UHGV virus genome: UHGV-0028991
Direction: 5' to 3' (one strand)
DNA length: 64,000 bases
Source: a virus
Position numbers and translations under genes: made by a program. Below the pieces are notes generated by a model. The model searched no databases, had not been told where the DNA came from, and saw nothing but the letters and a program-made list of their open reading frames with translations. Positions 1 to 64,000 of the stretch are shown one piece after another. Positions within the stretch are counted from its first letter, which is position 1. Every line of letters begins with the position of its first letter.

Positions 1-130
1 CTTCGTGCTCCGGGCAATCTTTGCATCAGGATTTTGCTCATTATATGCCCGAATCAAAGCGGCAACAATATGGCTTTGCCGCTCAGTCTCGACCTTCAAT
101 CTCTCATACTTGGCAATTTCATTATACACT

Positions 131-379
131 TTATTCAGCTTTACCATTTCCTGCGTTCCTCCATGCAAAATTGTTCTTATAGTTCGTCCGCTTTTCAGTT
201 GAATATTTATCACAGTTGTCCTTGCCCACACCGCTTGACCGCTTCATGCCAGTTCGATACATGAATGCGCAGTATTCAAATTCGCCACCCGAATTTAATC
301 GCTCAAGATATTTGCACCCCTTGCAATTTACGGTCAACGGGTTCGGCTTAAACAACTCAATATGCACTCGTCTGTCCAT
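131..379 (-). CDS. hypothetical protein (82 aa)
   Basis: ORF in a run of co-oriented minus-strand genes; no recognisable motif. Confidence 0.3.
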   Translation of the reverse strand: MDRRVHIELFKPNPLTVNCKGCKYLERLNSGGEFEYCAFMYRTGMKRSSGVGKDNCDKYSTEKRTNYKNNFAWRNAGNGKAE

Positions 380-384
380 ACGAA

Positions 385-630
385 TTAAAACTCATACAGG
401 AAAGAGTACAGAAGAGAATGAGCGCGCGGGTCGGTCGGATATTTTTCTCTGAACTCGCTCATGAGCCGCAGATATTTGTCCCGGCATTTCTTGATCTCTT
501 CCCACTTATCGTTGCGCGTCTGCTCTCTTGCCGCTCTATCCGCTTGCTCTTTGTCATATGCTCGTTCGGCTTCAAACAGCTTTGTTTCATCATCGAATAG
601 CTTGCACAGTTTGTCGCTATAATATCTCAT
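385..630 (-). CDS. hypothetical charged coiled-coil protein (81 aa)
   Basis: ORF begins MRYYSDK, the same heptapeptide that opens the small acidic ORF at 15140; otherwise uncharacterised. Confidence 0.35.
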   Translation of the reverse strand: MRYYSDKLCKLFDDETKLFEAERAYDKEQADRAAREQTRNDKWEEIKKCRDKYLRLMSEFREKYPTDPRAHSLLYSFLYEF

Positions 631-896
631 AACATGTCCTCCTCAAAATTAAATCTATCACAGCTTGGACAGAACGCCCCAATATGTGATTCAAATGGAG
701 CGCCGTCCAATTCATAGTGATATTCTTTGTGCTCTTGGTATTCAAGCTCTTGCCCGCACTTTTGACATCGGTCATTATCCGATAGCCACCTGTGGCAATC
801 TGCATCAATTTCGTCCTTTGATTCCGACAAAATCTCGATCAGCAATGCCGCAATTTCATCATACGGTAAATCAAGCTCGTTGATTACGTCCCACAT
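627..896 (-). CDS. Cys-rich zinc-ribbon protein (89 aa)
   Basis: AGGAGG RBS upstream of the ATG; CxxC...CxxC pairs (CQKCG, CPSCD) suggest a zinc ribbon. Confidence 0.45.
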   Translation of the reverse strand: MWDVINELDLPYDEIAALLIEILSESKDEIDADCHRWLSDNDRCQKCGQELEYQEHKEYHYELDGAPFESHIGAFCPSCDRFNFEEDML

Positions 897-912
897 ATTG
901 CCTCCTATATCA

Positions 913-1749
913 TTAGAATGTCATTGCCGAAACGGCTGCGTTGACCGCTTTCTCGTTGGTCTTGATATATCTGCTCGTAGTAGAAATAGACGAATGATGC
1001 AGTACATCACGAATAACCGCAACAGGTACACCGTTCTCGGACATAATGGATGCACACGCCGCTCTCAGCGAATGCGCAGAAATCTCAAATGGCAACCCCG
1101 CTTTTCGCCCAACAACCTTCAGCGTCTTGTCGAAATTGGCGTTATTGATTTTGCCGCCCCATGTGGAAGTAAACAAATATTCACCGCCGTCTTTTCTCTT
1201 CGGCAGATATTGTTCAATTGCCACAATATTTGCATCGCTGAAGAACGCAAAGAATTCCTTGCCGCCCTTACCTGTCATAGCAATCTTGTTCGCACCGTCT
1301 TTGCGCATTTGTTCGTATTGCTTAAGAGTGATGCTTGTGAGCTCGTTGAATCGAAGCCCAGTAGTTGCATAGCAGGAAATCAGCGCCTTATCGCGGGCAT
1401 TTGTCGCGGCTTTAATAAGCGCAGACACCATATCTGCACTCATAAATTCCTTCGGCTTAGAATGAATGCTCGGGCGCTTAACATTCGCCATTGGATTCTT
1501 TTCAATCGTCCCGCATTCGCACAGAAACTTGAAATAAGAATTGAGCGCGTTAAGCTTAATATTGATTGTCGCAGAAGAAGCATCGGACATGCTTTCCATC
1601 CATGCGAGAATATCATATTTCTCAACGCGCTCTGCGTCCTTATTTGCAAAAGCAAAGAAATTTGCAATTGCCTCGGCATATCTTGCGATTGTGTTTGCGG
1701 CTTTCTTTTCTGCTCTCAGGCTGATAAGATACTCATTAAACTTCGTCAT
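913..1749 (-). CDS. tyrosine site-specific recombinase (Xer/phage-integrase family), 278 aa
   Basis: C-terminal catalytic region with AHSLRAA (H-x-x-R) and LHHSSISTTSRY (catalytic Tyr); size and layout are XerC/D-like. Confidence 0.8.
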   Translation of the reverse strand: MTKFNEYLISLRAEKKAANTIARYAEAIANFFAFANKDAERVEKYDILAWMESMSDASSATINIKLNALNSYFKFLCECGTIEKNPMANVKRPSIHSKPKEFMSADMVSALIKAATNARDKALISCYATTGLRFNELTSITLKQYEQMRKDGANKIAMTGKGGKEFFAFFSDANIVAIEQYLPKRKDGGEYLFTSTWGGKINNANFDKTLKVVGRKAGLPFEISAHSLRAACASIMSENGVPVAVIRDVLHHSSISTTSRYIKTNEKAVNAAVSAMTF

Positions 1750-1823
1750 TTTATTTGTCCTCCGTCATTTGTTAAGTACATTATACAGCACGTCGAGCGG
1801 TTTGTCAATAGCTTTTTGAAAAT

Positions 1824-2105
1824 TTATTTCAACTTTTTTGCAGCATCTTTGATATTCTTAGAAAGATTGAATACAATCTTCACACGAGCTGGGGCTACAA
1901 GCTGTTCGCCAGTCCGAGGATTCCTTGATTTTCGCGGCTCCATGTTGCGATATTCTGTCTGCCCCAAGCCATAAATATTCACGCCTTCGCCCGTCTCACA
2001 GGCCGTAATCATCAGCCCGAGCACCGTATCAACTGCGGTCTGCGCTTCATTCCATGTGCAGCTTGTTTCTTCTCTATATCTTTTTGTCAGTTCTTTTCTG
2101 TCCAT
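1824..2105 (-). CDS. HU/IHF-family DNA-binding protein (93 aa)
   Basis: GLGQTEYRNMEPRKSRNPRTGEQLVAPARVKIVF matches the HU arm motif (R-NP-TGE...I). Confidence 0.8.
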   Translation of the reverse strand: MDRKELTKRYREETSCTWNEAQTAVDTVLGLMITACETGEGVNIYGLGQTEYRNMEPRKSRNPRTGEQLVAPARVKIVFNLSKNIKDAAKKLK

Positions 2106-2122
2106 GTTTATTTGTTTACTCC

Positions 2123-2731
2123 TTACTCTGCGGTCTGAACATCTGCTGTGTTGCTAAACTGAGACCACAGTACAACACCGTTATCCCAAATGCAAATAAA
2201 ATAAAATTGGTCCTCAGCTGCATTTCTGTATTCAATGATAAAAGACTGGTGGTTGTCTGTTGTTCTGTTGCGGTGCGTTGCAGTATAAGCAAACGGGGCA
2301 AAGTCCGCGCCATATGTGTCAACCATATATGCATGTGCAACATCGAGCAGTGCATCTGCATCCATTGCAGCATCGTCGCTCCATGCGCCTGGCTTGCTCA
2401 TTGTACGAATAAGTCGACCTTCTTCATTCACGGTGAATTCATTGTCGTCTTTGTCTTTGTATACTTTCACCTTGTCGCCAACGCCGTTCGTGCTTTCTTC
2501 CACAAATGTTAGGTCGGCTGTATCAAATGTGGTATCTGTCGGAATTTCCACAAGCCCAGAAGATTCTTCCTCGGTCGGCTCTTCGGTCGTTACAATATCG
2601 GATACCCGCTCCTTCAGCGCGTCACGCTCGTTGATAAGGTCGCAAATCTTAACCCCGACAAAAATCGTCAGAGCACATAACAGTACAGCAATCAAAGTAA
2701 CGATAACGGCATACCTTCTTTCTTCTTTCAT
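2123..2731 (-). CDS. membrane-anchored protein with an acidic extracytoplasmic domain (202 aa)
   Basis: N-terminal transmembrane helix (AVIVTLIAVLLCALTIFVGV) followed by a D/E/T-rich region. Confidence 0.4.
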   Translation of the reverse strand: MKEERRYAVIVTLIAVLLCALTIFVGVKICDLINERDALKERVSDIVTTEEPTEEESSGLVEIPTDTTFDTADLTFVEESTNGVGDKVKVYKDKDDNEFTVNEEGRLIRTMSKPGAWSDDAAMDADALLDVAHAYMVDTYGADFAPFAYTATHRNRTTDNHQSFIIEYRNAAEDQFYFICIWDNGVVLWSQFSNTADVQTAE

Positions 2732-2747
2732 TTTTTTTGTTCCTTTC

Positions 2748-3113
2748 TTATTTTACTACAATTTCAATAATTTTGTCTCCGCCAAAGTTTTCTGAATCTC
2801 TAATGCCAACCCTATGACCGTCACATGTTTGTCTGAAATCTTCCTCCGTAATGCCAAGCCTTGTCAGCCCGCTCTTCTTGCACAGATAGCCAACAAGCAA
2901 TTGTAGCCTTTGAATGTCTGCATGGCTTTTGTTAAGCTGCCTCTGCAAACCGACCAAATTGCCGTTGATTGCTTCTCTGTATTCCATTGATTTTTTCAGA
3001 CATTGATTTTCTCGCTCGAGGCTTTCATTAAGCTGCGCCTGTGCAATGGCAAATGCAATAAGCTCTTGAGCGGGCAGGCTTGCAATTTTTGCTTTATCTT
3101 CTGTTTTAATCAT
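2748..3113 (-). CDS. hypothetical coiled-coil protein (121 aa)
   Basis: ORF with RBS; no motif. Confidence 0.35.
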   Translation of the reverse strand: MIKTEDKAKIASLPAQELIAFAIAQAQLNESLERENQCLKKSMEYREAINGNLVGLQRQLNKSHADIQRLQLLVGYLCKKSGLTRLGITEEDFRQTCDGHRVGIRDSENFGGDKIIEIVVK

Positions 3114-3118
3114 CTTCT

Positions 3119-3349
3119 TTAATCCTCCTTTCTAACAAGAATATATTTGCCATTGATTACGGCGGGTTTGTCATAACATTTTGTACAATTTTTTATGTAA
3201 CAATCTATGAAAGATACATTAAAATCTGAAAATGGATAAGCATTTGGACAGTTAAGCACACCACCAGGCGCTTTCTCTTTAATGCAATATGGATGGTGCT
3301 TTGCCACCCATTCCCGCCGCGTCATAAATCGCATTCGTTTAATTTTCAT
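3119..3349 (-). CDS. small Cys-rich protein (76 aa)
   Basis: Many Cys and His residues (HHPYC, CPNAY, CYIKNCTKC); possible zinc-binding. Confidence 0.35.
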   Translation of the reverse strand: MKIKRMRFMTRREWVAKHHPYCIKEKAPGGVLNCPNAYPFSDFNVSFIDCYIKNCTKCYDKPAVINGKYILVRKED

Positions 3350-3355
3350 TTTATT

Positions 3356-3541
3356 TCACTTCCTTGGAAACACATATGTGATTCGGTTATATGACATTGC
3401 ATCTTCGCCTCTCTTCGTTTTGTGGAATCTCGCGCACACAGATTTGCCCCACTCTTTTATACTCTCTACCTCATTGGTCGTTGTTCTGCGCTCCGTGATT
3501 TCTACACGGTTCGGGTAGAAGTATTTCGTAATGATTTTCAT
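3356..3541 (-). CDS. small hypothetical protein (about 61 aa, start MKIITKYF)
   Basis: GGAGG RBS directly upstream of this ATG; the longer ORF in the track has no RBS. Confidence 0.35.
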   Translation of the reverse strand: MKIITKYFYPNRVEITERRTTTNEVESIKEWGKSVCARFHKTKRGEDAMSYNRITYVFPRK

Positions 3542-3610
3542 AAAACCCTCCTCTCTTTCATTACATTTTGTTTTTTTGTTGAAAACCATTGCTTCCTTTA
3601 CTGTGATTTC

Positions 3611-3639
3611 ATTATATCATATACAATTCCACTTGTCAA
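3611..3639 (-). promoter_or_regulatory. consensus sigma-70 promoter (TTGACA, 17 nt, TATAAT) on the minus strand
   Basis: Minus-strand reading is TTGACAagtggaattgtatatgaTATAAT, an exact match to both hexamers with a 17-nt spacer. Confidence 0.6.
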
Positions 3640-3640
3640 T

Positions 3641-3704
3641 ACCTTTTTCAAAAAAATATAAAAAAAATAACTGCTCTGAAATTTCGTCAAATAACAGAGC
3701 AGTT
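3641..3704 (-). terminator. rho-independent terminator
   Basis: Perfect 10-bp stem (AACTGCTCTG/CAGAGCAGTT) with a 16-nt loop, followed on the minus strand by a long U-tract. Confidence 0.65.
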
Positions 3705-4440
3705 AATGTGGACTATGCATCTGTTCACAAATCACGCTATCTGCAAACTTCTTAATATCGCATAGTCTATCCGAGTGAACACTGAAAGACTCGAACTTTC
3801 ATCCTCCCGTCAGCCTCGTCGCTGAATTTCTATCGGCGCTCTCCCTTTGAGCTAAGCGTTCATTTCAAAATGTTTACGCCTGTCCATAAGCGATTGAATT
3901 TTATCACAAAGAATTTTGCGTTGTTTGTGAGCACATTTGATATTTGCAACTCTCTCAAAGTTCATGACGTAAAATCGCGCCGCTTCGGACAACGAGTAAA
4001 ATGTCTTTGTGTAAAATCCGCATCCATACAAATATGTGCTTCGATACATTGCAAATACTACCATGCCCGCACCTCTTTTTTTAATATTTACATAAGATTC
4101 CCTACACAGTAGACAGAGGTCGTTACTTCTACTCCTTAGCACATCCTATTTGTAGTAAGACTGTGTTGCTCTGCTACATAATAACTTGTACCACATTAGA
4201 ATAATTACTATAAACGAAGGAAAGTAATTACTCGCTTCGTGGGTGTCCCATACAAGGCAGGTCCTTTTAATCTTACTACGTGCCCCTCCAACCCTCGGGT
4301 TGTCTTATGTGATTGTGCCTGCTTAGAATCAATCAGCATTACTTCGCCATCACAATCTGCATATCCGACATGCACTACGCATTATCTATACCGGGCACGC
4401 AGCTGATTTGCGCTGAAGCAAATGCTTCAAAATGCCCGTC

Positions 4441-4514
4441 TGGTACTGTAAGATAGTGTCGAACTATCGTCTATCGGTTATAAGCCGATTGCTCTTCCGT
4501 TGAGCTATTACAGC
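4441..4514 (-). tRNA. tRNA with anticodon UAU (Ile-like), CCA encoded
   Basis: Hand-folded cloverleaf: acceptor GCUGUAA/UUACAGU, D-arm GCUC-AACGGAA-GAGC, anticodon arm AUCGG-CUUAUAA-CCGAU, T-arm GAUAG-UUCGACA-CUAUC, discriminator A plus CCA. Confidence 0.7.
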
Positions 4515-4626
4515 ATATCCTGCGGTTTTACCCGCAGAATAATATATCGAAAAAGGAGGAGAAAAATGAATTCTTGTCAAGCCAGCCACTTGACATTATT
4601 TATTATAGCATGGCCAATTTCATTTG

Positions 4627-4962
4627 TCAAGGGTTTTTTGAAAATTTCTTTATATCTTTTTGAGTACAAAATCCATCTGGCGCATCAATGCCAATACTTG
4701 CGCCTGCCATAGAACATCCAAGCAGTGCAGAAATGCATTCATCAATTTTATACACATAAACATTACTTGGATTGTCAATCTGTATATTACCATCTGTGAC
4801 AGAATAAACAGGAATTTGCTTATCTGTGACGCCTTTAATCCTTGCAAGAATAGTTTTAATATGCATGTAGCTTGGGCATATAATTGCGCCATTATTCTTG
4901 ACCGCCTCTTGAATAAGGTTGTCTAAAATATCATCGCAGTAATGTCCTATAAAAAGTCTCAT
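4627..4962 (-). CDS. hypothetical protein (111 aa)
   Basis: ORF in the minus-strand operon upstream of the tRNA. Confidence 0.35.
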   Translation of the reverse strand: MRLFIGHYCDDILDNLIQEAVKNNGAIICPSYMHIKTILARIKGVTDKQIPVYSVTDGNIQIDNPSNVYVYKIDECISALLGCSMAGASIGIDAPDGFCTQKDIKKFSKNP

Positions 4963-5318
4963 TTGACATGCTCTCCATTTCTTGTTTCCTCAAAATATTT
5001 TTCAAATGAAAACCATTGGTCTTTGAATAAATTACCAATAGCAATAACTTTTCCAAACGGACTATCAAATTTAGCCCTGATGCATTTGCCTTTTAGTTCT
5101 TCCCATGATTCAACGCCGACCGTTTTCATGAGTTCGATAATTGCACCATAGCCATCGCTCGATTCATACCTGCCTGGCTCTGCACACCATCTGTCAAGAA
5201 CATATCCGCCATAACCACAACCCCACCCATTGCCTTCCATGATAACATAGGCGGTTAAGCATCCGTGATCTTCGCCAAGTTTTGTACTGGTGATTTTGGC
5301 ATTTAATATCTCATTCAT
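4959..5318 (-). CDS. hypothetical Gly/Trp/Cys-rich protein (about 119 aa)
   Basis: ORF with GGAG RBS upstream of MNEILNAK. Confidence 0.35.
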   Translation of the reverse strand: MNEILNAKITSTKLGEDHGCLTAYVIMEGNGWGCGYGGYVLDRWCAEPGRYESSDGYGAIIELMKTVGVESWEELKGKCIRAKFDSPFGKVIAIGNLFKDQWFSFEKYFEETRNGEHVK

Positions 5319-5664
5319 TCTTACCACTCCTCAATTCATTTACGGCTTCCACAAGCTCATTGATTTTATCTATAATGGTTGCATGCAATCCGTTAGAGCA
5401 ATGCGGCAACTCTTCAATTTCTTCTAGTTGTTGTTCTTTTGTAAAATCATATTTACCAATACGGTTAAATAAAGCTTTTAATGGTTCGATAGTCCCATTA
5501 AAGTTCATCTCGGGATTGCGCGTCGTTTTTACTTTTATTTGATAAAAAATATCGCCATCGTCATTAAGGCTCTGTCTTTTAATGCTTGTTATGTAACCAA
5601 CTCTTCCAGATGCTGTTTCTACATAATCACCGACTCGAAAATTATATTCTTTGTTTGCTTTCAT
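5311..5664 (-). CDS. hypothetical protein (117 aa)
   Basis: ORF; an N-terminal VGDYV...GRVGYI stretch looks like an SH3/KOW-type beta motif. Confidence 0.35.
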   Translation of the reverse strand: MKANKEYNFRVGDYVETASGRVGYITSIKRQSLNDDGDIFYQIKVKTTRNPEMNFNGTIEPLKALFNRIGKYDFTKEQQLEEIEELPHCSNGLHATIIDKINELVEAVNELRSGKNE

Positions 5665-5683
5665 TGTTGCTTAAGCCTCCTTG

Positions 5684-6014
5684 TTAAATACGAAATGAGA
5701 CTGGTGCGGTGCGCGAAATCACACTATCAATGCTCCATAAATCACAACACGCCTTTTCGTATGCTTCATCAAAGATGTCCTCTTCGATAAAAATCATGAA
5801 ATACTTACGCGAACGCAATGTCTTAAATGTGCTATATTCATATATCCATGCCATTTGTCCGCTTGATGATTGCATTCGCCATTCTCCCTTGCCCTGCCAC
5901 ATTGGACAGAAGCTATATCTGAATTCGAGATATTTCACAATGTCATGGACCGACTCTGTGTTTTTACAAACAAATGCAACACAGCTTATAAGTGGTCGTT
6001 TGTTGTTATTCTTC
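5684..6014 (-). CDS. hypothetical protein (about 110 aa, start MKNNNKRP)
   Basis: Internal ATG chosen so the overlap with the upstream gene is minimal. Confidence 0.3.
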
Positions 6015-6326
6015 ATGCGCATTCTCCATGTCCGCAAAATATCTATTGACCATTTCGCAAAACACCGTGTTGTGTGAATCGTTCGCAAGTTCTTTTAGTC
6101 TACAATAGGCACTCTGCTCTTCTTCTTCCGTGTATGGCAGGAGAATAAAATCCCCGTCGGATGATATTTTTACCTTTGGAACTACCGTTCTAAGACTGCC
6201 AATTTCATTACCCTCATTGTCTAAGAGCGGGCGCTTGCCAACAACAATAGCAGTTCCGTCGCTGTTATACACATAAAATGCGCCCTGAAAAAGTTCAAGA
6301 ATAGAATCAAACGCATCTCTTATCAT
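6006..6326 (-). CDS. hypothetical protein (106 aa)
   Basis: ORF in operon. Confidence 0.35.
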   Translation of the reverse strand: MIRDAFDSILELFQGAFYVYNSDGTAIVVGKRPLLDNEGNEIGSLRTVVPKVKISSDGDFILLPYTEEEEQSAYCRLKELANDSHNTVFCEMVNRYFADMENAHEE

Positions 6327-6332
6327 TGTTCG

Positions 6333-6644
6333 TCATCTCCCCCCACTTCTACAAGCATCCATAAATTCGCACCACTTTAGAATATACTTATCAAGCCCGT
6401 CTTCCCAATCTTCCATCAATCGCATGCCGACAGACTCAATTTCCCAACACGGCTCTTTCTCATTATATCGCAATGTAGCCACGGAATAACACGACCGCGT
6501 TGTTACGATTTCTTTCTGCTGAGTAATGCTCAATACTTTCATTGGTTTATGGTCATACCACTTAATCAAATCAAAGCTGTTTGGGTCAGTATGTCCATCT
6601 AAGAATTGTGTTGGTTTAATTTCAAATTTATCTCTGAACAGCAT
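6333..6644 (-). CDS. hypothetical protein (103 aa)
   Basis: ORF in operon. Confidence 0.35.
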   Translation of the reverse strand: MLFRDKFEIKPTQFLDGHTDPNSFDLIKWYDHKPMKVLSITQQKEIVTTRSCYSVATLRYNEKEPCWEIESVGMRLMEDWEDGLDKYILKWCEFMDACRSGGR

Positions 6645-6941
6645 TCAAACCTCCTCTGGCAAGCCACCATAGACATCAACCGATTGAATATCTTGAATGC
6701 CAAGAATACGAACATAATCCTCGCCGTCAAGAACATCGTTCAGCCAACCGACACGCACATCGCCATTTGCTTCAATAAGCGGAAACGCAATCGCATTAAA
6801 ATTCGACCACAGTTTACCATCGTGTGATGTCTCGAGCATAACAATTACTTGGCATGACCCGTGTTTATCCCAAAACAAACGAACATACGAATCAATGCTT
6901 GCCTGCATAGACATGCCCCTATGCTGTTTCAATTCAATCAT
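6645..6941 (-). CDS. hypothetical protein (98 aa)
   Basis: ORF in operon. Confidence 0.35.
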   Translation of the reverse strand: MIELKQHRGMSMQASIDSYVRLFWDKHGSCQVIVMLETSHDGKLWSNFNAIAFPLIEANGDVRVGWLNDVLDGEDYVRILGIQDIQSVDVYGGLPEEV

Positions 6942-6953
6942 TTCGTCGCCTCC

Positions 6954-8594
6954 TCACTTGAAAATATCGTCCCAGTCAACATTGCCGATATCTGCCTTAT
7001 GTGAAATTTCAAACTTCCTAACAATCGCCTGAATTTTCTTTTTGCTCATGTATTCGTTAATGCTCAATTCAAATAGGCACTCAACTTGGCATGAGCCATA
7101 AGCATGTGTTTCGGCTTGTTCTGCTATATCATTTGATGCCATGAAGTACAGAAAATCAAAACCTTCTGATTCAAACTTAATTGTGTTTGTTCTCTTGCGG
7201 TAGACGGTCACTTTTGGGCTGTCAAGCACAACATGAAACACGGGCGCAGGCACATCATTACACATACACTTGGTCTGCTCTAACAAATTTTCGACCAATG
7301 CAATATCAATATCTTTAAGTGCCAAATCACAATCACAAAGTTCCAAAGTATCAGCCAAAAGCTCATTTTGATACTTTGCCCATTCAATGAATTTGTCATA
7401 GTCCTGCTTCTTAATTGTGATGCCCGCAGCTGCATCATGCCCTTGCACCCTACACAACTTGGAAGAATTAAGCAAATCCATGATTTCATTGGGCGCACGC
7501 ATTGAGCCTGAATATGATTTGTCTGACTGCTCTCGCAAGACTAATGTGGGCTTGTGGTAATTGCTCAAAATGCTGTTTGCATACAGCCCGGTGTATGGTG
7601 CCCATTGTTTGTCAACAAAGCTAACCATAAACGGTCCCGCTTCTTCAGGTGGCGAATCTTCAGACATTGCTTTTGTTGCATTTGCCTGTACTGTTTTAGC
7701 CGTCCGCCCTGCATGGATTGCATCTGAGAAATCAATCTCGCCAAGGAACGCCCTGACAAACAACTCAATATCTGAATCTTCAACTCTTGTCAACGCATTA
7801 GCAATTGGGGCAATGCTCCATCCGATTGACTTTGCGCTTCGGTCTCCTTTTGCAAGACGGTCGTATAGAAATTGCAAAAATTCATTTTCAACTCTGTTAA
7901 GCCCTGTGCGCAAAATTGCAATATTTTCAATCCCACGAATCGAACACATATCCGAAACAATACTTGCTGCGCCCATATCCCAATAATACGGCGGGATAAT
8001 ATTATTTGCATTGCAATATGCTATAATGAATTTTATTGTTACACATGTGCCAGACAAATCACGATTGACTAAATCGTCTTTTTGCAAAAACGGATTTACA
8101 ATTGTCGCATATGGATTTTTCTTTGTCGGCTTGTGATGGTCGAGGACTAAAATTGTGCAACCGCTATTGCACAAAATTTCAGCATTCTTGCTCGGGTCTG
8201 TTCCTGCGTCGGGCACAATCAGCAATTCGGTTTTGTAATCCCAAATTTGCTTTGCGGCTTCTTTTGTAATTCCATGCTTTTTGCCTTTGTGTGTGACAAG
8301 ATTAAATTTTACATTTTGCCTTTTCAGAAAATCGCACATGACCGCAGAGGACAGAATGCCGTCAAAGTCTGCATCGGCTAAAACCGAAATTGTTTTTTGA
8401 TTTTCAATTGCTGATTTCAAGATTGCAATTCCCTGCTTGGTCGGCTCATCTAAAATCGGATTTTGAATATCAGACTCGCCCGCTGAAATCCATTTCTCAG
8501 GCTCGGCAACTCCACAGGCAATCAAATGTTCAAAAACCAAATTTCCAAAATCAATTTCAGATTCTAACTTCTTAATTCGCTTTTCAATTTTCAC
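6954..8594 (-). CDS. DHH-family phosphoesterase (RecJ-like exonuclease or nanoRNase-like), 546 aa
   Basis: ADADFDGILSSAV (DHH motif I and II region), LVLDHHKP (the DHH motif itself) and VQGHDAAAG (DHHA1 GGGH-type motif). Confidence 0.7.
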   Translation of the reverse strand: MKIEKRIKKLESEIDFGNLVFEHLIACGVAEPEKWISAGESDIQNPILDEPTKQGIAILKSAIENQKTISVLADADFDGILSSAVMCDFLKRQNVKFNLVTHKGKKHGITKEAAKQIWDYKTELLIVPDAGTDPSKNAEILCNSGCTILVLDHHKPTKKNPYATIVNPFLQKDDLVNRDLSGTCVTIKFIIAYCNANNIIPPYYWDMGAASIVSDMCSIRGIENIAILRTGLNRVENEFLQFLYDRLAKGDRSAKSIGWSIAPIANALTRVEDSDIELFVRAFLGEIDFSDAIHAGRTAKTVQANATKAMSEDSPPEEAGPFMVSFVDKQWAPYTGLYANSILSNYHKPTLVLREQSDKSYSGSMRAPNEIMDLLNSSKLCRVQGHDAAAGITIKKQDYDKFIEWAKYQNELLADTLELCDCDLALKDIDIALVENLLEQTKCMCNDVPAPVFHVVLDSPKVTVYRKRTNTIKFESEGFDFLYFMASNDIAEQAETHAYGSCQVECLFELSINEYMSKKKIQAIVRKFEISHKADIGNVDWDDIFK

Positions 8595-8599
8595 TTTCT

Positions 8600-9180
8600 A
8601 ATTTCCATTTCCGAATTTCAATTTTGATTTTTCATTTTGTATTATAGCATTTTAATTTTGCTTTGTCAATACTATTTTCAAATTTCCAAAAATAATTTTT
8701 GATTTTCTGTTTTCAAAACTCAAATTCTATTTTCTATTTTGTATTTCGGTATTTATATATTATTATTCTGCTATTTGATATTTGATATTAGATAGTTGAT
8801 ATTATATATATTATATTTTAATTATAATATTATAATTATATAATTTAATTTATTATAATAATTATTATATACAATAATAAATAATAAAACTAAATTTATA
8901 ATTTCTTTTCTTTGGTTCTTTCTTTTCTTTTTTTTGTTTTCTCATTTGTAAAATCAAAATCAAAAATCAATTTTCTAATTTTGATGTTGGATACATGCAA
9001 TTAAAATCGTAATAAACCGTATTATTTTTCACTGTATGCATGTTTTATATCAATAGGGTAGTATCTATGTACCTATATTGTTTCATGCGCTTATAGCTTA
9101 AAATAATAGTGTTTATGCATATGCCATATTGTATGTGTATACATATATATGTATTATATGGGGATATTCGTGCGCACGCA
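8600..9180. repeat. AT-rich repeat region with TGATATT-like direct repeats
   Basis: GC is well below 20% here. Repeated elements include tttgatatttgatattagatagttgatatt, ataat/tataat runs and the motif TTCTTTGGTTCTTTCTTT near 8907-8926. Confidence 0.6.
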
Positions 9181-9275
9181 AAAAAAATAGAGTTCCAGAA
9201 TTGGCACAAACAGGGTCTGGAGAAAAAGAAAACGCCCTGCTCGGTATTTGATAACTGGTCGGTCATTCACTGATT

Positions 9276-9316
9276 GAAGAAAAAAAAGAAAAGCCCCTGC
9301 ATCACTGCAAGGGCTT
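9276..9316 (-). terminator. rho-independent terminator after gene 9330-9560
   Basis: Hairpin AAGCCCCTGCA/TGCAAGGGCTT followed on the minus strand by UUCUUUUUUUUCUUC. Confidence 0.55.
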
Positions 9317-9329
9317 AAGCATCCGCGGA

Positions 9330-9560
9330 TTATATGCAATAGCGGCGCGCGGTTGTGTCGGTGTAAAAAGGCGTGAGCAGCGCTATAATTTGCGCGGGGT
9401 CCTGCTCCCGTGTCTCGGCTATAATGTCGCCTGTATCAGTGCGGACAGCTACAAGACGGGAGCCTTCCGGCATTTTTGATAGCATCGGAAACGAGCCGGG
9501 CCAACGTGCGGACCCGTAGCGCCGGGCATCCTCTCCGGCTTTACGGTTTAGTATGATCAT
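9330..9560 (-). CDS. small GC-rich protein (76 aa)
   Basis: ORF with roughly 55% GC, clearly above the window average. Confidence 0.4.
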   Translation of the reverse strand: MIILNRKAGEDARRYGSARWPGSFPMLSKMPEGSRLVAVRTDTGDIIAETREQDPAQIIALLTPFYTDTTARRYCI

Positions 9561-9563
9561 TTT

Positions 9564-10241
9564 TTAATCCTCCATTCTATATTTTTCTGTTTTTGTCCAG
9601 CCGTCAAACCAGTATAAAACAATATCCGCAGTATTTACGCCGAGCGCCTTCGATATTTCATTCTTTTCCTGCCCGTATTCGTGCACATAAATATATACTT
9701 CCTCGCCGCTTTCGTCTTGTATGCTCCACTCCGTGCCCTCGTTAAAGTATTCAGCTTCAAAATATTTGAGCTCCTTTACTGTCCATTCGTCCGACGGATA
9801 ATAAATATAATTCCAGTCAGATTGGCCATAACCATGGATAATTTTGCAATTCCATTTTTGCCCGGTAACGACCGTAAGAATGGCGCATAAAATAGGATAT
9901 TCCTCGTGGCTTTTGCACCATGCATATTGCAAAACTAACTTTTTTAATGCTCCTATGTCTTGAGTGCTATACTTTACTTTTCCCGGCATTTCTGGGGGCA
10001 AATATTCCACAATTGCTTCTGTGATATTTTTATACCATTGTTTCCATTCGTTGCGATTTTCCAACACTTCCGCCAATTCTCCGACGGAAAGAACGTTATA
10101 GACTCGTTCGAATACTTCCGGGCAATGCTCTATATAATCACGATTGCCGCATACGGCTATATTGTCTGGGAAAAATTCATCGCTTGAAAACAACGGGCTT
10201 TCTTGATATTCGGGCGCTACCTGATAAGCTTTGTATTTCAT
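9564..10241 (-). CDS. hypothetical Trp/Tyr/Glu-rich protein (about 225 aa, start MKYKAYQVAPEY)
   Basis: AAGGAG RBS sits 8 nt upstream of this ATG. The longer ORF in the track begins at TTG with no RBS. Confidence 0.45.
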   Translation of the reverse strand: MKYKAYQVAPEYQESPLFSSDEFFPDNIAVCGNRDYIEHCPEVFERVYNVLSVGELAEVLENRNEWKQWYKNITEAIVEYLPPEMPGKVKYSTQDIGALKKLVLQYAWCKSHEEYPILCAILTVVTGQKWNCKIIHGYGQSDWNYIYYPSDEWTVKELKYFEAEYFNEGTEWSIQDESGEEVYIYVHEYGQEKNEISKALGVNTADIVLYWFDGWTKTEKYRMED

Positions 10242-10278
10242 TTTTGCAATCTCCTTTTTGATTTTTGATTTTTCAATT

Positions 10279-10398
10279 TCAATTTTCAGCGTTGCGGTTG
10301 CGGGCTTGTTTGTCGCTCTTGCGTAGTTCGTGCAGGATGCCAAAAAACAGGCAACCAGGCACAAAGCCGCCAATTAAACAAAGCGCGAAAAATTCCAT
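10279..10398 (-). CDS. 39-aa hydrophobic peptide (MEFFALCLIGGFVPGCLFFGILHELRKSDKQARNRNAEN)
   Basis: AAGGAGG RBS 6 nt upstream of the ATG; one predicted transmembrane helix and a basic tail; absent from the ORF track because it is under 60 aa. Confidence 0.45.
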   Translation of the reverse strand: MEFFALCLIGGFVPGCLFFGILHELRKSDKQARNRNAEN

Positions 10399-10451
10399 TT
10401 TGAAAACCTCCTTGAATTCTGAAAACTGATTTTTCAATCTGCATTTTCGAG

Positions 10452-10886
10452 CTAGTCGAACAGTTCGGAAAGCTCGGGCGTGTCGTCGATGGTGTCAATA
10501 TAATTTCGATTTTCTAGCATGCTTTCGATGATATAATGATCGAGTAGCCCGGGATAATCTTTGTAGTCAGCGGATACAAGATTACCGTATCCGTTATATC
10601 TGAAATATTCGCGGTTTGGATTGAAAGCGCCGTATTCCCTGTTGCCGCTTGCGTCTGTTGTCCAGGTCTTTTCATCGTAGCCATAAAAAGCGCGGGAAAG
10701 AATTTCGCTCGGCTCTGTACCGTTATAAAGCTCGTCGAGCTCGTCCATATTATAATAACGATCGTCTTCAAGATATCCGTTGTATGCGTCGAGCTCCTCC
10801 GCTGCGGCGTTGTAGGTGTCTTCGTGCTCCTTAAAATATGCAATAATTTCATCTATGATTTTTTTGGCTGTACGTGTGTTTTTCAT
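10452..10886 (-). CDS. highly acidic protein (144 aa; many D, E and Y)
   Basis: ORF with AGGAG RBS; composition resembles DNA-mimic or immunity-type proteins, but no motif was identified. Confidence 0.45.
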   Translation of the reverse strand: MKNTRTAKKIIDEIIAYFKEHEDTYNAAAEELDAYNGYLEDDRYYNMDELDELYNGTEPSEILSRAFYGYDEKTWTTDASGNREYGAFNPNREYFRYNGYGNLVSADYKDYPGLLDHYIIESMLENRNYIDTIDDTPELSELFD

Positions 10887-10976
10887 TTTCTTGTTTCTCC
10901 TCTATCTGTTTTTTTGTTTTTTTGGTGCAGGGGCTCGGGGCGGATGCTGTGTCCGCCCCTGCTGTCCTGCTTTGGT

Positions 10977-11078
10977 TTACTGCTTTTTGATTGTCTCGGC
11001 AATCTCGGACAGTATCGCGGCAATCATTGCTAGCGTTTCGCGGATTGCTGCAAGCTCGCGTTCTGTTTTGGTGCTCAT
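10977..11078 (-). CDS. 33-aa peptide (MSTKTERELAAIRETLAMIAAILSEIAETIKKQ)
   Basis: AAGGAGG RBS immediately upstream of the ATG; amphipathic helix; below the track threshold. Confidence 0.35.
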   Translation of the reverse strand: MSTKTERELAAIRETLAMIAAILSEIAETIKKQ

Positions 11079-11199
11079 GTTTTCGCCTCCTTTCGTTTCT
11101 TTCTGGCTTTATTGTATCACCCGCGGCGGGCTGATTCAATGTATTTTTTATAAACCTTTTGTAAACAGATTCTGAACGAAATGCATAAAATTTTGTATA

Positions 11200-12350
11200 A
11201 TTGCATAAAACCACAAGCGTTTTGTGTGTTGATGGGAGGCTGTAGAAACTATACTATAATATAATTGCATGCATACGCGCGCGAGAATTATAATAGTATA
11301 GTCATATATATGATATTATTATTATTGTAACTATACTGTTATAGTTGATATAGTGCAGTTATAACGGTGCTTTGATATAATGATATAATTATTAAAATTT
11401 TTATAGTTTATTTTAATAATTATAGGATCGTGAAAAATGGGCTTGAGGTTTTTATAACCGGAATAGCGCATTTCCGCGTAATGCGTAAACGTTGTTCACT
11501 AAAAACCGCCCACTTTTGATAATATCATTCTTTATCATTTTACCAGTCAACGGAAATAATGAACGCTCGCTCAGTGTTTCAGCAGTACTGCATCGGATGC
11601 AAAGTGGCCGATGTTGCCATAATTGCATCATTGCCAAGAATTGACAGTAAATTATACTATATAATACTCATTTTATAGTAAATTTTTCAATTGCTATATG
11701 TTCATTCATTCATACAGCCGGGGCTATGTTTCAAATGGCAAGAAATGGAAATTTGCTGAAATGCCGGGTAGTATAAGAATATCGCAAACTCAAACTTAAA
11801 ACTTATAAATAATATATTACTATCAATACAAGCAAACAATAATATATAGCATATATAATTATCATAATAAATTTATAGCTATTATGATCATATAGCTGTA
11901 TATTATATTATAATACAATATAATAAACATATATAATACAATCTATCAAGACAGCATAATAATATAATATTATTAAAATAATATAGTTATAATTTAATAA
12001 TCATAGTCCGTGATGTCAATAATGATAATGTCCGCTATTATAAACAATATAGTCCAATGAGTATATAATAATAAACATCAATACAAAATGACCGAGTTGC
12101 AAGGGCGAAGCCCGCAGCAACAAAGCCTTATTATTCGGGCGCAAGCACGAATAATGGGGCTTAGGGGTTGGGGTGTGGGGAGGGGCTTGCCCCTATCCCC
12201 ACTATATAATTATTAAATAATTATGAACGGTTAAATTATATATATAGTATAATTTAATATAAATATAGAAAAGCTCAAATGTGAACAAATTGTAAAAAAC
12301 TTGTCCCAAAATTGGTCAAGTATATATATTCTTTCTTTGGTGCTTTCTTT
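11200..12350. repeat. second AT-rich repeat region between divergent genes
   Basis: About 1.2 kb of AT-rich repeats (ataatata and tatataat families), a G-run block at 12155-12184 and the motif TTCTTTGGTGCTTTCTTT at 12329-12352. Confidence 0.55.
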
Positions 12351-12360
12351 CTTAAAACAC

Positions 12361-12389
12361 TTGACATTGCAGAATTAACTTGATATACT
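12361..12389 (+). promoter_or_regulatory. near-consensus sigma-70 promoter (TTGACA, 17 nt, TATACT)
   Basis: cacTTGACAttgcagaattaacttgaTATACTcat lies about 40 nt upstream of the 12429 start. Confidence 0.55.
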
Positions 12390-12428
12390 CATGCTTGTCG
12401 GAGCACTTCTGACAGAAAGGACGATTTA

Positions 12429-13454
12429 ATGAAATTTACAAAAGACCAAATTGTCAAGCTTAAAGACCTTGAGGGAAATACCGCGTCATATGCCAATCTA
12501 TGCAAGACATTGGGCATCAAGCAATCTGGTGGAAATCAAAAGAAAACATTTTTCAAAGACCTTGAAGCATACTGTGATTTTGAAAAGGTCGAAGGCGCAG
12601 ACAGATATAACATTGTCAAAGTTTATGACGAAGCCGCATCTGCCTTGGTCCAATCTAAAATTACAGGCGTGCCAAAACAGCAGCTTTTGTTTGACGCTGT
12701 TTTGTATTCTGCTCTTCTGCCCTACCCCAAAGAATCCCTTTATGTCAGCAACTTGGAACTGCTTCAATTGTTCGGCGAGGTCAATGATAATTTTAAGTAT
12801 TGTGTCAATATCGACCGCCTAAAAGAAGTGTCTGATGGTGAGGACATTTTATACATGAACGATATGAGCAAGACTGTTTACCACATTTTGTCAAGATGGA
12901 CTAAGCGTCGAATTCAAAACATGAACGAGCGGCATGTTATTATGCACCGTTATGGCTTTAGGCTATACACAATCATTAAATCGAAAGAGGACGGCATTGA
13001 ATACAAGATTGCCAAGAATGTTCCAATTGGCTCAAATCTTGAAAAACGATGCCAGGCTGTTTGGGGCAGAGCATTAAGAAGCGTCGAGGGCGAAGATTTT
13101 CTTATGTCTGACGGCTCACTTGGTTGGATGCCAGAAGAAAAGTGGCATTTGTTTGAAATCAATCTGCGCAACATGGTTAGAGCCGAGTTTGAAGCTGAGG
13201 ACTATTCCGACATGCGTGTTGTCAATGTTATCTGGGGCGCAGAAGAATCTTTCTTGCGCGAAGAAATTAAGCGACTTTATCAGCGCATTATTGCATTAGA
13301 TAATATTCAAGAGCGGGCGCAAGGTAAAGTCCGCGAGACGAAGCAACTCGATGCAGAATTTGAAAAACAAGACCGAGAAGAATTTATTGATTATAACATG
13401 ACCGATGAGCCGCCAAGATGGTTCGATAAGAAGAAGAACAAGAAACGGTCATAA
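12429..13454 (+). CDS. hypothetical protein (341 aa), first gene of the rightward block
   Basis: ORF downstream of a strong promoter; basic C-terminal tail (KKKNKKRS); no recognised motif. Confidence 0.4.
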   Translation: MKFTKDQIVKLKDLEGNTASYANLCKTLGIKQSGGNQKKTFFKDLEAYCDFEKVEGADRYNIVKVYDEAASALVQSKITGVPKQQLLFDAVLYSALLPYPKESLYVSNLELLQLFGEVNDNFKYCVNIDRLKEVSDGEDILYMNDMSKTVYHILSRWTKRRIQNMNERHVIMHRYGFRLYTIIKSKEDGIEYKIAKNVPIGSNLEKRCQAVWGRALRSVEGEDFLMSDGSLGWMPEEKWHLFEINLRNMVRAEFEAEDYSDMRVVNVIWGAEESFLREEIKRLYQRIIALDNIQERAQGKVRETKQLDAEFEKQDREEFIDYNMTDEPPRWFDKKKNKKRS

Positions 13455-13562
13455 ATACCAAAAATTTTAACCGTATGACGATTAAACAGTATAGGGATAG
13501 TAAGTATATACCTAACAAACAAATGCGCTTAAATCGAAAAATAATAGCATTTATGGCAATAT

Positions 13563-13612
13563 AAAAAAAATAGGCCGTCAGACCAGTTAAGTCCAACGGC
13601 TTTAATTTCGAT
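13563..13612. terminator. bidirectional rho-independent terminator between convergent genes
   Basis: Hairpin AGGCCGU...ACGGCUU flanked by an A-tract upstream and a T-tract downstream on the plus strand. Confidence 0.5.
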
Positions 13613-13613
13613 T

Positions 13614-13874
13614 TTATTTATGTCCGGTTCGGTCTGCCACCTCTTTTCTGAGGTATTTTAGATAGAACAGCGCTTTATCAATGTCTTGTAGCCCGTTTTT
13701 CTTTTTAAAGCGCCATGTATATTTTATTACATTGGCAACACAGACGGCTTCAATTCCTTGTTTGTCTACGGTTGCAGCTTTTATTGCGTCAAGACATTCA
13801 ATTCCGCCTTGCGTGTAATGAGATGGATGCTGCACCATATCGTCCTTGGGTTTGGTTGTTTCAGATTTTTTCAT
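13614..13874 (-). CDS. DUF3310-like small phage protein (about 86 aa, start MKKSETTK)
   Basis: Contains the HPSHY motif characteristic of the DUF3310 family; GGAGGAAAG RBS upstream of the internal ATG. Confidence 0.5.
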   Translation of the reverse strand: MKKSETTKPKDDMVQHPSHYTQGGIECLDAIKAATVDKQGIEAVCVANVIKYTWRFKKKNGLQDIDKALFYLKYLRKEVADRTGHK

Positions 13875-15003
13875 TGCTTTCCTCCAATTCTTCAAGGTCT
13901 TTATTTCCATATCGGACTTCTTGTCCGTATATGTTCTTTAATGCGTCAACTGCCTCTTCAACAGTGATATAGAAGAATTCTCTGTTTGGCGATACGCGCT
14001 TAGAGTCGAAATGTGCATGCATCTTAGATTCAATGTCAAATGCATCATCACAGAAGCAATAAGCATTAAGCGCAAACGGCTCAGGAAGTGAGGACGAGCT
14101 GAGCTCTCGCACGCGCGTATAAGGAGACAATCTCCTTGTAACGCCAATTTTCTGAATTCTGGGCAAGGACGGTGAAGAAATAACATACACAAATCCCGCT
14201 TTTTTATTTCTTGCTCTGTACTGCAAGCTTGCAATTCTGCGGTCAATGTTGGTTATGTTTTGCTTTAAGACTCTTGCCTCTTCGTCGTTGAGCGTGCGAC
14301 CATATGCAAGTTCCATTGATAGGCGTTCTTCTTTGAGCTTTCTTGTTTCGGCTTCAATTTCAAGTAGCAGTTGTTCCTGTTCTTTTAACAGGCGTTTTTC
14401 TTCTCTGAGTTTAATCCGTTCTGCTTTTGCCCGTTCTTTGATAAGGACATTAAGGCGCATAAGTTCAATGCGTAGGCTTGCATATTTTGAGTTTAATGAA
14501 ACGCCTACCATTTTTGTTTTGCGTTGTAGAGTATTAAAGCGGTCGGTTGCATGTTTCATCGCAAGCGCAAGAGGACTTACAGAGCAAGTCTTTTCTTTCT
14601 GTTCCACGTAAGCGTTGAATGCATACAGGCACCCAGTCGCAACAGCCTTTTGCAAATCATTTCCTTTTGCTCTTGAGCCTTCGATAGTATATTGCTCGTC
14701 AACTCTCCACAGACCATCTGCTGAAAGTAACTTTCTTGTTGAGTAATCACTGCCCGCCAGTTCTTGTATTTGCATTAAGACGGTCGCTTTCTTGCTTTCA
14801 AGTTCAGAGCAAGATAAATTACTGGGTATGATAGTCCTAATTCCAAAGTCTGACAGAACTTCTTGTGTTTCTATTGAATCACGCAGAAGTTTCAGGCGCT
14901 CATTGAGCTCGTTGGTTTCGGCGTTTAATCTTGCTTTCGTTGATTCAAGCGAAGCGACTTGGCGCTCAAGCGTTTTCTTTTCTGTTTTTAATTTATCAAA
15001 CAT
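13861..15003 (-). CDS. DUF4041 plus T5orf172 (GIY-YIG-like nuclease) domain protein, about 380 aa
   Basis: N-terminal coiled-coil (DUF4041-like). C-terminal GFVYVISSPSLPRIQKIGVTRRLSPYTRVRELSSSSLPEPFALNAYCFCDDAFDIESKMHAHF matches the T5orf172 (MUG113-type) domain. AGGAG RBS before MFDKLKTEKK. Confidence 0.65.
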   Translation of the reverse strand: MFDKLKTEKKTLERQVASLESTKARLNAETNELNERLKLLRDSIETQEVLSDFGIRTIIPSNLSCSELESKKATVLMQIQELAGSDYSTRKLLSADGLWRVDEQYTIEGSRAKGNDLQKAVATGCLYAFNAYVEQKEKTCSVSPLALAMKHATDRFNTLQRKTKMVGVSLNSKYASLRIELMRLNVLIKERAKAERIKLREEKRLLKEQEQLLLEIEAETRKLKEERLSMELAYGRTLNDEEARVLKQNITNIDRRIASLQYRARNKKAGFVYVISSPSLPRIQKIGVTRRLSPYTRVRELSSSSLPEPFALNAYCFCDDAFDIESKMHAHFDSKRVSPNREFFYITVEEAVDALKNIYGQEVRYGNKDLEELEESNEKI

Positions 15004-15033
15004 TTTATTTCTCCTAACCATTCTTTGAAAATG

Positions 15034-15062
15034 ATTATATCACAAATATGCAAACTTGTCAA
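15034..15062 (-). promoter_or_regulatory. consensus sigma-70 promoter (TTGACA, 17 nt, TATAAT) driving the T5orf172 and DUF3310 genes
   Basis: Minus-strand reading TTGACAagtttgcatatttgtgaTATAAT is an exact consensus. Confidence 0.6.
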
Positions 15063-15081
15063 TAGAAAATTTGAAAAATTA

Positions 15082-15110
15082 TTGACTTTTTATAATTACA
15101 TCTATATACT
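15082..15110 (+). promoter_or_regulatory. sigma-70 promoter (TTGACT, 17 nt, TATACT) for the rightward acidic-ORF/RNAP operon
   Basis: aTTGACTttttataattacatctaTATACTtag lies about 30 nt upstream of the GAGGAGG RBS of the 15140 ORF; it is divergent from the 15034 promoter. Confidence 0.55.
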
Positions 15111-15139
15111 TAGAATATAAAGCAAGAGAGGAGGATATT

Positions 15140-15301
15140 ATGCGGTTTTATTCCGATAAGTCGCTTGAATTTGAAGAAGAATGGCTCAAAGCAAGAAGGT
15201 CGCGGCTTGAAACAACACCAGAAGAAATTGATTTTGACCTTGATTACTTTGACATTATAGATGATTTGGGCGATGATATGTATGACGCAGAGGAGGGCTG
15301 A
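15140..15301 (+). CDS. 53-aa highly acidic protein (MRFYSDKSLEFEEEWLKARRSRLETTPEEIDFDLDYFDIIDDLGDDMYDAEEG)
   Basis: GAGGAGG RBS; not in the ORF track (under 60 aa); sits directly upstream of the RNAP-like gene and is translationally coupled to it. Confidence 0.5.
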   Translation: MRFYSDKSLEFEEEWLKARRSRLETTPEEIDFDLDYFDIIDDLGDDMYDAEEG

Positions 15302-15303
15302 TA

Positions 15304-17871
15304 GTGCCTCTTGAAAAATTTCATTACATCTATTCAATCGGCACAGACGCATTATATACGCCCGAAGAAAAAGAAGTTCATAAAAAGCTCGTTAAGCTAT
15401 ACAAAATAAGAAAAAGGTGGAATTCCGACACGCAGAAATGGCGAAAAGCGTGTGTAAACCGCGTTATAAAGAAGTACAAGGCAAAATTGACCGAGCTTTT
15501 AGACAGGTCTTTGGAGCAGGACATTCACAGGACGGTTGACCCAAATTGTCTGAAAGACAAATTTGTTATCAATCTATTCGATTCTGAATTGACTCGTGCA
15601 TTGAATATGCCTGATTATCAGCTTAGCGATGAGTTGATAATGGTGAACGTGTATTTCTTCCAAGTGCTGAAGAGCATAATTTTTAATGGCTTTATATTGA
15701 ATGGTGAGAAATATGTATTTTATACGGCGTCGGCAGGGCAGATTCGCACAAAGCGGATGATTGCAATAAAAGAATCCTCTTATAAGAGAATTCAGGGGCG
15801 ATTGTTTTGTGGGCTGACGGTTGACAAGATAAATGTGCTGGGTGGCATCAATTCAAATAAATTTGCTGCTTATGCAGCTCTCACAAATTCTGCCACGGAC
15901 CAATGGGACGGCTTTGATATTCGTCGGGCAATAGTTGTCGATGATTTTGAAACAAAATTTTCAGCGCTTGTTGATTACATCAATTATGAGACATATGAGG
16001 TCAATCGCAAAACAATGGATGTTGACATCCCGTGTACAGATGGTTGGGGTATTGTTGATGGCGAGATGACGAGAATGTGCCGGGCACCATGGATTAAGGG
16101 CTTGCTTACACAGTTTCCTTTGCAACAGTGGCTAAGAGAAGAATGCCCGCATGATAAACGGACTGTCAAAGATGCTTGGGGCAAAGAGCACAATCTTGTC
16201 GAAGAAAACATTAAGGTTATTTTCTGCTTGAGCCAAATGAAGCTGAAAAAGTTCTATTCAAGTTGGGACGAATATTGCGGCGAATTTGAGAAGAACGGAT
16301 GCACAGTCAATTACTGCAACATGGAAGAGGAAAACATAAAGTCCTCTCGAATCAATTATCAGATGCTTCAGCAATTGTCCTCTATTACGCAAACCGAAAT
16401 CGACAGGCTTGTGAGACGGTCAAACGAGGACATTGAGAAAATCGGCGTTGATTATCGCACAACAATGAGGCTGCTTGGTGCAGACGATTGGAACAAGGAC
16501 AAGAGTAGCTTACAGGAAGCGTTGAATATTTATCCAGAATTGTTCAGAGACGAGTATTCAAAAGAAATTCTTCGGCAAACAAAGAAAAGCTTGGTTAAGC
16601 AGGCAAAGGCGGGCAAGGTTAGAGTAAATGGCAAATATTTGTTTGTTGCGCCGAATCCACTTCCGTTCTTGCGTTGGATGACGACGGGCGAGAAAAGCCC
16701 ATATGATGAGTTGGCGGATGGGGATGTGTATACAAATCAATTTTCCACCGATAGCGAATTGATGTTATTGCGGTCGCCGTCTCTTGGAAAAGAATGGGCA
16801 ATTAAGAAAAACAGGCGAAACGAATATTTAGATAAGTGGTTGGGTCAATCAAAATGCATTTACACAAGTAGCTATGACACTGTAAGTAAAATGCTGGCGT
16901 TCGATTGCGACGGTGACAAATTATTAGTAATTAAAGATTCCAACCTACTTAAAGTTGCAAAAAGAACAATGGATGGCGTTGTTCCGCTTTACTACGAAAT
17001 GAAAAAGGCGCAAGGTGGAGAATTAACGCCCGAAACAATATACCGTGGAATGTCGCTTGCTTACACATCGGGCAATATAGGTCCGATAAGCAATTTAATT
17101 ACAATTGTCCATAATAACGATGAGGAAAACAGAGAAGAAGCCGACCTTGCTATCAAATGGCTAACAATGGAAACAAACTTCCGAATTGATGGCAGCAAGA
17201 CACTATTCTTTTTAACACGACCGAATTTTGCCGACAAAATAATCAAGAAACACACAAAATCAAAGTTGCCAAACTTTTTCATTTATGCCAAAGATAAAAT
17301 GTATGACCCGAAACATCCTGAGAAATCACAGGTCGAGCCGCCCAATCAATCTGCAATGAACAGAATTGCGGCGGCTATTGTTCCGAGCAGATTAAAGTAT
17401 AATAAAAATTTAGGGCAACTTGATTATCGTATGCTTATGAATGTCGATGCGGGATTTATGATAAGTGATAATTGCCAAGCAATTAAATCCTACGATTATT
17501 GGCAGATGCGGGTTGGAACAATTGAAGTGCCCGAGAATGTATCTGCGGACGAGGATTTGTATATTTACAGAAAAATTCGCACACAGATACTCAATGAGTG
17601 TAGGTGGGATTTAGATTTCGTTGTAAATTCGCTTGTTGCATACTTATACACTGTTCGTCCGAACAGTCATAAAAAAATGTTGTGGGCATGCTTTGGCGAT
17701 GTGATTGTAAGAAATTTGAAAAATAATACAAAAGACCTTGGGCAGATTTGTCCGATTTGCGGGCGGCGATTCAAAGCAAAAGGCAACAACAAAGACAAGC
17801 AAATTGTGTGTTGTGCCGAGTGTAAAAACAAGTGGGATTCGGCAAGACGACACGACAGGACAGACGAATAA
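15304..17871 (+). CDS. putative YonO-like (RdRP-fold) single-subunit RNA polymerase, 855 aa
   Basis: AFDCDGDKLLVIKD matches the DxDGD catalytic motif of cellular RdRP/QDE-1-fold polymerases and of phage YonO. The protein is large and has a C-terminal Zn-ribbon (CPICG...CAECK). It sits at the head of the late-gene block. Confidence 0.45.
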   Translation: MPLEKFHYIYSIGTDALYTPEEKEVHKKLVKLYKIRKRWNSDTQKWRKACVNRVIKKYKAKLTELLDRSLEQDIHRTVDPNCLKDKFVINLFDSELTRALNMPDYQLSDELIMVNVYFFQVLKSIIFNGFILNGEKYVFYTASAGQIRTKRMIAIKESSYKRIQGRLFCGLTVDKINVLGGINSNKFAAYAALTNSATDQWDGFDIRRAIVVDDFETKFSALVDYINYETYEVNRKTMDVDIPCTDGWGIVDGEMTRMCRAPWIKGLLTQFPLQQWLREECPHDKRTVKDAWGKEHNLVEENIKVIFCLSQMKLKKFYSSWDEYCGEFEKNGCTVNYCNMEEENIKSSRINYQMLQQLSSITQTEIDRLVRRSNEDIEKIGVDYRTTMRLLGADDWNKDKSSLQEALNIYPELFRDEYSKEILRQTKKSLVKQAKAGKVRVNGKYLFVAPNPLPFLRWMTTGEKSPYDELADGDVYTNQFSTDSELMLLRSPSLGKEWAIKKNRRNEYLDKWLGQSKCIYTSSYDTVSKMLAFDCDGDKLLVIKDSNLLKVAKRTMDGVVPLYYEMKKAQGGELTPETIYRGMSLAYTSGNIGPISNLITIVHNNDEENREEADLAIKWLTMETNFRIDGSKTLFFLTRPNFADKIIKKHTKSKLPNFFIYAKDKMYDPKHPEKSQVEPPNQSAMNRIAAAIVPSRLKYNKNLGQLDYRMLMNVDAGFMISDNCQAIKSYDYWQMRVGTIEVPENVSADEDLYIYRKIRTQILNECRWDLDFVVNSLVAYLYTVRPNSHKKMLWACFGDVIVRNLKNNTKDLGQICPICGRRFKAKGNNKDKQIVCCAECKNKWDSARRHDRTDE

Positions 17872-18034
17872 AAATTCTATTTTTGTCGCGGCTGAAATTA
17901 GCCCGTAAATCAATTATTATATGAATGTTCAAACATCGGGCGTTCAAAACAAGACTATTCACTATGGGAAGAAGCCCATTTTGGACGATAAAAATTATGC
18001 CATTTGTGGCATTTAAGAAAGGGGTTCAATACAA

Positions 18035-18289
18035 ATGAAAATTAACTGGAAGGTCAGACTGAAGAACAAGTATTTTTGGTTGACGATTATTCCTGCCCTG
18101 TTCCTTTTGGTCGGTCAGGTGCTTAGAGCGCTTGGCATTGATTATGATACGGACGCGGCGAGTGCGGCTGTGGTTGATGTTATCAATGCTATCTTTGCTC
18201 TTCTGTCCGCATTTGGTGTTGTGGTCGATATGACTACGCAGGGCATTAGCGACAGCGACAGAGCGCTGACTTACGACGAGCCTAACTAA
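18035..18289 (+). CDS. holin-like two-TM membrane protein (84 aa)
   Basis: MKINWKVRLKNKYFWLTIIPALFLL: the N-terminus and the two hydrophobic helices resemble phiLC3/Phage_holin_1-type holins. Confidence 0.45.
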   Translation: MKINWKVRLKNKYFWLTIIPALFLLVGQVLRALGIDYDTDAASAAVVDVINAIFALLSAFGVVVDMTTQGISDSDRALTYDEPN

Positions 18290-18300
18290 CGAGGTGTTGA

Positions 18301-19494
18301 ATGAAACGGAAAAACGGAGAATCGTTAATCCAGTATGCGGGGAGAGCTACTGATGCTCTCTCCGAAGGATTGATTGATTATAATGAATGGGCAGGGGCAG
18401 TCGTTGGAGACGGCGACATGTATGCCCGTGAAAATTTAAGAAGATGCAGTGTGTTCTTCAATCAATTTGTTCAAAATGTTAGAAATGATGTAATTGAAGG
18501 ATCTGATGAAGATGTTGACGAGCTGAGAGATGCCACAGACGCGCTTATTAAAGAGCGCAAGAAAATCGAGACGGCAAATCTTGAGCACCAAGAATATTTC
18601 AGAAAGGTTGCAAGGCAAGAGCTTCTGACGGAACAGATTGAAGAAGCAATTGGCAAGTTGCCGAAGATTCAGCCCGTTCACATGGATTATACCTATCCTG
18701 CTGAAACAACAGGGCTGTTGATTATTTCTGACGAGCATTTTGATTCGACCTTTGAAATTAAGGGGCTTTACGGCGAGACCGTCAATAAGTATGACAAAGA
18801 TGTGTTCAAGACACGAATGTGGCATTTGCTTGCAATGATGGAAAACGACCGCTTTGATTACGACCAGTTGTTTGTGGTCAGTGCGGGCGATGCCGTTGAG
18901 AACATTCTGCGCATGAGTTCGCTTCAGAAGTTGCGGCATGGAGTTATTGATTCTACTATTGAGTTTGCTGAATTTATGAGCCAGTGGCTCGTAGAAGCGA
19001 ATAAGCGGCTTGGCGTTCCGATTCGGTTCGCCATCATTTCCGGCAACCACGATGTGTCAAGAGTATTGACACAGACACCTGAATTTCCAGAAGAATCGCT
19101 TGCAAAGATTATTCATGCTTTTATGGATTTGAGGCTTGCTGATGTTTATGGCGTGAATGTCGAGCCTTACGGTGATGTATTCTTTACAAATCTTTACGGG
19201 TCTAATTTGTTGTTTGCTCATGGCGAGACGGGCGACCTTGTAAGCCTGATAAACTACTATGAAAACCTGTATAATATTGAGATTGATTGTCTGTATGCGG
19301 GACATTTGCACAGAAGCGAAACAAAGGCGGCTGGTGTCGGAGCGGTTGGAGACCGCGAAGTTATTCGTGTGCCGTCAATTTGTGGAACGGACACATACGC
19401 TAAGAAGATTCTAAAGAATTCTCGTGCGGGCGCTTACTTTGCATTGTACAGCGAGCTTGGACGAGAATTGAACAAGATATATTATTTGAATTAA
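18301..19494 (+). CDS. calcineurin-like metallophosphoesterase (397 aa)
   Basis: Phosphoesterase signature motifs ISDEHFD, AGDAVEN, ISGNHD, AHGE and GHLH; the N-terminal 120 aa form a coiled-coil extension. Confidence 0.6.
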   Translation: MKRKNGESLIQYAGRATDALSEGLIDYNEWAGAVVGDGDMYARENLRRCSVFFNQFVQNVRNDVIEGSDEDVDELRDATDALIKERKKIETANLEHQEYFRKVARQELLTEQIEEAIGKLPKIQPVHMDYTYPAETTGLLIISDEHFDSTFEIKGLYGETVNKYDKDVFKTRMWHLLAMMENDRFDYDQLFVVSAGDAVENILRMSSLQKLRHGVIDSTIEFAEFMSQWLVEANKRLGVPIRFAIISGNHDVSRVLTQTPEFPEESLAKIIHAFMDLRLADVYGVNVEPYGDVFFTNLYGSNLLFAHGETGDLVSLINYYENLYNIEIDCLYAGHLHRSETKAAGVGAVGDREVIRVPSICGTDTYAKKILKNSRAGAYFALYSELGRELNKIYYLN

Positions 19495-19498
19495 GTTT

Positions 19499-19531
19499 GA
19501 AGAGCGGGCTTTCTCGCTCTTCTTTCTTTTG
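19499..19531 (+). terminator. rho-independent terminator
   Basis: GAAGAGCG-ggctttct-CGCTCTTC stem followed by TTTCTTTTG. Confidence 0.6.
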
Positions 19532-19556
19532 CAATTGAATAAATGGAGGTGGGGCG

Positions 19557-20447
19557 GTGCCGACAGCAAAAAAGAAAGCTCCGACCAAAAGCATTAGGAC
19601 GGATAGCAGGAATGTGCGGCTGTGCATTGCCTGTGGGTCAAGAAAGCCAATAAGCGATTTTTACTCAACGACATCCGTTCCCAACATGCAATTTTTTGTG
19701 TGCCGCAGGTGTGGCAAAAGATTACTTAAAGACCACACAGATAAGGTAGAAAAGCCGATGGCAGCACTGTGGCTTGTTTTGGCGCAAATGGGCGTACCGT
19801 TCATTTTAGAGGCGTGGTACGCCGCTTCGGAAATGTATGAAAACGACAAAACGGGTGATTTAATTACATTCTACTTGATTTCGCTTGCTAACTTAAATCG
19901 CGTATATGAGGGCTTTTGGCAATCAGATGCCATGTTGTCCGACATGATAAAGACGGGCGTTGGTGGCGAAGTTAAGGATATTGACCGCCATCTCGCAGAC
20001 GCAAACAAGTATAGAGCGCGTTGGGGCGATTATACAGCCGATGATTGGGATTGGCTTGAAAGAGAATATTTAGACTATACGCGCGACCTCGAAGCCATAT
20101 CTGTTTCGGCGGAAAAGGCATATAGGTCTTTATGCAAATGCAATTTGCGCTTTAAGAAAGAAAGCGAGGCAGGCGAAGAAACAAAATCTACAACTGATGA
20201 AATCCTGAAATGGATGAAATTGTTGCGCATAGATGATTTCAGAGACAATACAAAATCGGACGAAGATAGATACATAGACCACTTGGCATGGAAATTTGAG
20301 AATACTGAGCCTGCTGAATTGACGGATGAGGAGCGGTATAAGGATGTTAAGGGCTATGAGAAAATATATAATGATTGGATGCGGTCAATGCAGAATATGA
20401 TTGCGGGGACGAAGAGCTACCCCAATATTCCTAAGGAGCAGTTGTAA
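19557..20447 (+). CDS. putative terminase small subunit or DNA-binding packaging protein (296 aa)
   Basis: GTG start after GGAGGTG RBS. N-terminal Zn-ribbon (CIACG...CRRCG). Its stop overlaps the start of the large terminase exon 1, which is the usual small-terminase position. Confidence 0.4.
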   Translation: MPTAKKKAPTKSIRTDSRNVRLCIACGSRKPISDFYSTTSVPNMQFFVCRRCGKRLLKDHTDKVEKPMAALWLVLAQMGVPFILEAWYAASEMYENDKTGDLITFYLISLANLNRVYEGFWQSDAMLSDMIKTGVGGEVKDIDRHLADANKYRARWGDYTADDWDWLEREYLDYTRDLEAISVSAEKAYRSLCKCNLRFKKESEAGEETKSTTDEILKWMKLLRIDDFRDNTKSDEDRYIDHLAWKFENTEPAELTDEERYKDVKGYEKIYNDWMRSMQNMIAGTKSYPNIPKEQL

Positions 20448-21331
20448 TGCCGACCGCAAGAGAAAACGAACAATTCCGCAAGTCCGAAAATGTCAAAAAG
20501 TGGATAACTTATTATCGCAGGAATTGGGACTTATTTGCTGAAGAAGTTCTTGGCATTAAGCTATATCCTGTGCAGAAGCTGAAATTGCACATGATAGGTG
20601 TTGCCGACGAATATTGGGACTTTTCGTCTCGTTCAACGGCGAAGTCTTTTATTGTTGGTGTTGCCGCATTTTGTGCAATGAGTTTATATCCGCATTCAGA
20701 AATTGTTGTTACATCATCTTCTATCCCGCAGTCTGCAAGACTTGTAAGAGATAAGATGATAAAAGAAATCATTAAGAAATATTCGCCATATTTGAAGTAT
20801 TTGTATGAGAAGGGCTATTTGACAGTTAAAATGCTTGATGAGGGCGTTTTCGTCTTAACGAACACATTAAATGAATCAACGACAACGGTCGCTGTGTGTT
20901 CTGAAAATGCTCGTGGTATGCGTTCCACATTTACGATATATGAAGAGACGCGATTGCTGAAGAAGTCAATTCTCGACTCTGTATTTGAGCCGATGGGGCA
21001 CGAGCGTCCTGCGCCGTTTACACTTGACCCTAAGTATAAAACAGACAGGTGGATAAAGGCGGCAAAATCTTGCTATATTTCATCTACTCGGTATGAGTGG
21101 GAATGGTTTATCAGAGAATACAGAAAATGCGTTGAGGGCTATTATACATCAAAGCACGAGAAGTACATTCCTATGGCAGAGGACATTTATACTGCAATTC
21201 AAGAAGGAAGCCGAACATGGGCGGACTATCGAAAGGCAAAGAAGAAAATGTCCAAAGCGGATTTGAAAAGGTTCGCATTAAACATATTGAATTGCTGGAA
21301 TACCCTTAGAGTTTTATCAGCTACAACATAA
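20447..21331 (+). CDS. terminase large subunit, exon 1 (ATPase domain, 294 aa)
   Basis: Deviant Walker A FSSRSTAKSF (PBSX-type GRGSGKS analogue), Walker B TFTIYEE. The ORF ends with an in-frame stop exactly where intron-like sequence begins. Confidence 0.6.
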   Translation: MPTARENEQFRKSENVKKWITYYRRNWDLFAEEVLGIKLYPVQKLKLHMIGVADEYWDFSSRSTAKSFIVGVAAFCAMSLYPHSEIVVTSSSIPQSARLVRDKMIKEIIKKYSPYLKYLYEKGYLTVKMLDEGVFVLTNTLNESTTTVAVCSENARGMRSTFTIYEETRLLKKSILDSVFEPMGHERPAPFTLDPKYKTDRWIKAAKSCYISSTRYEWEWFIREYRKCVEGYYTSKHEKYIPMAEDIYTAIQEGSRTWADYRKAKKKMSKADLKRFALNILNCWNTLRVLSATT

Positions 21332-22547
21332 GCATGAAATAAGGCTAAGTGTGATATGCGAGAAAATGATAGAAATTGGGCAATCAGCAGCGAAGCCTCG
21401 AATAGAGGAACGTTCAACGACTATCCCGCAAGGGAGTACACAACAAGCGATTGGTTGTGGAAGTGGTATGCCTTTGCACAAAAGCAAAGTGAAGATATAG
21501 TCTTATCTGCGCGGAAACGCGCAGTCTTTCAAAAAAATGAGAGAAACGAGGAGTAGCGACCTATGCTTAAAAGAGTAAATGGGGGACAGCAAGTTGCAAA
21601 TTGTTTTTGTTTGTCTGCAAACAAACAAATTACCCCATTTGTTCTTGAATAATAATCTTTGTTGCAGGAAGGATTTTATAGCATGAATATTTTTGAGGTT
21701 AATGATAAAAATAAATTCTCTTTTAGTTGTATTTATTTATGGCAAAATCTAATAAATGGGAAGGTTTATGTTGGGCAGACGGTGGATTTTTATGCCCGCA
21801 TGAAACAATATTTACGCGAAGACACAAGTAGGCGTATCTGCATGGCTATTAAAAAGTATGGATTTGATAACTTTAGTGTTGAAGTGTTGGAAAGAGACGT
21901 GTCGCACCAAAATTTAACACAACGCGAGCAGTATTGGATAGATTTTTATGATAGTGCCAACGAAGACGTCGGATACAACATATGTCCGGTAGCGGAAAGC
22001 ACAAGAGGATATCACCACAGAGAAGAAGACAAGAAGAGAATGAGCGAAATAGCCAAAAAACGTTTCAAAGAACACCCAGAACAAATAAAACGCGGGAAAG
22101 AGAATCACATGTTCGGCAAAAAACATTCCGAAGAGACAAAAAAGAAAATAAGCCAAAGTATAATGGGCAACCAAAATGTAAAAGGCAAAACATGGAAGCT
22201 TTCGGAAGAAATATGTCGTCGTAGGTCGGAGAGGATGAAAGGTAAGAGGAATGGAGTGGGGCACAAATGTCCAGAAAGCGTAAAAGAGCATCTTAGAAGA
22301 TATAATAAAAATCGAATCTGGACAGAGGAGATGCGAGAGCAATCGCGGATTGCACATCTTAACATTGGCGGGAAGAAACTGATGTGTGTCGAAACGGGAG
22401 TCACTTATGAATCCGTGGCTGAAGCGGGTCGTGCCTTGAACAAGGACCCGTCCTCAATTTCTAAGTGTTGTCGCGGGCAACAACGAATCGCATATGGATT
22501 TCACTGGCAATATATATAATTAACCTCAAAAAAAATAGTTTAAAAAA
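21332..22547 (+). mobile_element. group I intron in the large terminase gene carrying a GIY-YIG homing endonuclease gene
   Basis: R-like element GTTCAACGACTATCC at about 21412-21426 and S-like element GAAGATATAGTCTTA at about 21491-21505 (the two strands of P7). P/Q-like AAATTGGGCAATCAGCAGCG at about 21381-21400. The homing endonuclease ORF lies downstream of S; boundaries are approximate. Confidence 0.6.
21683..22519 (+). CDS. GIY-YIG homing endonuclease (intron-encoded)
   Basis: CIYLWQNLINGKVYVGQTVDFYARMKQY is a GIY-YIG motif. NUMOD3-like repeats GKKHSEETKKKIS and HKCPESVKEHL. C-terminal NUMOD1/HTH-like VAEAGRALNKDPSSISKCC. Confidence 0.75.
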   Translation: MNIFEVNDKNKFSFSCIYLWQNLINGKVYVGQTVDFYARMKQYLREDTSRRICMAIKKYGFDNFSVEVLERDVSHQNLTQREQYWIDFYDSANEDVGYNICPVAESTRGYHHREEDKKRMSEIAKKRFKEHPEQIKRGKENHMFGKKHSEETKKKISQSIMGNQNVKGKTWKLSEEICRRRSERMKGKRNGVGHKCPESVKEHLRRYNKNRIWTEEMREQSRIAHLNIGGKKLMCVETGVTYESVAEAGRALNKDPSSISKCCRGQQRIAYGFHWQYI

Positions 22548-23528
22548 ATGTTTTCAATGGAGATGGAAAATGAAACACAGGGTAGTCCCGAAGGTGCATT
22601 CTTTAGCCTAAAGAATTTTAAGGACAATCAAGAAATTCCAGAGGCATATGTTCCGCCTACCGATACACAAGTGTTGGCGAACACAAAGCCGCCGTTCAGA
22701 GAAAAACAAGCGGACGAAATACGGCTTGTCGGCGTTGACTACGCATTTGCGAACACAACATTTAAGACGGGATACGGCAACGATAATACAATTATTGAGT
22801 GCTGGTCGGCTGTCTGGAAAAACGGTCGGTTCATTCGTAGTCTTGAATATATGGAACAATGGCCCGCATCGGACAGTACAGGCGCACAATGGCGCGTTCG
22901 TGAGCTGTTTTGGGACTATAATGCGGACTTCATTGTAAACGACCTTAGAGCAGGCGGAGAAACACTATATAACCTTATGACCGAAAAAAGGACGCATCCA
23001 AGGCGCGGCTATATGTGGGATTCACGAGGATTGACAGTCGCTCAGAATTTTAACTATCACCTCGTAACAGAATCAAAGCTTGCCGACTTGCGTATGCGGA
23101 CGGTCGATAAGGATGCTGTTCCGTGTATTATTCCTGCTCAGGGCTCGGCACAAAAGAATGGTGTTTGGTGGCTTGCACTTAGAAAGCATCTTGAATGCAA
23201 TGACATAAAGATGCTTATATCTATGGCAGACAAGCAGCAAGAGCTTGAAGATTCGGGCGAGTATTTCAAATTGACCTCAGAAGAATTGGCAGATAAGCTT
23301 GCCCCTTATGGCGAGACAGACCTGCTTATTCAGGAGGCAATCAAACTTAACACAGAAATAAAGGGCGATAACTTATATCTTAAAGAAGACAACAAGGCGA
23401 CTAAAGACCGTGTTGTTGTTATGTCTTATGTCAACATTGTAATTGATAAAATCGAAATGGAATGGAATAAACGCCTGACCAATGACGATGAAGATTATGA
23501 TATTGACGATTTACAACTTGTATATTAA
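22548..23528 (+). CDS. terminase large subunit, exon 2 (RNase H-like nuclease domain)
   Basis: IRLVGVDYAF is the typical nuclease-domain motif with a catalytic Asp. The reading frame is open from 22539. Together with exon 1 it gives a large terminase of roughly 620 aa. Confidence 0.6.
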   Translation: MFSMEMENETQGSPEGAFFSLKNFKDNQEIPEAYVPPTDTQVLANTKPPFREKQADEIRLVGVDYAFANTTFKTGYGNDNTIIECWSAVWKNGRFIRSLEYMEQWPASDSTGAQWRVRELFWDYNADFIVNDLRAGGETLYNLMTEKRTHPRRGYMWDSRGLTVAQNFNYHLVTESKLADLRMRTVDKDAVPCIIPAQGSAQKNGVWWLALRKHLECNDIKMLISMADKQQELEDSGEYFKLTSEELADKLAPYGETDLLIQEAIKLNTEIKGDNLYLKEDNKATKDRVVVMSYVNIVIDKIEMEWNKRLTNDDEDYDIDDLQLVY

Positions 23529-23549
23529 CGGACAGAAAGGAGGTGCGGT

Positions 23550-25118
23550 GTGAACGGAAAAGAAAGGCTTGAAAGAGAAGAGCTTGAGGACATTATAAAG
23601 TTTTCTGAGGGGCTTGCCTTTATGGATTCTAATTACTATTCGCCATTTTTATCAAATGAGCTTTTGCAGAATTTGAACACAATTAAGGGCGTGCCGTCTT
23701 ATGATGCCATTCAAAAGGCATTGGTTGATTTTAATTCGTGTCCTGAAAATCTGCAAATGTATAATGAGTTCGCGGCTCAATTCAACATGATATTCAGGCG
23801 CACCCTGTATTCTTATGTAAATTCTTTGGCGCTTGATCTGTCTTATGTGTGTACAAATGCATATACAAAGGCGGACTATGAAAGCGCTGAATATGTAAAA
23901 GATAAAGCGCGGGTCGAGGACTTTCTTCTTAACTTTGATTACAAGAAAGAATTCCATAATGTCTTGATGAATGTCATGCGGCGCGAAACATATTTTACAT
24001 GGTTTCGCAAATCAAAGCCTGGTAATGGCAACAAGAAAATGCGGTATGCATTGCAGATGATGCCACAAGACAGATGTATGATTACGGGCTATTGGGAAAA
24101 GGGTTTGCTTTACTCAATGGACATGACATACTTCATGCAGCCGGGCGTTGATATTGGTGAATTTGACCCCGCTATACGCAAGATGTATGAGCGGGTTATG
24201 GAATCTCCAGGCATTGATTATAAACCGTCTGCGCCATTAAATAAGCGAACTGGCACATATGCATTGTGGGCAGATGCGTCACCTGTTCTCGGAGCCTATG
24301 CTTTCAAAATGGACCCATCAACATTTTCGCCCGTGCCGTTCTTGGCATCTTTTGTTAAGAATATTATTCGGGACGAAGAAGTTGAGCGCTTGCAATACAA
24401 TAAAGACCTGATTTCGGCATATGCAATTCTTGTCGGAACAATTCGGCTTTATGATGGTGCAAAATCCGGTGAACAAAAAGACCAGTTTGCAATTAACCTT
24501 AAACTGCTTGGGCAGCTTATGGCAAAGGCAAAGGCGGGATTCGGTTCTCTTGTTAAATTGGGGGCAATGCCTACCGAAGACAATAAACTGTTCCAGTTTG
24601 AGGATAAAAACGGCAACATGTATAAAGACCAAGTTGCGACCACTGCTGCAAGTGGCACTGGCATTAGCCGCGTCATTTATTCTACTGATAGAGTAAGCGC
24701 GGCGGAGCTTGAGGCTCAGCAGAACGAAGTTTATCAAACCATGCGCCCGATGTATGCGCAGTTTAATAACTTTATGGATTTCTTTGTTAATCAAATGACA
24801 AAGAAGTATAAGTTCAAGTTTACATTTGACGGCGCGACATATAGATATGATCGCACTCAAAGATTTGACCAAATTAACAAATTGGCAGACAGGGGCATTG
24901 TTTTGCCGCCATCTGCTTGGGCATCTGTTTTAGGGCAGAACCCCGCATTGTTTGAGGCGGCTTTGAGAGAGAGCAAGAACACTGGATGGCTTGAGCAATA
25001 TAGCCAACTTATGGTAAACATCAATACAACTTCGCAGGAATCAGAAGGTGGCAGACCGCGCGAAGAAGGAGCGGTAGATGCTGCGACCGAGGCAAGCCGC
25101 GAATTGTATGCCGATTAA
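23550..25118 (+). CDS. portal protein (522 aa)
   Basis: Size, position immediately after the large terminase, and an acidic C-terminus; GTG start after GGAGGTG. Confidence 0.55.
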   Translation: MNGKERLEREELEDIIKFSEGLAFMDSNYYSPFLSNELLQNLNTIKGVPSYDAIQKALVDFNSCPENLQMYNEFAAQFNMIFRRTLYSYVNSLALDLSYVCTNAYTKADYESAEYVKDKARVEDFLLNFDYKKEFHNVLMNVMRRETYFTWFRKSKPGNGNKKMRYALQMMPQDRCMITGYWEKGLLYSMDMTYFMQPGVDIGEFDPAIRKMYERVMESPGIDYKPSAPLNKRTGTYALWADASPVLGAYAFKMDPSTFSPVPFLASFVKNIIRDEEVERLQYNKDLISAYAILVGTIRLYDGAKSGEQKDQFAINLKLLGQLMAKAKAGFGSLVKLGAMPTEDNKLFQFEDKNGNMYKDQVATTAASGTGISRVIYSTDRVSAAELEAQQNEVYQTMRPMYAQFNNFMDFFVNQMTKKYKFKFTFDGATYRYDRTQRFDQINKLADRGIVLPPSAWASVLGQNPALFEAALRESKNTGWLEQYSQLMVNINTTSQESEGGRPREEGAVDAATEASRELYAD

Positions 25119-25134
25119 GAAGCAGGGGTAAGAT

Positions 25135-25320
25135 ATGATTATTCTTGGAAGTCCAAAAGACGATGAACTTGACCAGTATATCTGTCTCGACGGACCTATT
25201 GCGAATGGTGCACATGCCGCAGGAATCCCGCCTAAGTATAAAGACGCTGACGGCTTTCTGTGGTTTAAGCGCACTAAAAAGTTATTGAGGTTTTTAGCGG
25301 ATATTAGTTATGAGCCTTGA
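25135..25320 (+). CDS. small protein, paralogue A (61 aa)
   Basis: YICLDGPIANGAHAAGIPPKYKDADGFLWFKRTKKLLRFLADI is homologous to the product of 25917-26105. Confidence 0.5.
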   Translation: MIILGSPKDDELDQYICLDGPIANGAHAAGIPPKYKDADGFLWFKRTKKLLRFLADISYEP

Positions 25321-25402
25321 TATATTAAGGAAAGCGAAAAACATCAAAAGGTTTTATTTGGGAATATGCAAGCCGTGAGATGCTTGAATGAGGATGAATA
25401 AT

Positions 25403-25915
25403 ATGATTGTATCTAAGAATACGCAAGATGCGCTGATGGAGCTTATTAAGCAGTGTTTTGTCGAGAACCGCAAATTCGACCGCATGGTGTCTGTGCTCGG
25501 CGTCAAGTTTGCCATGAACCAAACTGCCGACCGCATTCATCATGGTATTGCACATTGGTTTCCTGCACTGAGTGACCTAATTGGCGAGCGCACGTTGGAG
25601 CGTTATAATATCGCCGTCATCTATGGCGAGACGCCAAGTGGCGCTGAGGATTATGACAGAGCCGGCGACATTATTGCTGAGGTTGAACGACGTGTCATTG
25701 ATTTCCAGATGATGTTTATGGGCGTATGCAAAATTGCGCTTGATAACAACGACATCCATGTTTATGCCGATTTGCTGGATATGTTGGAGGATGTAAATGA
25801 AATCGTCGAGCAGGTAATTTTGCTCAATGATAAGATGGTCATTTATGGCGATGAAAGAATCGGCGCTTATGACCACGATGTTCCTGACTTTTGGATTCTC
25901 AAGGAGTCCAACTAA
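25403..25915 (+). CDS. hypothetical protein (about 170 aa) inserted between the two paralogues
   Basis: GAGGA RBS upstream of MIVSKNTQDAL; no motif. Confidence 0.4.
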   Translation: MIVSKNTQDALMELIKQCFVENRKFDRMVSVLGVKFAMNQTADRIHHGIAHWFPALSDLIGERTLERYNIAVIYGETPSGAEDYDRAGDIIAEVERRVIDFQMMFMGVCKIALDNNDIHVYADLLDMLEDVNEIVEQVILLNDKMVIYGDERIGAYDHDVPDFWILKESN

Positions 25916-25916
25916 C

Positions 25917-26105
25917 ATGATTCGACTTGGCACACCTGCAGATGTGAGTAAATATGTATGCCTTGATGGCAATTTGGCGTTTATGGCGCATCATGCAGGT
26001 AACATTCCTGGGTGGAAAGATGATGATGATAGCTTGTGGTTCAAGCGCACTAAAAAGATTAAAAAGATGTTGAAGTTCTGTGCTGATAACGGCATTGAGC
26101 TTTAA
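25917..26105 (+). CDS. small protein, paralogue B (62 aa)
   Basis: YVCLDGNLAFMAHHAGNIPGWKDDDDSLWFKRTKKIKKMLKFCADN, paralogous to 25135-25320; GGAG RBS. Confidence 0.5.
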   Translation: MIRLGTPADVSKYVCLDGNLAFMAHHAGNIPGWKDDDDSLWFKRTKKIKKMLKFCADNGIEL

Positions 26106-26140
26106 TATATTTGCTATCCTTGAGGAAAGGAGGTAAGGAA

Positions 26141-27802
26141 TTGCAGAGAGAATATAACTTTGCAGTAGAGGAAATCAAGCGGATTGAATTTTCCGATTAT
26201 GACGAGCAGGAGTTCAGCATTGCCAGATTGGGCTTTATTTCTACTCGCCCTAACAGCCATGGTATTGGCATTGATGAGGATTGCTTGCGGGCATCTGCGC
26301 CGTCTGCGCTTGGTATGTGGATTGTGGCTAAGATGTTTATGGGTGATGCGACCACGCATGAAGCCGATGAGCATATTGTGGGCATGATTCCCAAAGACCA
26401 AGACATTGAGTTCGTTGAAGATAACAACGGTTATCTGCGGGCATATTGCGACGCTATCATTAGTAAGCGATATGCGGCTGATTTCTGTGAGATTTTTGAG
26501 AAAGACAATGAACGCGCAGTTAGCATCGAGGCGAAATTCACTATGAAGCCAGATGATGAAAATGAGGCCGAGTCGTTTAGTATCAAGGGTGTGACTGTGT
26601 TGGGTAAACGTGTTAAACCCAGCTGTCCTGAGAGCGATATTGCATTTGTGCGGTTCAGTGAAAGCGACGCCGAGGATTATTATCGTGCGCGTCATGGCGA
26701 TGCCGTATCTAATCTAACCAAATTTGTTGAAACGAGGAAACAATCTATGGCTGAAAAGAAATATGTATCTCATCCCATCAACACTTCTAAAGACGCCGTT
26801 TATACTGGTGAGTGGGATGGAAACAAGGCCAAGCAAGATTTGATTAAAGAGAAGAATTATAAATCTCTCGCACCAAAGGTCTGTCTCAATCTTGAGGAAG
26901 GCTGGGAGGACAGAGAGGTGACTAAGCTTGGCTACCCCGTAATGGGGTTGTTCGACGGCGAATGGCGTTATTCAACTCGTGCTCTTGCTTCTGCTTTGGC
27001 TTATGCTAAACAGAATGACGAGCAGGAGGTTTTGAATAAATTAAAAGAAATCTATGATGAATTAGATTTGAATGAAAAGGGAAAGGAGGACGATGAAAAA
27101 ATGAGCAAAGAAGTTGCATTTGCGGCTGTTGACCTCAATCTTATGTGGACGAAAATCAATGATGAGCTTCGTGCAAGAAATTATGATTGGCGTTGGTACA
27201 TTGACGGCATTTTTGAACAGGACAATAAAAAGTTCGTGATTATCAGAAATGATGACGGCGACAGATTCCGTATTAATTTTAGCTATACGGAAGATGGGCT
27301 GTTCATGGACGATGAAATGGTCAAAGTTGACATTGAGTTTGTCGAAACCGATGATATTAAGCGGTTCTCTTGCCCTGAAGAGTTCAAACATCTCATGGGT
27401 GAAGAGGGCAAGTCTGAAGATGAGCCCGACGAAAAAGACGCAATTATTATGCAGAAAGATGCCGAAATCGACGAGTTGAGAAAAGAGCTTGACGAACTGA
27501 AAGCATACAAGGCGGCGATTGAAGAAAAAGAGATTGCTAAGCGCGTTGAAGATATTTTGGATGAAGTCAAGGATTATCTTGATACCGACAAATATCAGGA
27601 ACTGCGTGCCGAGGGACTTGCTTGTGGCAAGGACGAGATTGATGCTTTTGGTAATAAGGTTAAGGCACAGTGCTTTAATGCGTTCAAAAAGGCGGCAAAG
27701 AAAGACGCAGATAAAATCTTCGCTTTCTCTAAACCGATTGAAATTCAAAAGAAAGATATGTCTACCATGAATGTATGGGACAGAATCAAAGAAAATTATT
27801 AA
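26141..27802 (+). CDS. putative prohead protease/scaffolding fusion protein (about 553 aa)
   Basis: TTG start 7 nt after AGGAGG. N-terminal globular domain, then a long acidic coiled-coil C-terminus typical of scaffolds. Lies between portal and capsid. Confidence 0.4.
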   Translation: MQREYNFAVEEIKRIEFSDYDEQEFSIARLGFISTRPNSHGIGIDEDCLRASAPSALGMWIVAKMFMGDATTHEADEHIVGMIPKDQDIEFVEDNNGYLRAYCDAIISKRYAADFCEIFEKDNERAVSIEAKFTMKPDDENEAESFSIKGVTVLGKRVKPSCPESDIAFVRFSESDAEDYYRARHGDAVSNLTKFVETRKQSMAEKKYVSHPINTSKDAVYTGEWDGNKAKQDLIKEKNYKSLAPKVCLNLEEGWEDREVTKLGYPVMGLFDGEWRYSTRALASALAYAKQNDEQEVLNKLKEIYDELDLNEKGKEDDEKMSKEVAFAAVDLNLMWTKINDELRARNYDWRWYIDGIFEQDNKKFVIIRNDDGDRFRINFSYTEDGLFMDDEMVKVDIEFVETDDIKRFSCPEEFKHLMGEEGKSEDEPDEKDAIIMQKDAEIDELRKELDELKAYKAAIEEKEIAKRVEDILDEVKDYLDTDKYQELRAEGLACGKDEIDAFGNKVKAQCFNAFKKAAKKDADKIFAFSKPIEIQKKDMSTMNVWDRIKENY

Positions 27803-27820
27803 GATAGGAGATTAAATAAT

Positions 27821-28372
27821 ATGGCTAAGAATCATGGCATTCTGATTTCCTCGCACTTGATGGCGTGGGACAATGATGCGCTGACTATGTGCGGCGTATA
27901 TGCAGACGGCGACCTTGATAATGGTCAGCTTGTCACTCTTGATGGCATTCGCAAGAATGCAACTACTGGCGCAGTGCAGGGTTACGACTATGCGGTTAAG
28001 CCCGCAACGGCTGGCGCTGATAATGTTTGGCTCGTTGAGAGCCCCGAGCTCGGTTATACGCTCGAGACGCAGATTCACGACGACCCGCGCTACTTCTACA
28101 ATGAAGCTGGCAAGCCGATGAGCCTGCGGGCTGTCATGGGCGGTGTTGACTGCTTTGAAATCACTAAAGAACTGTTTGCCGCTGGCACTCTGCCCGCAGT
28201 TGGCGACATCGGCAAGTATGTTGCTCCTGCTGCTGACGGCAAGTATGCAGCGCCCGCAGCTGCTGCTCCTGAGTCTGGCGCTTACTTCCGCATTGAGGGT
28301 CTGACGACCATTAAGTGCGGTTTTGAGGAAGTTCCCGCTGTTCTCCTGCGCTGCATGGCGAACTATCACTAA
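27821..28372 (+). CDS. hypothetical head protein (183 aa), Ala/Pro-rich C-terminal linker
   Basis: Position between the scaffold and the capsid gene; possible decoration protein. Confidence 0.35.
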   Translation: MAKNHGILISSHLMAWDNDALTMCGVYADGDLDNGQLVTLDGIRKNATTGAVQGYDYAVKPATAGADNVWLVESPELGYTLETQIHDDPRYFYNEAGKPMSLRAVMGGVDCFEITKELFAAGTLPAVGDIGKYVAPAADGKYAAPAAAAPESGAYFRIEGLTTIKCGFEEVPAVLLRCMANYH

Positions 28373-28403
28373 TTAAGAGACTTTGAAAGGAGAATATTAT
28401 AAT

Positions 28404-29444
28404 ATGCTGACGAATCAAGAACTGATTAAGTTTGCTGCTGGAAACACTGATTTCTATGAAGCAGCAATGTCTTATGTTGTAGATAAAGAGCGTTCCTCTG
28501 AGAAGAAGGGTCTGCTTCAGACCGCTTTCATGTCCGAGGTTGAGCGCAAGTCCGGCGTTGCACGCGAAGGTCTTGAGCAGGATGCGTGGATTAACCATCC
28601 GTCTGTTCAGTGGGCTGCACTTTCGATTGCAAATGCGACCGTCCGTGCAATTATTCCGCAGACCATTCTGCCGCAGTTTAACCTGTTCGCTGATATGCGC
28701 ACTGAGAACGCTGGCGATGTAGTCAAGTTCCGCGTGCCTGCAAGAGGTTACTATCTTGTGAGCAAGGGCGGTCGTTCTGAAAGAACTTCCTTTAGACAGC
28801 ACGGTTATTCCACCGATGTGACTGTTGCTCCCGAGGAACGCATTGTTACCGTTTTTGCTAAGATGTACAATGTTCTCGCAGGCAAGGAAGATATCGGCGA
28901 GATGCTGATGTGGGTTGTGGCATCTATCAACGCCGCAATGTATGGCGACGCGCTGAATATTCTGACCGCTGGTCTGGCTACCATTCCTGCAGGTGCTCTG
29001 AGCGTTACTGGCGCATTCGACATCAAGACGCTTGTCAAGATGGGCGAAACTGTGCAGTATCGTAATGGCGGCGTGCGTCCTGTATTTGCAGGTTCTGCTA
29101 CTGCTCTTATGAATGTTGTCCCGGACAGCACTTCTGGATATCGTCTGAATGTTGATGGCGAAGGCGACGGCAAGGTTGAGCTTATGAGAAGCATTATGGG
29201 CTTTGATGTGCTGAAGCTTGACAACGCTGTTGGCGCTGATGGTCAGCTCGTTCTGCCCGACAATAAGATTTATGTTGTTTCTCCGTCTCAGGACAAACTG
29301 CTGAAAGGCGTTCTGTCCACGAAACTGACGAACAGCAATGATTTCTATATGAATGCCGACATCACCAGCAACTTCACGCAGAGAATCAGCTATGCATTTG
29401 CATATGCTTCTTCTGCTTACGCTGGCGTTTACACCATTCAGTAA
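28404..29444 (+). CDS. major capsid protein (HK97-like), about 346 aa
   Basis: Position after protease/scaffold, size, and a terminator immediately after, which usually marks high expression. Confidence 0.55.
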   Translation: MLTNQELIKFAAGNTDFYEAAMSYVVDKERSSEKKGLLQTAFMSEVERKSGVAREGLEQDAWINHPSVQWAALSIANATVRAIIPQTILPQFNLFADMRTENAGDVVKFRVPARGYYLVSKGGRSERTSFRQHGYSTDVTVAPEERIVTVFAKMYNVLAGKEDIGEMLMWVVASINAAMYGDALNILTAGLATIPAGALSVTGAFDIKTLVKMGETVQYRNGGVRPVFAGSATALMNVVPDSTSGYRLNVDGEGDGKVELMRSIMGFDVLKLDNAVGADGQLVLPDNKIYVVSPSQDKLLKGVLSTKLTNSNDFYMNADITSNFTQRISYAFAYASSAYAGVYTIQ

Positions 29445-29456
29445 GTAATGCATTGT

Positions 29457-29490
29457 AGGGGCGGGCTTAATAGTCCGCTCCTATATATTT
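29457..29490 (+). terminator. probable rho-independent terminator after the capsid gene
   Basis: GGGGCGGGC...GTCCGCTCC stem with two G-U pairs, then TATATATTT. Confidence 0.45.
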
Positions 29491-29519
29491 AAGAATAAAT
29501 GGAATAAAAGGAGATAAAC

Positions 29520-30158
29520 ATGGCAGGAAAAACCAATGGGTCTAACAAGCCCAAGACTACGAACAAAACCGCCAATGACACATCTGCCCTGCTTGAAAAA
29601 CAGGTAAAGGAATTACAGTCTCAAATTGCCGCAATGCAAGAAGCGCTTAGGGCTCAGTCTGTGCCAGTTGCTTGCGAATCGCAAATAACCAAGGTGGCAC
29701 ATAAGCCGAAAGCTAAGACCATTCGATTTGTTAATCTTGTGCCCGGAACGCTTGTTCTGCGCGGCACGATGATTTGGAAAATCGAAGGACAGTTCAACTA
29801 TCGAGACTTTCTTGAGACCGAGGCAGCAATCATTGTAAACAATATGAGCGAATGTATTAGAAGCGGTAGTGTTTATATTGCTGACGCAGAATTTGTTGAA
29901 GAGCACAATCTGACCGAAGTATATAGATATTTGCTTTCTGACGAGCAGTTGTCTCATCTGTTTGAATTGGACGCAAAAAGTGTGATTGAAACATACAAGA
30001 ATTGCTCGGACTCTCAGAAGAACATCATTGAAAATATGATTCTTGAAAAAGTCTCGAATGGCGAAGAAATTGACGCGAATATTACGCAGCAAATCGGTAG
30101 GCTGTGTAAAATTGATTTCTTGGCAGATGTTGGAGCGGACGAGAACGAGGTGAAATAA
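29520..30158 (+). CDS. hypothetical head-tail joining protein (212 aa)
   Basis: ORF with AAGGAG RBS; position only. Confidence 0.35.
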   Translation: MAGKTNGSNKPKTTNKTANDTSALLEKQVKELQSQIAAMQEALRAQSVPVACESQITKVAHKPKAKTIRFVNLVPGTLVLRGTMIWKIEGQFNYRDFLETEAAIIVNNMSECIRSGSVYIADAEFVEEHNLTEVYRYLLSDEQLSHLFELDAKSVIETYKNCSDSQKNIIENMILEKVSNGEEIDANITQQIGRLCKIDFLADVGADENEVK

Positions 30159-30590
30159 TTGACCTCATTTGACACGATTGAGACCCGCGCGCTTGCAGTC
30201 ATTGAAGATTATAAGCTAAAAAAGCTATTTGATTCAAGCATTGACGGGTTTGAAAAATATTGCGATGGATTGCTTATGGTTGCGGTCCCGCAGTTCTATG
30301 AATGCTTAAAGTCTTTGCAATATAACGAGGAAGCTCGGATATTTATTGCGGACCTGGATGAGCAGGAAGTTTCTATTCTTGCCAACTTCTTTGTCATTAC
30401 TTGGTGGCAGAGAGAAAATAATAATGCTGCGCAGATTGCCTTGAAATTGAAAACTTCGCAGGCATTCCAATTTAACAGTGAAGCCCAAAACTTCAAAGAG
30501 AAGCAGAATGTTATTGATAAGCTGCGTGAAGAAAACGCAAGACAAATTAACGCATATCTTGCAGCAAATTTAGACAGCATAGATTTATGA
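30159..30590 (+). CDS. hypothetical head-tail connector protein (143 aa)
   Basis: Position only. Confidence 0.35.
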   Translation: MTSFDTIETRALAVIEDYKLKKLFDSSIDGFEKYCDGLLMVAVPQFYECLKSLQYNEEARIFIADLDEQEVSILANFFVITWWQRENNNAAQIALKLKTSQAFQFNSEAQNFKEKQNVIDKLREENARQINAYLAANLDSIDL

Positions 30591-30599
30591 GGAGGCGTT

Positions 30600-30842
30600 A
30601 TGAGCAAAGATAAAAGAGCAGACGCTTTCTATAAAATTTTGGGGCTGTTTGAAGACGCTGACACAGATGAAAAATTTGTGGCATATTTGAAGTATTTGTC
30701 GCGCCTGTGTGTAAAGTTGCGCGGGCAAGGTGATTTAGAGTCTTATGCGACCGTTCGTGGGTTACATGAAATGGGGCACGATGTTTCGCATGATACTGTG
30801 AGGGCAGTAGTCTTTCATTTGATTGGCGATAGGGAGGTGTAA
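30600..30842 (+). CDS. hypothetical small protein (80 aa)
   Basis: GGAGG RBS; position only. Confidence 0.35.
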   Translation: MSKDKRADAFYKILGLFEDADTDEKFVAYLKYLSRLCVKLRGQGDLESYATVRGLHEMGHDVSHDTVRAVVFHLIGDREV

Positions 30843-30845
30843 TGC

Positions 30846-32123
30846 ATGGCATTGCAGTATTACACAGCCACGCCGAACAATCAATATAGGGACTTAATGC
30901 AGGCTTTTATTGACGACCAGTGGGATAATACATCTGCTTTATCGCCCGCAAATGGCGGAGCTTTGCTTGAACAGTGGGACATTGGTTCGGAAGATTTCTG
31001 TCCTATTGAGGCGTGGATTGACACTACGGTTGACGATGTAACAAGTGGTGCAAGAGACGCTCGTGATTTCTTGAAGCTCATTTTTAAGGATATTTATCAC
31101 AGAGTACCACGCGGATTGCAATACAAGTTTGACGGAAATACATGGCTTGCTACAAGCTCTAATCCATTTGGTGGGTTGCCTAAAGCGGTGAATATTCGCA
31201 GATGCAATAACGCGCTTAGAATTATTGACCCGCTGAACGGCGCTGTGGTTAGCATGCCTTGTATTGTTGAATATGATGCTGGCTCTCCAATGAATCAGGT
31301 CGGCAGATATGTTATTACGCCGAACAATCACTTAACTGTTATGGTGCAGGGCTCTGAAGAAACTTGGCGGCTGTTAAGGCTGAATACAAGATATATTATC
31401 GGTGCTCGTGTATTTAAGCTTAATGCGTATCAAAATGCACTGAATAATGCAGATGAGGGTATTCCTTCGCTGCTTTATTTAGACCTTTATCTCGATGAGT
31501 TGCATGATGGAGATAATATTGACACGCAGATTGCAGACAATGGTAAGTTTGATTACAGTATTTCTATCAATTCTGATGATATTTCGGTCGTGACTGGTGC
31601 AGGCGCAAAATTGACCGCGACAGTCGTGCTGAATGGAGAAGAAGTTGAGCGCAACATCAAATGGTCGTCCAGCAACACAAGCGTTGTTACAATTGACGAG
31701 AACGGGCAATATGCTGCCGTTGGCGCAGTGGGCGACTCTGCCACTATTACGGCGCAGCTCAGTGGCAATGAAAATGTGTCGGCATCTATCACTGTGATGA
31801 TAGCCGATATTGAAAAACAATCGGCAAACATTGTTATAAACCCGCTGTTTGAAAAGATTCGGCAGAATGATAATATTTCGTTTAACATTGCTGTTGAATA
31901 TGCTGGCGTGACAAGAACGGACTTAGAAGATGTGGTCGTTGCAATTGCTGATGCAGATAGAGAATTTGTTGCTATTGATAAAATCGATGATTTGAAATAT
32001 CTTATGGTCTGCAAAAAGATTGCAAAGCAACCTATCGAAATGACCGTATCGGCAAAAATCACGGGAACGGACATTTCCGCCGAGAAAGTTTTTGCCGTTA
32101 AGACCGTAGGAATGTTTGGATAA
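30846..32123 (+). CDS. structural protein with two Ig-like (Big_2-type) domains (425 aa)
   Basis: ISVVTGAGAKLTATVVLNGEEV...SSSNTSVVTIDENGQY...GDSATITAQ is a Big_2-like repeat; a second copy follows. Confidence 0.45.
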   Translation: MALQYYTATPNNQYRDLMQAFIDDQWDNTSALSPANGGALLEQWDIGSEDFCPIEAWIDTTVDDVTSGARDARDFLKLIFKDIYHRVPRGLQYKFDGNTWLATSSNPFGGLPKAVNIRRCNNALRIIDPLNGAVVSMPCIVEYDAGSPMNQVGRYVITPNNHLTVMVQGSEETWRLLRLNTRYIIGARVFKLNAYQNALNNADEGIPSLLYLDLYLDELHDGDNIDTQIADNGKFDYSISINSDDISVVTGAGAKLTATVVLNGEEVERNIKWSSSNTSVVTIDENGQYAAVGAVGDSATITAQLSGNENVSASITVMIADIEKQSANIVINPLFEKIRQNDNISFNIAVEYAGVTRTDLEDVVVAIADADREFVAIDKIDDLKYLMVCKKIAKQPIEMTVSAKITGTDISAEKVFAVKTVGMFG

Positions 32124-32134
32124 GGAGGGGTTAA

Positions 32135-32713
32135 ATGTTTAATAGTTTAGCTGCATTGCCGCCTTCATTATACAACATTATCAATTATCTTGCAATAGAT
32201 AAATCGGTCGAAGCCGAAAATTTGTGGAAGATGCTAAAATACAACGATTATGATGCGCTGAACAAGCCAAATTTAACAACAAGTGAAAAGCTTGACATGC
32301 TTTGGCGAAGTGGTCCGCAAGAAAAGTATAGCATTTTTCTAACAAATTTGATTGAGGACGCATTACCTCAATCAAAATGTGTGTTCAAACTGTATGACTA
32401 TATGGTTCAGCCCGAGGGGGCGTATGTATCCTCTGTTATTTATGCCTTTGATTTCCTTTATGGCGGGCAAATGTCGTTGGTCGAATATAACGGCATTCCT
32501 GTTGCAAGGGGTGATGTTTTTATCAATTCCATCTTGTCCGTACTTAATGGCGTGACAATTGGCGGGGTTGGCAAACTTATGCTTGACGATGATTTATCTC
32601 GCTATTGCGGGGCAAAGTCTGTGGTCGGAAATCAAAAGACATTCACTGGCTATGTACTGTATTTGGCAACGAATATGGGCGATACAGGCATAGACGAGGG
32701 CTGCGATGATTGA
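32135..32713 (+). CDS. hypothetical tail-completion-type protein (192 aa)
   Basis: Position only. Confidence 0.3.
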   Translation: MFNSLAALPPSLYNIINYLAIDKSVEAENLWKMLKYNDYDALNKPNLTTSEKLDMLWRSGPQEKYSIFLTNLIEDALPQSKCVFKLYDYMVQPEGAYVSSVIYAFDFLYGGQMSLVEYNGIPVARGDVFINSILSVLNGVTIGGVGKLMLDDDLSRYCGAKSVVGNQKTFTGYVLYLATNMGDTGIDEGCDD

Positions 32714-33551
32714 CCGCGAAATATTGCGGGAACAATACTTTCAATTTGATGAGCCTGTTCCGTATGATTTGGGCGATGGCAAAGAAGTTCTTATTACGCC
32801 AGTCAAGATGAAGCACAGTGAATTATTTACAACTTGCGCGCAGATTCTTATGATTGATAAAAACTCAAGCCCGTCTGTTGAAATAATTCAGATGCCTTAT
32901 TTGAAATTTTTGACAGATATTTTATTCCCACAATCGAATGTCTATCCCCTTAATTTGGGGACAATTTGTGCGATTTGTTTAGGGATGAAAAATCCGCAGA
33001 TTATATTGGATAAAAGGGGCAAGCCCGCAATACGCGATAGTGATCTTGACATAACTATCAGTTGCCAACAGTTTGACGACATTTCAAAAATAATTTTATA
33101 TCAAAACTTCGTTGATTATGACGATAGATACATTGACCCAGATTTTAAGAAGGCTATGCGCGAGACTGACGAATTAAGGAATAAAAATCTTGAAATTCCG
33201 AACACTGAGCGCAAGATGGCGATTCTAACATCACACACAGGGATTAAACGCGCCGACATAAAAGAAATGACTATGCGGGAATTCTCGCTGGTTTTTGCCG
33301 AAGTTGTCGGTGAAGTGCAATATATCGCAACGACCTCCATAGCGGCTTTTGGTGGTGGAGATATTGACCACTGGGTCTATCGGAAGAAGCGCGGGGCATT
33401 TGATTCATATATTACCGATGTGGATGCTTACACACGGTCTATGGGTGGCAGTTCGGCAATACGAACCGTTACCAACGATGCATCTTATGGAAATGAGATG
33501 CAAAGCAAATTTGACAATTTCCTAAATAAAAATAATATAGGAGGAATATAA
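32706..33551 (+). CDS. hypothetical protein (281 aa)
   Basis: Position only. Confidence 0.3.
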   Translation: MIDREILREQYFQFDEPVPYDLGDGKEVLITPVKMKHSELFTTCAQILMIDKNSSPSVEIIQMPYLKFLTDILFPQSNVYPLNLGTICAICLGMKNPQIILDKRGKPAIRDSDLDITISCQQFDDISKIILYQNFVDYDDRYIDPDFKKAMRETDELRNKNLEIPNTERKMAILTSHTGIKRADIKEMTMREFSLVFAEVVGEVQYIATTSIAAFGGGDIDHWVYRKKRGAFDSYITDVDAYTRSMGGSSAIRTVTNDASYGNEMQSKFDNFLNKNNIGGI

Positions 33552-34609
33552 TGGCTAAGAAATTTCTTGCTGGGGTTGCAAGAGCATTGCTGTTTGCAAA
33601 CAATGAGCTGATTGCAGTATGCAAGACGCTTACCGAAAGCACATTCAATTTCGCCATTGAGAATGAGGAAGTTAGAGCAGGAGCTGCCAATGGGCTTTGG
33701 GGCAAATACTTCCATGACAGCGCTCTGAATCTGACGATTACTGACGCTATGTTCTCGCTTGAATACATGGCGCTTAACCTCGGTGTTGATATCAACCAAG
33801 GCGGCATTACTCTTTATGAGTCTGCTGCTACTGGCGAAACTGTTGCTGCAGGCGGAACGATTACTCTTGCAAATGCGCCCGTTGCTTTTGACGGCTCTGT
33901 TATCGCATGGTATAAAAAGCCTGCTGATGCCAACTGGACCATTGGTACTGTTACAGGTAGCACTCTGACCATTGGTGGCGCGCAAGCTGGCGACAAGTAT
34001 TGTGTTAAGTATTTCTATCAGAATGCAAACGCGCGTTCTCTTAAAATCAAGACACAGTATGTGCCGAAGGTTGTGCACATTGTGCTTCTGAACGACCTGT
34101 TTAGCGGCGAGACTGCTGACGTTGGTTCCGCCACAAAATATGGCAGACTGATTGTTGACATTCCGAGCTTCCAGTTGGATGGCTCGAACGAGATTTCTCT
34201 CACGTCTTCTTCTGTGGGTAACATTTCTCTGTCCGGCTCCGCGCTTGCAGTTGACGAAGGCGACAGCTGCGAGGAAGACCCGTACTATGGCACTATGACT
34301 GAGGAAATCTTCGGCGCAGACTGGAAAGCGAATGTTCGCGCACTTGCGCCCGTTCCGTCTGATGTTACCATGAAAGTCAGCACGAGCACGACCATTGATG
34401 TTTATGGCGTGTTTGGTGGCATGACCGCATCTAAGAAATTGAATAACGCAGACCTGACCTTTACGGTCGATTCTGGCTCTGCTGTTACTGTTGGGGCAAA
34501 CACTGGCGTTATCACCGCTAAAGCAACTGCGGGCGATGCAGTTGTCAGTGTTAAGCTTACTGGCACGGAAGTTGACCCCGCATTTGTGCATATTACTGTT
34601 GAGCAGTAA
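33551..34609 (+). CDS. major tail (tube) protein with C-terminal Ig-like domain (352 aa)
   Basis: Position upstream of the tape-measure gene. C-terminal Big_2-like TFTVDSGSAVTVGANTGVITAKATAGDAVVSVKLTG, as in lambda V-type tube proteins. Confidence 0.5.
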   Translation: MAKKFLAGVARALLFANNELIAVCKTLTESTFNFAIENEEVRAGAANGLWGKYFHDSALNLTITDAMFSLEYMALNLGVDINQGGITLYESAATGETVAAGGTITLANAPVAFDGSVIAWYKKPADANWTIGTVTGSTLTIGGAQAGDKYCVKYFYQNANARSLKIKTQYVPKVVHIVLLNDLFSGETADVGSATKYGRLIVDIPSFQLDGSNEISLTSSSVGNISLSGSALAVDEGDSCEEDPYYGTMTEEIFGADWKANVRALAPVPSDVTMKVSTSTTIDVYGVFGGMTASKKLNNADLTFTVDSGSAVTVGANTGVITAKATAGDAVVSVKLTGTEVDPAFVHITVEQ

Positions 34610-34659
34610 ATAAAATAAGGGAGGGGTTATTATAAATAATTCCTCCCTATTTTTTAATT

Positions 34660-34959
34660 ATGTGCGAATTTAATAAAAAAGATATGTGTTTAGCCCGAAA
34701 TGACAAATGCCCATTTGTTTATTTTTGTGATAAAATACAGGATTATAAGCCCATGAAATCAATGCCAAAAGATTGCAAGGTCAAGATGAACGCAACTGCG
34801 CCAATTGGCTATAACAAGGTGGCATATGAGCGCAAGGGTTATTTGTATGTTTATCTTGACGCGGACACTGTTATTAAGGTTAAAAACACATTAGATAAAA
34901 TTCCGCCATATGTAAAGCTCAGAAAAACAAGTGGTGGGGAATACAAAATAGGAAAGTGA
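34660..34959 (+). CDS. small Cys-rich protein (99 aa)
   Basis: CEFNKKDMC...CPFVYFC...C; position in the tail module. Confidence 0.3.
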   Translation: MCEFNKKDMCLARNDKCPFVYFCDKIQDYKPMKSMPKDCKVKMNATAPIGYNKVAYERKGYLYVYLDADTVIKVKNTLDKIPPYVKLRKTSGGEYKIGK

Positions 34960-35321
34960 CGGTTGCCAACATGGAAGATTTGGAACGGCGGCTCGGGAAA
35001 GTAGAAAATCGGGTCACGGCTCTTGAAACGGCACAACCGTATTTGGGGCAGTTGCTCGATAAAAATATTCAGGTCTGCGACGACTTGAATAAGGCGGTAT
35101 CTTCTTTGCAGATTACAATGACAAAAATCAGCGACTCTTTGGCAACACAAGGACAACAAATCAGCGACATTAAGGGCGATGTTGATACATTGACAAAAGC
35201 TATTAGGCGTGTTGATGATAAAGGCAAGCTCGACGCGGTGTTGTGGATAAAAGAGCATTGGATTCAGATTGCGTCACTTGTAGCTGCGACAGGAGCGATT
35301 ATTACCGCCTTAGTTAAATGA
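34956..35321 (+). CDS. XhlA-like coiled-coil membrane protein (121 aa)
   Basis: MEDLERRLGKVENRVTALE coiled coil plus a C-terminal transmembrane helix (IASLVAATGAIITALV) resemble the PBSX XhlA family. Confidence 0.35.
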   Translation: MTVANMEDLERRLGKVENRVTALETAQPYLGQLLDKNIQVCDDLNKAVSSLQITMTKISDSLATQGQQISDIKGDVDTLTKAIRRVDDKGKLDAVLWIKEHWIQIASLVAATGAIITALVK

Positions 35322-35343
35322 ATTAAACGGGAGAATGGAATAA

Positions 35344-35706
35344 ATGGAATATAATATTACAAAAGAATACTTGACATATGCGGAGATTCAGAACATTGTG
35401 GACCAAGTGGTTAAAAGCAATGTGTGGAGCGACAGACAACAGATTATTGATATGCTTATGCTTTTCTATTGCACCGATATTGGGCAAGATAAGATTGCTG
35501 AGGTCGGGCATGAGCGGCTGTTGATTGATGGCGTGATTGATGATGTGCGCGGACAGGTAAAGAATTATTACCAGATTCGTCAGGCATTGCAATACACCGA
35601 ATCGACTGCACGGGCAATTATGCAGTTGTCTACCGAATTTCTGCCGAAATTGCAGAAGGCTCTGAAAGCTCCCAACGATACCAAAAAGAAGGTTAAAAAG
35701 GGTTGA
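35344..35706 (+). CDS. hypothetical protein (120 aa)
   Basis: Position only. Confidence 0.3.
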   Translation: MEYNITKEYLTYAEIQNIVDQVVKSNVWSDRQQIIDMLMLFYCTDIGQDKIAEVGHERLLIDGVIDDVRGQVKNYYQIRQALQYTESTARAIMQLSTEFLPKLQKALKAPNDTKKKVKKG

Positions 35707-36215
35707 GCCAAACCGTAAACACATTTGGTGCATTGCGCGCCGAGATGAAAGAGCGCCTAAAGCCCGTGCTTGAATATGTAATAGAAAAAATTGCGGACTA
35801 TAACAAAAATGCAATAAGCTTCTCTGTATATGCTAAGGGAAATCCAGATGTATACGAGCGGACATTTGAATTTCTTGATGCATGGTCAACTGAAGAAAAA
35901 TTTGAGTCCGACGCATTATATAGCACGCATTTTTATGATTCAAGCAAAATTAGGACAAGAGGCCGTGGGCAACATACATCTGCCATAGACGGTACAGATA
36001 TTGCCTATGCGCTTGCCGACATTATCTTTGAAGGCAAGGCGGGCAGAATATTTGGTCGCGGATTTTGGACTAAACGCAGAAATGCATGGGGCATGCTTGA
36101 CAAATATGTAAGCAAGCGGCGCCTAAAACAATGGGTTGAGGAAGGAATGAGACAAGCGGGGCTTGCCTATAAATTCACGGGCAAATACCCCGAGCAATCT
36201 CACTATGAAGTATGA
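35703..36215 (+). CDS. hypothetical protein (170 aa)
   Basis: Translationally coupled to the neighbouring genes. Confidence 0.3.
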   Translation: MSQTVNTFGALRAEMKERLKPVLEYVIEKIADYNKNAISFSVYAKGNPDVYERTFEFLDAWSTEEKFESDALYSTHFYDSSKIRTRGRGQHTSAIDGTDIAYALADIIFEGKAGRIFGRGFWTKRRNAWGMLDKYVSKRRLKQWVEEGMRQAGLAYKFTGKYPEQSHYEV

Positions 36216-36709
36216 TCACATTATCACTGGATTGCAGCACATCTTGCACGGGATATGCGGTTTTCAATGAAGATAAGCTCATTCATTATGGCTGTATTAA
36301 GCCCGAGGGAGATAGTTGGCGAGAAAGGCTGACACATGAAGGTGCGCCATTGTCTGAATTGATTAAGACCTATCGACCCGATAGGTTAATCGTAGAGGAA
36401 GTGCCGTTGAAGGCGGCAAATGTTAAAGTGTTGATGATTCTTGGGGCTGTTCAAGGATATGTTCTTGGGATAGCCGCATCTCATCATGTACCGATTCAAT
36501 TTGTACTTCCTCAGAAATGGCGTAGCGATATAGGAATTTTTGACGGCACAAGAGATGGCACGAAGCGAGATGTTCTTAAAAGGAAGTCCGTGGAGAAAGC
36601 CAACGAATTGTTCGGACTGGACTTGAATTGGGTGTCTCCGTCAAGCAGTAAGAACGATGATGATATAAGCGATGCCATTCTTTTGGGTTGGAGCCAAATT
36701 CATAAATAA
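36212..36709 (+). CDS. RuvC-like Holliday-junction resolvase (165 aa)
   Basis: LSLDCSTSCTGYAVF (the RuvC N-terminal catalytic Asp motif), an acidic residue in LIVEEVP, and C-terminal DDISDAILLG. Confidence 0.65.
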   Translation: MITLSLDCSTSCTGYAVFNEDKLIHYGCIKPEGDSWRERLTHEGAPLSELIKTYRPDRLIVEEVPLKAANVKVLMILGAVQGYVLGIAASHHVPIQFVLPQKWRSDIGIFDGTRDGTKRDVLKRKSVEKANELFGLDLNWVSPSSSKNDDDISDAILLGWSQIHK

Positions 36710-36723
36710 AAGGATGGTGAATT

Positions 36724-37152
36724 ATGGCGAATAAAAACACGAGCTGGAATATTGGCGTAGGTATTGAGATAAAGACAAGCACAAGCGAAATTCAAAAGAA
36801 ATTGAATGAAGCGGCGAAAAATGTCAATATCAATATCAAGGCAAAAGGGGCTAAGGAAGCATCTGACGGAATAAGCAATCTGTCAAAGAACATGAACGAA
36901 GCCTCGTCCAGCGCGAAGAATTTTGAATTAACATATCAAGCGGCAAACATGATTATGGAGAAGAGCATAGAAATTATTAGGTCTATGGTCTCTGAAGTCT
37001 ATACTATGAATGCCGCGCAGGTCGAATTAGCAAAGGTCACAGATTTGTCCGGCGAATCAATGGACGAATATGTGAGCAAGTTGACCGACATGGGAGCAGA
37101 AGTTGCTAAGACGGGTAAACTATGGACGGGAGCCCGTGTGATGGGATGGTAA
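36724..37152 (+). CDS. tail tape-measure protein, exon 1
   Basis: Sequence typical of the N-terminus of TP901-type tape-measure proteins (LAKVTDLSGESMDEYVSKLTDMGAEVAKTG). An in-frame stop is followed by intron-like sequence. Confidence 0.6.
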   Translation: MANKNTSWNIGVGIEIKTSTSEIQKKLNEAAKNVNINIKAKGAKEASDGISNLSKNMNEASSSAKNFELTYQAANMIMEKSIEIIRSMVSEVYTMNAAQVELAKVTDLSGESMDEYVSKLTDMGAEVAKTGKLWTGARVMGW

Positions 37153-37443
37153 ACCAGCACAGAGAATTGTTCAAAACCCAGTAAAACCTAAAGCCTGTTT
37201 AACTACAACATGGGGATGAAATAAGCCCAAGTGTGAATGTGGGAAACTGTTAAAAATAAGCAGGATGGCATATGGTCGAAAGACCTAAGTGCAATTTATC
37301 CCGAATATTATACATTATTTGGGACAAACAATGGTAGATTGGGCGCGAAGTCCCGAACAGGGATGTGTCAAGAGACTCTATAAGTTCGACCCCTCCAAAT
37401 TAAACAGGGTGAAGAAATAGTCCAGAATATTTTGAAAAAGGTA

Positions 37444-37472
37444 TTGACAATCTAAAAGTTATGTGTTATAAT
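37444..37472 (+). promoter_or_regulatory. perfect consensus sigma-70 promoter inside intron 1 (TTGACA, 17 nt, TATAAT)
   Basis: TTGACAatctaaaagttatgtgtTATAAT lies about 30 nt upstream of the RBS and ATG of the intron ORF. Confidence 0.6.
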
Positions 37473-37501
37473 GGCATCAACAAAGAAAGGTGGGCTTGAT
37501 T

Positions 37502-37735
37502 ATGTTGTTAATTGCAGTTCCTTTGATGATGCTTTATTGCGTCTGTTATGGCATTGCTTGTTTCTTCAGGCATGTTGTTTTGGGCATCCCTTTTGATAAG
37601 GACGTTGCCAAGAAAAACAATCCCGAGCAATATAAAAAATGGGAAGAAGAAGATAGGCAGGCTGCAGAGCAGTACAGAAAAGAAGAAAAAGAGCATAACG
37701 ATTGGGGATTTATTGATTACTCCAAGAAAGATTGA
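37502..37735 (+). CDS. intron-encoded small membrane protein (77 aa), not a homing endonuclease
   Basis: AAGGTGGG RBS 8 nt upstream of the ATG. MLLIAVPLMMLYCVCYGIACFF transmembrane helix followed by a K/E-rich cytoplasmic tail. No nuclease motif. Confidence 0.5.
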   Translation: MLLIAVPLMMLYCVCYGIACFFRHVVLGIPFDKDVAKKNNPEQYKKWEEEDRQAAEQYRKEEKEHNDWGFIDYSKKD

Positions 37736-37748
37736 ATAAAAGTCCCAG

Positions 37749-37955
37749 ATGGTGGAAAGCGCTGCCCAATTTGCGAAAGCTGGATTTAATGAAACCGATG
37801 CTGCGCAATTAGCGAAAGTTTCCTCCATGTACCAAAACATTGCCGATGAGCAACTTTCGGCGGGCGAAGCATCTGAGTTTATTATTTCTCAGATGAAAGC
37901 ATTTAATATTACTGCTGAGGAAAGCTTACATATTGCTGATGCGGTTTACTTTTAA
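37749..37955 (+). CDS. tail tape-measure protein, exon 2
   Basis: MVESAAQFAKAGFNETDAAQLAKVSSMYQNIADEQLSAGEASEFIISQMKAFNITAEESLHIADAVYF resembles the tape-measure core domain; stop codon at the exon/intron junction. Confidence 0.55.
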   Translation: MVESAAQFAKAGFNETDAAQLAKVSSMYQNIADEQLSAGEASEFIISQMKAFNITAEESLHIADAVYF

Positions 37956-38322
37956 TTGGCCGCTACGAGGTGAATTGTCGGGGACGAGGGTTCAGCGCCC
38001 TATCTGCGCAATTTTATGCGTGGATGCCTAAAGATTTGAACACCAACCTATCATGGTGACATAGATGGGGGCTTAGAGTAATTAACTAAGGCATGGTAAA
38101 AGGTTCAAATATATATGGTCAATCCGCAACTAAGCGTCTGCATTGCAGATGAAAGCTCACAGACTATCCCATAGGTCTTAACAGACAATAGGAGTACGGC
38201 CCAAGCCAAGGGTGGGTGAGAACCCCTTAAATGGAAGCGCCTCGCTTTGGTATTTTACCAAGGAAGATATAGTCGGGTCTTATAAGAAATTTATAAGCGT
38301 TTGAATATTCAAACGGTCGTAG
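37956..38322 (+). mobile_element. group I intron 2 in the tape-measure gene (no ORF)
   Basis: All four conserved elements are present: P GAATTGTCGGGGACGAGGGTTCA (about 37972-37995), Q AATCCGCAAC (38121-38130), R GCTCACAGACTATCC (about 38155-38170), S AAGATATAGTCGGG (about 38264-38277). Confidence 0.65.
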
Positions 38323-38466
38323 TTGGCGGCTACGGCAAACTTATATCGCAATAACGTATCAAATAATATGTCTGTTTCTTCAGCAGATTTAGCTCGAAAC
38401 CTCGGAAATATGTCCGCCGCAATGTCTGTCGGCGGGAACACGATGGAAGAGAGCATTGGCTTAGGT
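38323..38466 (+). CDS. tail tape-measure protein, exon 3
   Basis: Frame open from 38323. Encodes ...NMSVSSADLARNLGNMSAAMSVGGNTMEESIGLG (tape-measure-like), then a stop at the junction. Confidence 0.5.
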
Positions 38467-38760
38467 TAATAGGTCAATTAAAAACCTATAAATTGACGGG
38501 AAGTTCCTTAGAGCTCTATATACTAAACCGTATTAGTAATAATGCGGCGGAGCAAGTAATGACTGCTGTATAGTAACAAATATAGAGATTGGATAATCCG
38601 CAGCAAGTTATCAATAGGTCATTGATAACTGTTCAACGACCAGTAAGCCCTACTAATTCAGTAGGCATACTCGCAAGCGCGGGGAAACATAGGTGAAAAA
38701 GATATGGTCTAATCTCTGTCGAAAGGCAGAGGGCTAATAAAGCCGTTTAGAGAGTAGCGT
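38467..38760 (+). mobile_element. group I intron 3 in the tape-measure gene (no ORF)
   Basis: P AATAATGCGGCGGAGCAAG (about 38541-38560), Q AATCCGCAGC (38595-38604, exact consensus), R CTGTTCAACGACCAGTA (about 38631-38647), S AAAGATATGGTCTAA (about 38707-38721). The 3-prime boundary is approximate. Confidence 0.6.
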
Positions 38761-41731
38761 CTCTAAGCAAATAAATTATGTATTAACTGGCATTACCGAG
38801 ATTACTCGTTCAGCGGCATCCGCATCTCGTGCATTAGTCACAATCCAAAGCAGATTTAATCAGATTGTAGATGAATCTTCAAGCACTGGTCAGAATCTGT
38901 TAAAATGGTACACAAAGCACGGAATTGCAGTTAAGGATGATGCTGGGCAGTTAAGGTCGCTGTATGATGTTATGTCCGACCTTGCGCCTAAGTGGAACTC
39001 ACTTACCAAGAATGAGCAATCTTATTTCATGCAACAGGCGGCGGGTGCCCGGCAATCTCAAAATCTCGCCGCATTGCTTTCTAACTTTAAGGGCGTTCAA
39101 GAAGCAACTGCCCTTGCATATGATTCTTCAGGTTCGGCAGCAGCAGAAAATGCAAAAGTCCTTGAATCTCTTGATGCAAAAACAACCGCATTAAAAGCAA
39201 CATGGCAAGATTTTGCAAACAAAACCATTGACAGCGAATTAGTTAAGTCTTTGCTTAACTTGGCTAATGGCGCGTTAAAAGTATTGAACACCGAAGCAGG
39301 CAGAACTTTAACACAATTTGTTTTGCTGAGCGGCGTTTTCACTGGGCTCGGCGGAATTATTGCGCAGGTCATTCCGGTCGCAATAAAATCGATAAAAGCA
39401 TTTACATCTGTTTTGGCTGGCGCGACAACTGGCGTAAAAGCATTGCAGGCGTCTGTGCCTGTCATTGGCATTGCAATGGCGGCGCTAACGGTTATGATAG
39501 GGCTTGTTAAAGATGCTTATGATGCGCAGTATGGCACAATCAACAAGATAAACAAGTCCATAGAAACAATTAACGCCACCTATACCGATGCCACAAATGT
39601 TGCTAAGGCAAATGCCGAACAGGCAAAATATTTGGTTGGGGTAATTTCAGACCTTAACAAGGTTGAGAATATGTCTACGAGTGAGGCGTATAAGTACAAA
39701 AGCGCTGTAGACCAACTTAATAAAATTTACCCCGACTTGAATCTCAGCATTGGCGAACACACTGGCAAAATCCAAGAAGATACTGGTGCAATTTATAAAC
39801 GCATCGAAGCGATGAAGCAAGAGGCGCTTCAAGCGGCGTTGCAAGAAAAGCAAGCGGCTTATTATGGGCAAATAATAGAGTCAAAAGCATCTCGCGAATC
39901 TGCAGGCGATGAACTACGCGCTGAGATACAAGAGCTCCAAGAAAAGCTAAAACAACTCAGAGACGCGTTCGGATTCGATATAACGGGACTCGGAGAAAAC
40001 CTTGATGTCGATGTCTCTTTAATGGATACGGATAGTCTGATTCGCTTTTACGAGAATTTCCTTCGATATGGAACATTCCCGAGCTATATGTCAAAAGAGA
40101 TTAGCGCTACCATTGAAGAAATAAGGCAGTATGACGAGGCGATTGAAAACGCGGAAGGAAAATTAGAAGGAGCTAATGATGCGGCTCAATCGCTCGGGGA
40201 AACTGTTGTAAACCTTAACACCCAAGCAGGCAAAAATGCAGGAGCAACAAAAACTCAGCGAGATAATGTTGACAATCTCGTAAAAGCACAAAATGCATTA
40301 AACAAGGCAATTCAGGACTACAATGCTTATGGCGGTTTGCAATCTGAAACGCAAGAAGCATTAGACGAAGCGTTGCCTGGTCTAAACGAACTGCTTTATG
40401 ACGAAACAGGCGCGTTGACGTCTGCTGGTAAAGCCGCGTTGCGCGGAAGCAAGGAATTGGCGCAATTCGTTCTGTTGCAAAAACAAGAGGAATTACAGGC
40501 TCAGAAAACGGCATTGTCGCACGCCGAAGCCGCAAAAGCAGAGGCGCTAAGATTCAGGACAAGGCAGAGTTTAATGGGGCAAACACAGCTTTTGTCAATA
40601 GCTGAAGAAGCCGAAGCTGAAGCAGCCCGACAGGATGCATTAGCAACCGCTGCAGAACAGAACATAAAAAATATCGAAGATGAGATTGCGTGGCTGGAAC
40701 AACTGCTCGCAACATACAGCTCTGGTTCGAGTGCCGCATCTTCCGCCGCCGACGCTTACAAAAAAGCATTTACAGACTGGCTTGCATATAAAGACCATCA
40801 ACTTGCAATGGACGAAATCACAGAAGAGCAGTATTATGCTGAGCTTACTGAAATGGTCGATAAATTCTTTAAGGGCAGAGCTGAATATCAAGAAGAATAT
40901 TGGCAATACTCTGAAAAGATTTATGCGTATGAAAAGAAGCGCATGCAAGAGCTGGTCGAAGAATCGACTAAGGCGGTCGAGGACGCAGTTGATAAAATCA
41001 ACGAAAAGTACGATTCTGAGTTGTCGCGGCTTGAAGAAGTCAACGATGCCCTGTCCGACCAAATTGAATACGAGAAACTGCTCGATGAAATGGCTAAGGC
41101 AAGGGAGCAGAAAAAGCTTGTATACAAAGACGGTCGATTCCAGTATGTGCAAGATGTGGATGCAATATCTGCCGCGCAGGCTAAGCTTGATGAATATAAT
41201 CGCAACAAGGGCTTAGAAGCAAGTAAAGCTGATATTGAAGCCCGCAGAAAAGCAGAGGTCAGACAGACCATTCTCGACAAGATGCAGGCTAATAGCGCAG
41301 CATGGGCAACATCAAGTAGTCCCGCTGAGCGTGAGGCATTGCATAATGCAAATGTTGAGCTGGCGAAACTGCTTGAAGATAATTCGACCTATGATGCCGC
41401 AACGGGCAAATGGTCAAGCTATGCGGGCGGCACACTTGGTGCGGCTGGCGGAATGAGCCTTGTCGGAGAGAATGGTCCCGAAATGCGTATTCTTAATCGC
41501 GGCGACGGCATACTCACAAGTGGCGTTACTAAGAATTTGTTCGCATGGGGCAGCACGTCTCCGAGCGATTTTGTATCTGCACTCAAGGGCTTAATGGGCT
41601 TTAAGCTTGGCAATTCCAGCAACACTACTGTGAATGTCAGCAACCTTGAATTGCCCAATGTAACAAATGCAAGAGAGTTTGTAACCGGGCTGAAAAATCT
41701 TGCACTTCAATATGCTTACGAGAGGGGATAA
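38741..41731 (+). CDS. tail tape-measure protein, exon 4 (main body)
   Basis: Frame open from 38741; first ATG at 38972. Long Ala/Gln-rich coiled-coil, a transmembrane-like segment (LLSGVFTGLGGIIAQVIPVAI), and a C-terminal region typical of tape-measure proteins. About 990 codons. Confidence 0.7.
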   Translation, partial: SRLESSVSKQINYVLTGITEITRSAASASRALVTIQSRFNQIVDESSSTGQNLLKWYTKHGIAVKDDAGQLRSLYDVMSDLAPKWNSLTKNEQSYFMQQAAGARQSQNLAALLSNFKGVQEATALAYDSSGSAAAENAKVLESLDAKTTALKATWQDFANKTIDSELVKSLLNLANGALKVLNTEAGRTLTQFVLLSGVFTGLGGIIAQVIPVAIKSIKAFTSVLAGATTGVKALQASVPVIGIAMAALTVMIGLVKDAYDAQYGTINKINKSIETINATYTDATNVAKANAEQAKYLVGVISDLNKVENMSTSEAYKYKSAVDQLNKIYPDLNLSIGEHTGKIQEDTGAIYKRIEAMKQEALQAALQEKQAAYYGQIIESKASRESAGDELRAEIQELQEKLKQLRDAFGFDITGLGENLDVDVSLMDTDSLIRFYENFLRYGTFPSYMSKEISATIEEIRQYDEAIENAEGKLEGANDAAQSLGETVVNLNTQAGKNAGATKTQRDNVDNLVKAQNALNKAIQDYNAYGGLQSETQEALDEALPGLNELLYDETGALTSAGKAALRGSKELAQFVLLQKQEELQAQKTALSHAEAAKAEALRFRTRQSLMGQTQLLSIAEEAEAEAARQDALATAAEQNIKNIEDEIAWLEQLLATYSSGSSAASSAADAYKKAFTDWLAYKDHQLAMDEITEEQYYAELTEMVDKFFKGRAEYQEEYWQYSEKIYAYEKKRMQELVEESTKAVEDAVDKINEKYDSELSRLEEVNDALSDQIEYEKLLDEMAKAREQKKLVYKDGRFQYVQDVDAISAAQAKLDEYNRNKGLEASKADIEARRKAEVRQTILDKMQANSAAWATSSSPAEREALHNANVELAKLLEDNSTYDAATGKWSSYAGGTLGAAGGMSLVGENGPEMRILNRGDGILTSGVTKNLFAWGSTSPSDFVSALKGLMGFKLGNSSNTTVNVSNLELPNVTNAREFVTGLKNLALQYAYERG

Positions 41732-41980
41732 TTGGGTATAATGGACGAGCATAAAGAATTATTCGATGCAATTACAATTCTGATTGACAAGAAAATGCAG
41801 AAATGCACACAAGTATTCAATGGAATTGTGACCCTCTCTTTAAATACAAATGTCACTGTCAATGGCAAGGCATATAAATTGCCCGTGTATGGCGGGAACG
41901 TATCTGCCCTTGTCGATAGCACCGTTGTTAAAGTAATCGTCCCACAGGGCGATTTTTCGCAAGCATTCATACTTATTTAA
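41732..41980 (+). CDS. hypothetical small protein (82 aa)
   Basis: Translationally coupled to the tape-measure gene. Confidence 0.3.
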   Translation: MGIMDEHKELFDAITILIDKKMQKCTQVFNGIVTLSLNTNVTVNGKAYKLPVYGGNVSALVDSTVVKVIVPQGDFSQAFILI

Positions 41981-42001
41981 GAATAAACGGAGGTAATAGT
42001 T

Positions 42002-42883
42002 ATGGCAAACATGAACGCAATTGATGTTTCGTTGTATCAGACTATTTATGACGCGAACGCACTGAAGCAGGACGGCATTAAGCTGTGCATGATTAAGGCT
42101 TCGCAGGGCAGATATTTGAACGGCTATGGTAGCTTCTTCAAAGACAGAAAAATGGACGAGCACGCACAGAAATGCATTAACGCCCATTTGCCAATTGGCT
42201 TCTATCATTTTCTTTGCGCATTTAATGTACAGGAAGCCAAGCAGGAAGCCAAGAAGTTTTTGAAAGCAATTAAGCCGTATGCGCAGTATGTGTCTTATGT
42301 GGCTCTCGACTGCGAGAATTATAACAACACGGCGTTGTTGTGTCAGAATAGAACGCAGTTGACCGAGTCTTGTAACGCATTTATGAAAATTTGCGAAGAC
42401 GAGGGCTATCTGCCCATGCTGTATACAAACCCCGACCATCTGAGAAACAAGCTTTATGCCGAGCGCATTAAGTACCCGCTGTGGGTAGCACTGTACGGTG
42501 AGGCTAAGCCGCAGTATGACGCAATGATTATGTGGCAGAAGGGTCCTGTTAGTCCGAACGGTGTGACGGCTAATACTGACGGAAACATCTGCTATATTGC
42601 GGATGCCGCACTCGCTGTTGTAGAACTTGCAGAAAAGGGATTTATTGCATCTCCGACATATTGGATTAACCAACTTGATAATGTTAAGTGGTTGCCTGAA
42701 TTGTTTGTTCAGGTAAACGGCGTGTTTAATTATCGCATTGGTCGTTCTAAGACGGTCGATGAAGCATGCAACTATATGAAAGAGCAGGGCGCAATGAACA
42801 GCCCTGAATACTGGATTGCACAGTCCAAAAAGGTCAAGCACCTTGCCGATTTGCTGAAGAACTTTGGTGGCGGCAGAAAATAA
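42002..42883 (+). CDS. GH25 muramidase (lysin) with two C-terminal cell-wall-binding-type repeats (293 aa)
   Basis: IDVSLYQ...KASQG...GFYHF is the GH25 (Cpl-1-type) catalytic signature. C-terminal approximate repeats ASPTYWINQLDNVKWLPELF and MNSPEYWIAQSKKVKHLADLL. Confidence 0.7.
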   Translation: MANMNAIDVSLYQTIYDANALKQDGIKLCMIKASQGRYLNGYGSFFKDRKMDEHAQKCINAHLPIGFYHFLCAFNVQEAKQEAKKFLKAIKPYAQYVSYVALDCENYNNTALLCQNRTQLTESCNAFMKICEDEGYLPMLYTNPDHLRNKLYAERIKYPLWVALYGEAKPQYDAMIMWQKGPVSPNGVTANTDGNICYIADAALAVVELAEKGFIASPTYWINQLDNVKWLPELFVQVNGVFNYRIGRSKTVDEACNYMKEQGAMNSPEYWIAQSKKVKHLADLLKNFGGGRK

Positions 42884-42901
42884 TATATATAATGTCCAAC
42901 G

Positions 42902-42930
42902 AGGGCGGGCATAGTCTCGCCCTTTGTTCG
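42902..42930 (+). terminator. rho-independent terminator
   Basis: AGGGCG-ggcatagtct-CGCCCT followed by TTGTT. Confidence 0.45.
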
Positions 42931-42952
42931 GGCTTATGAAAGGAGCAATTAA

Positions 42953-43864
42953 ATGATTTCTTTTTTGGGGTATAATTTTTGCTCCGATGGGAATAGCATA
43001 GACCCTATTCCGACAGATGTAAATAATGTTATAAAGACGCAAATTCAAGCAGGCACATTTTCGCATCTGCATGTGTCTAAGAACATAGACAAAGAGCCAA
43101 TATTTGATATTCCGCTCGAATGGGATGTTGATACAATCATGGACTGTGATTTCGATAATAATATTTCGGCGGGCAGCGTTACTAGGATTATTTCTGATAT
43201 TGACAAGATGATTATTCGTCGCGCCCCTGTCGGAACATATGATTGGATTACAATTAAAGTCATTGATATTAAGAACGACCCGTCCTCACTTGGCGGGGCA
43301 TTCATTGATGCATTGACCGCAAATGGCATTGAGTATGAGTACCAATTCATTCCTGTGTCGGGAAGTACAGAAGGAACGCCAATTACAGAGACAATTCTTT
43401 CTAATTTCAAAGGTGTATTTTTGTGTGATTCCAATACTGCCTTTCGCATGTATTACGGCGTATCTTTTGGTGAAACAACCACAAATCAGCAGATAGGCAC
43501 ATTTACACCTTATGGCAGAAGATACCCTGTGGTTGTGTCTAATGCATTGACCAATTATCAGACGGGCTCAGTATCTACAAGAGTTGTGCCCGCCGATTTT
43601 GAAGAGACCAGATATATGGACGGTCGTAAGGTGGCACAGGCAGAAAAAGTGCTACAGGCATTCTTAACCAACAAGAAGCCGAAAGTGCTAAAAGATGATA
43701 ATGGCAGAGAATGGCTGTGCATTATCACGACCCCGCCGACAATTTCATACGACAACAACTATGGCAGAGGGGCAATTACGGTTGATGCAGGATGGACTGA
43801 AATTGGCGATGCTAATTCAGAGGACGACTTGCAGGGTGCGGGGCTGATTGCAAAGGAGGGTTGA
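42953..43864 (+). CDS. distal tail protein candidate (303 aa)
   Basis: Position after the tape-measure/lysin genes and before the large tail-associated protein; predicted beta-rich. Confidence 0.4.
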   Translation: MISFLGYNFCSDGNSIDPIPTDVNNVIKTQIQAGTFSHLHVSKNIDKEPIFDIPLEWDVDTIMDCDFDNNISAGSVTRIISDIDKMIIRRAPVGTYDWITIKVIDIKNDPSSLGGAFIDALTANGIEYEYQFIPVSGSTEGTPITETILSNFKGVFLCDSNTAFRMYYGVSFGETTTNQQIGTFTPYGRRYPVVVSNALTNYQTGSVSTRVVPADFEETRYMDGRKVAQAEKVLQAFLTNKKPKVLKDDNGREWLCIITTPPTISYDNNYGRGAITVDAGWTEIGDANSEDDLQGAGLIAKEG

Positions 43865-43867
43865 TAT

Positions 43868-45331
43868 ATGGCGATTGATATTAAGAGCGAAGATTATGAT
43901 ATCTTAAAGCAACCATATATCAACAAATACCTGAGAGTTGACCTGCTTGATTTTGATTACAATGTTATCAGAGATATTACAGGGCATTTGACCAAATGTT
44001 CTGTTTCGGTCGATGCTGATAGTGATTTAAGGCGCAACTGTGATGTGTCTATGGTTATAACCGACGATACGGTAGATATTTCGCCTGAGGGCGGCATTTG
44101 GCTTAATAGGTATATACAACCATATGTTGGCTACGAAAACGCATACACGGGCAAAATACAGTGGTATAATCAAGGCATATACTTAATCAACGAGCCGACA
44201 TGGCAGTATGATGCATCGACAAACGAATTATCGTTTAAGGGCGTTGACCTTATGGCAAAAATGACGGGGATTAGAAACGGCAATCTTGAGGGTGTTCCTA
44301 CAGTTGTGCCGCAAGGCTTTGATGTTCGTGGGGCAATCATACAATTGCTTGAAATGAGCGGCTTTACAAGCTATATTGTAGATGAATGTGTAAATGACCT
44401 CGGTGGCGTACAAGAAGTGCCGTATGATATACAGGTCGAACAGGGCGGAACAGTATACGACATGCTTTCAAAGTTGCGGGATATTGTTCCTAATTATCAA
44501 ATGTATTTTGATGTAAACGGAACGTTCCATTACAACAGAATTCCAAGTGGAGCAAATGAAGCAATCTCCGTTACTGATGATTTGTGGGACGATATATTGA
44601 TTTCCGAATCAAACGATGTTTCGTTTGAAGAGGTCAAGAATACAATTGAGGTGTATGGCAAGACGCATTCGACCGATAACTATCCGACTGAAATAACCGC
44701 AACAGAATCAGAGGGGACTATCGCTCTAACGATACCATCATTGTCTGATTCTACATTGCCCGAATATACATTGATTGCATTTAATCTTGAGTCCGCATTT
44801 GAGCCGCCCAATGTTTGGGGTGGTATTAGGGTTAGCGTCACTAACTCTAAAGACCCAAGAGAGTTCTATATAGTCAATGGCGCGGACGAGAATATTTTGC
44901 GACTTGAAGCGGGCTATCATGTGATGCATATTCATAAATTTGCGGGCAACTGGTATTGGCTGTATTTAGGCGGACTTCAGGCTCATGCCGTAGTGCGGGA
45001 AACCAACAGACAAAGTCCGTTTAATATATATGACAATGGTATTATTCGAGTTGTGTTGTCGGGTGGCGATTATGACAATATTACTTCGGACGAATTGGCA
45101 AAAGAGCGGGCGCAACTTGAACTATACTGGAAATGTAGACTTAAAGATTCGGTCGCATTATCTGTAATCCCTATTCCTTGGCTTGATGTGAATATTCTTG
45201 TTTCTCACGCATTAAGAGATGAAACAGAAGAAAAGCAATGGATGATTAAATCGTTTTCGGTCGATTATGGCGAGATTTCAGAGATGAAAATTGAAATGAT
45301 TGCATATTATCCGTATTATGAGGAGGTGTAA
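43868..45331 (+). CDS. tail-associated lysin/baseplate hub candidate (487 aa)
   Basis: Position and size. Confidence 0.4.
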   Translation: MAIDIKSEDYDILKQPYINKYLRVDLLDFDYNVIRDITGHLTKCSVSVDADSDLRRNCDVSMVITDDTVDISPEGGIWLNRYIQPYVGYENAYTGKIQWYNQGIYLINEPTWQYDASTNELSFKGVDLMAKMTGIRNGNLEGVPTVVPQGFDVRGAIIQLLEMSGFTSYIVDECVNDLGGVQEVPYDIQVEQGGTVYDMLSKLRDIVPNYQMYFDVNGTFHYNRIPSGANEAISVTDDLWDDILISESNDVSFEEVKNTIEVYGKTHSTDNYPTEITATESEGTIALTIPSLSDSTLPEYTLIAFNLESAFEPPNVWGGIRVSVTNSKDPREFYIVNGADENILRLEAGYHVMHIHKFAGNWYWLYLGGLQAHAVVRETNRQSPFNIYDNGIIRVVLSGGDYDNITSDELAKERAQLELYWKCRLKDSVALSVIPIPWLDVNILVSHALRDETEEKQWMIKSFSVDYGEISEMKIEMIAYYPYYEEV

Positions 45332-45334
45332 TAT

Positions 45335-45655
45335 ATGGCTACAAAATTTCCTAACGACATTGATACATTCCCGACAATGCAAGACATTACGGCGGCGGAC
45401 GCAAGCAAGCTAAGCCAATTTCAAGCGCTTATGCAGACGGGCAATTTTGCAGAAGCAAGAAACATTCTCCTGCAAATTACGGACTATGACAAAAAGATTG
45501 TTACGGCAAGTTTGTTGAATGATATGCTTGATGCGCTTACCGCGCTTGAAAAATATTATGCAGACAGATGGTCGCCCGCAATTATTTGTTCTGAAACAAA
45601 GCCTCTTGGGCAAGAAGATGGTGATTATTGGTTCCAGATTGTAGGTGAGGCTTGA
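45335..45655 (+). CDS. hypothetical tail protein (106 aa)
   Basis: Position. Confidence 0.3.
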   Translation: MATKFPNDIDTFPTMQDITAADASKLSQFQALMQTGNFAEARNILLQITDYDKKIVTASLLNDMLDALTALEKYYADRWSPAIICSETKPLGQEDGDYWFQIVGEA

Positions 45656-46392
45656 TGGTAAAATATCAAGACATAAGTTTCACGAATAAACAGGCGCGAG
45701 ACAAATTTAAGAACAAGTGGATTGCCGCCGATTATGCTACGGCAATTGCTATGCTGTCTGATACTGCATTAGATGACAAGGTTGTTAATGCAAGTGTATT
45801 TAATGACCTTGCCACAAAGATAGTTGAAGCCGAAGAGCGAGAGGACATTAACTTTCCAGAGTATAGACTTGATGAGCCGTCGTTTCAAGTACCGACATCC
45901 GGGAAAAAAGGTAGCTTGCAATTTGTTTATACCAATTGGCAGAGCGGCGATTTTCAGTCTGTGCAGCTATATGAGTATGATGGCACACAATGGAACCCGT
46001 GCTACTTCAAGATTTCGCCCAAAGTTCAAGCAAAGATTGATGCACAAACCGCTGACATTGCCGAGCTTACTAATTTAACGCCGTCTATGCAGACAAATGT
46101 GTTGCTCAAAGATGGGCTTAACACAGATATTGGCAGTGCTGTAATTGACAATATTAGCGCTTACAGCCTGATTGTTTTAAGAACATCGGCTGGCGATGCG
46201 GTTATTTACTTAGACGAAAGTAGCAATAGCGGATGCGCATATATTTATAATTATGCAAGCCAAGAGGGACAAAGGGGATATTATGCATATGCTAAGCGCA
46301 CATCTACTGGCGTTGATTTCAGAACAACAAGAGTTAGCCAAAGCACAGGCGTTTCATATGCAATTGTATATTCAATCTATGGAATTATTTGA
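45652..46392 (+). CDS. hypothetical tail protein (246 aa)
   Basis: Position. Confidence 0.3.
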   Translation: MMVKYQDISFTNKQARDKFKNKWIAADYATAIAMLSDTALDDKVVNASVFNDLATKIVEAEEREDINFPEYRLDEPSFQVPTSGKKGSLQFVYTNWQSGDFQSVQLYEYDGTQWNPCYFKISPKVQAKIDAQTADIAELTNLTPSMQTNVLLKDGLNTDIGSAVIDNISAYSLIVLRTSAGDAVIYLDESSNSGCAYIYNYASQEGQRGYYAYAKRTSTGVDFRTTRVSQSTGVSYAIVYSIYGII

Positions 46393-46406
46393 GAGGGGGC
46401 GGACAT

Positions 46407-46874
46407 ATGGCAAATTATGAAGTACAAATTAAGCTGAGAACAGATGGAGCGTATAGCAATTTATATCCAACCGTGCCGCCTGCTGTTTCGGAACAAATAA
46501 CAAAGAATGCGCAGGATATTAGTACACTCAAAAACAAGGCGTTGCCAGCTAAGCCGAATCAACGGTTATATTATAATGCTGCTGGCGGTGGAAGTGTCGT
46601 GGTTCTTACGGCGCCCGATTTATTAAAATATAGTTGCGTTGTTGCAACAGTCAAAACGACCGACGGAACAATCATAAACACTGCTCCGATGTATTTTAAC
46701 GGGAATACAGCCAGCGGCTTTGCTTCTGAATGGGGCGCAGCATCTGTAAAGTGTGTCGTAAATGTTGCTCGACATCAGCCAAATACATTGGGCGAAACTG
46801 GCGAGATTAGCGTTTTTAATGCAACGGCGAGTGGCGCAGGCGGCAGCCTAATTGCTTTGATTGGGGTGATTTAA
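46407..46874 (+). CDS. hypothetical tail protein (about 155 aa)
   Basis: GAGGGGG RBS before MANYEVQIKL. Confidence 0.3.
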   Translation: MANYEVQIKLRTDGAYSNLYPTVPPAVSEQITKNAQDISTLKNKALPAKPNQRLYYNAAGGGSVVVLTAPDLLKYSCVVATVKTTDGTIINTAPMYFNGNTASGFASEWGAASVKCVVNVARHQPNTLGETGEISVFNATASGAGGSLIALIGVI

Positions 46875-48949
46875 TGGCATTGCAAACGCCATATTTAATT
46901 GCCCCTGTTGCATTTGATGCAAGCAATGCGCAAGAGATTGAATTCACTGTTCCAGCAGGCGGAGACCAAGTACAGGCTAATAAATTGACGATTCTGAAGC
47001 AATCGGATTTGTCAGAAGTTTATGCCCAAAAGGTCACAACACAGGATTATTCCCATACAATTCCCGCAGGAACATTGACCAATGGAACTGTTTATGTTGC
47101 GTCTGTCAAGACATATAATCTTGCGGGCGAAGAATCAGCCGAATCAAATAAGGTCTTGCTTAGATGCTATTCAACACCGTCATTTAATTTGTCTGTTGAT
47201 TCGACTATTTCAACAAGCCAAGTTAATTTGGTCGTTGAATATGCACAAGACCAAAATGAGCCGTTGACAACTTATCTGTTTAACCTATATGACAGTACGG
47301 GCGTGTTAATTGCTACAAGCAAGACACAATATGCTACATCTGATACAAGCAGAATAACCTATCAATTTACGGGGTTAAGAAGCGGGCAATCTTATTCTGT
47401 TGAATGCTTGGGTGTGACAAAGTATGGAACACAGATTAGCACTGGTAGTCAAACATTCTTTGTGCAATTTATTGAGCCGACTGCATACAAATATTTCTCT
47501 TTGGAAAATGTATGTAAGGGTGGCTATGTTCGCATTCAAAGCAATTTGTCGAGCATTCCGGGCGAAACAAATAAAATTCCGCTTGAATTTGGAGATGGCG
47601 AGTTGACGCTATATCCGAATCAATGGGTCAAATGGAATAAAGGATATGTGTTGCCCGAAGATTGGACATTGCAGATTTGGGGGCATTCATTTGTTTCAAG
47701 CGATACAACACCGATTATTACATGCGCTAATGTCAATGGTGATAAGGTTGAGGTCTATTGGCAAGAGCAAGTTGTGAAGCAACCGCCTTTGCAATGGACT
47801 TGGAATGCAACGCCAACATTTCCTGCACAAGGGACTAATCTTAATTGGGATATAAAATTTCAAGTAAACGGTGTTGAATATACTAAGCTTAATATTCAGC
47901 ACGATGCAGATGGACATAAATATATCGGATATATTAACTCGGCTGGCTCGACATTGGCATATGATACTGGCACATGGAGTGTTACAAGCCGCGATATTTT
48001 ATTTGAAGAAAATCCAAGCGATGATTTGCTTGCTGTTCTAAAAACAATGGCGACAACAACGCAGTCAGAAACAGAAAAGGCTTATAGTTATGCTGTCCTG
48101 AAAGCATGGTCCGCAAAAGCGGTATATCCATATATTATTAAGTCAGAGACAATTGAGAGCGCGTCCGCTGATACAGCCCATTCTATTTGGGTTAAAAAGG
48201 TCGGCGCGTTGTATGATATAAAAATTTTTAACAACCAACAATCAGACACAATATTTGCGTTTCCAGAGATAAATACGCTACAAATAGATGGCGTTTCCAA
48301 TGTAAAAAAAACACAGGCAGAAAATGCGTCGGCTGAGTCAATATTAGAAATAAAAACAGAAACAATGGCGAAGCCGACGCAAGCCATTAAATCAAATGCA
48401 ACATCGACAATCAATATTGATAGCGAGGCGAAAGGAAAATACGCATTAGCGAACAAAACAAATGCCGACGCAGATGTAAATATCGACACAAATGCGCATT
48501 TTATTTCCGTGAAATATTCGCTACCGCAAATGGATTTGTTACTTGATATTAGCACAGAGCAAAAAGCAGTCACTGCGCCGAATATTCACGGTGTTGCCAC
48601 GGCGAAAATTGATGTTGAATCAGAAGCAACGGCGAAGCAAGCCGATGTCAAGAAAGCAAATGCTGTCGGAATTGTTGCAATCGAGTCAGAAGCAACGGCA
48701 AAATTGACAGATTATATGCACGGGGCGGCATCTGCCCTGCTTGATATTAGCAGCAGTTGCAAAGCGTCTGCGGCTGAACCTCACAAAATTTCGCCTGTTG
48801 CATCCCTCAACATTTCTGTAGTTGCTAATGGCGAACAACAAGACCCGAATCCGTGGTATATACAAGACGGCACGAACTTAAAAATCTTGCGCGTATGGAA
48901 TGCGGAGAAAAACGGCAACAATCTAATAATAAGGAACAGCGAGGCATAA
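46874..48949 (+). CDS. large tail fibre/baseplate protein with internal repeats (691 aa)
   Basis: Repeated (I/V)D(S/V)E(A/S)(K/T)AK units. C-terminal motif QDGTNLKILRVWNAEKNGNNLII is shared with the gene at 56703. Confidence 0.45.
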   Translation: MALQTPYLIAPVAFDASNAQEIEFTVPAGGDQVQANKLTILKQSDLSEVYAQKVTTQDYSHTIPAGTLTNGTVYVASVKTYNLAGEESAESNKVLLRCYSTPSFNLSVDSTISTSQVNLVVEYAQDQNEPLTTYLFNLYDSTGVLIATSKTQYATSDTSRITYQFTGLRSGQSYSVECLGVTKYGTQISTGSQTFFVQFIEPTAYKYFSLENVCKGGYVRIQSNLSSIPGETNKIPLEFGDGELTLYPNQWVKWNKGYVLPEDWTLQIWGHSFVSSDTTPIITCANVNGDKVEVYWQEQVVKQPPLQWTWNATPTFPAQGTNLNWDIKFQVNGVEYTKLNIQHDADGHKYIGYINSAGSTLAYDTGTWSVTSRDILFEENPSDDLLAVLKTMATTTQSETEKAYSYAVLKAWSAKAVYPYIIKSETIESASADTAHSIWVKKVGALYDIKIFNNQQSDTIFAFPEINTLQIDGVSNVKKTQAENASAESILEIKTETMAKPTQAIKSNATSTINIDSEAKGKYALANKTNADADVNIDTNAHFISVKYSLPQMDLLLDISTEQKAVTAPNIHGVATAKIDVESEATAKQADVKKANAVGIVAIESEATAKLTDYMHGAASALLDISSSCKASAAEPHKISPVASLNISVVANGEQQDPNPWYIQDGTNLKILRVWNAEKNGNNLIIRNSEA

Positions 48950-48951
48950 TA

Positions 48952-50244
48952 ATGGCAAACATAAAGCTTAAAGACAAGAACGGAACAGACATTGTTTATA
49001 GTGATATTTCAACATTGTCTGTTCCAACAGAAGACGACCTTATTGCAACATTTTATGAAACCGCGCCGCAAAACTTGCAAGAAAGAAGCGTGGACATTGC
49101 GGCAAACGGTTCTTTAACCATTTTGCCCGATGAAGGATATGATGGAATATCCAAAGTAAATGTTACAACATATGTGCCACCGACATTCACAACTTATAAG
49201 TTTCTGTCGCCGATAACAATGCCCGTAAAAGGGACTGAAACTCAGGAACAGTTGCTTACTGCTGGCGGAACAGTAAAAGACGATGCAGTATATGGTGATA
49301 TACGGTTTAAGGACGGCTCTAATGTTCCATTGGTTGCGTTCTTATATGTTGGCGGACATAGCGCGTTTCAAATTACACCAGAGCCAGCAGAAAATTATGG
49401 CATTGTTTTTTACTCATGGCAAGAACTTTCAGCAGAGCAAGCCACAGGATATGGCATACAAGTGGATGCAGGAGTCACCATCCCTGGCGGTTGGAGCGTT
49501 GGAACGATGGGCGAAACAAACATCACAGGATGCACAGCATTTACAGCAAGCGCATCTACAGTACAAATCGCAGATAACGCAAACATATTAAACGACTTTT
49601 TTTCAAAACTGTTTTTGATTAACGCCGCAAGCGACACCACCGTTGATTTACAAATGAGCAATGGGAACCAAGTCATTTCACCCGCATCGGGCGAATACTT
49701 TTCAAAGGTAACTGTCAAAAAGCCGACAACGCTTTCGCCAGAGAACATAAAGAAAGATGTTAATATAGGTGGTGTTGTTGGAACGCTTGCTGGGGGCGGC
49801 GGTGGCGGAAACGCAAATTATACGGAATATGTTTCCGAAAATGGAATTGTTACAGTGCCGTATGATTTATTTGCATCGGTTGTGGGTGGCACAGGTAGCT
49901 CATATCCCAGCTTATTGGCTTCAGGACAGGCTTGTATTTTGGCTGGTGTCCAGCTCGGCGCAAACACAATATGGTTTGCAACAGAGACGTGGAACGTAGA
50001 GGGGGGCGCGTCAACGGGTGCGCCAACGGGTGCAGAATTAGTATATGTATCTGCGCAATTTTCAAGCGATGGGACAATTGTTTTCAATAATAACTCGGTG
50101 TCGTATTTTGTATTGCGCGCGGATGCTGACACAAATAAAACTGTTTTTAGCGTTTCCATTTTGAAGGCAGTTTCACAAGGGAGCGATATAACAGCGGCTG
50201 TATCTGCGGCGCAAACAACACTCAGAATTTATAAAGTAATATAA
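48952..50244 (+). CDS. tail fibre-like protein (about 430 aa)
   Basis: Start MANIKLKDKNG; contains a GYDGISKVNV-type motif common in Firmicutes phage fibre proteins and a poly-Gly stretch. Confidence 0.4.
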   Translation: MANIKLKDKNGTDIVYSDISTLSVPTEDDLIATFYETAPQNLQERSVDIAANGSLTILPDEGYDGISKVNVTTYVPPTFTTYKFLSPITMPVKGTETQEQLLTAGGTVKDDAVYGDIRFKDGSNVPLVAFLYVGGHSAFQITPEPAENYGIVFYSWQELSAEQATGYGIQVDAGVTIPGGWSVGTMGETNITGCTAFTASASTVQIADNANILNDFFSKLFLINAASDTTVDLQMSNGNQVISPASGEYFSKVTVKKPTTLSPENIKKDVNIGGVVGTLAGGGGGGNANYTEYVSENGIVTVPYDLFASVVGGTGSSYPSLLASGQACILAGVQLGANTIWFATETWNVEGGASTGAPTGAELVYVSAQFSSDGTIVFNNNSVSYFVLRADADTNKTVFSVSILKAVSQGSDITAAVSAAQTTLRIYKVI

Positions 50245-50261
50245 CATAAAGGAGAAAAAAC

Positions 50262-50747
50262 ATGGCCACATTTGTAACGGCAACAAATCTTCGTAACATT
50301 CTGTTAAATGCAATCGGCGGCAGAATTGCACTAAACGGGACAAACGGAATCGCCGAGCTGAACGGATATGCATATCTTGCATTGTCAAGCACTGCGCCGT
50401 CATATAGTGCAACAGGCGACATTACGGGAATTACAGAGCCTCCTACAGCGCAGGGATACGAAAGAAAGCTCATTGGGCATAGCACAGAAGCGTCTACTCT
50501 GCTTATGGGGTCAGCGACTAACGGTCAAATGACAAACGCCGAAGAAATTCATTTCAACCAAGCAAAAGAAGCTGCAGATGGCGGAACTGGATGGGGCGCA
50601 GAACTTAAATATTTCGCGATTTACAATGTGAAAACTGGCGGCTCACCGATTCTTGCAGGAGAACTAACGACAGGAATAACTGTCGCTGCTGGATATGTCG
50701 TGATTATCAAAGAGGGGCAGCTTGTTCTTAAAATGAATCCAGTATAA
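50262..50747 (+). CDS. hypothetical tail protein (161 aa)
   Basis: AAGGAG RBS. Confidence 0.3.
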   Translation: MATFVTATNLRNILLNAIGGRIALNGTNGIAELNGYAYLALSSTAPSYSATGDITGITEPPTAQGYERKLIGHSTEASTLLMGSATNGQMTNAEEIHFNQAKEAADGGTGWGAELKYFAIYNVKTGGSPILAGELTTGITVAAGYVVIIKEGQLVLKMNPV

Positions 50748-50802
50748 TAATAAAGTGTCGTAATAATGTTTGCGACGTTTTGTTTAATACTCAAGAAAGG
50801 AG

Positions 50803-51186
50803 TTGGTTGATGTGAATATTACGCTTGATGGCACAAAGGTAACGCAAGACACGCGCAACATTGGCTTTGAAGCAAATAATGGCGTTGATATGATTACTGT
50901 GGCGGTTGATACGGACGAATCATGGAATTACAAGCTCGACATTGATTATGCAAATGAGCAGTGTTGCTGTGGAGACGAGCATTTTAATATTATCAATTTG
51001 CGGCGCAGTGGAAATATTTGTTCGGCATTGCTTACATCTGATATGTTGCCATACAGCGGAAGATATGCCATGCAACTTCGAGGAATCAATAATGACGGTC
51101 GAGTTTATCACAGCGAAATATTCAATGGGTGGGTCAACAACAGCCTCATTGGCGTGTGTAACTGCCAAGAGGAGGCTCGGAGTTAA
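50803..51186 (+). CDS. hypothetical small protein (about 127 aa); start uncertain
   Basis: AAGGAG RBS upstream; Cys-containing. Confidence 0.3.
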   Translation: MVDVNITLDGTKVTQDTRNIGFEANNGVDMITVAVDTDESWNYKLDIDYANEQCCCGDEHFNIINLRRSGNICSALLTSDMLPYSGRYAMQLRGINNDGRVYHSEIFNGWVNNSLIGVCNCQEEARS

Positions 51187-53588
51187 TGGCAAACAACAGC
51201 AAAGCAAGCAACAAAAAGAATTGCAAGAAACCCACTCAAAAGCACTGCGATTGTAACAACGCCCTGCCAAGTGAGTTCTATCAGATAGAGCGGACAATTA
51301 CAGACATCAATAATCATCCGCCTACGCCTGGGACAAACGGCTATTGGATGATATGGAATCCGACAACACGCAAGTATGAAGAAAGCACTGTTCCGTTGCC
51401 TGATGGGACATTGCCTGAAATCAGCGAAGATACCAAGGGTTGGTATTTGACAAATGATGGCAAGAATATCTATTGGGCTGAAGTCCAAGGCGGTGGCGAT
51501 GGTGCAATTACGGCAATCAAAATTAACGGCATTGAGCAACCAATTGTTGATAAAATTGCCGAATTATCCATTGATAAAAACACTGTTGGACTTGGGAATC
51601 TTGACAATGTAAAGCAATATAGTGCAGACAATCCTCCACCATATCCTGTGACAAGCGTAGACGGGCTTACGGGAGATATTGAGACGCAAGCTGTCAAATA
51701 TGCTACGCAAGCATTGACCGACGAGCAGAAACAACAGGCGCGTGAAAATATTGGAGCAGGAACGAGCGATTTTGACGGCAACTATAACAGCCTTATCAAT
51801 CGACCAACGATTCCGACAAAGACATCTGAGCTTGAAAATGACAACGGGTTCATCACAGAAGATGCATTGGCGGATTATGTAAAAACGTCTGACATCCCTG
51901 TAAGTGTTAGTCAACTGACTAATGACGCGGGATATGTGAATAAAGAGCAAGCCGCAAGTGCTGCACCCGTACAGTCTGTCAATAGCAAAACGGGCGTTAT
52001 CGAATTATCTAAGGCGGATATTGGTCTTGGCAATGTAGACAATACATCTGATGAAGATAAGCCCGTGTCTACGGCACAGGCAAACGCTATTGCGCAAGTG
52101 CAAGAAAATCTCGACCAATTATCGAGCAATCTTGCCGATGGCACAACTGTAGTGGCTCGTGCAACTGGCGATGCGGATGGAAACAATATTGCAAACACAT
52201 ATGCTACAAAAGCCGAGCTTGCAGATATTACCGCAGTCCAAATTCGCAACAAAGATGAAGTAATCAACGCCACAAAAGATACTGTTCAGACAGTGGCAAC
52301 GCAATATATTGTTGACAACTATGATCGTCAGCCTAAGAATTGGGATGGATTGATTTTAACCATTACCGACATGGATAATGATAAAATCCTGTATATCTAT
52401 TCTGAGGCAAGTCAGTTGTGGATTAACGCTGGCATTAACGGCGTTGATTTGTCGCAATATGTGGGCGTGTTTAGCCAGTCTTTTACTGACGAAGAAAAGG
52501 CGCAGGCAAGAGCAAACATTGGCGCTGGCACAAGCAATTTCAGCGGCTCTTATGACGATTTAACGGACAAGCCGACAATTCCAGAACAATACGAGTTGCC
52601 TGTCGCGACAGCCGATACGCTGGGCGGGGTTAAAGCCGAGCCAAAGACTGATGATATGACATCTGCCGTTGGCGTCGATGCTGACGGCAATTTGTGGGTT
52701 AAGCCGGGTTCTTCTATCGATACCATTTCTGCCGACAAGGTTATGTTCAGTGGCGACCTTGTATTTACTTACCAGTTTGGCAAGTATGTACCCACTGGTG
52801 GCAAAGTTACAGTTCCAGCGGACAATAAGTCTTGGCTTGATATACTGAACGATGCATACAGCGAAGATAAGAATCCGACCATTACACAACCCACCGTAAC
52901 TGTATCAAGCGCCACTGCTAAGGCATATGAGGTCGGCACAAGTGTCACGCCTGCTTATAGCGCGACATTTAATGCGGGCAAATATGAATATGGTCCGACT
53001 CCGACAGGCGCGGCTATTACCACATGGTCTGTAAGCAACAATGTTACGGCAGAAACAAAAGATGCGCAATCGGGCACATTTGCGGCATATATTGTGCCTG
53101 ATGGTTCGGCATATCGAATTACCGTCAGTGGTACATACAGCGATGGGCAAATTCCTGTCACGGCGCTTAATAAACCGTATACAGCGGGACAGATTAAGGG
53201 CGCAACTAAAACTGCTCAGACGGGCATTATTAGTGGTTATCGCAATAGTTTCTATGGGACATTTGCCGACAAGTCCACAGCAATTAGTAGCGCGTCTATT
53301 CGCGGCTTGGCTCAGAAATCTGGCAAAGCATTGGCAAATGGCAACACATTTACTGTTAATGTGCCTGTTGGTGCAGAGTCTGTTGTAATTGCATATCCAG
53401 CCACATTGCGCAATGTTACATCCATCAAAGATGTAAACGGGCTTAATGCAGACATAACCTCTGCATTTACTGCGTCTACTGTAAATGTTGAAGGCGCGGC
53501 GGGCTACACTGCAATTAACTATAAAGTGTATCGTATTGACTTTGCAAAAGCCAACGATACTGCAAATAAATACACTGTCACTATTTAA
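51186..53588 (+). CDS. tail fibre protein with a duplicated fibre-repeat motif (800 aa)
   Basis: Two copies of AR(E/A)NIGAGTS(D/N)F(D/S)G(N/S)Y(N/D)(S/D)L(I/T)(N/D)(R/K)PTIP, which is the phage tail-fibre repeat. Confidence 0.55.
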   Translation: MANNSKASNKKNCKKPTQKHCDCNNALPSEFYQIERTITDINNHPPTPGTNGYWMIWNPTTRKYEESTVPLPDGTLPEISEDTKGWYLTNDGKNIYWAEVQGGGDGAITAIKINGIEQPIVDKIAELSIDKNTVGLGNLDNVKQYSADNPPPYPVTSVDGLTGDIETQAVKYATQALTDEQKQQARENIGAGTSDFDGNYNSLINRPTIPTKTSELENDNGFITEDALADYVKTSDIPVSVSQLTNDAGYVNKEQAASAAPVQSVNSKTGVIELSKADIGLGNVDNTSDEDKPVSTAQANAIAQVQENLDQLSSNLADGTTVVARATGDADGNNIANTYATKAELADITAVQIRNKDEVINATKDTVQTVATQYIVDNYDRQPKNWDGLILTITDMDNDKILYIYSEASQLWINAGINGVDLSQYVGVFSQSFTDEEKAQARANIGAGTSNFSGSYDDLTDKPTIPEQYELPVATADTLGGVKAEPKTDDMTSAVGVDADGNLWVKPGSSIDTISADKVMFSGDLVFTYQFGKYVPTGGKVTVPADNKSWLDILNDAYSEDKNPTITQPTVTVSSATAKAYEVGTSVTPAYSATFNAGKYEYGPTPTGAAITTWSVSNNVTAETKDAQSGTFAAYIVPDGSAYRITVSGTYSDGQIPVTALNKPYTAGQIKGATKTAQTGIISGYRNSFYGTFADKSTAISSASIRGLAQKSGKALANGNTFTVNVPVGAESVVIAYPATLRNVTSIKDVNGLNADITSAFTASTVNVEGAAGYTAINYKVYRIDFAKANDTANKYTVTI

Positions 53589-53602
53589 GAAAGGAGGTCA
53601 AT

Positions 53603-54055
53603 ATGGCAATTGCAAATCTTCCAAAGCTAAACTTTTCAGTGCCGTTGGCTATGACTGCGGCATTACCTGTTGAATACAATGCGTATTTTAATAGTTATGA
53701 TGAAGCTGTTGCGGCTGCGGCTACGGCTGAAGCGCCTGGCTCGTCCAATACTGTCTATTACTACGGTCAAAAAATTGTAGTTGTAGGCGAAGCATCTGCC
53801 GACCTCTATATCATTCAGCCTGACGGGACATTAAAGCCCACGGGTGGAAGCGGTGACGGCGACAAGACATTTGTGTTTACACAAGCATCCGCTGAGTCTG
53901 TGTGGGAAATTCAGCACAATCTTGACAAATATCCGTCTGTGACTACAGTAGACAGCGCTGACACAGTTGTTGTTGGCGGTGTTGAATATATAGACCTTAA
54001 CAATCTCATTATTACTTTTTCAGCCGCATTTAGCGGTAAAGCATATTTGAACTAA
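53603..54055 (+). CDS. hypothetical tail protein (150 aa)
   Basis: GGAGG RBS. Confidence 0.3.
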   Translation: MAIANLPKLNFSVPLAMTAALPVEYNAYFNSYDEAVAAAATAEAPGSSNTVYYYGQKIVVVGEASADLYIIQPDGTLKPTGGSGDGDKTFVFTQASAESVWEIQHNLDKYPSVTTVDSADTVVVGGVEYIDLNNLIITFSAAFSGKAYLN

Positions 54056-54075
54056 TTTGGAGGGACATATAATTT

Positions 54076-55824
54076 ATGGCTGTTAAATATCTTACTTCCA
54101 TCAATCTTTTGTCAAACGAACTTCAGAACGCTGTAATCCAGCCCCTGAGCACAGCCCCTACTTCCCCGAAGGCGGGTCAGATTTACTACAATAGCGCCGA
54201 CAAGTTTATTTATCGCTATGACGGCGCTACTTGGGGTCCTGTCGGCGTTGTTTACAATCAGGGCAGCTCTACTGGCGCTGTTATTACTGGATTGGATAAC
54301 ACGGGCAAAGTAACTACTACGAATGTTATCGGGCTGACCCTTGCTGGGTACACCCCTGTTGAGGACGGCTATGTATCTGCCGACATGACTGTTGAAGCGG
54401 CGCTGAAGGCTCTTGATCAGGCTGTTAAGAATGCTGTTGCTGGTGGTGGAGAAGTCAACCAGAACGCATTTAGCAATGTGACCGTTAAGAAACAGAGCGA
54501 AGCTGTTACCGCAGTTGCTGGACAGGCGGCTGACGCTACTATTACCGCAACTGCTAAAACCGACACGATTACCATGTCGACTGGCAACAAGTGGGTTGAT
54601 GTGAACGGCACGGGCAAGACCATTACTGTTGGGCATGCTCTGTCTGGCGTGACTGCTGGTGCTACTGGCGATGCAAGCCATGTGGCAAAAGTTACGGTCG
54701 ATGCCGCAGGGCATGTGACCGCCGTTGAGGCTGTGGCCATCACCCCTGCTGCTATTGGTGCTGCGGAACTGGGGCGGACTACGGATGATAAAGATACGCT
54801 GTCTCTGTATGGCGTAAAGGCTCTTGCTACTCAGGCGTCTGCTGATGCTGCTGCTGCCGAGACTCTGGCTGAAGAGAAGGTCGCATCTGTGACAGCTACT
54901 ACCAATGGCGGCATCACTGTCGGCGGCACTACCACCGCTCCCACTGTCGGCATTAAGCTTGACCCCGCAGAGGGCAACATCGCCACGCTGAGCGACGCTG
55001 GTCTGAAGGTTACTGCTCCCACAGTCAATGTGCCCGTATACAGCCTGACGAAAGATGCAACCAGTACTGATTATGCCGCGGTTTACCACCTGACCAAGGA
55101 TGGCGCCAATGTTGGCGAGGCTATCAACATCCCAAAAGACCTGTTTGTTGAAAGCGGCGAGATTGTTGAGAATCCCGCTGGTCAGCCCGAGGGCAAATAC
55201 CTGAAGCTGGTGTTGCAGAACCAGACTGCGCCTGTATATATCAATGTTGCTGACCTTGTTGATGCGTATACGGCTGGCAATGGTATCACCATTAGCGACA
55301 CAAATGAAGTGTCTGCCAAGGTTGTTGCTGGCAATGGCCTGAGCGTCGGTACTGATGGCATTAAGATGGGCGCTGCTTCTGGTACTGCGGACGGTGCTAT
55401 GTCCAGCGCTGATTTCACTAAGCTGGCTGGTATTGATGCTGGCGCTACTGCCAACACTATCACTCTGAATGGCACTGCCACCAAGGCGCCCAGTTTCTAT
55501 GCTCCTACTGCCGCCGGCACCAATGGCCAGTATCTGGCGTCTTCTGGCACTGGTGCGCCTACTTGGCAAGCTCTGCCCGCTGGTCTGAAGAAATACGCCG
55601 CTCAGAATACGGCTCTGACCGCATCTGGTGGCGCTTTCACTTGGACTATCGCTCAAGACACTCATGGCGTTACCACCCCTGTTACCGTTCAGGTGTATGA
55701 GGTCGCCAGTGGCGCTATGGTCATGACCGATGTTACTGTTGCTTCTAATGGCAATGTTACCATTACTATTAACGGCACTGGCACTTTGACAGCTAACACC
55801 TACCGCGTTGTTATTATCGGCTAA
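54076..55824 (+). CDS. tail fibre protein, Ala/Gly/Thr-rich (582 aa)
   Basis: N-terminal KAGQIYYNSADKFIYRYDGATW fibre-type motif; GC-rich low-complexity body; terminator directly after. Confidence 0.5.
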   Translation: MAVKYLTSINLLSNELQNAVIQPLSTAPTSPKAGQIYYNSADKFIYRYDGATWGPVGVVYNQGSSTGAVITGLDNTGKVTTTNVIGLTLAGYTPVEDGYVSADMTVEAALKALDQAVKNAVAGGGEVNQNAFSNVTVKKQSEAVTAVAGQAADATITATAKTDTITMSTGNKWVDVNGTGKTITVGHALSGVTAGATGDASHVAKVTVDAAGHVTAVEAVAITPAAIGAAELGRTTDDKDTLSLYGVKALATQASADAAAAETLAEEKVASVTATTNGGITVGGTTTAPTVGIKLDPAEGNIATLSDAGLKVTAPTVNVPVYSLTKDATSTDYAAVYHLTKDGANVGEAINIPKDLFVESGEIVENPAGQPEGKYLKLVLQNQTAPVYINVADLVDAYTAGNGITISDTNEVSAKVVAGNGLSVGTDGIKMGAASGTADGAMSSADFTKLAGIDAGATANTITLNGTATKAPSFYAPTAAGTNGQYLASSGTGAPTWQALPAGLKKYAAQNTALTASGGAFTWTIAQDTHGVTTPVTVQVYEVASGAMVMTDVTVASNGNVTITINGTGTLTANTYRVVIIG

Positions 55825-55843
55825 TTTAACAAACGATGTTATT

Positions 55844-55881
55844 GCATCCCGTCTCTACAACGGGGCGGGATGCATTTTCTT
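55844..55881 (+). terminator. rho-independent terminator
   Basis: GCATCCCG-loop-CGGGATGC stem followed by ATTTTCTT. Confidence 0.55.
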
Positions 55882-55895
55882 AAACAAGCAAGGAG

Positions 55896-56234
55896 ATGAT
55901 GATTTTGAAAAACTTATCTTTATATGTTGATGCTCTATCAATTCCACGAAAGCAAGATGTTGATGCAAAGCAGGACAAAGTTGTTGTCTCTGGCTTGCTT
56001 AAAGGGGACGGCAATGGAAACATTTCTGCCGCTGTTGCTGGGACAGACTATTTAACAAGCGCCCCCGTTGCAAGTGTAAATAATAAGACAGGCGCTGTTA
56101 CATTATCGGCGTCGGATGTATCTGCTATGTCTGCTGTTGCTGTGACAGCTGCAGACAACGGCAAGTTCTTGCGCGTAGTAGACGGCGTTTGGTCTGCGGC
56201 TACTGTGCCAAATGCAAATGGGGTGAGTTTCTAA
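55896..56234 (+). CDS. hypothetical tail protein (112 aa)
   Basis: AAGGAG RBS. Confidence 0.3.
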   Translation: MMILKNLSLYVDALSIPRKQDVDAKQDKVVVSGLLKGDGNGNISAAVAGTDYLTSAPVASVNNKTGAVTLSASDVSAMSAVAVTAADNGKFLRVVDGVWSAATVPNANGVSF

Positions 56235-56689
56235 TGGCAGAATATTTAGTCAATAGCGTTGACCTTTCGGATGTCGCCTCTGCTATTCGCCAAAAAACTG
56301 GCGGCGTAACTCTCATTTCGTTTCCTGACGAATATATTTCTGGGATTGAGTCTCTCACAAATACCAATGACGCAACCGCAACGGACCTTGATATTCTCGT
56401 GAACAAGACCGCATATTCAAAGGGGCGGAAATTATATGGCTCTTTGCCGAACAACGGCGAGGCAAACATTGAAATATCCGACCTGTCTGCAAAATCGGTC
56501 GCCGAGGGATATTATTCAGGTGGCACCGCAAAAATTGCAGATACTGAATCTGCCAAGATTATCCCAGCAAATATTAGGCAGGGCGTTACTGTACTTGGAG
56601 TTGCAGGAACATTAGAATCTGGCTCTTCCGCATCGTACACAGAATCTATAAATGATGGTGGCGGACTAACCGCTATAATCACTATGTGA
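56235..56689 (+). CDS. hypothetical tail protein (about 151 aa)
   Basis: Start MAEYLVNSVDLSD. Confidence 0.3.
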
Positions 56690-56702
56690 GAGGGGCGATT
56701 AA

Positions 56703-57485
56703 ATGTTATCTTGGACTTGGAAAGACACATTGACATTTACAAACGAGAGCCTAAGCTTTGAAATCGGGTTCACATCGAACGGGCAACATTTCGACAAGCT
56801 GCTTGTTCAGAAGGAAGATGCCGCAAGATATCTCGGATATTGCAATGGCTCCACATGCACTCTCGCATATGATAGTGGGACATGGAACAATACGGCGTTT
56901 AAGAAATTGACATTCGACACTTTGCCGACTAAGGAACTTTGGGCACTCATGGTTTTTCAGGCAACGGCAGACGCCGCGGTCTCTAAGGTTGAAATAAATG
57001 GTGTAACATTGCTCGACATCTCCAAAGACACTGTAACAGCAGACGTTTTAGCAAAAGGATATTCGGCACATGATGCCTCTGGCAAGCGCATAATTGGCAA
57101 ATTAACAGGTAGCAGTGGAGGAGAACGCCCAAAGCTCTACGCGCCAGAAATCAAAATAACTGGCGACACATTAACCATCATTCCTAATACCGACAACGGC
57201 GCTTTTGTAACCGGATATAATTGCTACAAGAGCGTTGATGATGGAGATTTTGAATTGTATAGGGCTATGCCGTCCAACCAGTTAGAGCTCAATTTGACCG
57301 CGGTTGGATTGCCTGAGGGAATTTTTCAATTTAAGGCAACAGCTACCGGAACAAATTTTCAAGACAGTGACGCATCGAATATAGTGAATTATACAAACAT
57401 CTGGTATGCACAAGATGGGACGAACCTAAAAATCTGCCGCGTTCATGGAGCAGAAAAAGTTGGGGACAACCTTATAATAAAGTAG
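56703..57485 (+). CDS. tail fibre-like protein sharing a C-terminal motif with 46874-48949 (260 aa)
   Basis: C-terminus IWYAQDGTNLKICRVHGAEKVGDNLIIK. Confidence 0.4.
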   Translation: MLSWTWKDTLTFTNESLSFEIGFTSNGQHFDKLLVQKEDAARYLGYCNGSTCTLAYDSGTWNNTAFKKLTFDTLPTKELWALMVFQATADAAVSKVEINGVTLLDISKDTVTADVLAKGYSAHDASGKRIIGKLTGSSGGERPKLYAPEIKITGDTLTIIPNTDNGAFVTGYNCYKSVDDGDFELYRAMPSNQLELNLTAVGLPEGIFQFKATATGTNFQDSDASNIVNYTNIWYAQDGTNLKICRVHGAEKVGDNLIIK

Positions 57486-57486
57486 G

Positions 57487-57969
57487 GTGAAACGCAATAA
57501 AATGAAAAGGGTCGTTTTTATAACATGTGTTGTCGTGCTTTTTGCTCTTCTTTTCGGACATATGTATGTCAAATTTTTTCCGCCAACAACAGAACATCCG
57601 AAAACACTTGAAAGATTCCAGCAACTTGTCGGTAAAGAGGAATATACAGAGCTGACAACAGAATACAAGATAAAGTTTATTCCGCATTATCGCGAAGATG
57701 GAGAGATTATACAAAAGCGCAAAGAAATCCGCATCAGAGAATCGACCGAAAAGCGAATGCTTATTGCTCTTTGTCATGAATATGGGCATTATATCGCATT
57801 GAAAAATAATCTTGCGAATGATGCGCAGTATTGGCAAATGTTCAAGGAGAAAGAGCCGATTTTCTACGGCAATTATGATATGACGGAATATGCATATTCG
57901 GATATAAACGAATTTTGCGCGTCATATGTTGGTATGTGGATTTTCAACAATCGAAAAGAGCCTGCTTAA
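57487..57969 (+). CDS. membrane-anchored putative zinc metallopeptidase (HExxH), 160 aa
   Basis: N-terminal transmembrane helix (VVFITCVVVLFALLF) and ALCHEYGHYIA (HExxH motif). Confidence 0.4.
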   Translation: MKRNKMKRVVFITCVVVLFALLFGHMYVKFFPPTTEHPKTLERFQQLVGKEEYTELTTEYKIKFIPHYREDGEIIQKRKEIRIRESTEKRMLIALCHEYGHYIALKNNLANDAQYWQMFKEKEPIFYGNYDMTEYAYSDINEFCASYVGMWIFNNRKEPA

Positions 57970-58013
57970 TTGCGAGCTCTTTAATTTTTTACAATTTACA
58001 AGGAGGCGATTTA

Positions 58014-58208
58014 TTGATTACTTTAATTCGCCCTGCTTATTATGAGCCGCCCAGATGCGCAAGATTTAGCGGGCTATCTACAGACGAGAAGCCGCAGAAT
58101 GTTGATAATGGAACGGCATTCAAAGAAATTGATACAAGCAAATATTTTCTTTATGATGCTGATTCTAAGCAATGGGTAGAACAACAAAATGCATTGGAGG
58201 TGATTTAA
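58014..58208 (+). CDS. small protein paralogous to the N-terminal domain of the next gene (about 65 aa, TTG start)
   Basis: AAGGAGG RBS then TTG. LITLIRPAYYEPPRCARFSGLSTDEKPQNV... is homologous to MAITLERPAFYENKRYAEYCGLSTDNKADI... at 58208. Confidence 0.4.
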   Translation: MITLIRPAYYEPPRCARFSGLSTDEKPQNVDNGTAFKEIDTSKYFLYDADSKQWVEQQNALEVI

Positions 58209-59119
58209 TGGCGATTACATTAGAGCGTCCTGCATTTTATGAAAATAAAAGATATGCTGAATATTGCGGGCTTAGTACGGATAACAAAGCAGACATTAAA
58301 GCAAACAATGCCGACGAGTTCTATGAGATAGACACGGGCAATGTTTACAAGTATGCTGAAGGTAGCGGATGGATTAAGCAAGCAAGTCAAGGCGGTGACG
58401 GGAGCAGCGGTGATTTCAAGGCGGACGGCACAGTTCCCATGACGGGCAATCTTAACATGAATGGAAAGTCTATCATCGGCGTGCATTCAATTAGCAATAC
58501 TAATACAGGTCTTGCTATTGAGTCCGAGACAAGCTTAAATAACCACAAGATTACAGACCTGCTTGACCCGACAGCAGACCAAGACGCAACCACAAAGAAA
58601 TATGTAGACGACCACAGTTTGCTTGGTAGTGACGGGCTAGTTGATACAGACCTTAACATGAACGAGCATGCAATTATCAACGCTCATAAAATCAGCACCG
58701 ATGGTCCTGCGCCTTTATATATCGGCGCAACAATTGAGGCGACGGGCACGAATGCACCAAGATTGACTGGTGCAACAGACGGTACTGCCGCATTTGTTAA
58801 AGCCGATACACAGTCTGAGTATGTAGCAATTAGTGTTGGTGCGCCAACTGCGTCTAACCATGCTGTAACCAAAGAATACTCTGACGGAAAGACAAATGCA
58901 CTTCAAGCATCTGCATTGCTTAAATCAGGCGGAACGATGGTCGGCAAACTGAAGTTGACAGCAGAGCCGACCGACGATAACGATGCTGTTGATATCGGAT
59001 ATCTCAAAACAAACAATTATGTTGCACTTCCTACATGGACGATAGAAGATGTAGGCAAAGTATTAACTGTTGGAGCAGATGGAGCATTGACTTGGGCAAC
59101 GCCCTCCGCTTCAACTTAA
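58208..59119 (+). CDS. tail fibre/receptor-binding-like protein with internal repeats (304 aa)
   Basis: GGAGGTG RBS; repeats TGNLNMNGKSIIGVHSISNT and TDLNMNEHAIINAHKISTDG. Confidence 0.4.
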   Translation: MAITLERPAFYENKRYAEYCGLSTDNKADIKANNADEFYEIDTGNVYKYAEGSGWIKQASQGGDGSSGDFKADGTVPMTGNLNMNGKSIIGVHSISNTNTGLAIESETSLNNHKITDLLDPTADQDATTKKYVDDHSLLGSDGLVDTDLNMNEHAIINAHKISTDGPAPLYIGATIEATGTNAPRLTGATDGTAAFVKADTQSEYVAISVGAPTASNHAVTKEYSDGKTNALQASALLKSGGTMVGKLKLTAEPTDDNDAVDIGYLKTNNYVALPTWTIEDVGKVLTVGADGALTWATPSAST

Positions 59120-59178
59120 TATAATTATGGGGAACACGAGATAGCAATTAAGCTATTAAATGTTCCCCATTTTTTTAT

Positions 59179-59691
59179 TTAGTTCCGACCGCCATTGTAT
59201 CCACATGGATAAAATTCATCACACTTGCCGTTCTTGTATACACATTGCGGAACAAGCACTTCTTTGAACTCAGGATTTGTCTGCAATACAAGCTTGACAA
59301 TTTCTCTCATGACGGCGCGAGTTTCGTTTGCCGCTGCACCACACAGCCGTTTATGCGCCATATTGATTAGCGCCTGAGCATTAACAACCATGATATGGCT
59401 TACTTCTGCGTCCTGTGGGGCTTTATTGCGGTCATAATTGGACTGTCTGTCATTTCGCTGTGATTGCACAAAATGAGAGCAGCCGACATTATGCCGGACA
59501 TAATGCACGCTCACCCACGATGGAATATGCATTTCAAATGCAAACCAAAGAGTCCGAATTGGGCTGTGCTCAGCCCGTAAAATCTTTTTCTTCCATTCGT
59601 CTGTAGGCAATGTAGCGGCTTTCTTGCCAATTGTGTTTAACGCACAAGTCTTAACAAAAGCCCAATCCTCATCAGTTGGGTGCTTTAGCAT
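59179..59691 (-). CDS. ThyX-like protein (possible flavin-dependent thymidylate synthase, short), 170 aa
   Basis: FAFEMHIPSWVSVHYVRHNVGCSHFVQSQR parallels the ThyX signature FTFEI.GVSR..THQLVRHR.ASYSQQSQRY (the RHR...S...SQR motif). Confidence 0.4.
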   Translation of the reverse strand: MLKHPTDEDWAFVKTCALNTIGKKAATLPTDEWKKKILRAEHSPIRTLWFAFEMHIPSWVSVHYVRHNVGCSHFVQSQRNDRQSNYDRNKAPQDAEVSHIMVVNAQALINMAHKRLCGAAANETRAVMREIVKLVLQTNPEFKEVLVPQCVYKNGKCDEFYPCGYNGGRN

Positions 59692-59708
59692 CTTGATTTC
59701 CAGTTATC

Positions 59709-59915
59709 TCACTCCTCATATCTATCAACAAAAATATCTGTTTCCTCAAGGTCATAATCATGCAGGACGAACTTAACGACATATAATTCGCCATCAATCT
59801 GCAAAATTTCGCCCTTTTGAGGGATTAGGTTATTGCTTTTTTCATCTGACGAAAACATGATAAGAAAGTCATTCTTTTTGAAATCACCTAAATAAATTCT
59901 GTAATACATATTCAT
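59709..59915 (-). CDS. hypothetical small protein (68 aa)
   Basis: ORF in the minus-strand operon. Confidence 0.3.
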   Translation of the reverse strand: MNMYYRIYLGDFKKNDFLIMFSSDEKSNNLIPQKGEILQIDGELYVVKFVLHDYDLEETDIFVDRYEE

Positions 59916-60226
59916 AACAATTTCTTAACTCGCTCCTTGTACATGTTGTAATCAATATGACTGATTTGGCATAATGTTCGGCACCAGCCACTTTCTTTGC
60001 CCATTGCAAAATCACGGACGTCCGCTTTAAGCCGAAGGCTATTGTCTTGCACATCTACAATAGCACTTTTAAGGATAGCCTCAGCAAGATTACGCATGCC
60101 CAATTCATGTGCCACATAACGCTCTCTTACAATGCGATCTTTCCTTGATTTGTTTTCTCCCCTGTTTGTTGTTCGCTCGTACTTGTAATATTTTGCTTTG
60201 TCAAACGCTTTGTCGGCATAGTTCAT
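59912..60226 (-). CDS. hypothetical basic protein (104 aa)
   Basis: ORF. Confidence 0.3.
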   Translation of the reverse strand: MNYADKAFDKAKYYKYERTTNRGENKSRKDRIVRERYVAHELGMRNLAEAILKSAIVDVQDNSLRLKADVRDFAMGKESGWCRTLCQISHIDYNMYKERVKKLL

Positions 60227-60241
60227 AACTGCGCCCCCCTT

Positions 60242-62428
60242 TCATGTTGACAACATAATATCATATTCTTGCGGATTTGTCAACATGTTTTTCAAAAAAG
60301 TTTTTCTTTCAAGATTTTCTTGCTTTGAAATGCCACAAACAATAGTGTCATAATCTCCGATTACACATAATTGTTCTTGCGCCCGGGACATTGCTACATA
60401 GAGCAAATTGCGAGTTATAAGCGTCTGATGCATGCGGTCAAATATACAAATGACCGCTTTTGCCTGACAGCCCTGTGATGAATGACAAGATATGCAGTAC
60501 GCCAATTGCAGATTCAATATATCAGACGGCTCAAATCTTGCGTATCTGTCGCCAAATCGAATAATTAAATACTGCTCATTGTCGTTATTTTGATACTGTA
60601 CTACCTCGCCTATGTCACCATTGGCGACAAACATTTGCCCGCCGTCCACATATTCTTGTTCTTCCTCAGACCACGAACAGGCAATTACATGATAATTGTT
60701 TTTCTTGTTGATTACACGGTCATGCATTCTAATGCCATTTTTTTGCGCTCTGAAGCCCGTTTCTTCATGGGGGTTATACTTGTCCTGCATATATGCGTTA
60801 ATCGCCGTAGAGCCAATTTTAGACTTATTGTAGGGGCATAAGAGCAATATATCGTCCTTTGTATATCCCATAGACAAGAATTTATCATAAGCCGCAGAAA
60901 TTTGTTTCATTGGCTCATCCGCAATCTGAATAAATGAATAGTCCGCATAGTCATTGGTTAAATTACCATACTCGCCATTCCGAACGTCTGTTACTTCTGT
61001 GATAATACCGCTTGTCTTGTATCTAAAAATTTTGGACAATGATACACGGGGCATTAACCCGCTATCAATAACATCTTGCACAAAATTTCCACAGGAAATT
61101 GATAGCAACTGTGCATTATCACAGACAAAGATTAAGTTGGTATCTTTGTTTAATTGTGGTGACTGCAACAATGTGGCGATTAAATCAACGGCGCACATGC
61201 TCGCTTCGTCAAGCAATACATAATCTCCCGCGTCATTATTTGTTGCAAGGAACATGTGTATTGTTTGAGCCTTGCGCCCAGTTGCCTTAGACAGCACGCG
61301 GGATGCAATTCCTGTGGGAGCAAGCATTGTATATGTCTTATTGCAATCCTCAAGCATGCGAATAATTGCTTTTGTGCTTGTTGATTTGCCCGATCCACTA
61401 TAACCATTCAACATACACACACTGTTATTTGCGACCATATCAACAGCACTTAACTGCTCATCTGTCAATGTAATCCCGTCAATTTCTCTGTATTTATCGA
61501 GTTCAATATAGAGTTTTGACGGTTTTTTTATTTTTTCAAGCAATATCTGTGCAATAGCCCGTTCGCTCTGATATGTTGACTCACGAGCAACAGATTTGCA
61601 CACATCGTCATAATGAATCTTGCTAGACCGCTTAACAACATCAACCAATTTATCATAACAAGCATTATATTTGTCAAAAATAATGTGTGCAAGTTCGGCG
61701 GTTGACATGATTGTGCTGCCATTCAATTCGTTTTGTTTTAGCTCATGTAGGCAGGCATATAAACACCGCTCTTCAGACGACCGCAATTCTCTGTTATTTT
61801 TAAGAATTGTTTTGTCCGCCTCAATAAAGCTGCATTCACATTTATCAATCAGCGTGGCGTATGGAGCAGAATTAACCGCAGACTCAAATTCTTGCGGGCT
61901 TCCAAATCTGCCCGAAACAAGCCTTATATCTTTAATGTTCCACTTATAACAAATCGGGGCATATGCAATTTCCTTGCAGTGTTCTTTGATTTTTCTTTGA
62001 TAAAGAGCCAACCGATGTTTGCCGACACCATAGATTTTTTTTATATCAATTTCATCGGTTTTATCATCGAGAATCAATCGAATAAAGTCGGGATATGCAT
62101 CAATAATGCTGATTGCCTGAGATTCTGTCATAAAGTTGCACATTATTTGTTTAGCTGTTTCTGGCGAAATGTCCGCGCCTATTTGGTTGTAATAGGATAC
62201 AAACTTATATGAGCCGGGATATTTTGAAAGCTCGTCCTTTTCAACACAAACATGAATTGTGTTTCCAATGGCAAATGTGGTCTGATTGATAGAAAGTGTA
62301 AAGTCGCCGTATTTATTCAGTTCAAGCTCGTCGGTCTTTTCTGCTTCGACAGGTTGGCACGAATAGACCCGATAGCCATCGCCGCTATCATATACTTTTC
62401 TCGTTATAATACATTTTACATCAATCAT
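60242..62428 (-). CDS. superfamily 1B (Dda/RecD-like) DNA helicase, 728 aa
   Basis: Walker A GYSGSGKST, Walker B VLLDEASM, motif VI-like YVAMSRAQ. Confidence 0.7.
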   Translation of the reverse strand: MIDVKCIITRKVYDSGDGYRVYSCQPVEAEKTDELELNKYGDFTLSINQTTFAIGNTIHVCVEKDELSKYPGSYKFVSYYNQIGADISPETAKQIMCNFMTESQAISIIDAYPDFIRLILDDKTDEIDIKKIYGVGKHRLALYQRKIKEHCKEIAYAPICYKWNIKDIRLVSGRFGSPQEFESAVNSAPYATLIDKCECSFIEADKTILKNNRELRSSEERCLYACLHELKQNELNGSTIMSTAELAHIIFDKYNACYDKLVDVVKRSSKIHYDDVCKSVARESTYQSERAIAQILLEKIKKPSKLYIELDKYREIDGITLTDEQLSAVDMVANNSVCMLNGYSGSGKSTSTKAIIRMLEDCNKTYTMLAPTGIASRVLSKATGRKAQTIHMFLATNNDAGDYVLLDEASMCAVDLIATLLQSPQLNKDTNLIFVCDNAQLLSISCGNFVQDVIDSGLMPRVSLSKIFRYKTSGIITEVTDVRNGEYGNLTNDYADYSFIQIADEPMKQISAAYDKFLSMGYTKDDILLLCPYNKSKIGSTAINAYMQDKYNPHEETGFRAQKNGIRMHDRVINKKNNYHVIACSWSEEEQEYVDGGQMFVANGDIGEVVQYQNNDNEQYLIIRFGDRYARFEPSDILNLQLAYCISCHSSQGCQAKAVICIFDRMHQTLITRNLLYVAMSRAQEQLCVIGDYDTIVCGISKQENLERKTFLKNMLTNPQEYDIMLST

Positions 62429-62429
62429 A

Positions 62430-63488
62430 TCAATTTACCTTTACCATATGTTTGCACAATTCATTAAATTGCCCTCTTGTATAATCTGTTGGGGAAAACT
62501 TGTGCGCATTAAAACCCAAACAGTTATAAAAGACCTCGACCGAAAAGAACGGCTTTAACTTAGCAATTGTCCGCTTGGTCTTTTCAATGAATAGCTTATA
62601 GTCATCATCGCCAATTTGTTTGTAGTCCGAATCAAACCCAAGTATCACATTGTTTACGCCCAACTCAATAAGCATTTGAATCTGTCTTTTTGATACATTT
62701 GAGCCGAACACCGCAACGGCATTATTTATGCCCCATGTATCAAATTTTAAGACGGTCTTTTCTGCTTCGACAAGCCACACCGTTTTAGACCGCTGTATTT
62801 GCCATTTATTTTCGTTGTAACCGTACAGAACGGCATTGGTAGGGTATTTATATACCCGTCCGCTTAAATCGCCTACAGGGCGATATTTGCCCCTTTCTGC
62901 GTCTTGCGGTCTCATATATCTTCCGCGTATACCAACGAGCTTATCTCCCCGCCATACAGGAATTGTTATGCAAGCCTTCCGACCATACCACCCTATGCCG
63001 AACTTGTCCATCGTGTCCGCAGAAATTCCATATTGCAACCAGTCTTGCGGATATAATCGGTCAAACAGCCCAATCGTGCTTTTATCATATGTTGGAATTT
63101 CAACTGTTTCAGATTCATCACCGCCCTTTATCCACCTACTAAGGTCTGACTGCCAATTATCGACATTTTCTTTCTGCACATTTTCTGTGGGATTTATATG
63201 CAGAATTTCACATATATATGCAATAGAAGATTGAAAATCACATTTTCTTACTTTTTGAACAATGCCAAATATATCAAAGGATTCGCCGCATGAATAGCAG
63301 TGTAGCATTTTCGTATCATTGTACGCATAGAGCTTTGCTTTATGATTTTGCCAATCTGTGTGGTGGCAGCAACTTGGGTACAGTTGATATTGATTATTTG
63401 CGGATACCAACGGTATGCCCATGCTATCCATAACAGCAATAATATCATCGCTTGTGATGCGTGATTTGATAGATTGAATGTCAATCAT
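62430..63488 (-). CDS. DnaG-like DNA primase (CHC2 zinc finger plus TOPRIM), 352 aa
   Basis: CCHHTDWQNHKAKLYAYNDTKMLHCYSCG (CHC2 zinc finger), TOPRIM motifs VWLVEAEKTV and ILGFDSD. Confidence 0.7.
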   Translation of the reverse strand: MIDIQSIKSRITSDDIIAVMDSMGIPLVSANNQYQLYPSCCHHTDWQNHKAKLYAYNDTKMLHCYSCGESFDIFGIVQKVRKCDFQSSIAYICEILHINPTENVQKENVDNWQSDLSRWIKGGDESETVEIPTYDKSTIGLFDRLYPQDWLQYGISADTMDKFGIGWYGRKACITIPVWRGDKLVGIRGRYMRPQDAERGKYRPVGDLSGRVYKYPTNAVLYGYNENKWQIQRSKTVWLVEAEKTVLKFDTWGINNAVAVFGSNVSKRQIQMLIELGVNNVILGFDSDYKQIGDDDYKLFIEKTKRTIAKLKPFFSVEVFYNCLGFNAHKFSPTDYTRGQFNELCKHMVKVN

Positions 63489-63873
63489 CTAAATCATCTA
63501 TGCTTACTAAATCATAAGGGCGATAATATTCTTTACATATATCAATTACACACTGAATTTGTTGCTCAAACAACTCTTTCTTTCGTTCGCGCGAGGGCTT
63601 TTCGCCAAAATAAACTTCCTCGAAATTATAGAGGTCTTCAATATAATCAAGCTGAATTTCTATGGGTTCGCGCTTCTTTATTCGCGGTTTAACAACCTTA
63701 ACATCGTCTAAAATTTTGAGCACGGTTTCGAGCGCGTCCATATATCCGCGTCCCCATTCAGTGTTTAATGTGGAATTTGACCGTCCTCGAAATTGCTTTG
63801 TTGCAAGGTCTGCGTTTTCGCACATATCTTTATAAAGAGTTTCTATCGCGCTTTTGTATTCTTTAATATTCAT
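63481..63873 (-). CDS. hypothetical protein (130 aa), probably a replication accessory protein
   Basis: Overlaps the start of the primase gene; translationally coupled. Confidence 0.3.
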   Translation of the reverse strand: MNIKEYKSAIETLYKDMCENADLATKQFRGRSNSTLNTEWGRGYMDALETVLKILDDVKVVKPRIKKREPIEIQLDYIEDLYNFEEVYFGEKPSRERKKELFEQQIQCVIDICKEYYRPYDLVSIDDLDD

Positions 63874-64000
63874 TACATACGTCCTCCTTTATACTTAAAT
63901 AATTTTTCAATCTTCTTTGGTTGATTAGATTTATTCCTATCAATCCAGCGCGTTAATTCTTGTTGCCATATGCATTCAAAATCACCGGGCGCTTGTTCTT

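Follow-up and report, generated by a model that had tools for sequence, protein, structure and literature searches.

The first intron of a phage tape-measure gene in the UHGV virus genome UHGV-0028991 probably carries, in the slot that is occupied by endonuclease genes in related introns, an expression cassette in which a consensus promoter and a Shine-Dalgarno (SD) sequence precede the gene of a small protein with a membrane anchor. The DNA analyzed, here termed the window, is a stretch of 64,000 nucleotides, and the tape-measure gene, the intron and the cassette are all located on its plus strand. Judged by comparison with related viruses, the role of the intron seems to be that of a vehicle for an accessory gene that has been conserved together with its promoter across distantly related phages.

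Intron 1 of the tape-measure gene

The interrupted gene is the tape-measure protein (TMP) gene of an SPbeta-like gut phage. In the list of open reading frames (ORFs), exon 1 (36724..37116) comprises 131 codons ending in ...AKTG, and the encoded sequence gives a weak TMP_N match in Pfam. Exon 2 (37743..37949, end approximate) starts with SQMVESAAQFAKAGF..., encodes a PhageMin_Tail domain and is followed by intron 2. Exon 1 ends with T37116 and exon 2 begins with T37743; intron 1 (37117..37742, 626 nt) consists of a ribozyme core (37117..37443), the expression cassette and a 7-nt tail with the terminal G37742. In the predicted ligated exons ...GACGGGT is joined to TCCCAGATGG..., i.e., GCTAAGACGGGT to TCCCAGATGGTG. 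The insertion point lies exactly between two codons, within a domain that intronless homologues contain without a break, and across the AKTG/SQMVE junction a gapless alignment is obtained with the TMPs of Enterocloster phage PMBT24 (VARTADEMVE) and MT838326, both of which lack the intron. G37742 is invariant in all copies, the bases adjacent to it vary and position 37748 is either G or A. Splice sites after GCU or at G37748 were also considered; they lack a pairing guide sequence, and position 37748 is polymorphic, so that both were rejected.

The internal guide sequence (37127..37137) comprises a P10 strand, GGGA (37128-37131), that pairs with UCCC, the first four nucleotides of exon 2 (from 37743), and a P1 strand, GCCCGT (37132-37137), that pairs with ACGGGT, the last six nucleotides of exon 1 (37111-37116), with U37116.G37132 at the cleavage site. 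P1 thus reads ACGGGU/GCCCGU in the window and is retained as CGGGG/CCCCG in lineages of the type represented by locus L020; for P10, the window has UCCC/GGGA and the L020 type UCUGA/UCAGG, again with retention of pairing. Most sister lineages, those of the L020 type among them, feature G-C at the 5' cleavage site, which is non-canonical as compared with U.G. Because G-C replaces the canonical pair, efficient splicing appears doubtful in most of the sister lineages.

Further elements assigned are an 8-bp helix (37194-37201 with 37257-37264), a hairpin with a UAUGG/CCUAAG GAAA-receptor motif (37271-37289), an optional hairpin (37299-37324) inside a 29-nt indel (37296-37324), a P6-like hairpin (37351-37363), the R element (GUCAAGAGACUC) with the 5' strand of P7 (37367-37378), P8 (37389-37410), the S element GAAGAAATAGTC (GAAGAAAUAGUC) with the 3' strand of P7 (37411-37422) and the P9 hairpin AAUAUUUU-GAAA-AAGGUAUU (37426..37445, 8 bp in the window type), the last two bases of which double as the initial two T of the -35 hexamer. 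Compensatory changes retain pairing in P1, P10, the P6-like and receptor hairpins, the 8-bp helix, P7 (R/S), P8 and P9; in P9 of the L020 type (AUUUACAU-GAAA-GUGUAAAU) almost all pairs are changed and pairing is nevertheless retained. Close copies vary at only about 10 of the 327 nt of the ribozyme core, which is approximately 75% identical to the L020 intron. R, S, P7, P8, P9 and the P6-like hairpin were assigned with covariation; assignments of P3-P5 by RNAalifold and by hand did not converge, and the helices reported here are limited to those with clear covariation.

When compared with Rfam family RF00028 (Intron_gpI), intron 1 and the L020 intron score 22.5 and 27.3 bits, respectively, below the gathering threshold of 50. 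Introns 2 and 3 of the same TMP gene score 34.6 and 51.5 bits and are missing from some relatives, in which the reading frame is continuous. In the TMP gene of another gut phage (L012) a related core is followed on its 3' side by an ORF for a 379-aa endonuclease-like protein. A blastn search of INPHARED returned short matches to the intron core and no close phage. On comparative sequence evidence, i.e., the gapless exon junction, P1, P10, the terminal G and the covarying helices, the interruption has the features of a group I-type intron, the initial annotation having spoken of a self-splicing intron, its boundaries and RNA helices being shown by comparison.

Intron 1 was found in 97 of 97 exon-1 clusters and the cassette in every copy examined. 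Since an intron-less allele was not seen and the intron encodes no endonuclease, intron 1 appears to be vertically inherited, and it probably persists as the carrier of a useful gene and not by homing.

Promoter and Shine-Dalgarno sequence

The sigma-70/sigma-A type promoter (37444..37472) comprises TTGACA as -35 element (37444-37449, 6/6 consensus), a 17-nt spacer ending in TGT and TATAAT as -10 element (37467-37472, 6/6 consensus). The TTGACA-17-TATAAT promoter that had initially been noticed inside the intron is therefore present and additionally contains the TG of an extended -10 element (37464-65). Transcription is predicted from the position of the promoter to start near A37479/A37480, and the SD sequence AAAGGTGGG (37486..37494) is located 7 nt upstream of the ATG. 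Recognition of the promoter by the host is suggested by the 12/12 match to the sigma-A/sigma-70 consensus.

Within positions 30000-45000 the promoter at 37444 is the sole 12/12 site. In the entire window nine sites with at most one mismatch were present as compared with 0.78 expected (0/100 shuffles reached nine), six of them perfect, and the intron promoter is the only plus-strand site with no more than one mismatch inside the plus-strand late-gene block. The five other perfect promoters are all situated on the minus strand, where they precede genes of the early type, among them an integrase-like gene, a RecJ-like gene, a T5orf172 gene and a tRNA. [quoted passage not shown]

In a phylogenetic footprint of six lineages that had been retrieved via the protein, none of the 12 hexamer columns varied, as opposed to 15 of the 17 spacer columns. 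The two invariant spacer columns are the TG, and spacer length is constant at 17. AGGAGG occurs at the matching position in diverged lineages, and a motif-based scan without promoter input recovered the same loci as a promoter-based scan. This comparison indicates that hexamers, spacing and SD are selectively maintained across diverged phage lineages. None of the homing endonuclease genes in neighboring introns is preceded by such a promoter, so that the promoter appears to be specific to the membrane-protein cargo.

The initial annotation had suggested that the promoter would allow transcription of the ORF on its own, even from a prophage. The first part of this suggestion agrees with a maintained and cargo-specific promoter, while the second finds no counterpart in the form of an integrated copy: neither the 77-aa protein nor the tail-tube protein of the phage had a match in 185,579 species-representative bacterial genomes. 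As the other perfect promoters drive early genes, the data agree no less well with transcription by host RNA polymerase immediately upon infection than with expression in a prophage.

No terminator-like site was found 3' of the ORF. A consensus scan of the minus strand between 37444 and 37760 revealed no promoter-like site, with the qualification that a weak promoter could escape such a scan. A T4-like arrangement, in which the SD would be masked in pre-mRNA or excised intron and free in the short transcript, was considered and not adopted: the unpaired probability of the SD is 0.34-0.36 in the short transcript and 0.54 in the long RNAs, which is not a clear switch and, if anything, a trend in the opposite direction.

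The encoded protein and its family

The ORF (37502..37735, ATG at 37502, TGA at 37733-35 included) lies in the 3' part of intron 1 with its stop codon 7 nt before the 3' splice site, and its 77-aa product ends in the motif ...KEEKEHNDWGFIDYSKKD. The alternative start GTG 37490, which would yield 81 aa, falls inside the SD, making ATG 37502 the probable initiation codon. Residues 1-22 carry no charge (Kyte-Doolittle 19-residue mean 2.26), and the remaining 55 residues form a Lys/Glu-rich tail. AlphaFold, run with a 10-sequence alignment, placed helices at residues 2-27 and 41-67 (mean pLDDT 67.6, the C-terminal motif at low confidence); the model, which is of moderate confidence, consists of an N-terminal membrane helix (approximately residues 2-27) and a long charged helix. 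Ribosome binding site, 77-aa ORF, N-terminal membrane helix and Lys/Glu-rich tail, all of them part of the original description, are thus supported by the SD, by hydropathy and by the structural model.

Neither Pfam nor PHROGs revealed a nuclease domain or motif in the 77-aa protein, one third of which is membrane helix. In contrast, ORF 21659-22519, located in another intron, matches homing-endonuclease PHROGs at 7e-41. Searches of Pfam, PHROGs, PADLOC and NCBIfam assigned the protein to no family and returned only sub-threshold matches of the kind typical of any hydrophobic or charged peptide; with regard to the superinfection exclusion families (T4 Imm, Sie2009, Ltp), no match at meaningful E-values was obtained in these four collections. 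The single match outside the family in an exhaustive HMMER search, P0004 (1583 aa, E = 4e-7), is a repeat-rich surface protein in which a 40-residue stretch was matched three times, and it was dismissed as spurious.

Nucleotide variation in the ORF is concentrated at codon position 3 (23 of 30 variable sites). Loci L003-L011 had been retrieved by exact protein identity, and for this reason they differ from the window synonymously only and are uninformative by construction; the selection estimate consequently rests on L001, L002 and L013-15 together with L021-23, which were retrieved via exon 1. For the copies retrieved via exon 1, i.e., independently of the ORF, pS is 0.37-0.40 and pN 0.026-0.031 (pN/pS about 0.08). 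Five of the six nucleotide changes in the C-terminal motif are synonymous, and the ORF region as a whole is more variable than the ribozyme core, in a synonymous pattern. These substitution patterns indicate that purifying selection acts on the ORF and that it represents a genuine protein-coding gene, a result which, together with the lack of any nuclease match, bears out the view that a membrane-protein gene has taken the place of a homing endonuclease gene.

The protein cluster at 90% identity comprises 173 distinct sequences. All of the 15 members listed have the full length of 77 aa or, where an upstream start had been called, of 87 aa, and only conservative changes are seen among the 13 members compared by sequence. 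Homologues of 59-82 aa with 18-28% identity are located in the corresponding slot of this intron in L020 and L024-27, relatives in which TMP exon 1 is only 45% identical, and additional diverged homologues with the same C-terminal motif were found in that slot in L030, L033, L035 and L036. The protein family occurs in recurrent phages of the human gut. Conservation of the ORF in related phages that carry the same intron, on which the initial annotation had made its interpretation depend, was accordingly observed and extends to the homologues of 18-28% identity. Within the family, the uncharged N-terminal stretch varies between 22 and 53 residues, equivalent to one or two membrane spans. The membrane region is the least conserved part, as opposed to the nearly invariant C-terminal motif, which follows the pattern [FW]G[IFT]I[DE]Y.... 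According to prediction, it is on the cytoplasmic side that the conserved part of the protein is exposed.

Possible role, alternatives and known systems

According to the explanation that we favor, the ORF would be transcribed by host RNA polymerase as an autonomous unit belonging to the class of the early phage genes, independently of the late structural operon, which is itself read by the phage YonO polymerase in SPbeta-like phages. Transcripts starting inside the intron would lack the ribozyme core and represent plain mRNAs; the late pre-mRNA and the excised intron would also carry the ORF. More tentatively, the product may reside in the cytoplasmic membrane, held by a variable anchor of one or two helices, and may expose the conserved C-terminal peptide on the cytoplasmic face, where it could bind a conserved partner. 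We infer with due reserve that the most likely role would be early modification of the infected cell, either superinfection exclusion in the manner of T4 Imm or host takeover. The Gram-positive exclusion proteins already known act on the outer face of the membrane, which counts against a role in exclusion because the motif described here is predicted to be cytoplasmic. In an extended form of this explanation, which is conceivable and is put forward tentatively, the intron would have turned from a homing element into a fixed vertical carrier of a gene read by host polymerase, the membrane-tethered early product of which would, e.g., exclude competitors, with this benefit keeping the intron in an essential tail gene and with most lineages using G-C at the 5' cleavage site.

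Two alternatives concern the nature of the region itself. It is extremely unlikely that there is no intron at all, with the TMP split into separately translated polypeptides and an ordinary intergenic moron between them. The Rfam scores below threshold, the lack of the canonical U.G cleavage-site pair in most sister lineages and an in-frame ATG at 37749 would be in line with such an arrangement; however, this ATG is not preceded by an SD, the break falls precisely between codons of a domain that intronless homologues contain without interruption, the region contains P1, P10, the terminal G, the R/S elements and a number of covarying helices, and the same gene holds two further introns recognized by Rfam (34.6 and 51.5 bits) that are missing in some relatives. 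The probability that promoter and ORF are products of chance, that the region forms a structural extension of P9 or that it is the remnant of a decayed endonuclease gene is close to negligible: although the ORF is short, lacks a known family and encodes a low-complexity Lys/Glu-rich tail, this possibility is countered by the codon-position pattern and the low pN/pS ratio, by distant homologues (18-28% identity) with an invariant C-terminal motif, by hexamers, spacing and SD that are kept amid diverging surroundings and by a region that varies more than the core, and does so synonymously. Conservation of the coding and not of the structural type contradicts the P9 extension, which had been named at the outset as an explanation to be excluded.

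Three further alternatives accept the cassette and assign it a different function. The initial annotation had framed it as a lysogenic-conversion or superinfection-exclusion gene; in the lysogenic-conversion reading it would be a moron of a temperate phage that is switched on in the repressed prophage and protects or alters the lysogen. Relatives of SPbeta are described as temperate (PMC8270828), a tyrosine-recombinase family protein is encoded at 913-1749, and, in the absence of repression, a host-type consensus promoter would be active in a lysogen. On the other hand, prophage copies are lacking, as judged from the absence of the 77-aa and tail-tube proteins from the 185,579 species-representative genomes; the recombinase gene resides within a long run of small early genes, adjoined by a DnaE-type polymerase and equipped with the same kind of promoter as other early genes; the remaining perfect promoters likewise drive minus-strand early-type genes, the cassette has no terminator and the presence/absence polymorphism typical of morons was not seen in the 97 exon-1 clusters. 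We therefore regard the lysogenic-conversion reading as unlikely. A generic holin is small and possesses membrane helices and a charged C-terminus. The small size, the one or two membrane helices and the charge-rich C-terminus of the 77-aa protein would fit a holin or antiholin that times lysis and is made late from pre-mRNA or excised intron, and a GH25 muramidase gene (42002-42883) is located just downstream of the TMP gene with no recognized holin adjoining it. Such a function is nevertheless quite improbable, because premature expression from a promoter of the early class would be harmful, no holin family was matched in Pfam, PHROGs or NCBIfam, and a poorly conserved membrane region with a variable number of spans next to a nearly invariant cytoplasmic motif is the opposite of what is expected if helices are the working part. 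Type I toxins are typically small hydrophobic peptides, and SPbeta carries such toxins. Selfish stabilization of the intron by a small membrane toxin or addiction-like module that punishes intron loss would account for the fixation of an endonuclease-free intron in 97 of 97 exon-1 clusters, but it is very unlikely given that the minus strand (37444-37760) shows no signal of an antisense promoter or antitoxin RNA, that the viability of the phage is difficult to explain if a toxin with no visible antidote has a strong constitutive promoter, and that it is the soluble tail and not the hydrophobic segment that is conserved.

Among known systems, the td, nrdB and sunY (nrdD) introns of phage T4 contain ORFs for the homing endonucleases I-TevI, I-TevII and I-TevIII, their promoters being phage middle/late promoters; these ORFs are reportedly expressed from their own promoters inside the introns, without dependence on the genes interrupted. 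The cassette studied here resembles them in that a protein gene with its own internal promoter is placed peripherally, toward the 3' end, in a phage group I intron (architecture: PMC3984707, PMC3073962). As in sunY, the ORF follows the catalytic core and P10 must bring back the 3' splice site. Differences consist in the cargo, a 77-aa membrane protein without nuclease motif instead of ORFs that mobilize the intron, and in the promoter, which is a perfect host-type consensus of the early class instead of a middle/late promoter. The IStron CdISt1 of Clostridioides difficile combines a group I intron with IS605-family transposase genes at its 3' end and keeps splicing, providing another example of non-endonuclease ORFs at this position (PMC3984707). 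The IStron cargo serves the mobility of the element, whereas the 77-aa cargo is devoid of mobility features and is conserved like a phage accessory gene.

Morons are extra units of promoter, gene and terminator in the late operons of lambdoid phages. The cassette shares with them the possession of its own promoter (12/12 consensus with TG), apparently kept by selection, and differs from them in its location inside an intron within a gene, in that no terminator was found and in being fixed, not sporadic, among close relatives. Small early phage membrane proteins include T4 Imm (83 aa, blocks DNA injection), SPO1 gp56 (cell-division inhibitor) and phi29 p16.7 (membrane anchor of replication). 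The 77-aa protein is comparable to these with regard to size, N-terminal membrane anchor, charged remainder and a strong host-type or early promoter; there is no sequence similarity, and the resemblance is one of possible mode and not of membership. An organellar group I intron housing a host gene is represented by rps3 in the fungal mitochondrial LSU rRNA intron. As in the arrangement proposed here, the gene housed in the group I intron serves the genome and not the intron itself, although the rps3 type concerns organellar housekeeping genes without a promoter of their own. A bacterial or phage equivalent of rps3-type introns is not described in two reviews (PMC3984707, PMC3073962). In agreement with the initial impression that the arrangement is undescribed, these reviews and the paper on an intron database (PMC11835236) report only endonucleases or transposases as products of bacterial and phage group I intron ORFs, and a literature search of titles and abstracts yielded no such intron cargo.

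Group I introns of bacteria and phages have been treated as selfish elements whose passengers are only their own mobility genes. A conserved, promoter-bearing accessory gene in the endonuclease slot would make the intron usable as a safe insertion site that admits new genes into an essential, tightly packed late operon without disruption, and the arrangement suggests that introns may be retained owing to their cargo. Mutualism between introns and their hosts has been left open in reviews (PMC3073962), and intron 1 may offer a concrete case for this question. In the intron database, the screen for endonuclease domains is restricted to ORFs of 120 aa or more (PMC11835236), a cut-off by which small cargo genes like the 77-aa ORF would escape annotation. 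The protein family itself, with its variable anchor and invariant C-terminal peptide, is a candidate for a new factor in phage-host or phage-phage interaction. Finally, if the lineages with G-C at the 5' cleavage site splice, the textbook rule of a near-universal U.G pair in group I catalysis would be relaxed.

The interrupted tape-measure gene and its first intron

The structural block occupies the plus strand between about 15.3 and 59 kb of the window and encodes a portal protein as well as proteins of the YomU, YomW and YomX families. It starts with the gene for an 855-aa YonO homologue (15304-17871, plus strand) that shares 39% identity over 99% of its length with YonO from SPbeta/phi3T and to which sequence comparison assigned neither a Pfam family nor a solved structure. 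Hosts of the nearest cultured relatives are Enterocloster, Thomasclavelia and Bacillus. The tape-measure reading frame on the same strand is interrupted three times, such that exon 1 (36724-37116) is followed by intron 1 (37117-37742), exon 2 (37743 to about 37949), intron 2 (37950 to about 38349; Rfam group I, 34.6 bits), exon 3 (to about 38466), intron 3 (38467 to about 38783; Rfam group I, 51.5 bits) and exon 4 (to 41731), with a GH25 muramidase gene (42002-42883) located downstream. Introns 2 and 3, which are devoid of ORFs in the window, are missing from the gut-metagenome relatives L005-L007 and contain endonuclease-like ORFs of 265-385 aa in relatives L001, L002, L008, L010 and L021. 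The tape-measure gene thus forms a hotspot at which introns come and go; intron 1, by contrast, is fixed.

A group I intron (21255-21524, 77 bits) and a following ORF for a 286-aa GIY-YIG-type homing endonuclease (21659-22519; PHROG 7e-41), upstream of which no consensus promoter was found, split a gene of the head/packaging region (20447-21331, resuming after 22519). The gene for the YomU-like tail-tube protein is split in L007 (478-3053) and L008 (559-3137) by an insertion encoding a 357-aa DUF7487/MTES_1575-type protein. L002 shares about 90-95% identity with the window in exon 1 and intron 1, but its exon 2 (about 2980-3250) is strongly diverged from window positions 37750-37950, which places a recombination boundary at the end of intron 1 or close to it.

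The product predicted from splicing out intron 1, ...VAKTG|SQMVESAAQFAKAGF..., gives a gap-free alignment with the tape-measure proteins of Enterocloster phage PMBT24 (...VARTADEMVEAATEF... at the junction) and contig MT838326 (...VSRTTAEMVSSASEF...), both of which are uninterrupted. Helix P1 is formed by the exon end ACGGGU and GCCCGU (37132-37), with U37116.G37132 at the cleavage site, and P10 by GGGA (37128-31), just 5' of the guide strand, and UCCC, with which exon 2 begins. Every copy retains G37742, whereas G37748 is polymorphic. Pairing is maintained in L020, a locus from a distant clade with an intron core about 75% identical to that of the window, the exon-1 protein of which (P0101) is 45% identical and interrupted at the same codon. 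This type retains P1 and P10 with changed sequences (CGGGG/CCCCG and UCUGA/UCAGG), and an 8-bp helix is kept as CCUGUUUA/UAAGCAGG in the window, CCUAUUCA/UGAAUAGG in L020 and CUCUAU/AUAGAG in L012, a related intron of another phage. Likewise, a hairpin with a UAUGG/CCUAAG GAAA-receptor motif (GGUC/GACC vs. GGUG/CACC), P7 with its R and S elements (GACU/AGUC vs. GGCC/GGUC) and P8 stay paired through base changes, a P6-like hairpin exhibits a compensatory change (U-A vs. C-G), and in the 8-bp, GAAA-capped P9 nearly every pair is changed between the clades. On comparative grounds, intron 1 is a group I-type intron with predicted splicing and a partly assigned core; these grounds were used because its Rfam score of 22.5 bits lies below the threshold of 50 and P3-P5 were not assigned confidently.

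A U.G wobble is near-universal at the 5' cleavage site of group I introns. The window type conforms to this, whereas most sister lineages carry G-C, with exon 1 ending in ...ACGGGG and the guide GGCCCCGG in L020 (4558-4600), L025 (230-262), L030, L033, L035 and L036; the change from U.G to G-C is a double substitution that preserves pairing. The 29-nt segment 37296-37324, a UCCC...GGGA hairpin, belongs to the periphery of the ribozyme and is optional: it is absent from the otherwise near-identical copies L001, L002, L008 and L014, and in L020 and L024 a longer, unrelated hairpin takes its place. In the metagenomic scaffold L024, GC-rich unrelated sequence (1-140) is joined to the intron in the middle of the guide region, most likely as an assembly chimera.

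A promoter-bearing ORF within intron 1

The promoter, ribosome-binding site and 77-aa ORF reported in the initial annotation were recovered at the positions claimed. By sequence reading, TTGACA (37444-49) and TATAAT (37467-72) are separated by a 17-nt spacer ending in TGT, i.e., an extended -10 element, and followed by the Shine-Dalgarno sequence AAAGGTGGG (37486-94) and the ORF (ATG 37502, TGA 37733-35), all on the plus strand. In a consensus scan, the intron site was the single 12/12 match between 30 and 45 kb. The 64-kb window contains nine sites with at most one mismatch, six of them perfect, vs. 0.78 expected by chance. The protein begins with 22 strongly hydrophobic residues that carry no charge, while the other 55 include 12 K/R and 14 D/E.

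A comparison of 15 close copies shows 30 variable positions in the ORF, 23 of them at codon position 3, and pairwise pN/pS amounts to 0-0.17 with pS up to 0.35. Nine of these copies had been retrieved for encoding the identical protein, which makes them uninformative from the outset, and a second sample was therefore taken independently of the ORF. A search with the exon-1 protein recovered 97 clusters; all those reaching the end of exon 1 continue with the first 11 intron-encoded residues, so the intron is present in all of them and no intron-less allele was found in this set. All three contigs retrieved via diverged exon-1 proteins contain the 77-aa ORF (pS 0.37-0.40, pN 0.026-0.031), with 16-17 of 20-22 differences at position 3. 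The 90% cluster of the protein comprises 173 distinct sequences; the 15 members listed are all full length, and in 13 members compared substitutions are exclusively conservative and the last 17 residues invariant. Compared with the ORF, the ribozyme core varies much less, at about 10 of 327 nt. Variation in the ORF is of the coding and not of the structural type, which speaks against the alternative that the region is an extension of P9, and conservation in relatives sharing the intron is borne out. Judged by these substitution patterns, the 77-aa ORF is a real gene.

Conservation of the protein and its promoter

When 1.84 billion representatives were searched exhaustively with HMMER, nothing beyond the query's own cluster was recovered, and no match to the 77-aa protein was found in Pfam, PHROGs, PADLOC or NCBIfam. 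Diverged homologues occur in the same intron slot of L020, L030, L033, L035 and L036, and among the loci compared the family is restricted to this intron. In L020, a TTGACA-17-TATAAT promoter with TGn, an AGGAGG Shine-Dalgarno sequence and an 82-aa ORF lie directly 3' of P9, and the C-termini correspond (EFGIIEYWEDK vs. DWGFIDYSKKD in the window). A profile search added six proteins of 59-82 aa, with the same arrangement in all four contigs fetched. Two IMG/VR scans, one for the S element plus promoter and the other solely for the C-terminal motif, both returned L030, L033 and L035, and a metagenome scan added L036. Across the family, the uncharged N-terminal stretch is poorly conserved and ranges from 22 to 53 residues, i.e., one or two membrane spans, while the C-terminal motif K-x-E-K-x(2-4)-[FW]-G-[IFT]-I-[DE]-Y is nearly invariant; in five L020-type loci, five of six nucleotide changes in it are synonymous. 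Residues after the last span are K/R-rich, so that according to the positive-inside rule the tail probably faces the cytoplasm. AlphaFold predicts helices 2-27 and 41-67 with moderate confidence.

For the promoter, the window was compared with five diverged lineages retrieved via the protein and not via the promoter. None of the 12 hexamer columns varies, as opposed to 15 of the 17 spacer columns, the two invariant ones being the TG of the extended -10 element, and spacing is constant at 17. A Shine-Dalgarno sequence is present in every lineage; L030, L033 and L036 have both hexamers but no TG. Endonuclease-like ORFs in neighbouring introns start directly after P9, and none of eight has a sensibly placed promoter even with up to three mismatches allowed. 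This pattern indicates that the putative promoter is maintained by selection and specific to the membrane-protein cargo.

The five other perfect promoters, of the form TTGACAA-N16-TATAAT, reside on the minus strand (1780-1808, 3611-3639, 4602-4630, 8641-8669 and 15034-15062; four with TGn) and look like the early promoter set of the phage. They precede early-type genes, namely those for a tyrosine-recombinase family protein, a RecJ-like nuclease, a T5orf172 protein and a tRNA (4444-4514), as well as small ORFs. Inside the late block, the intron promoter is the sole plus-strand site with at most one mismatch. An 11/12 site with TG (CTGACA-17-TATAAT, 42318-42346, minus strand) lies antisense within the GH25 muramidase gene.

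Possible function and origin of the intron cargo

In SPbeta, structural and lysis genes are transcribed by YonO as one operon (PMC5467207), from which we infer that the tape-measure pre-mRNA would be a late product of the phage polymerase and that host polymerase would read the cassette alongside the early genes. Transcripts from near 37479 would lack P1-P9, be unable to splice and function as mRNA from which the 77-aa protein is translated. Such transcripts would read through into exon 2, because a sequence scan detected no terminator 3' of the ORF. The late pre-mRNA and the excised intron would also contain the ORF, and RNA folding gave no sign of Shine-Dalgarno masking in either. The protein would be anchored in the membrane and expose the conserved C-terminal peptide on the cytoplasmic side, where it presumably binds a conserved partner. 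By analogy, we lean modestly towards a function in early modification of the infected cell, be it superinfection exclusion as by T4 Imm or host takeover as by SPO1 gp56, the two taken together. Expression from a prophage as a conversion gene appears unlikely, a role in lysis timing is rather more doubtful still, and a selfish toxin is the most improbable of the roles considered.

Introns of phage T4 likewise carry ORFs with their own promoters; however, these encode homing endonucleases and not a membrane protein as in intron 1. Morons consist of a promoter, a gene and a terminator inserted between late genes, and rps3 can reside in fungal mitochondrial introns. According to two reviews, ORFs in bacterial and phage group I introns are solely mobility genes (PMC3984707, PMC3073962); in the C. 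difficile IStron, a group I intron has transposase genes at its 3' end (PMC3984707). In a 2025 intron database, screening for endonuclease annotation was limited to ORFs of 120 aa or more (PMC11835236). Full-text literature searches, with most subscription journals outside their coverage, returned no title or abstract describing the present arrangement. Comparison of the loci shows a conserved, predicted promoter-Shine-Dalgarno-ORF cassette filling the 3' ORF slot of an intron that has no endonuclease. Because an endonuclease is absent and an empty site unseen among close relatives, retention of the intron would be better explained by vertical inheritance and cargo value than by homing.

The related-core intron of L012 (MT835469.1, a 176-kb gut phage; 2990-4590) occupies a different position of that phage's tape-measure gene and has, on the 3' side of its core, an endonuclease-like ORF of 379 aa that is rich in zinc fingers, a layout that would be expected before cargo replaced an endonuclease.
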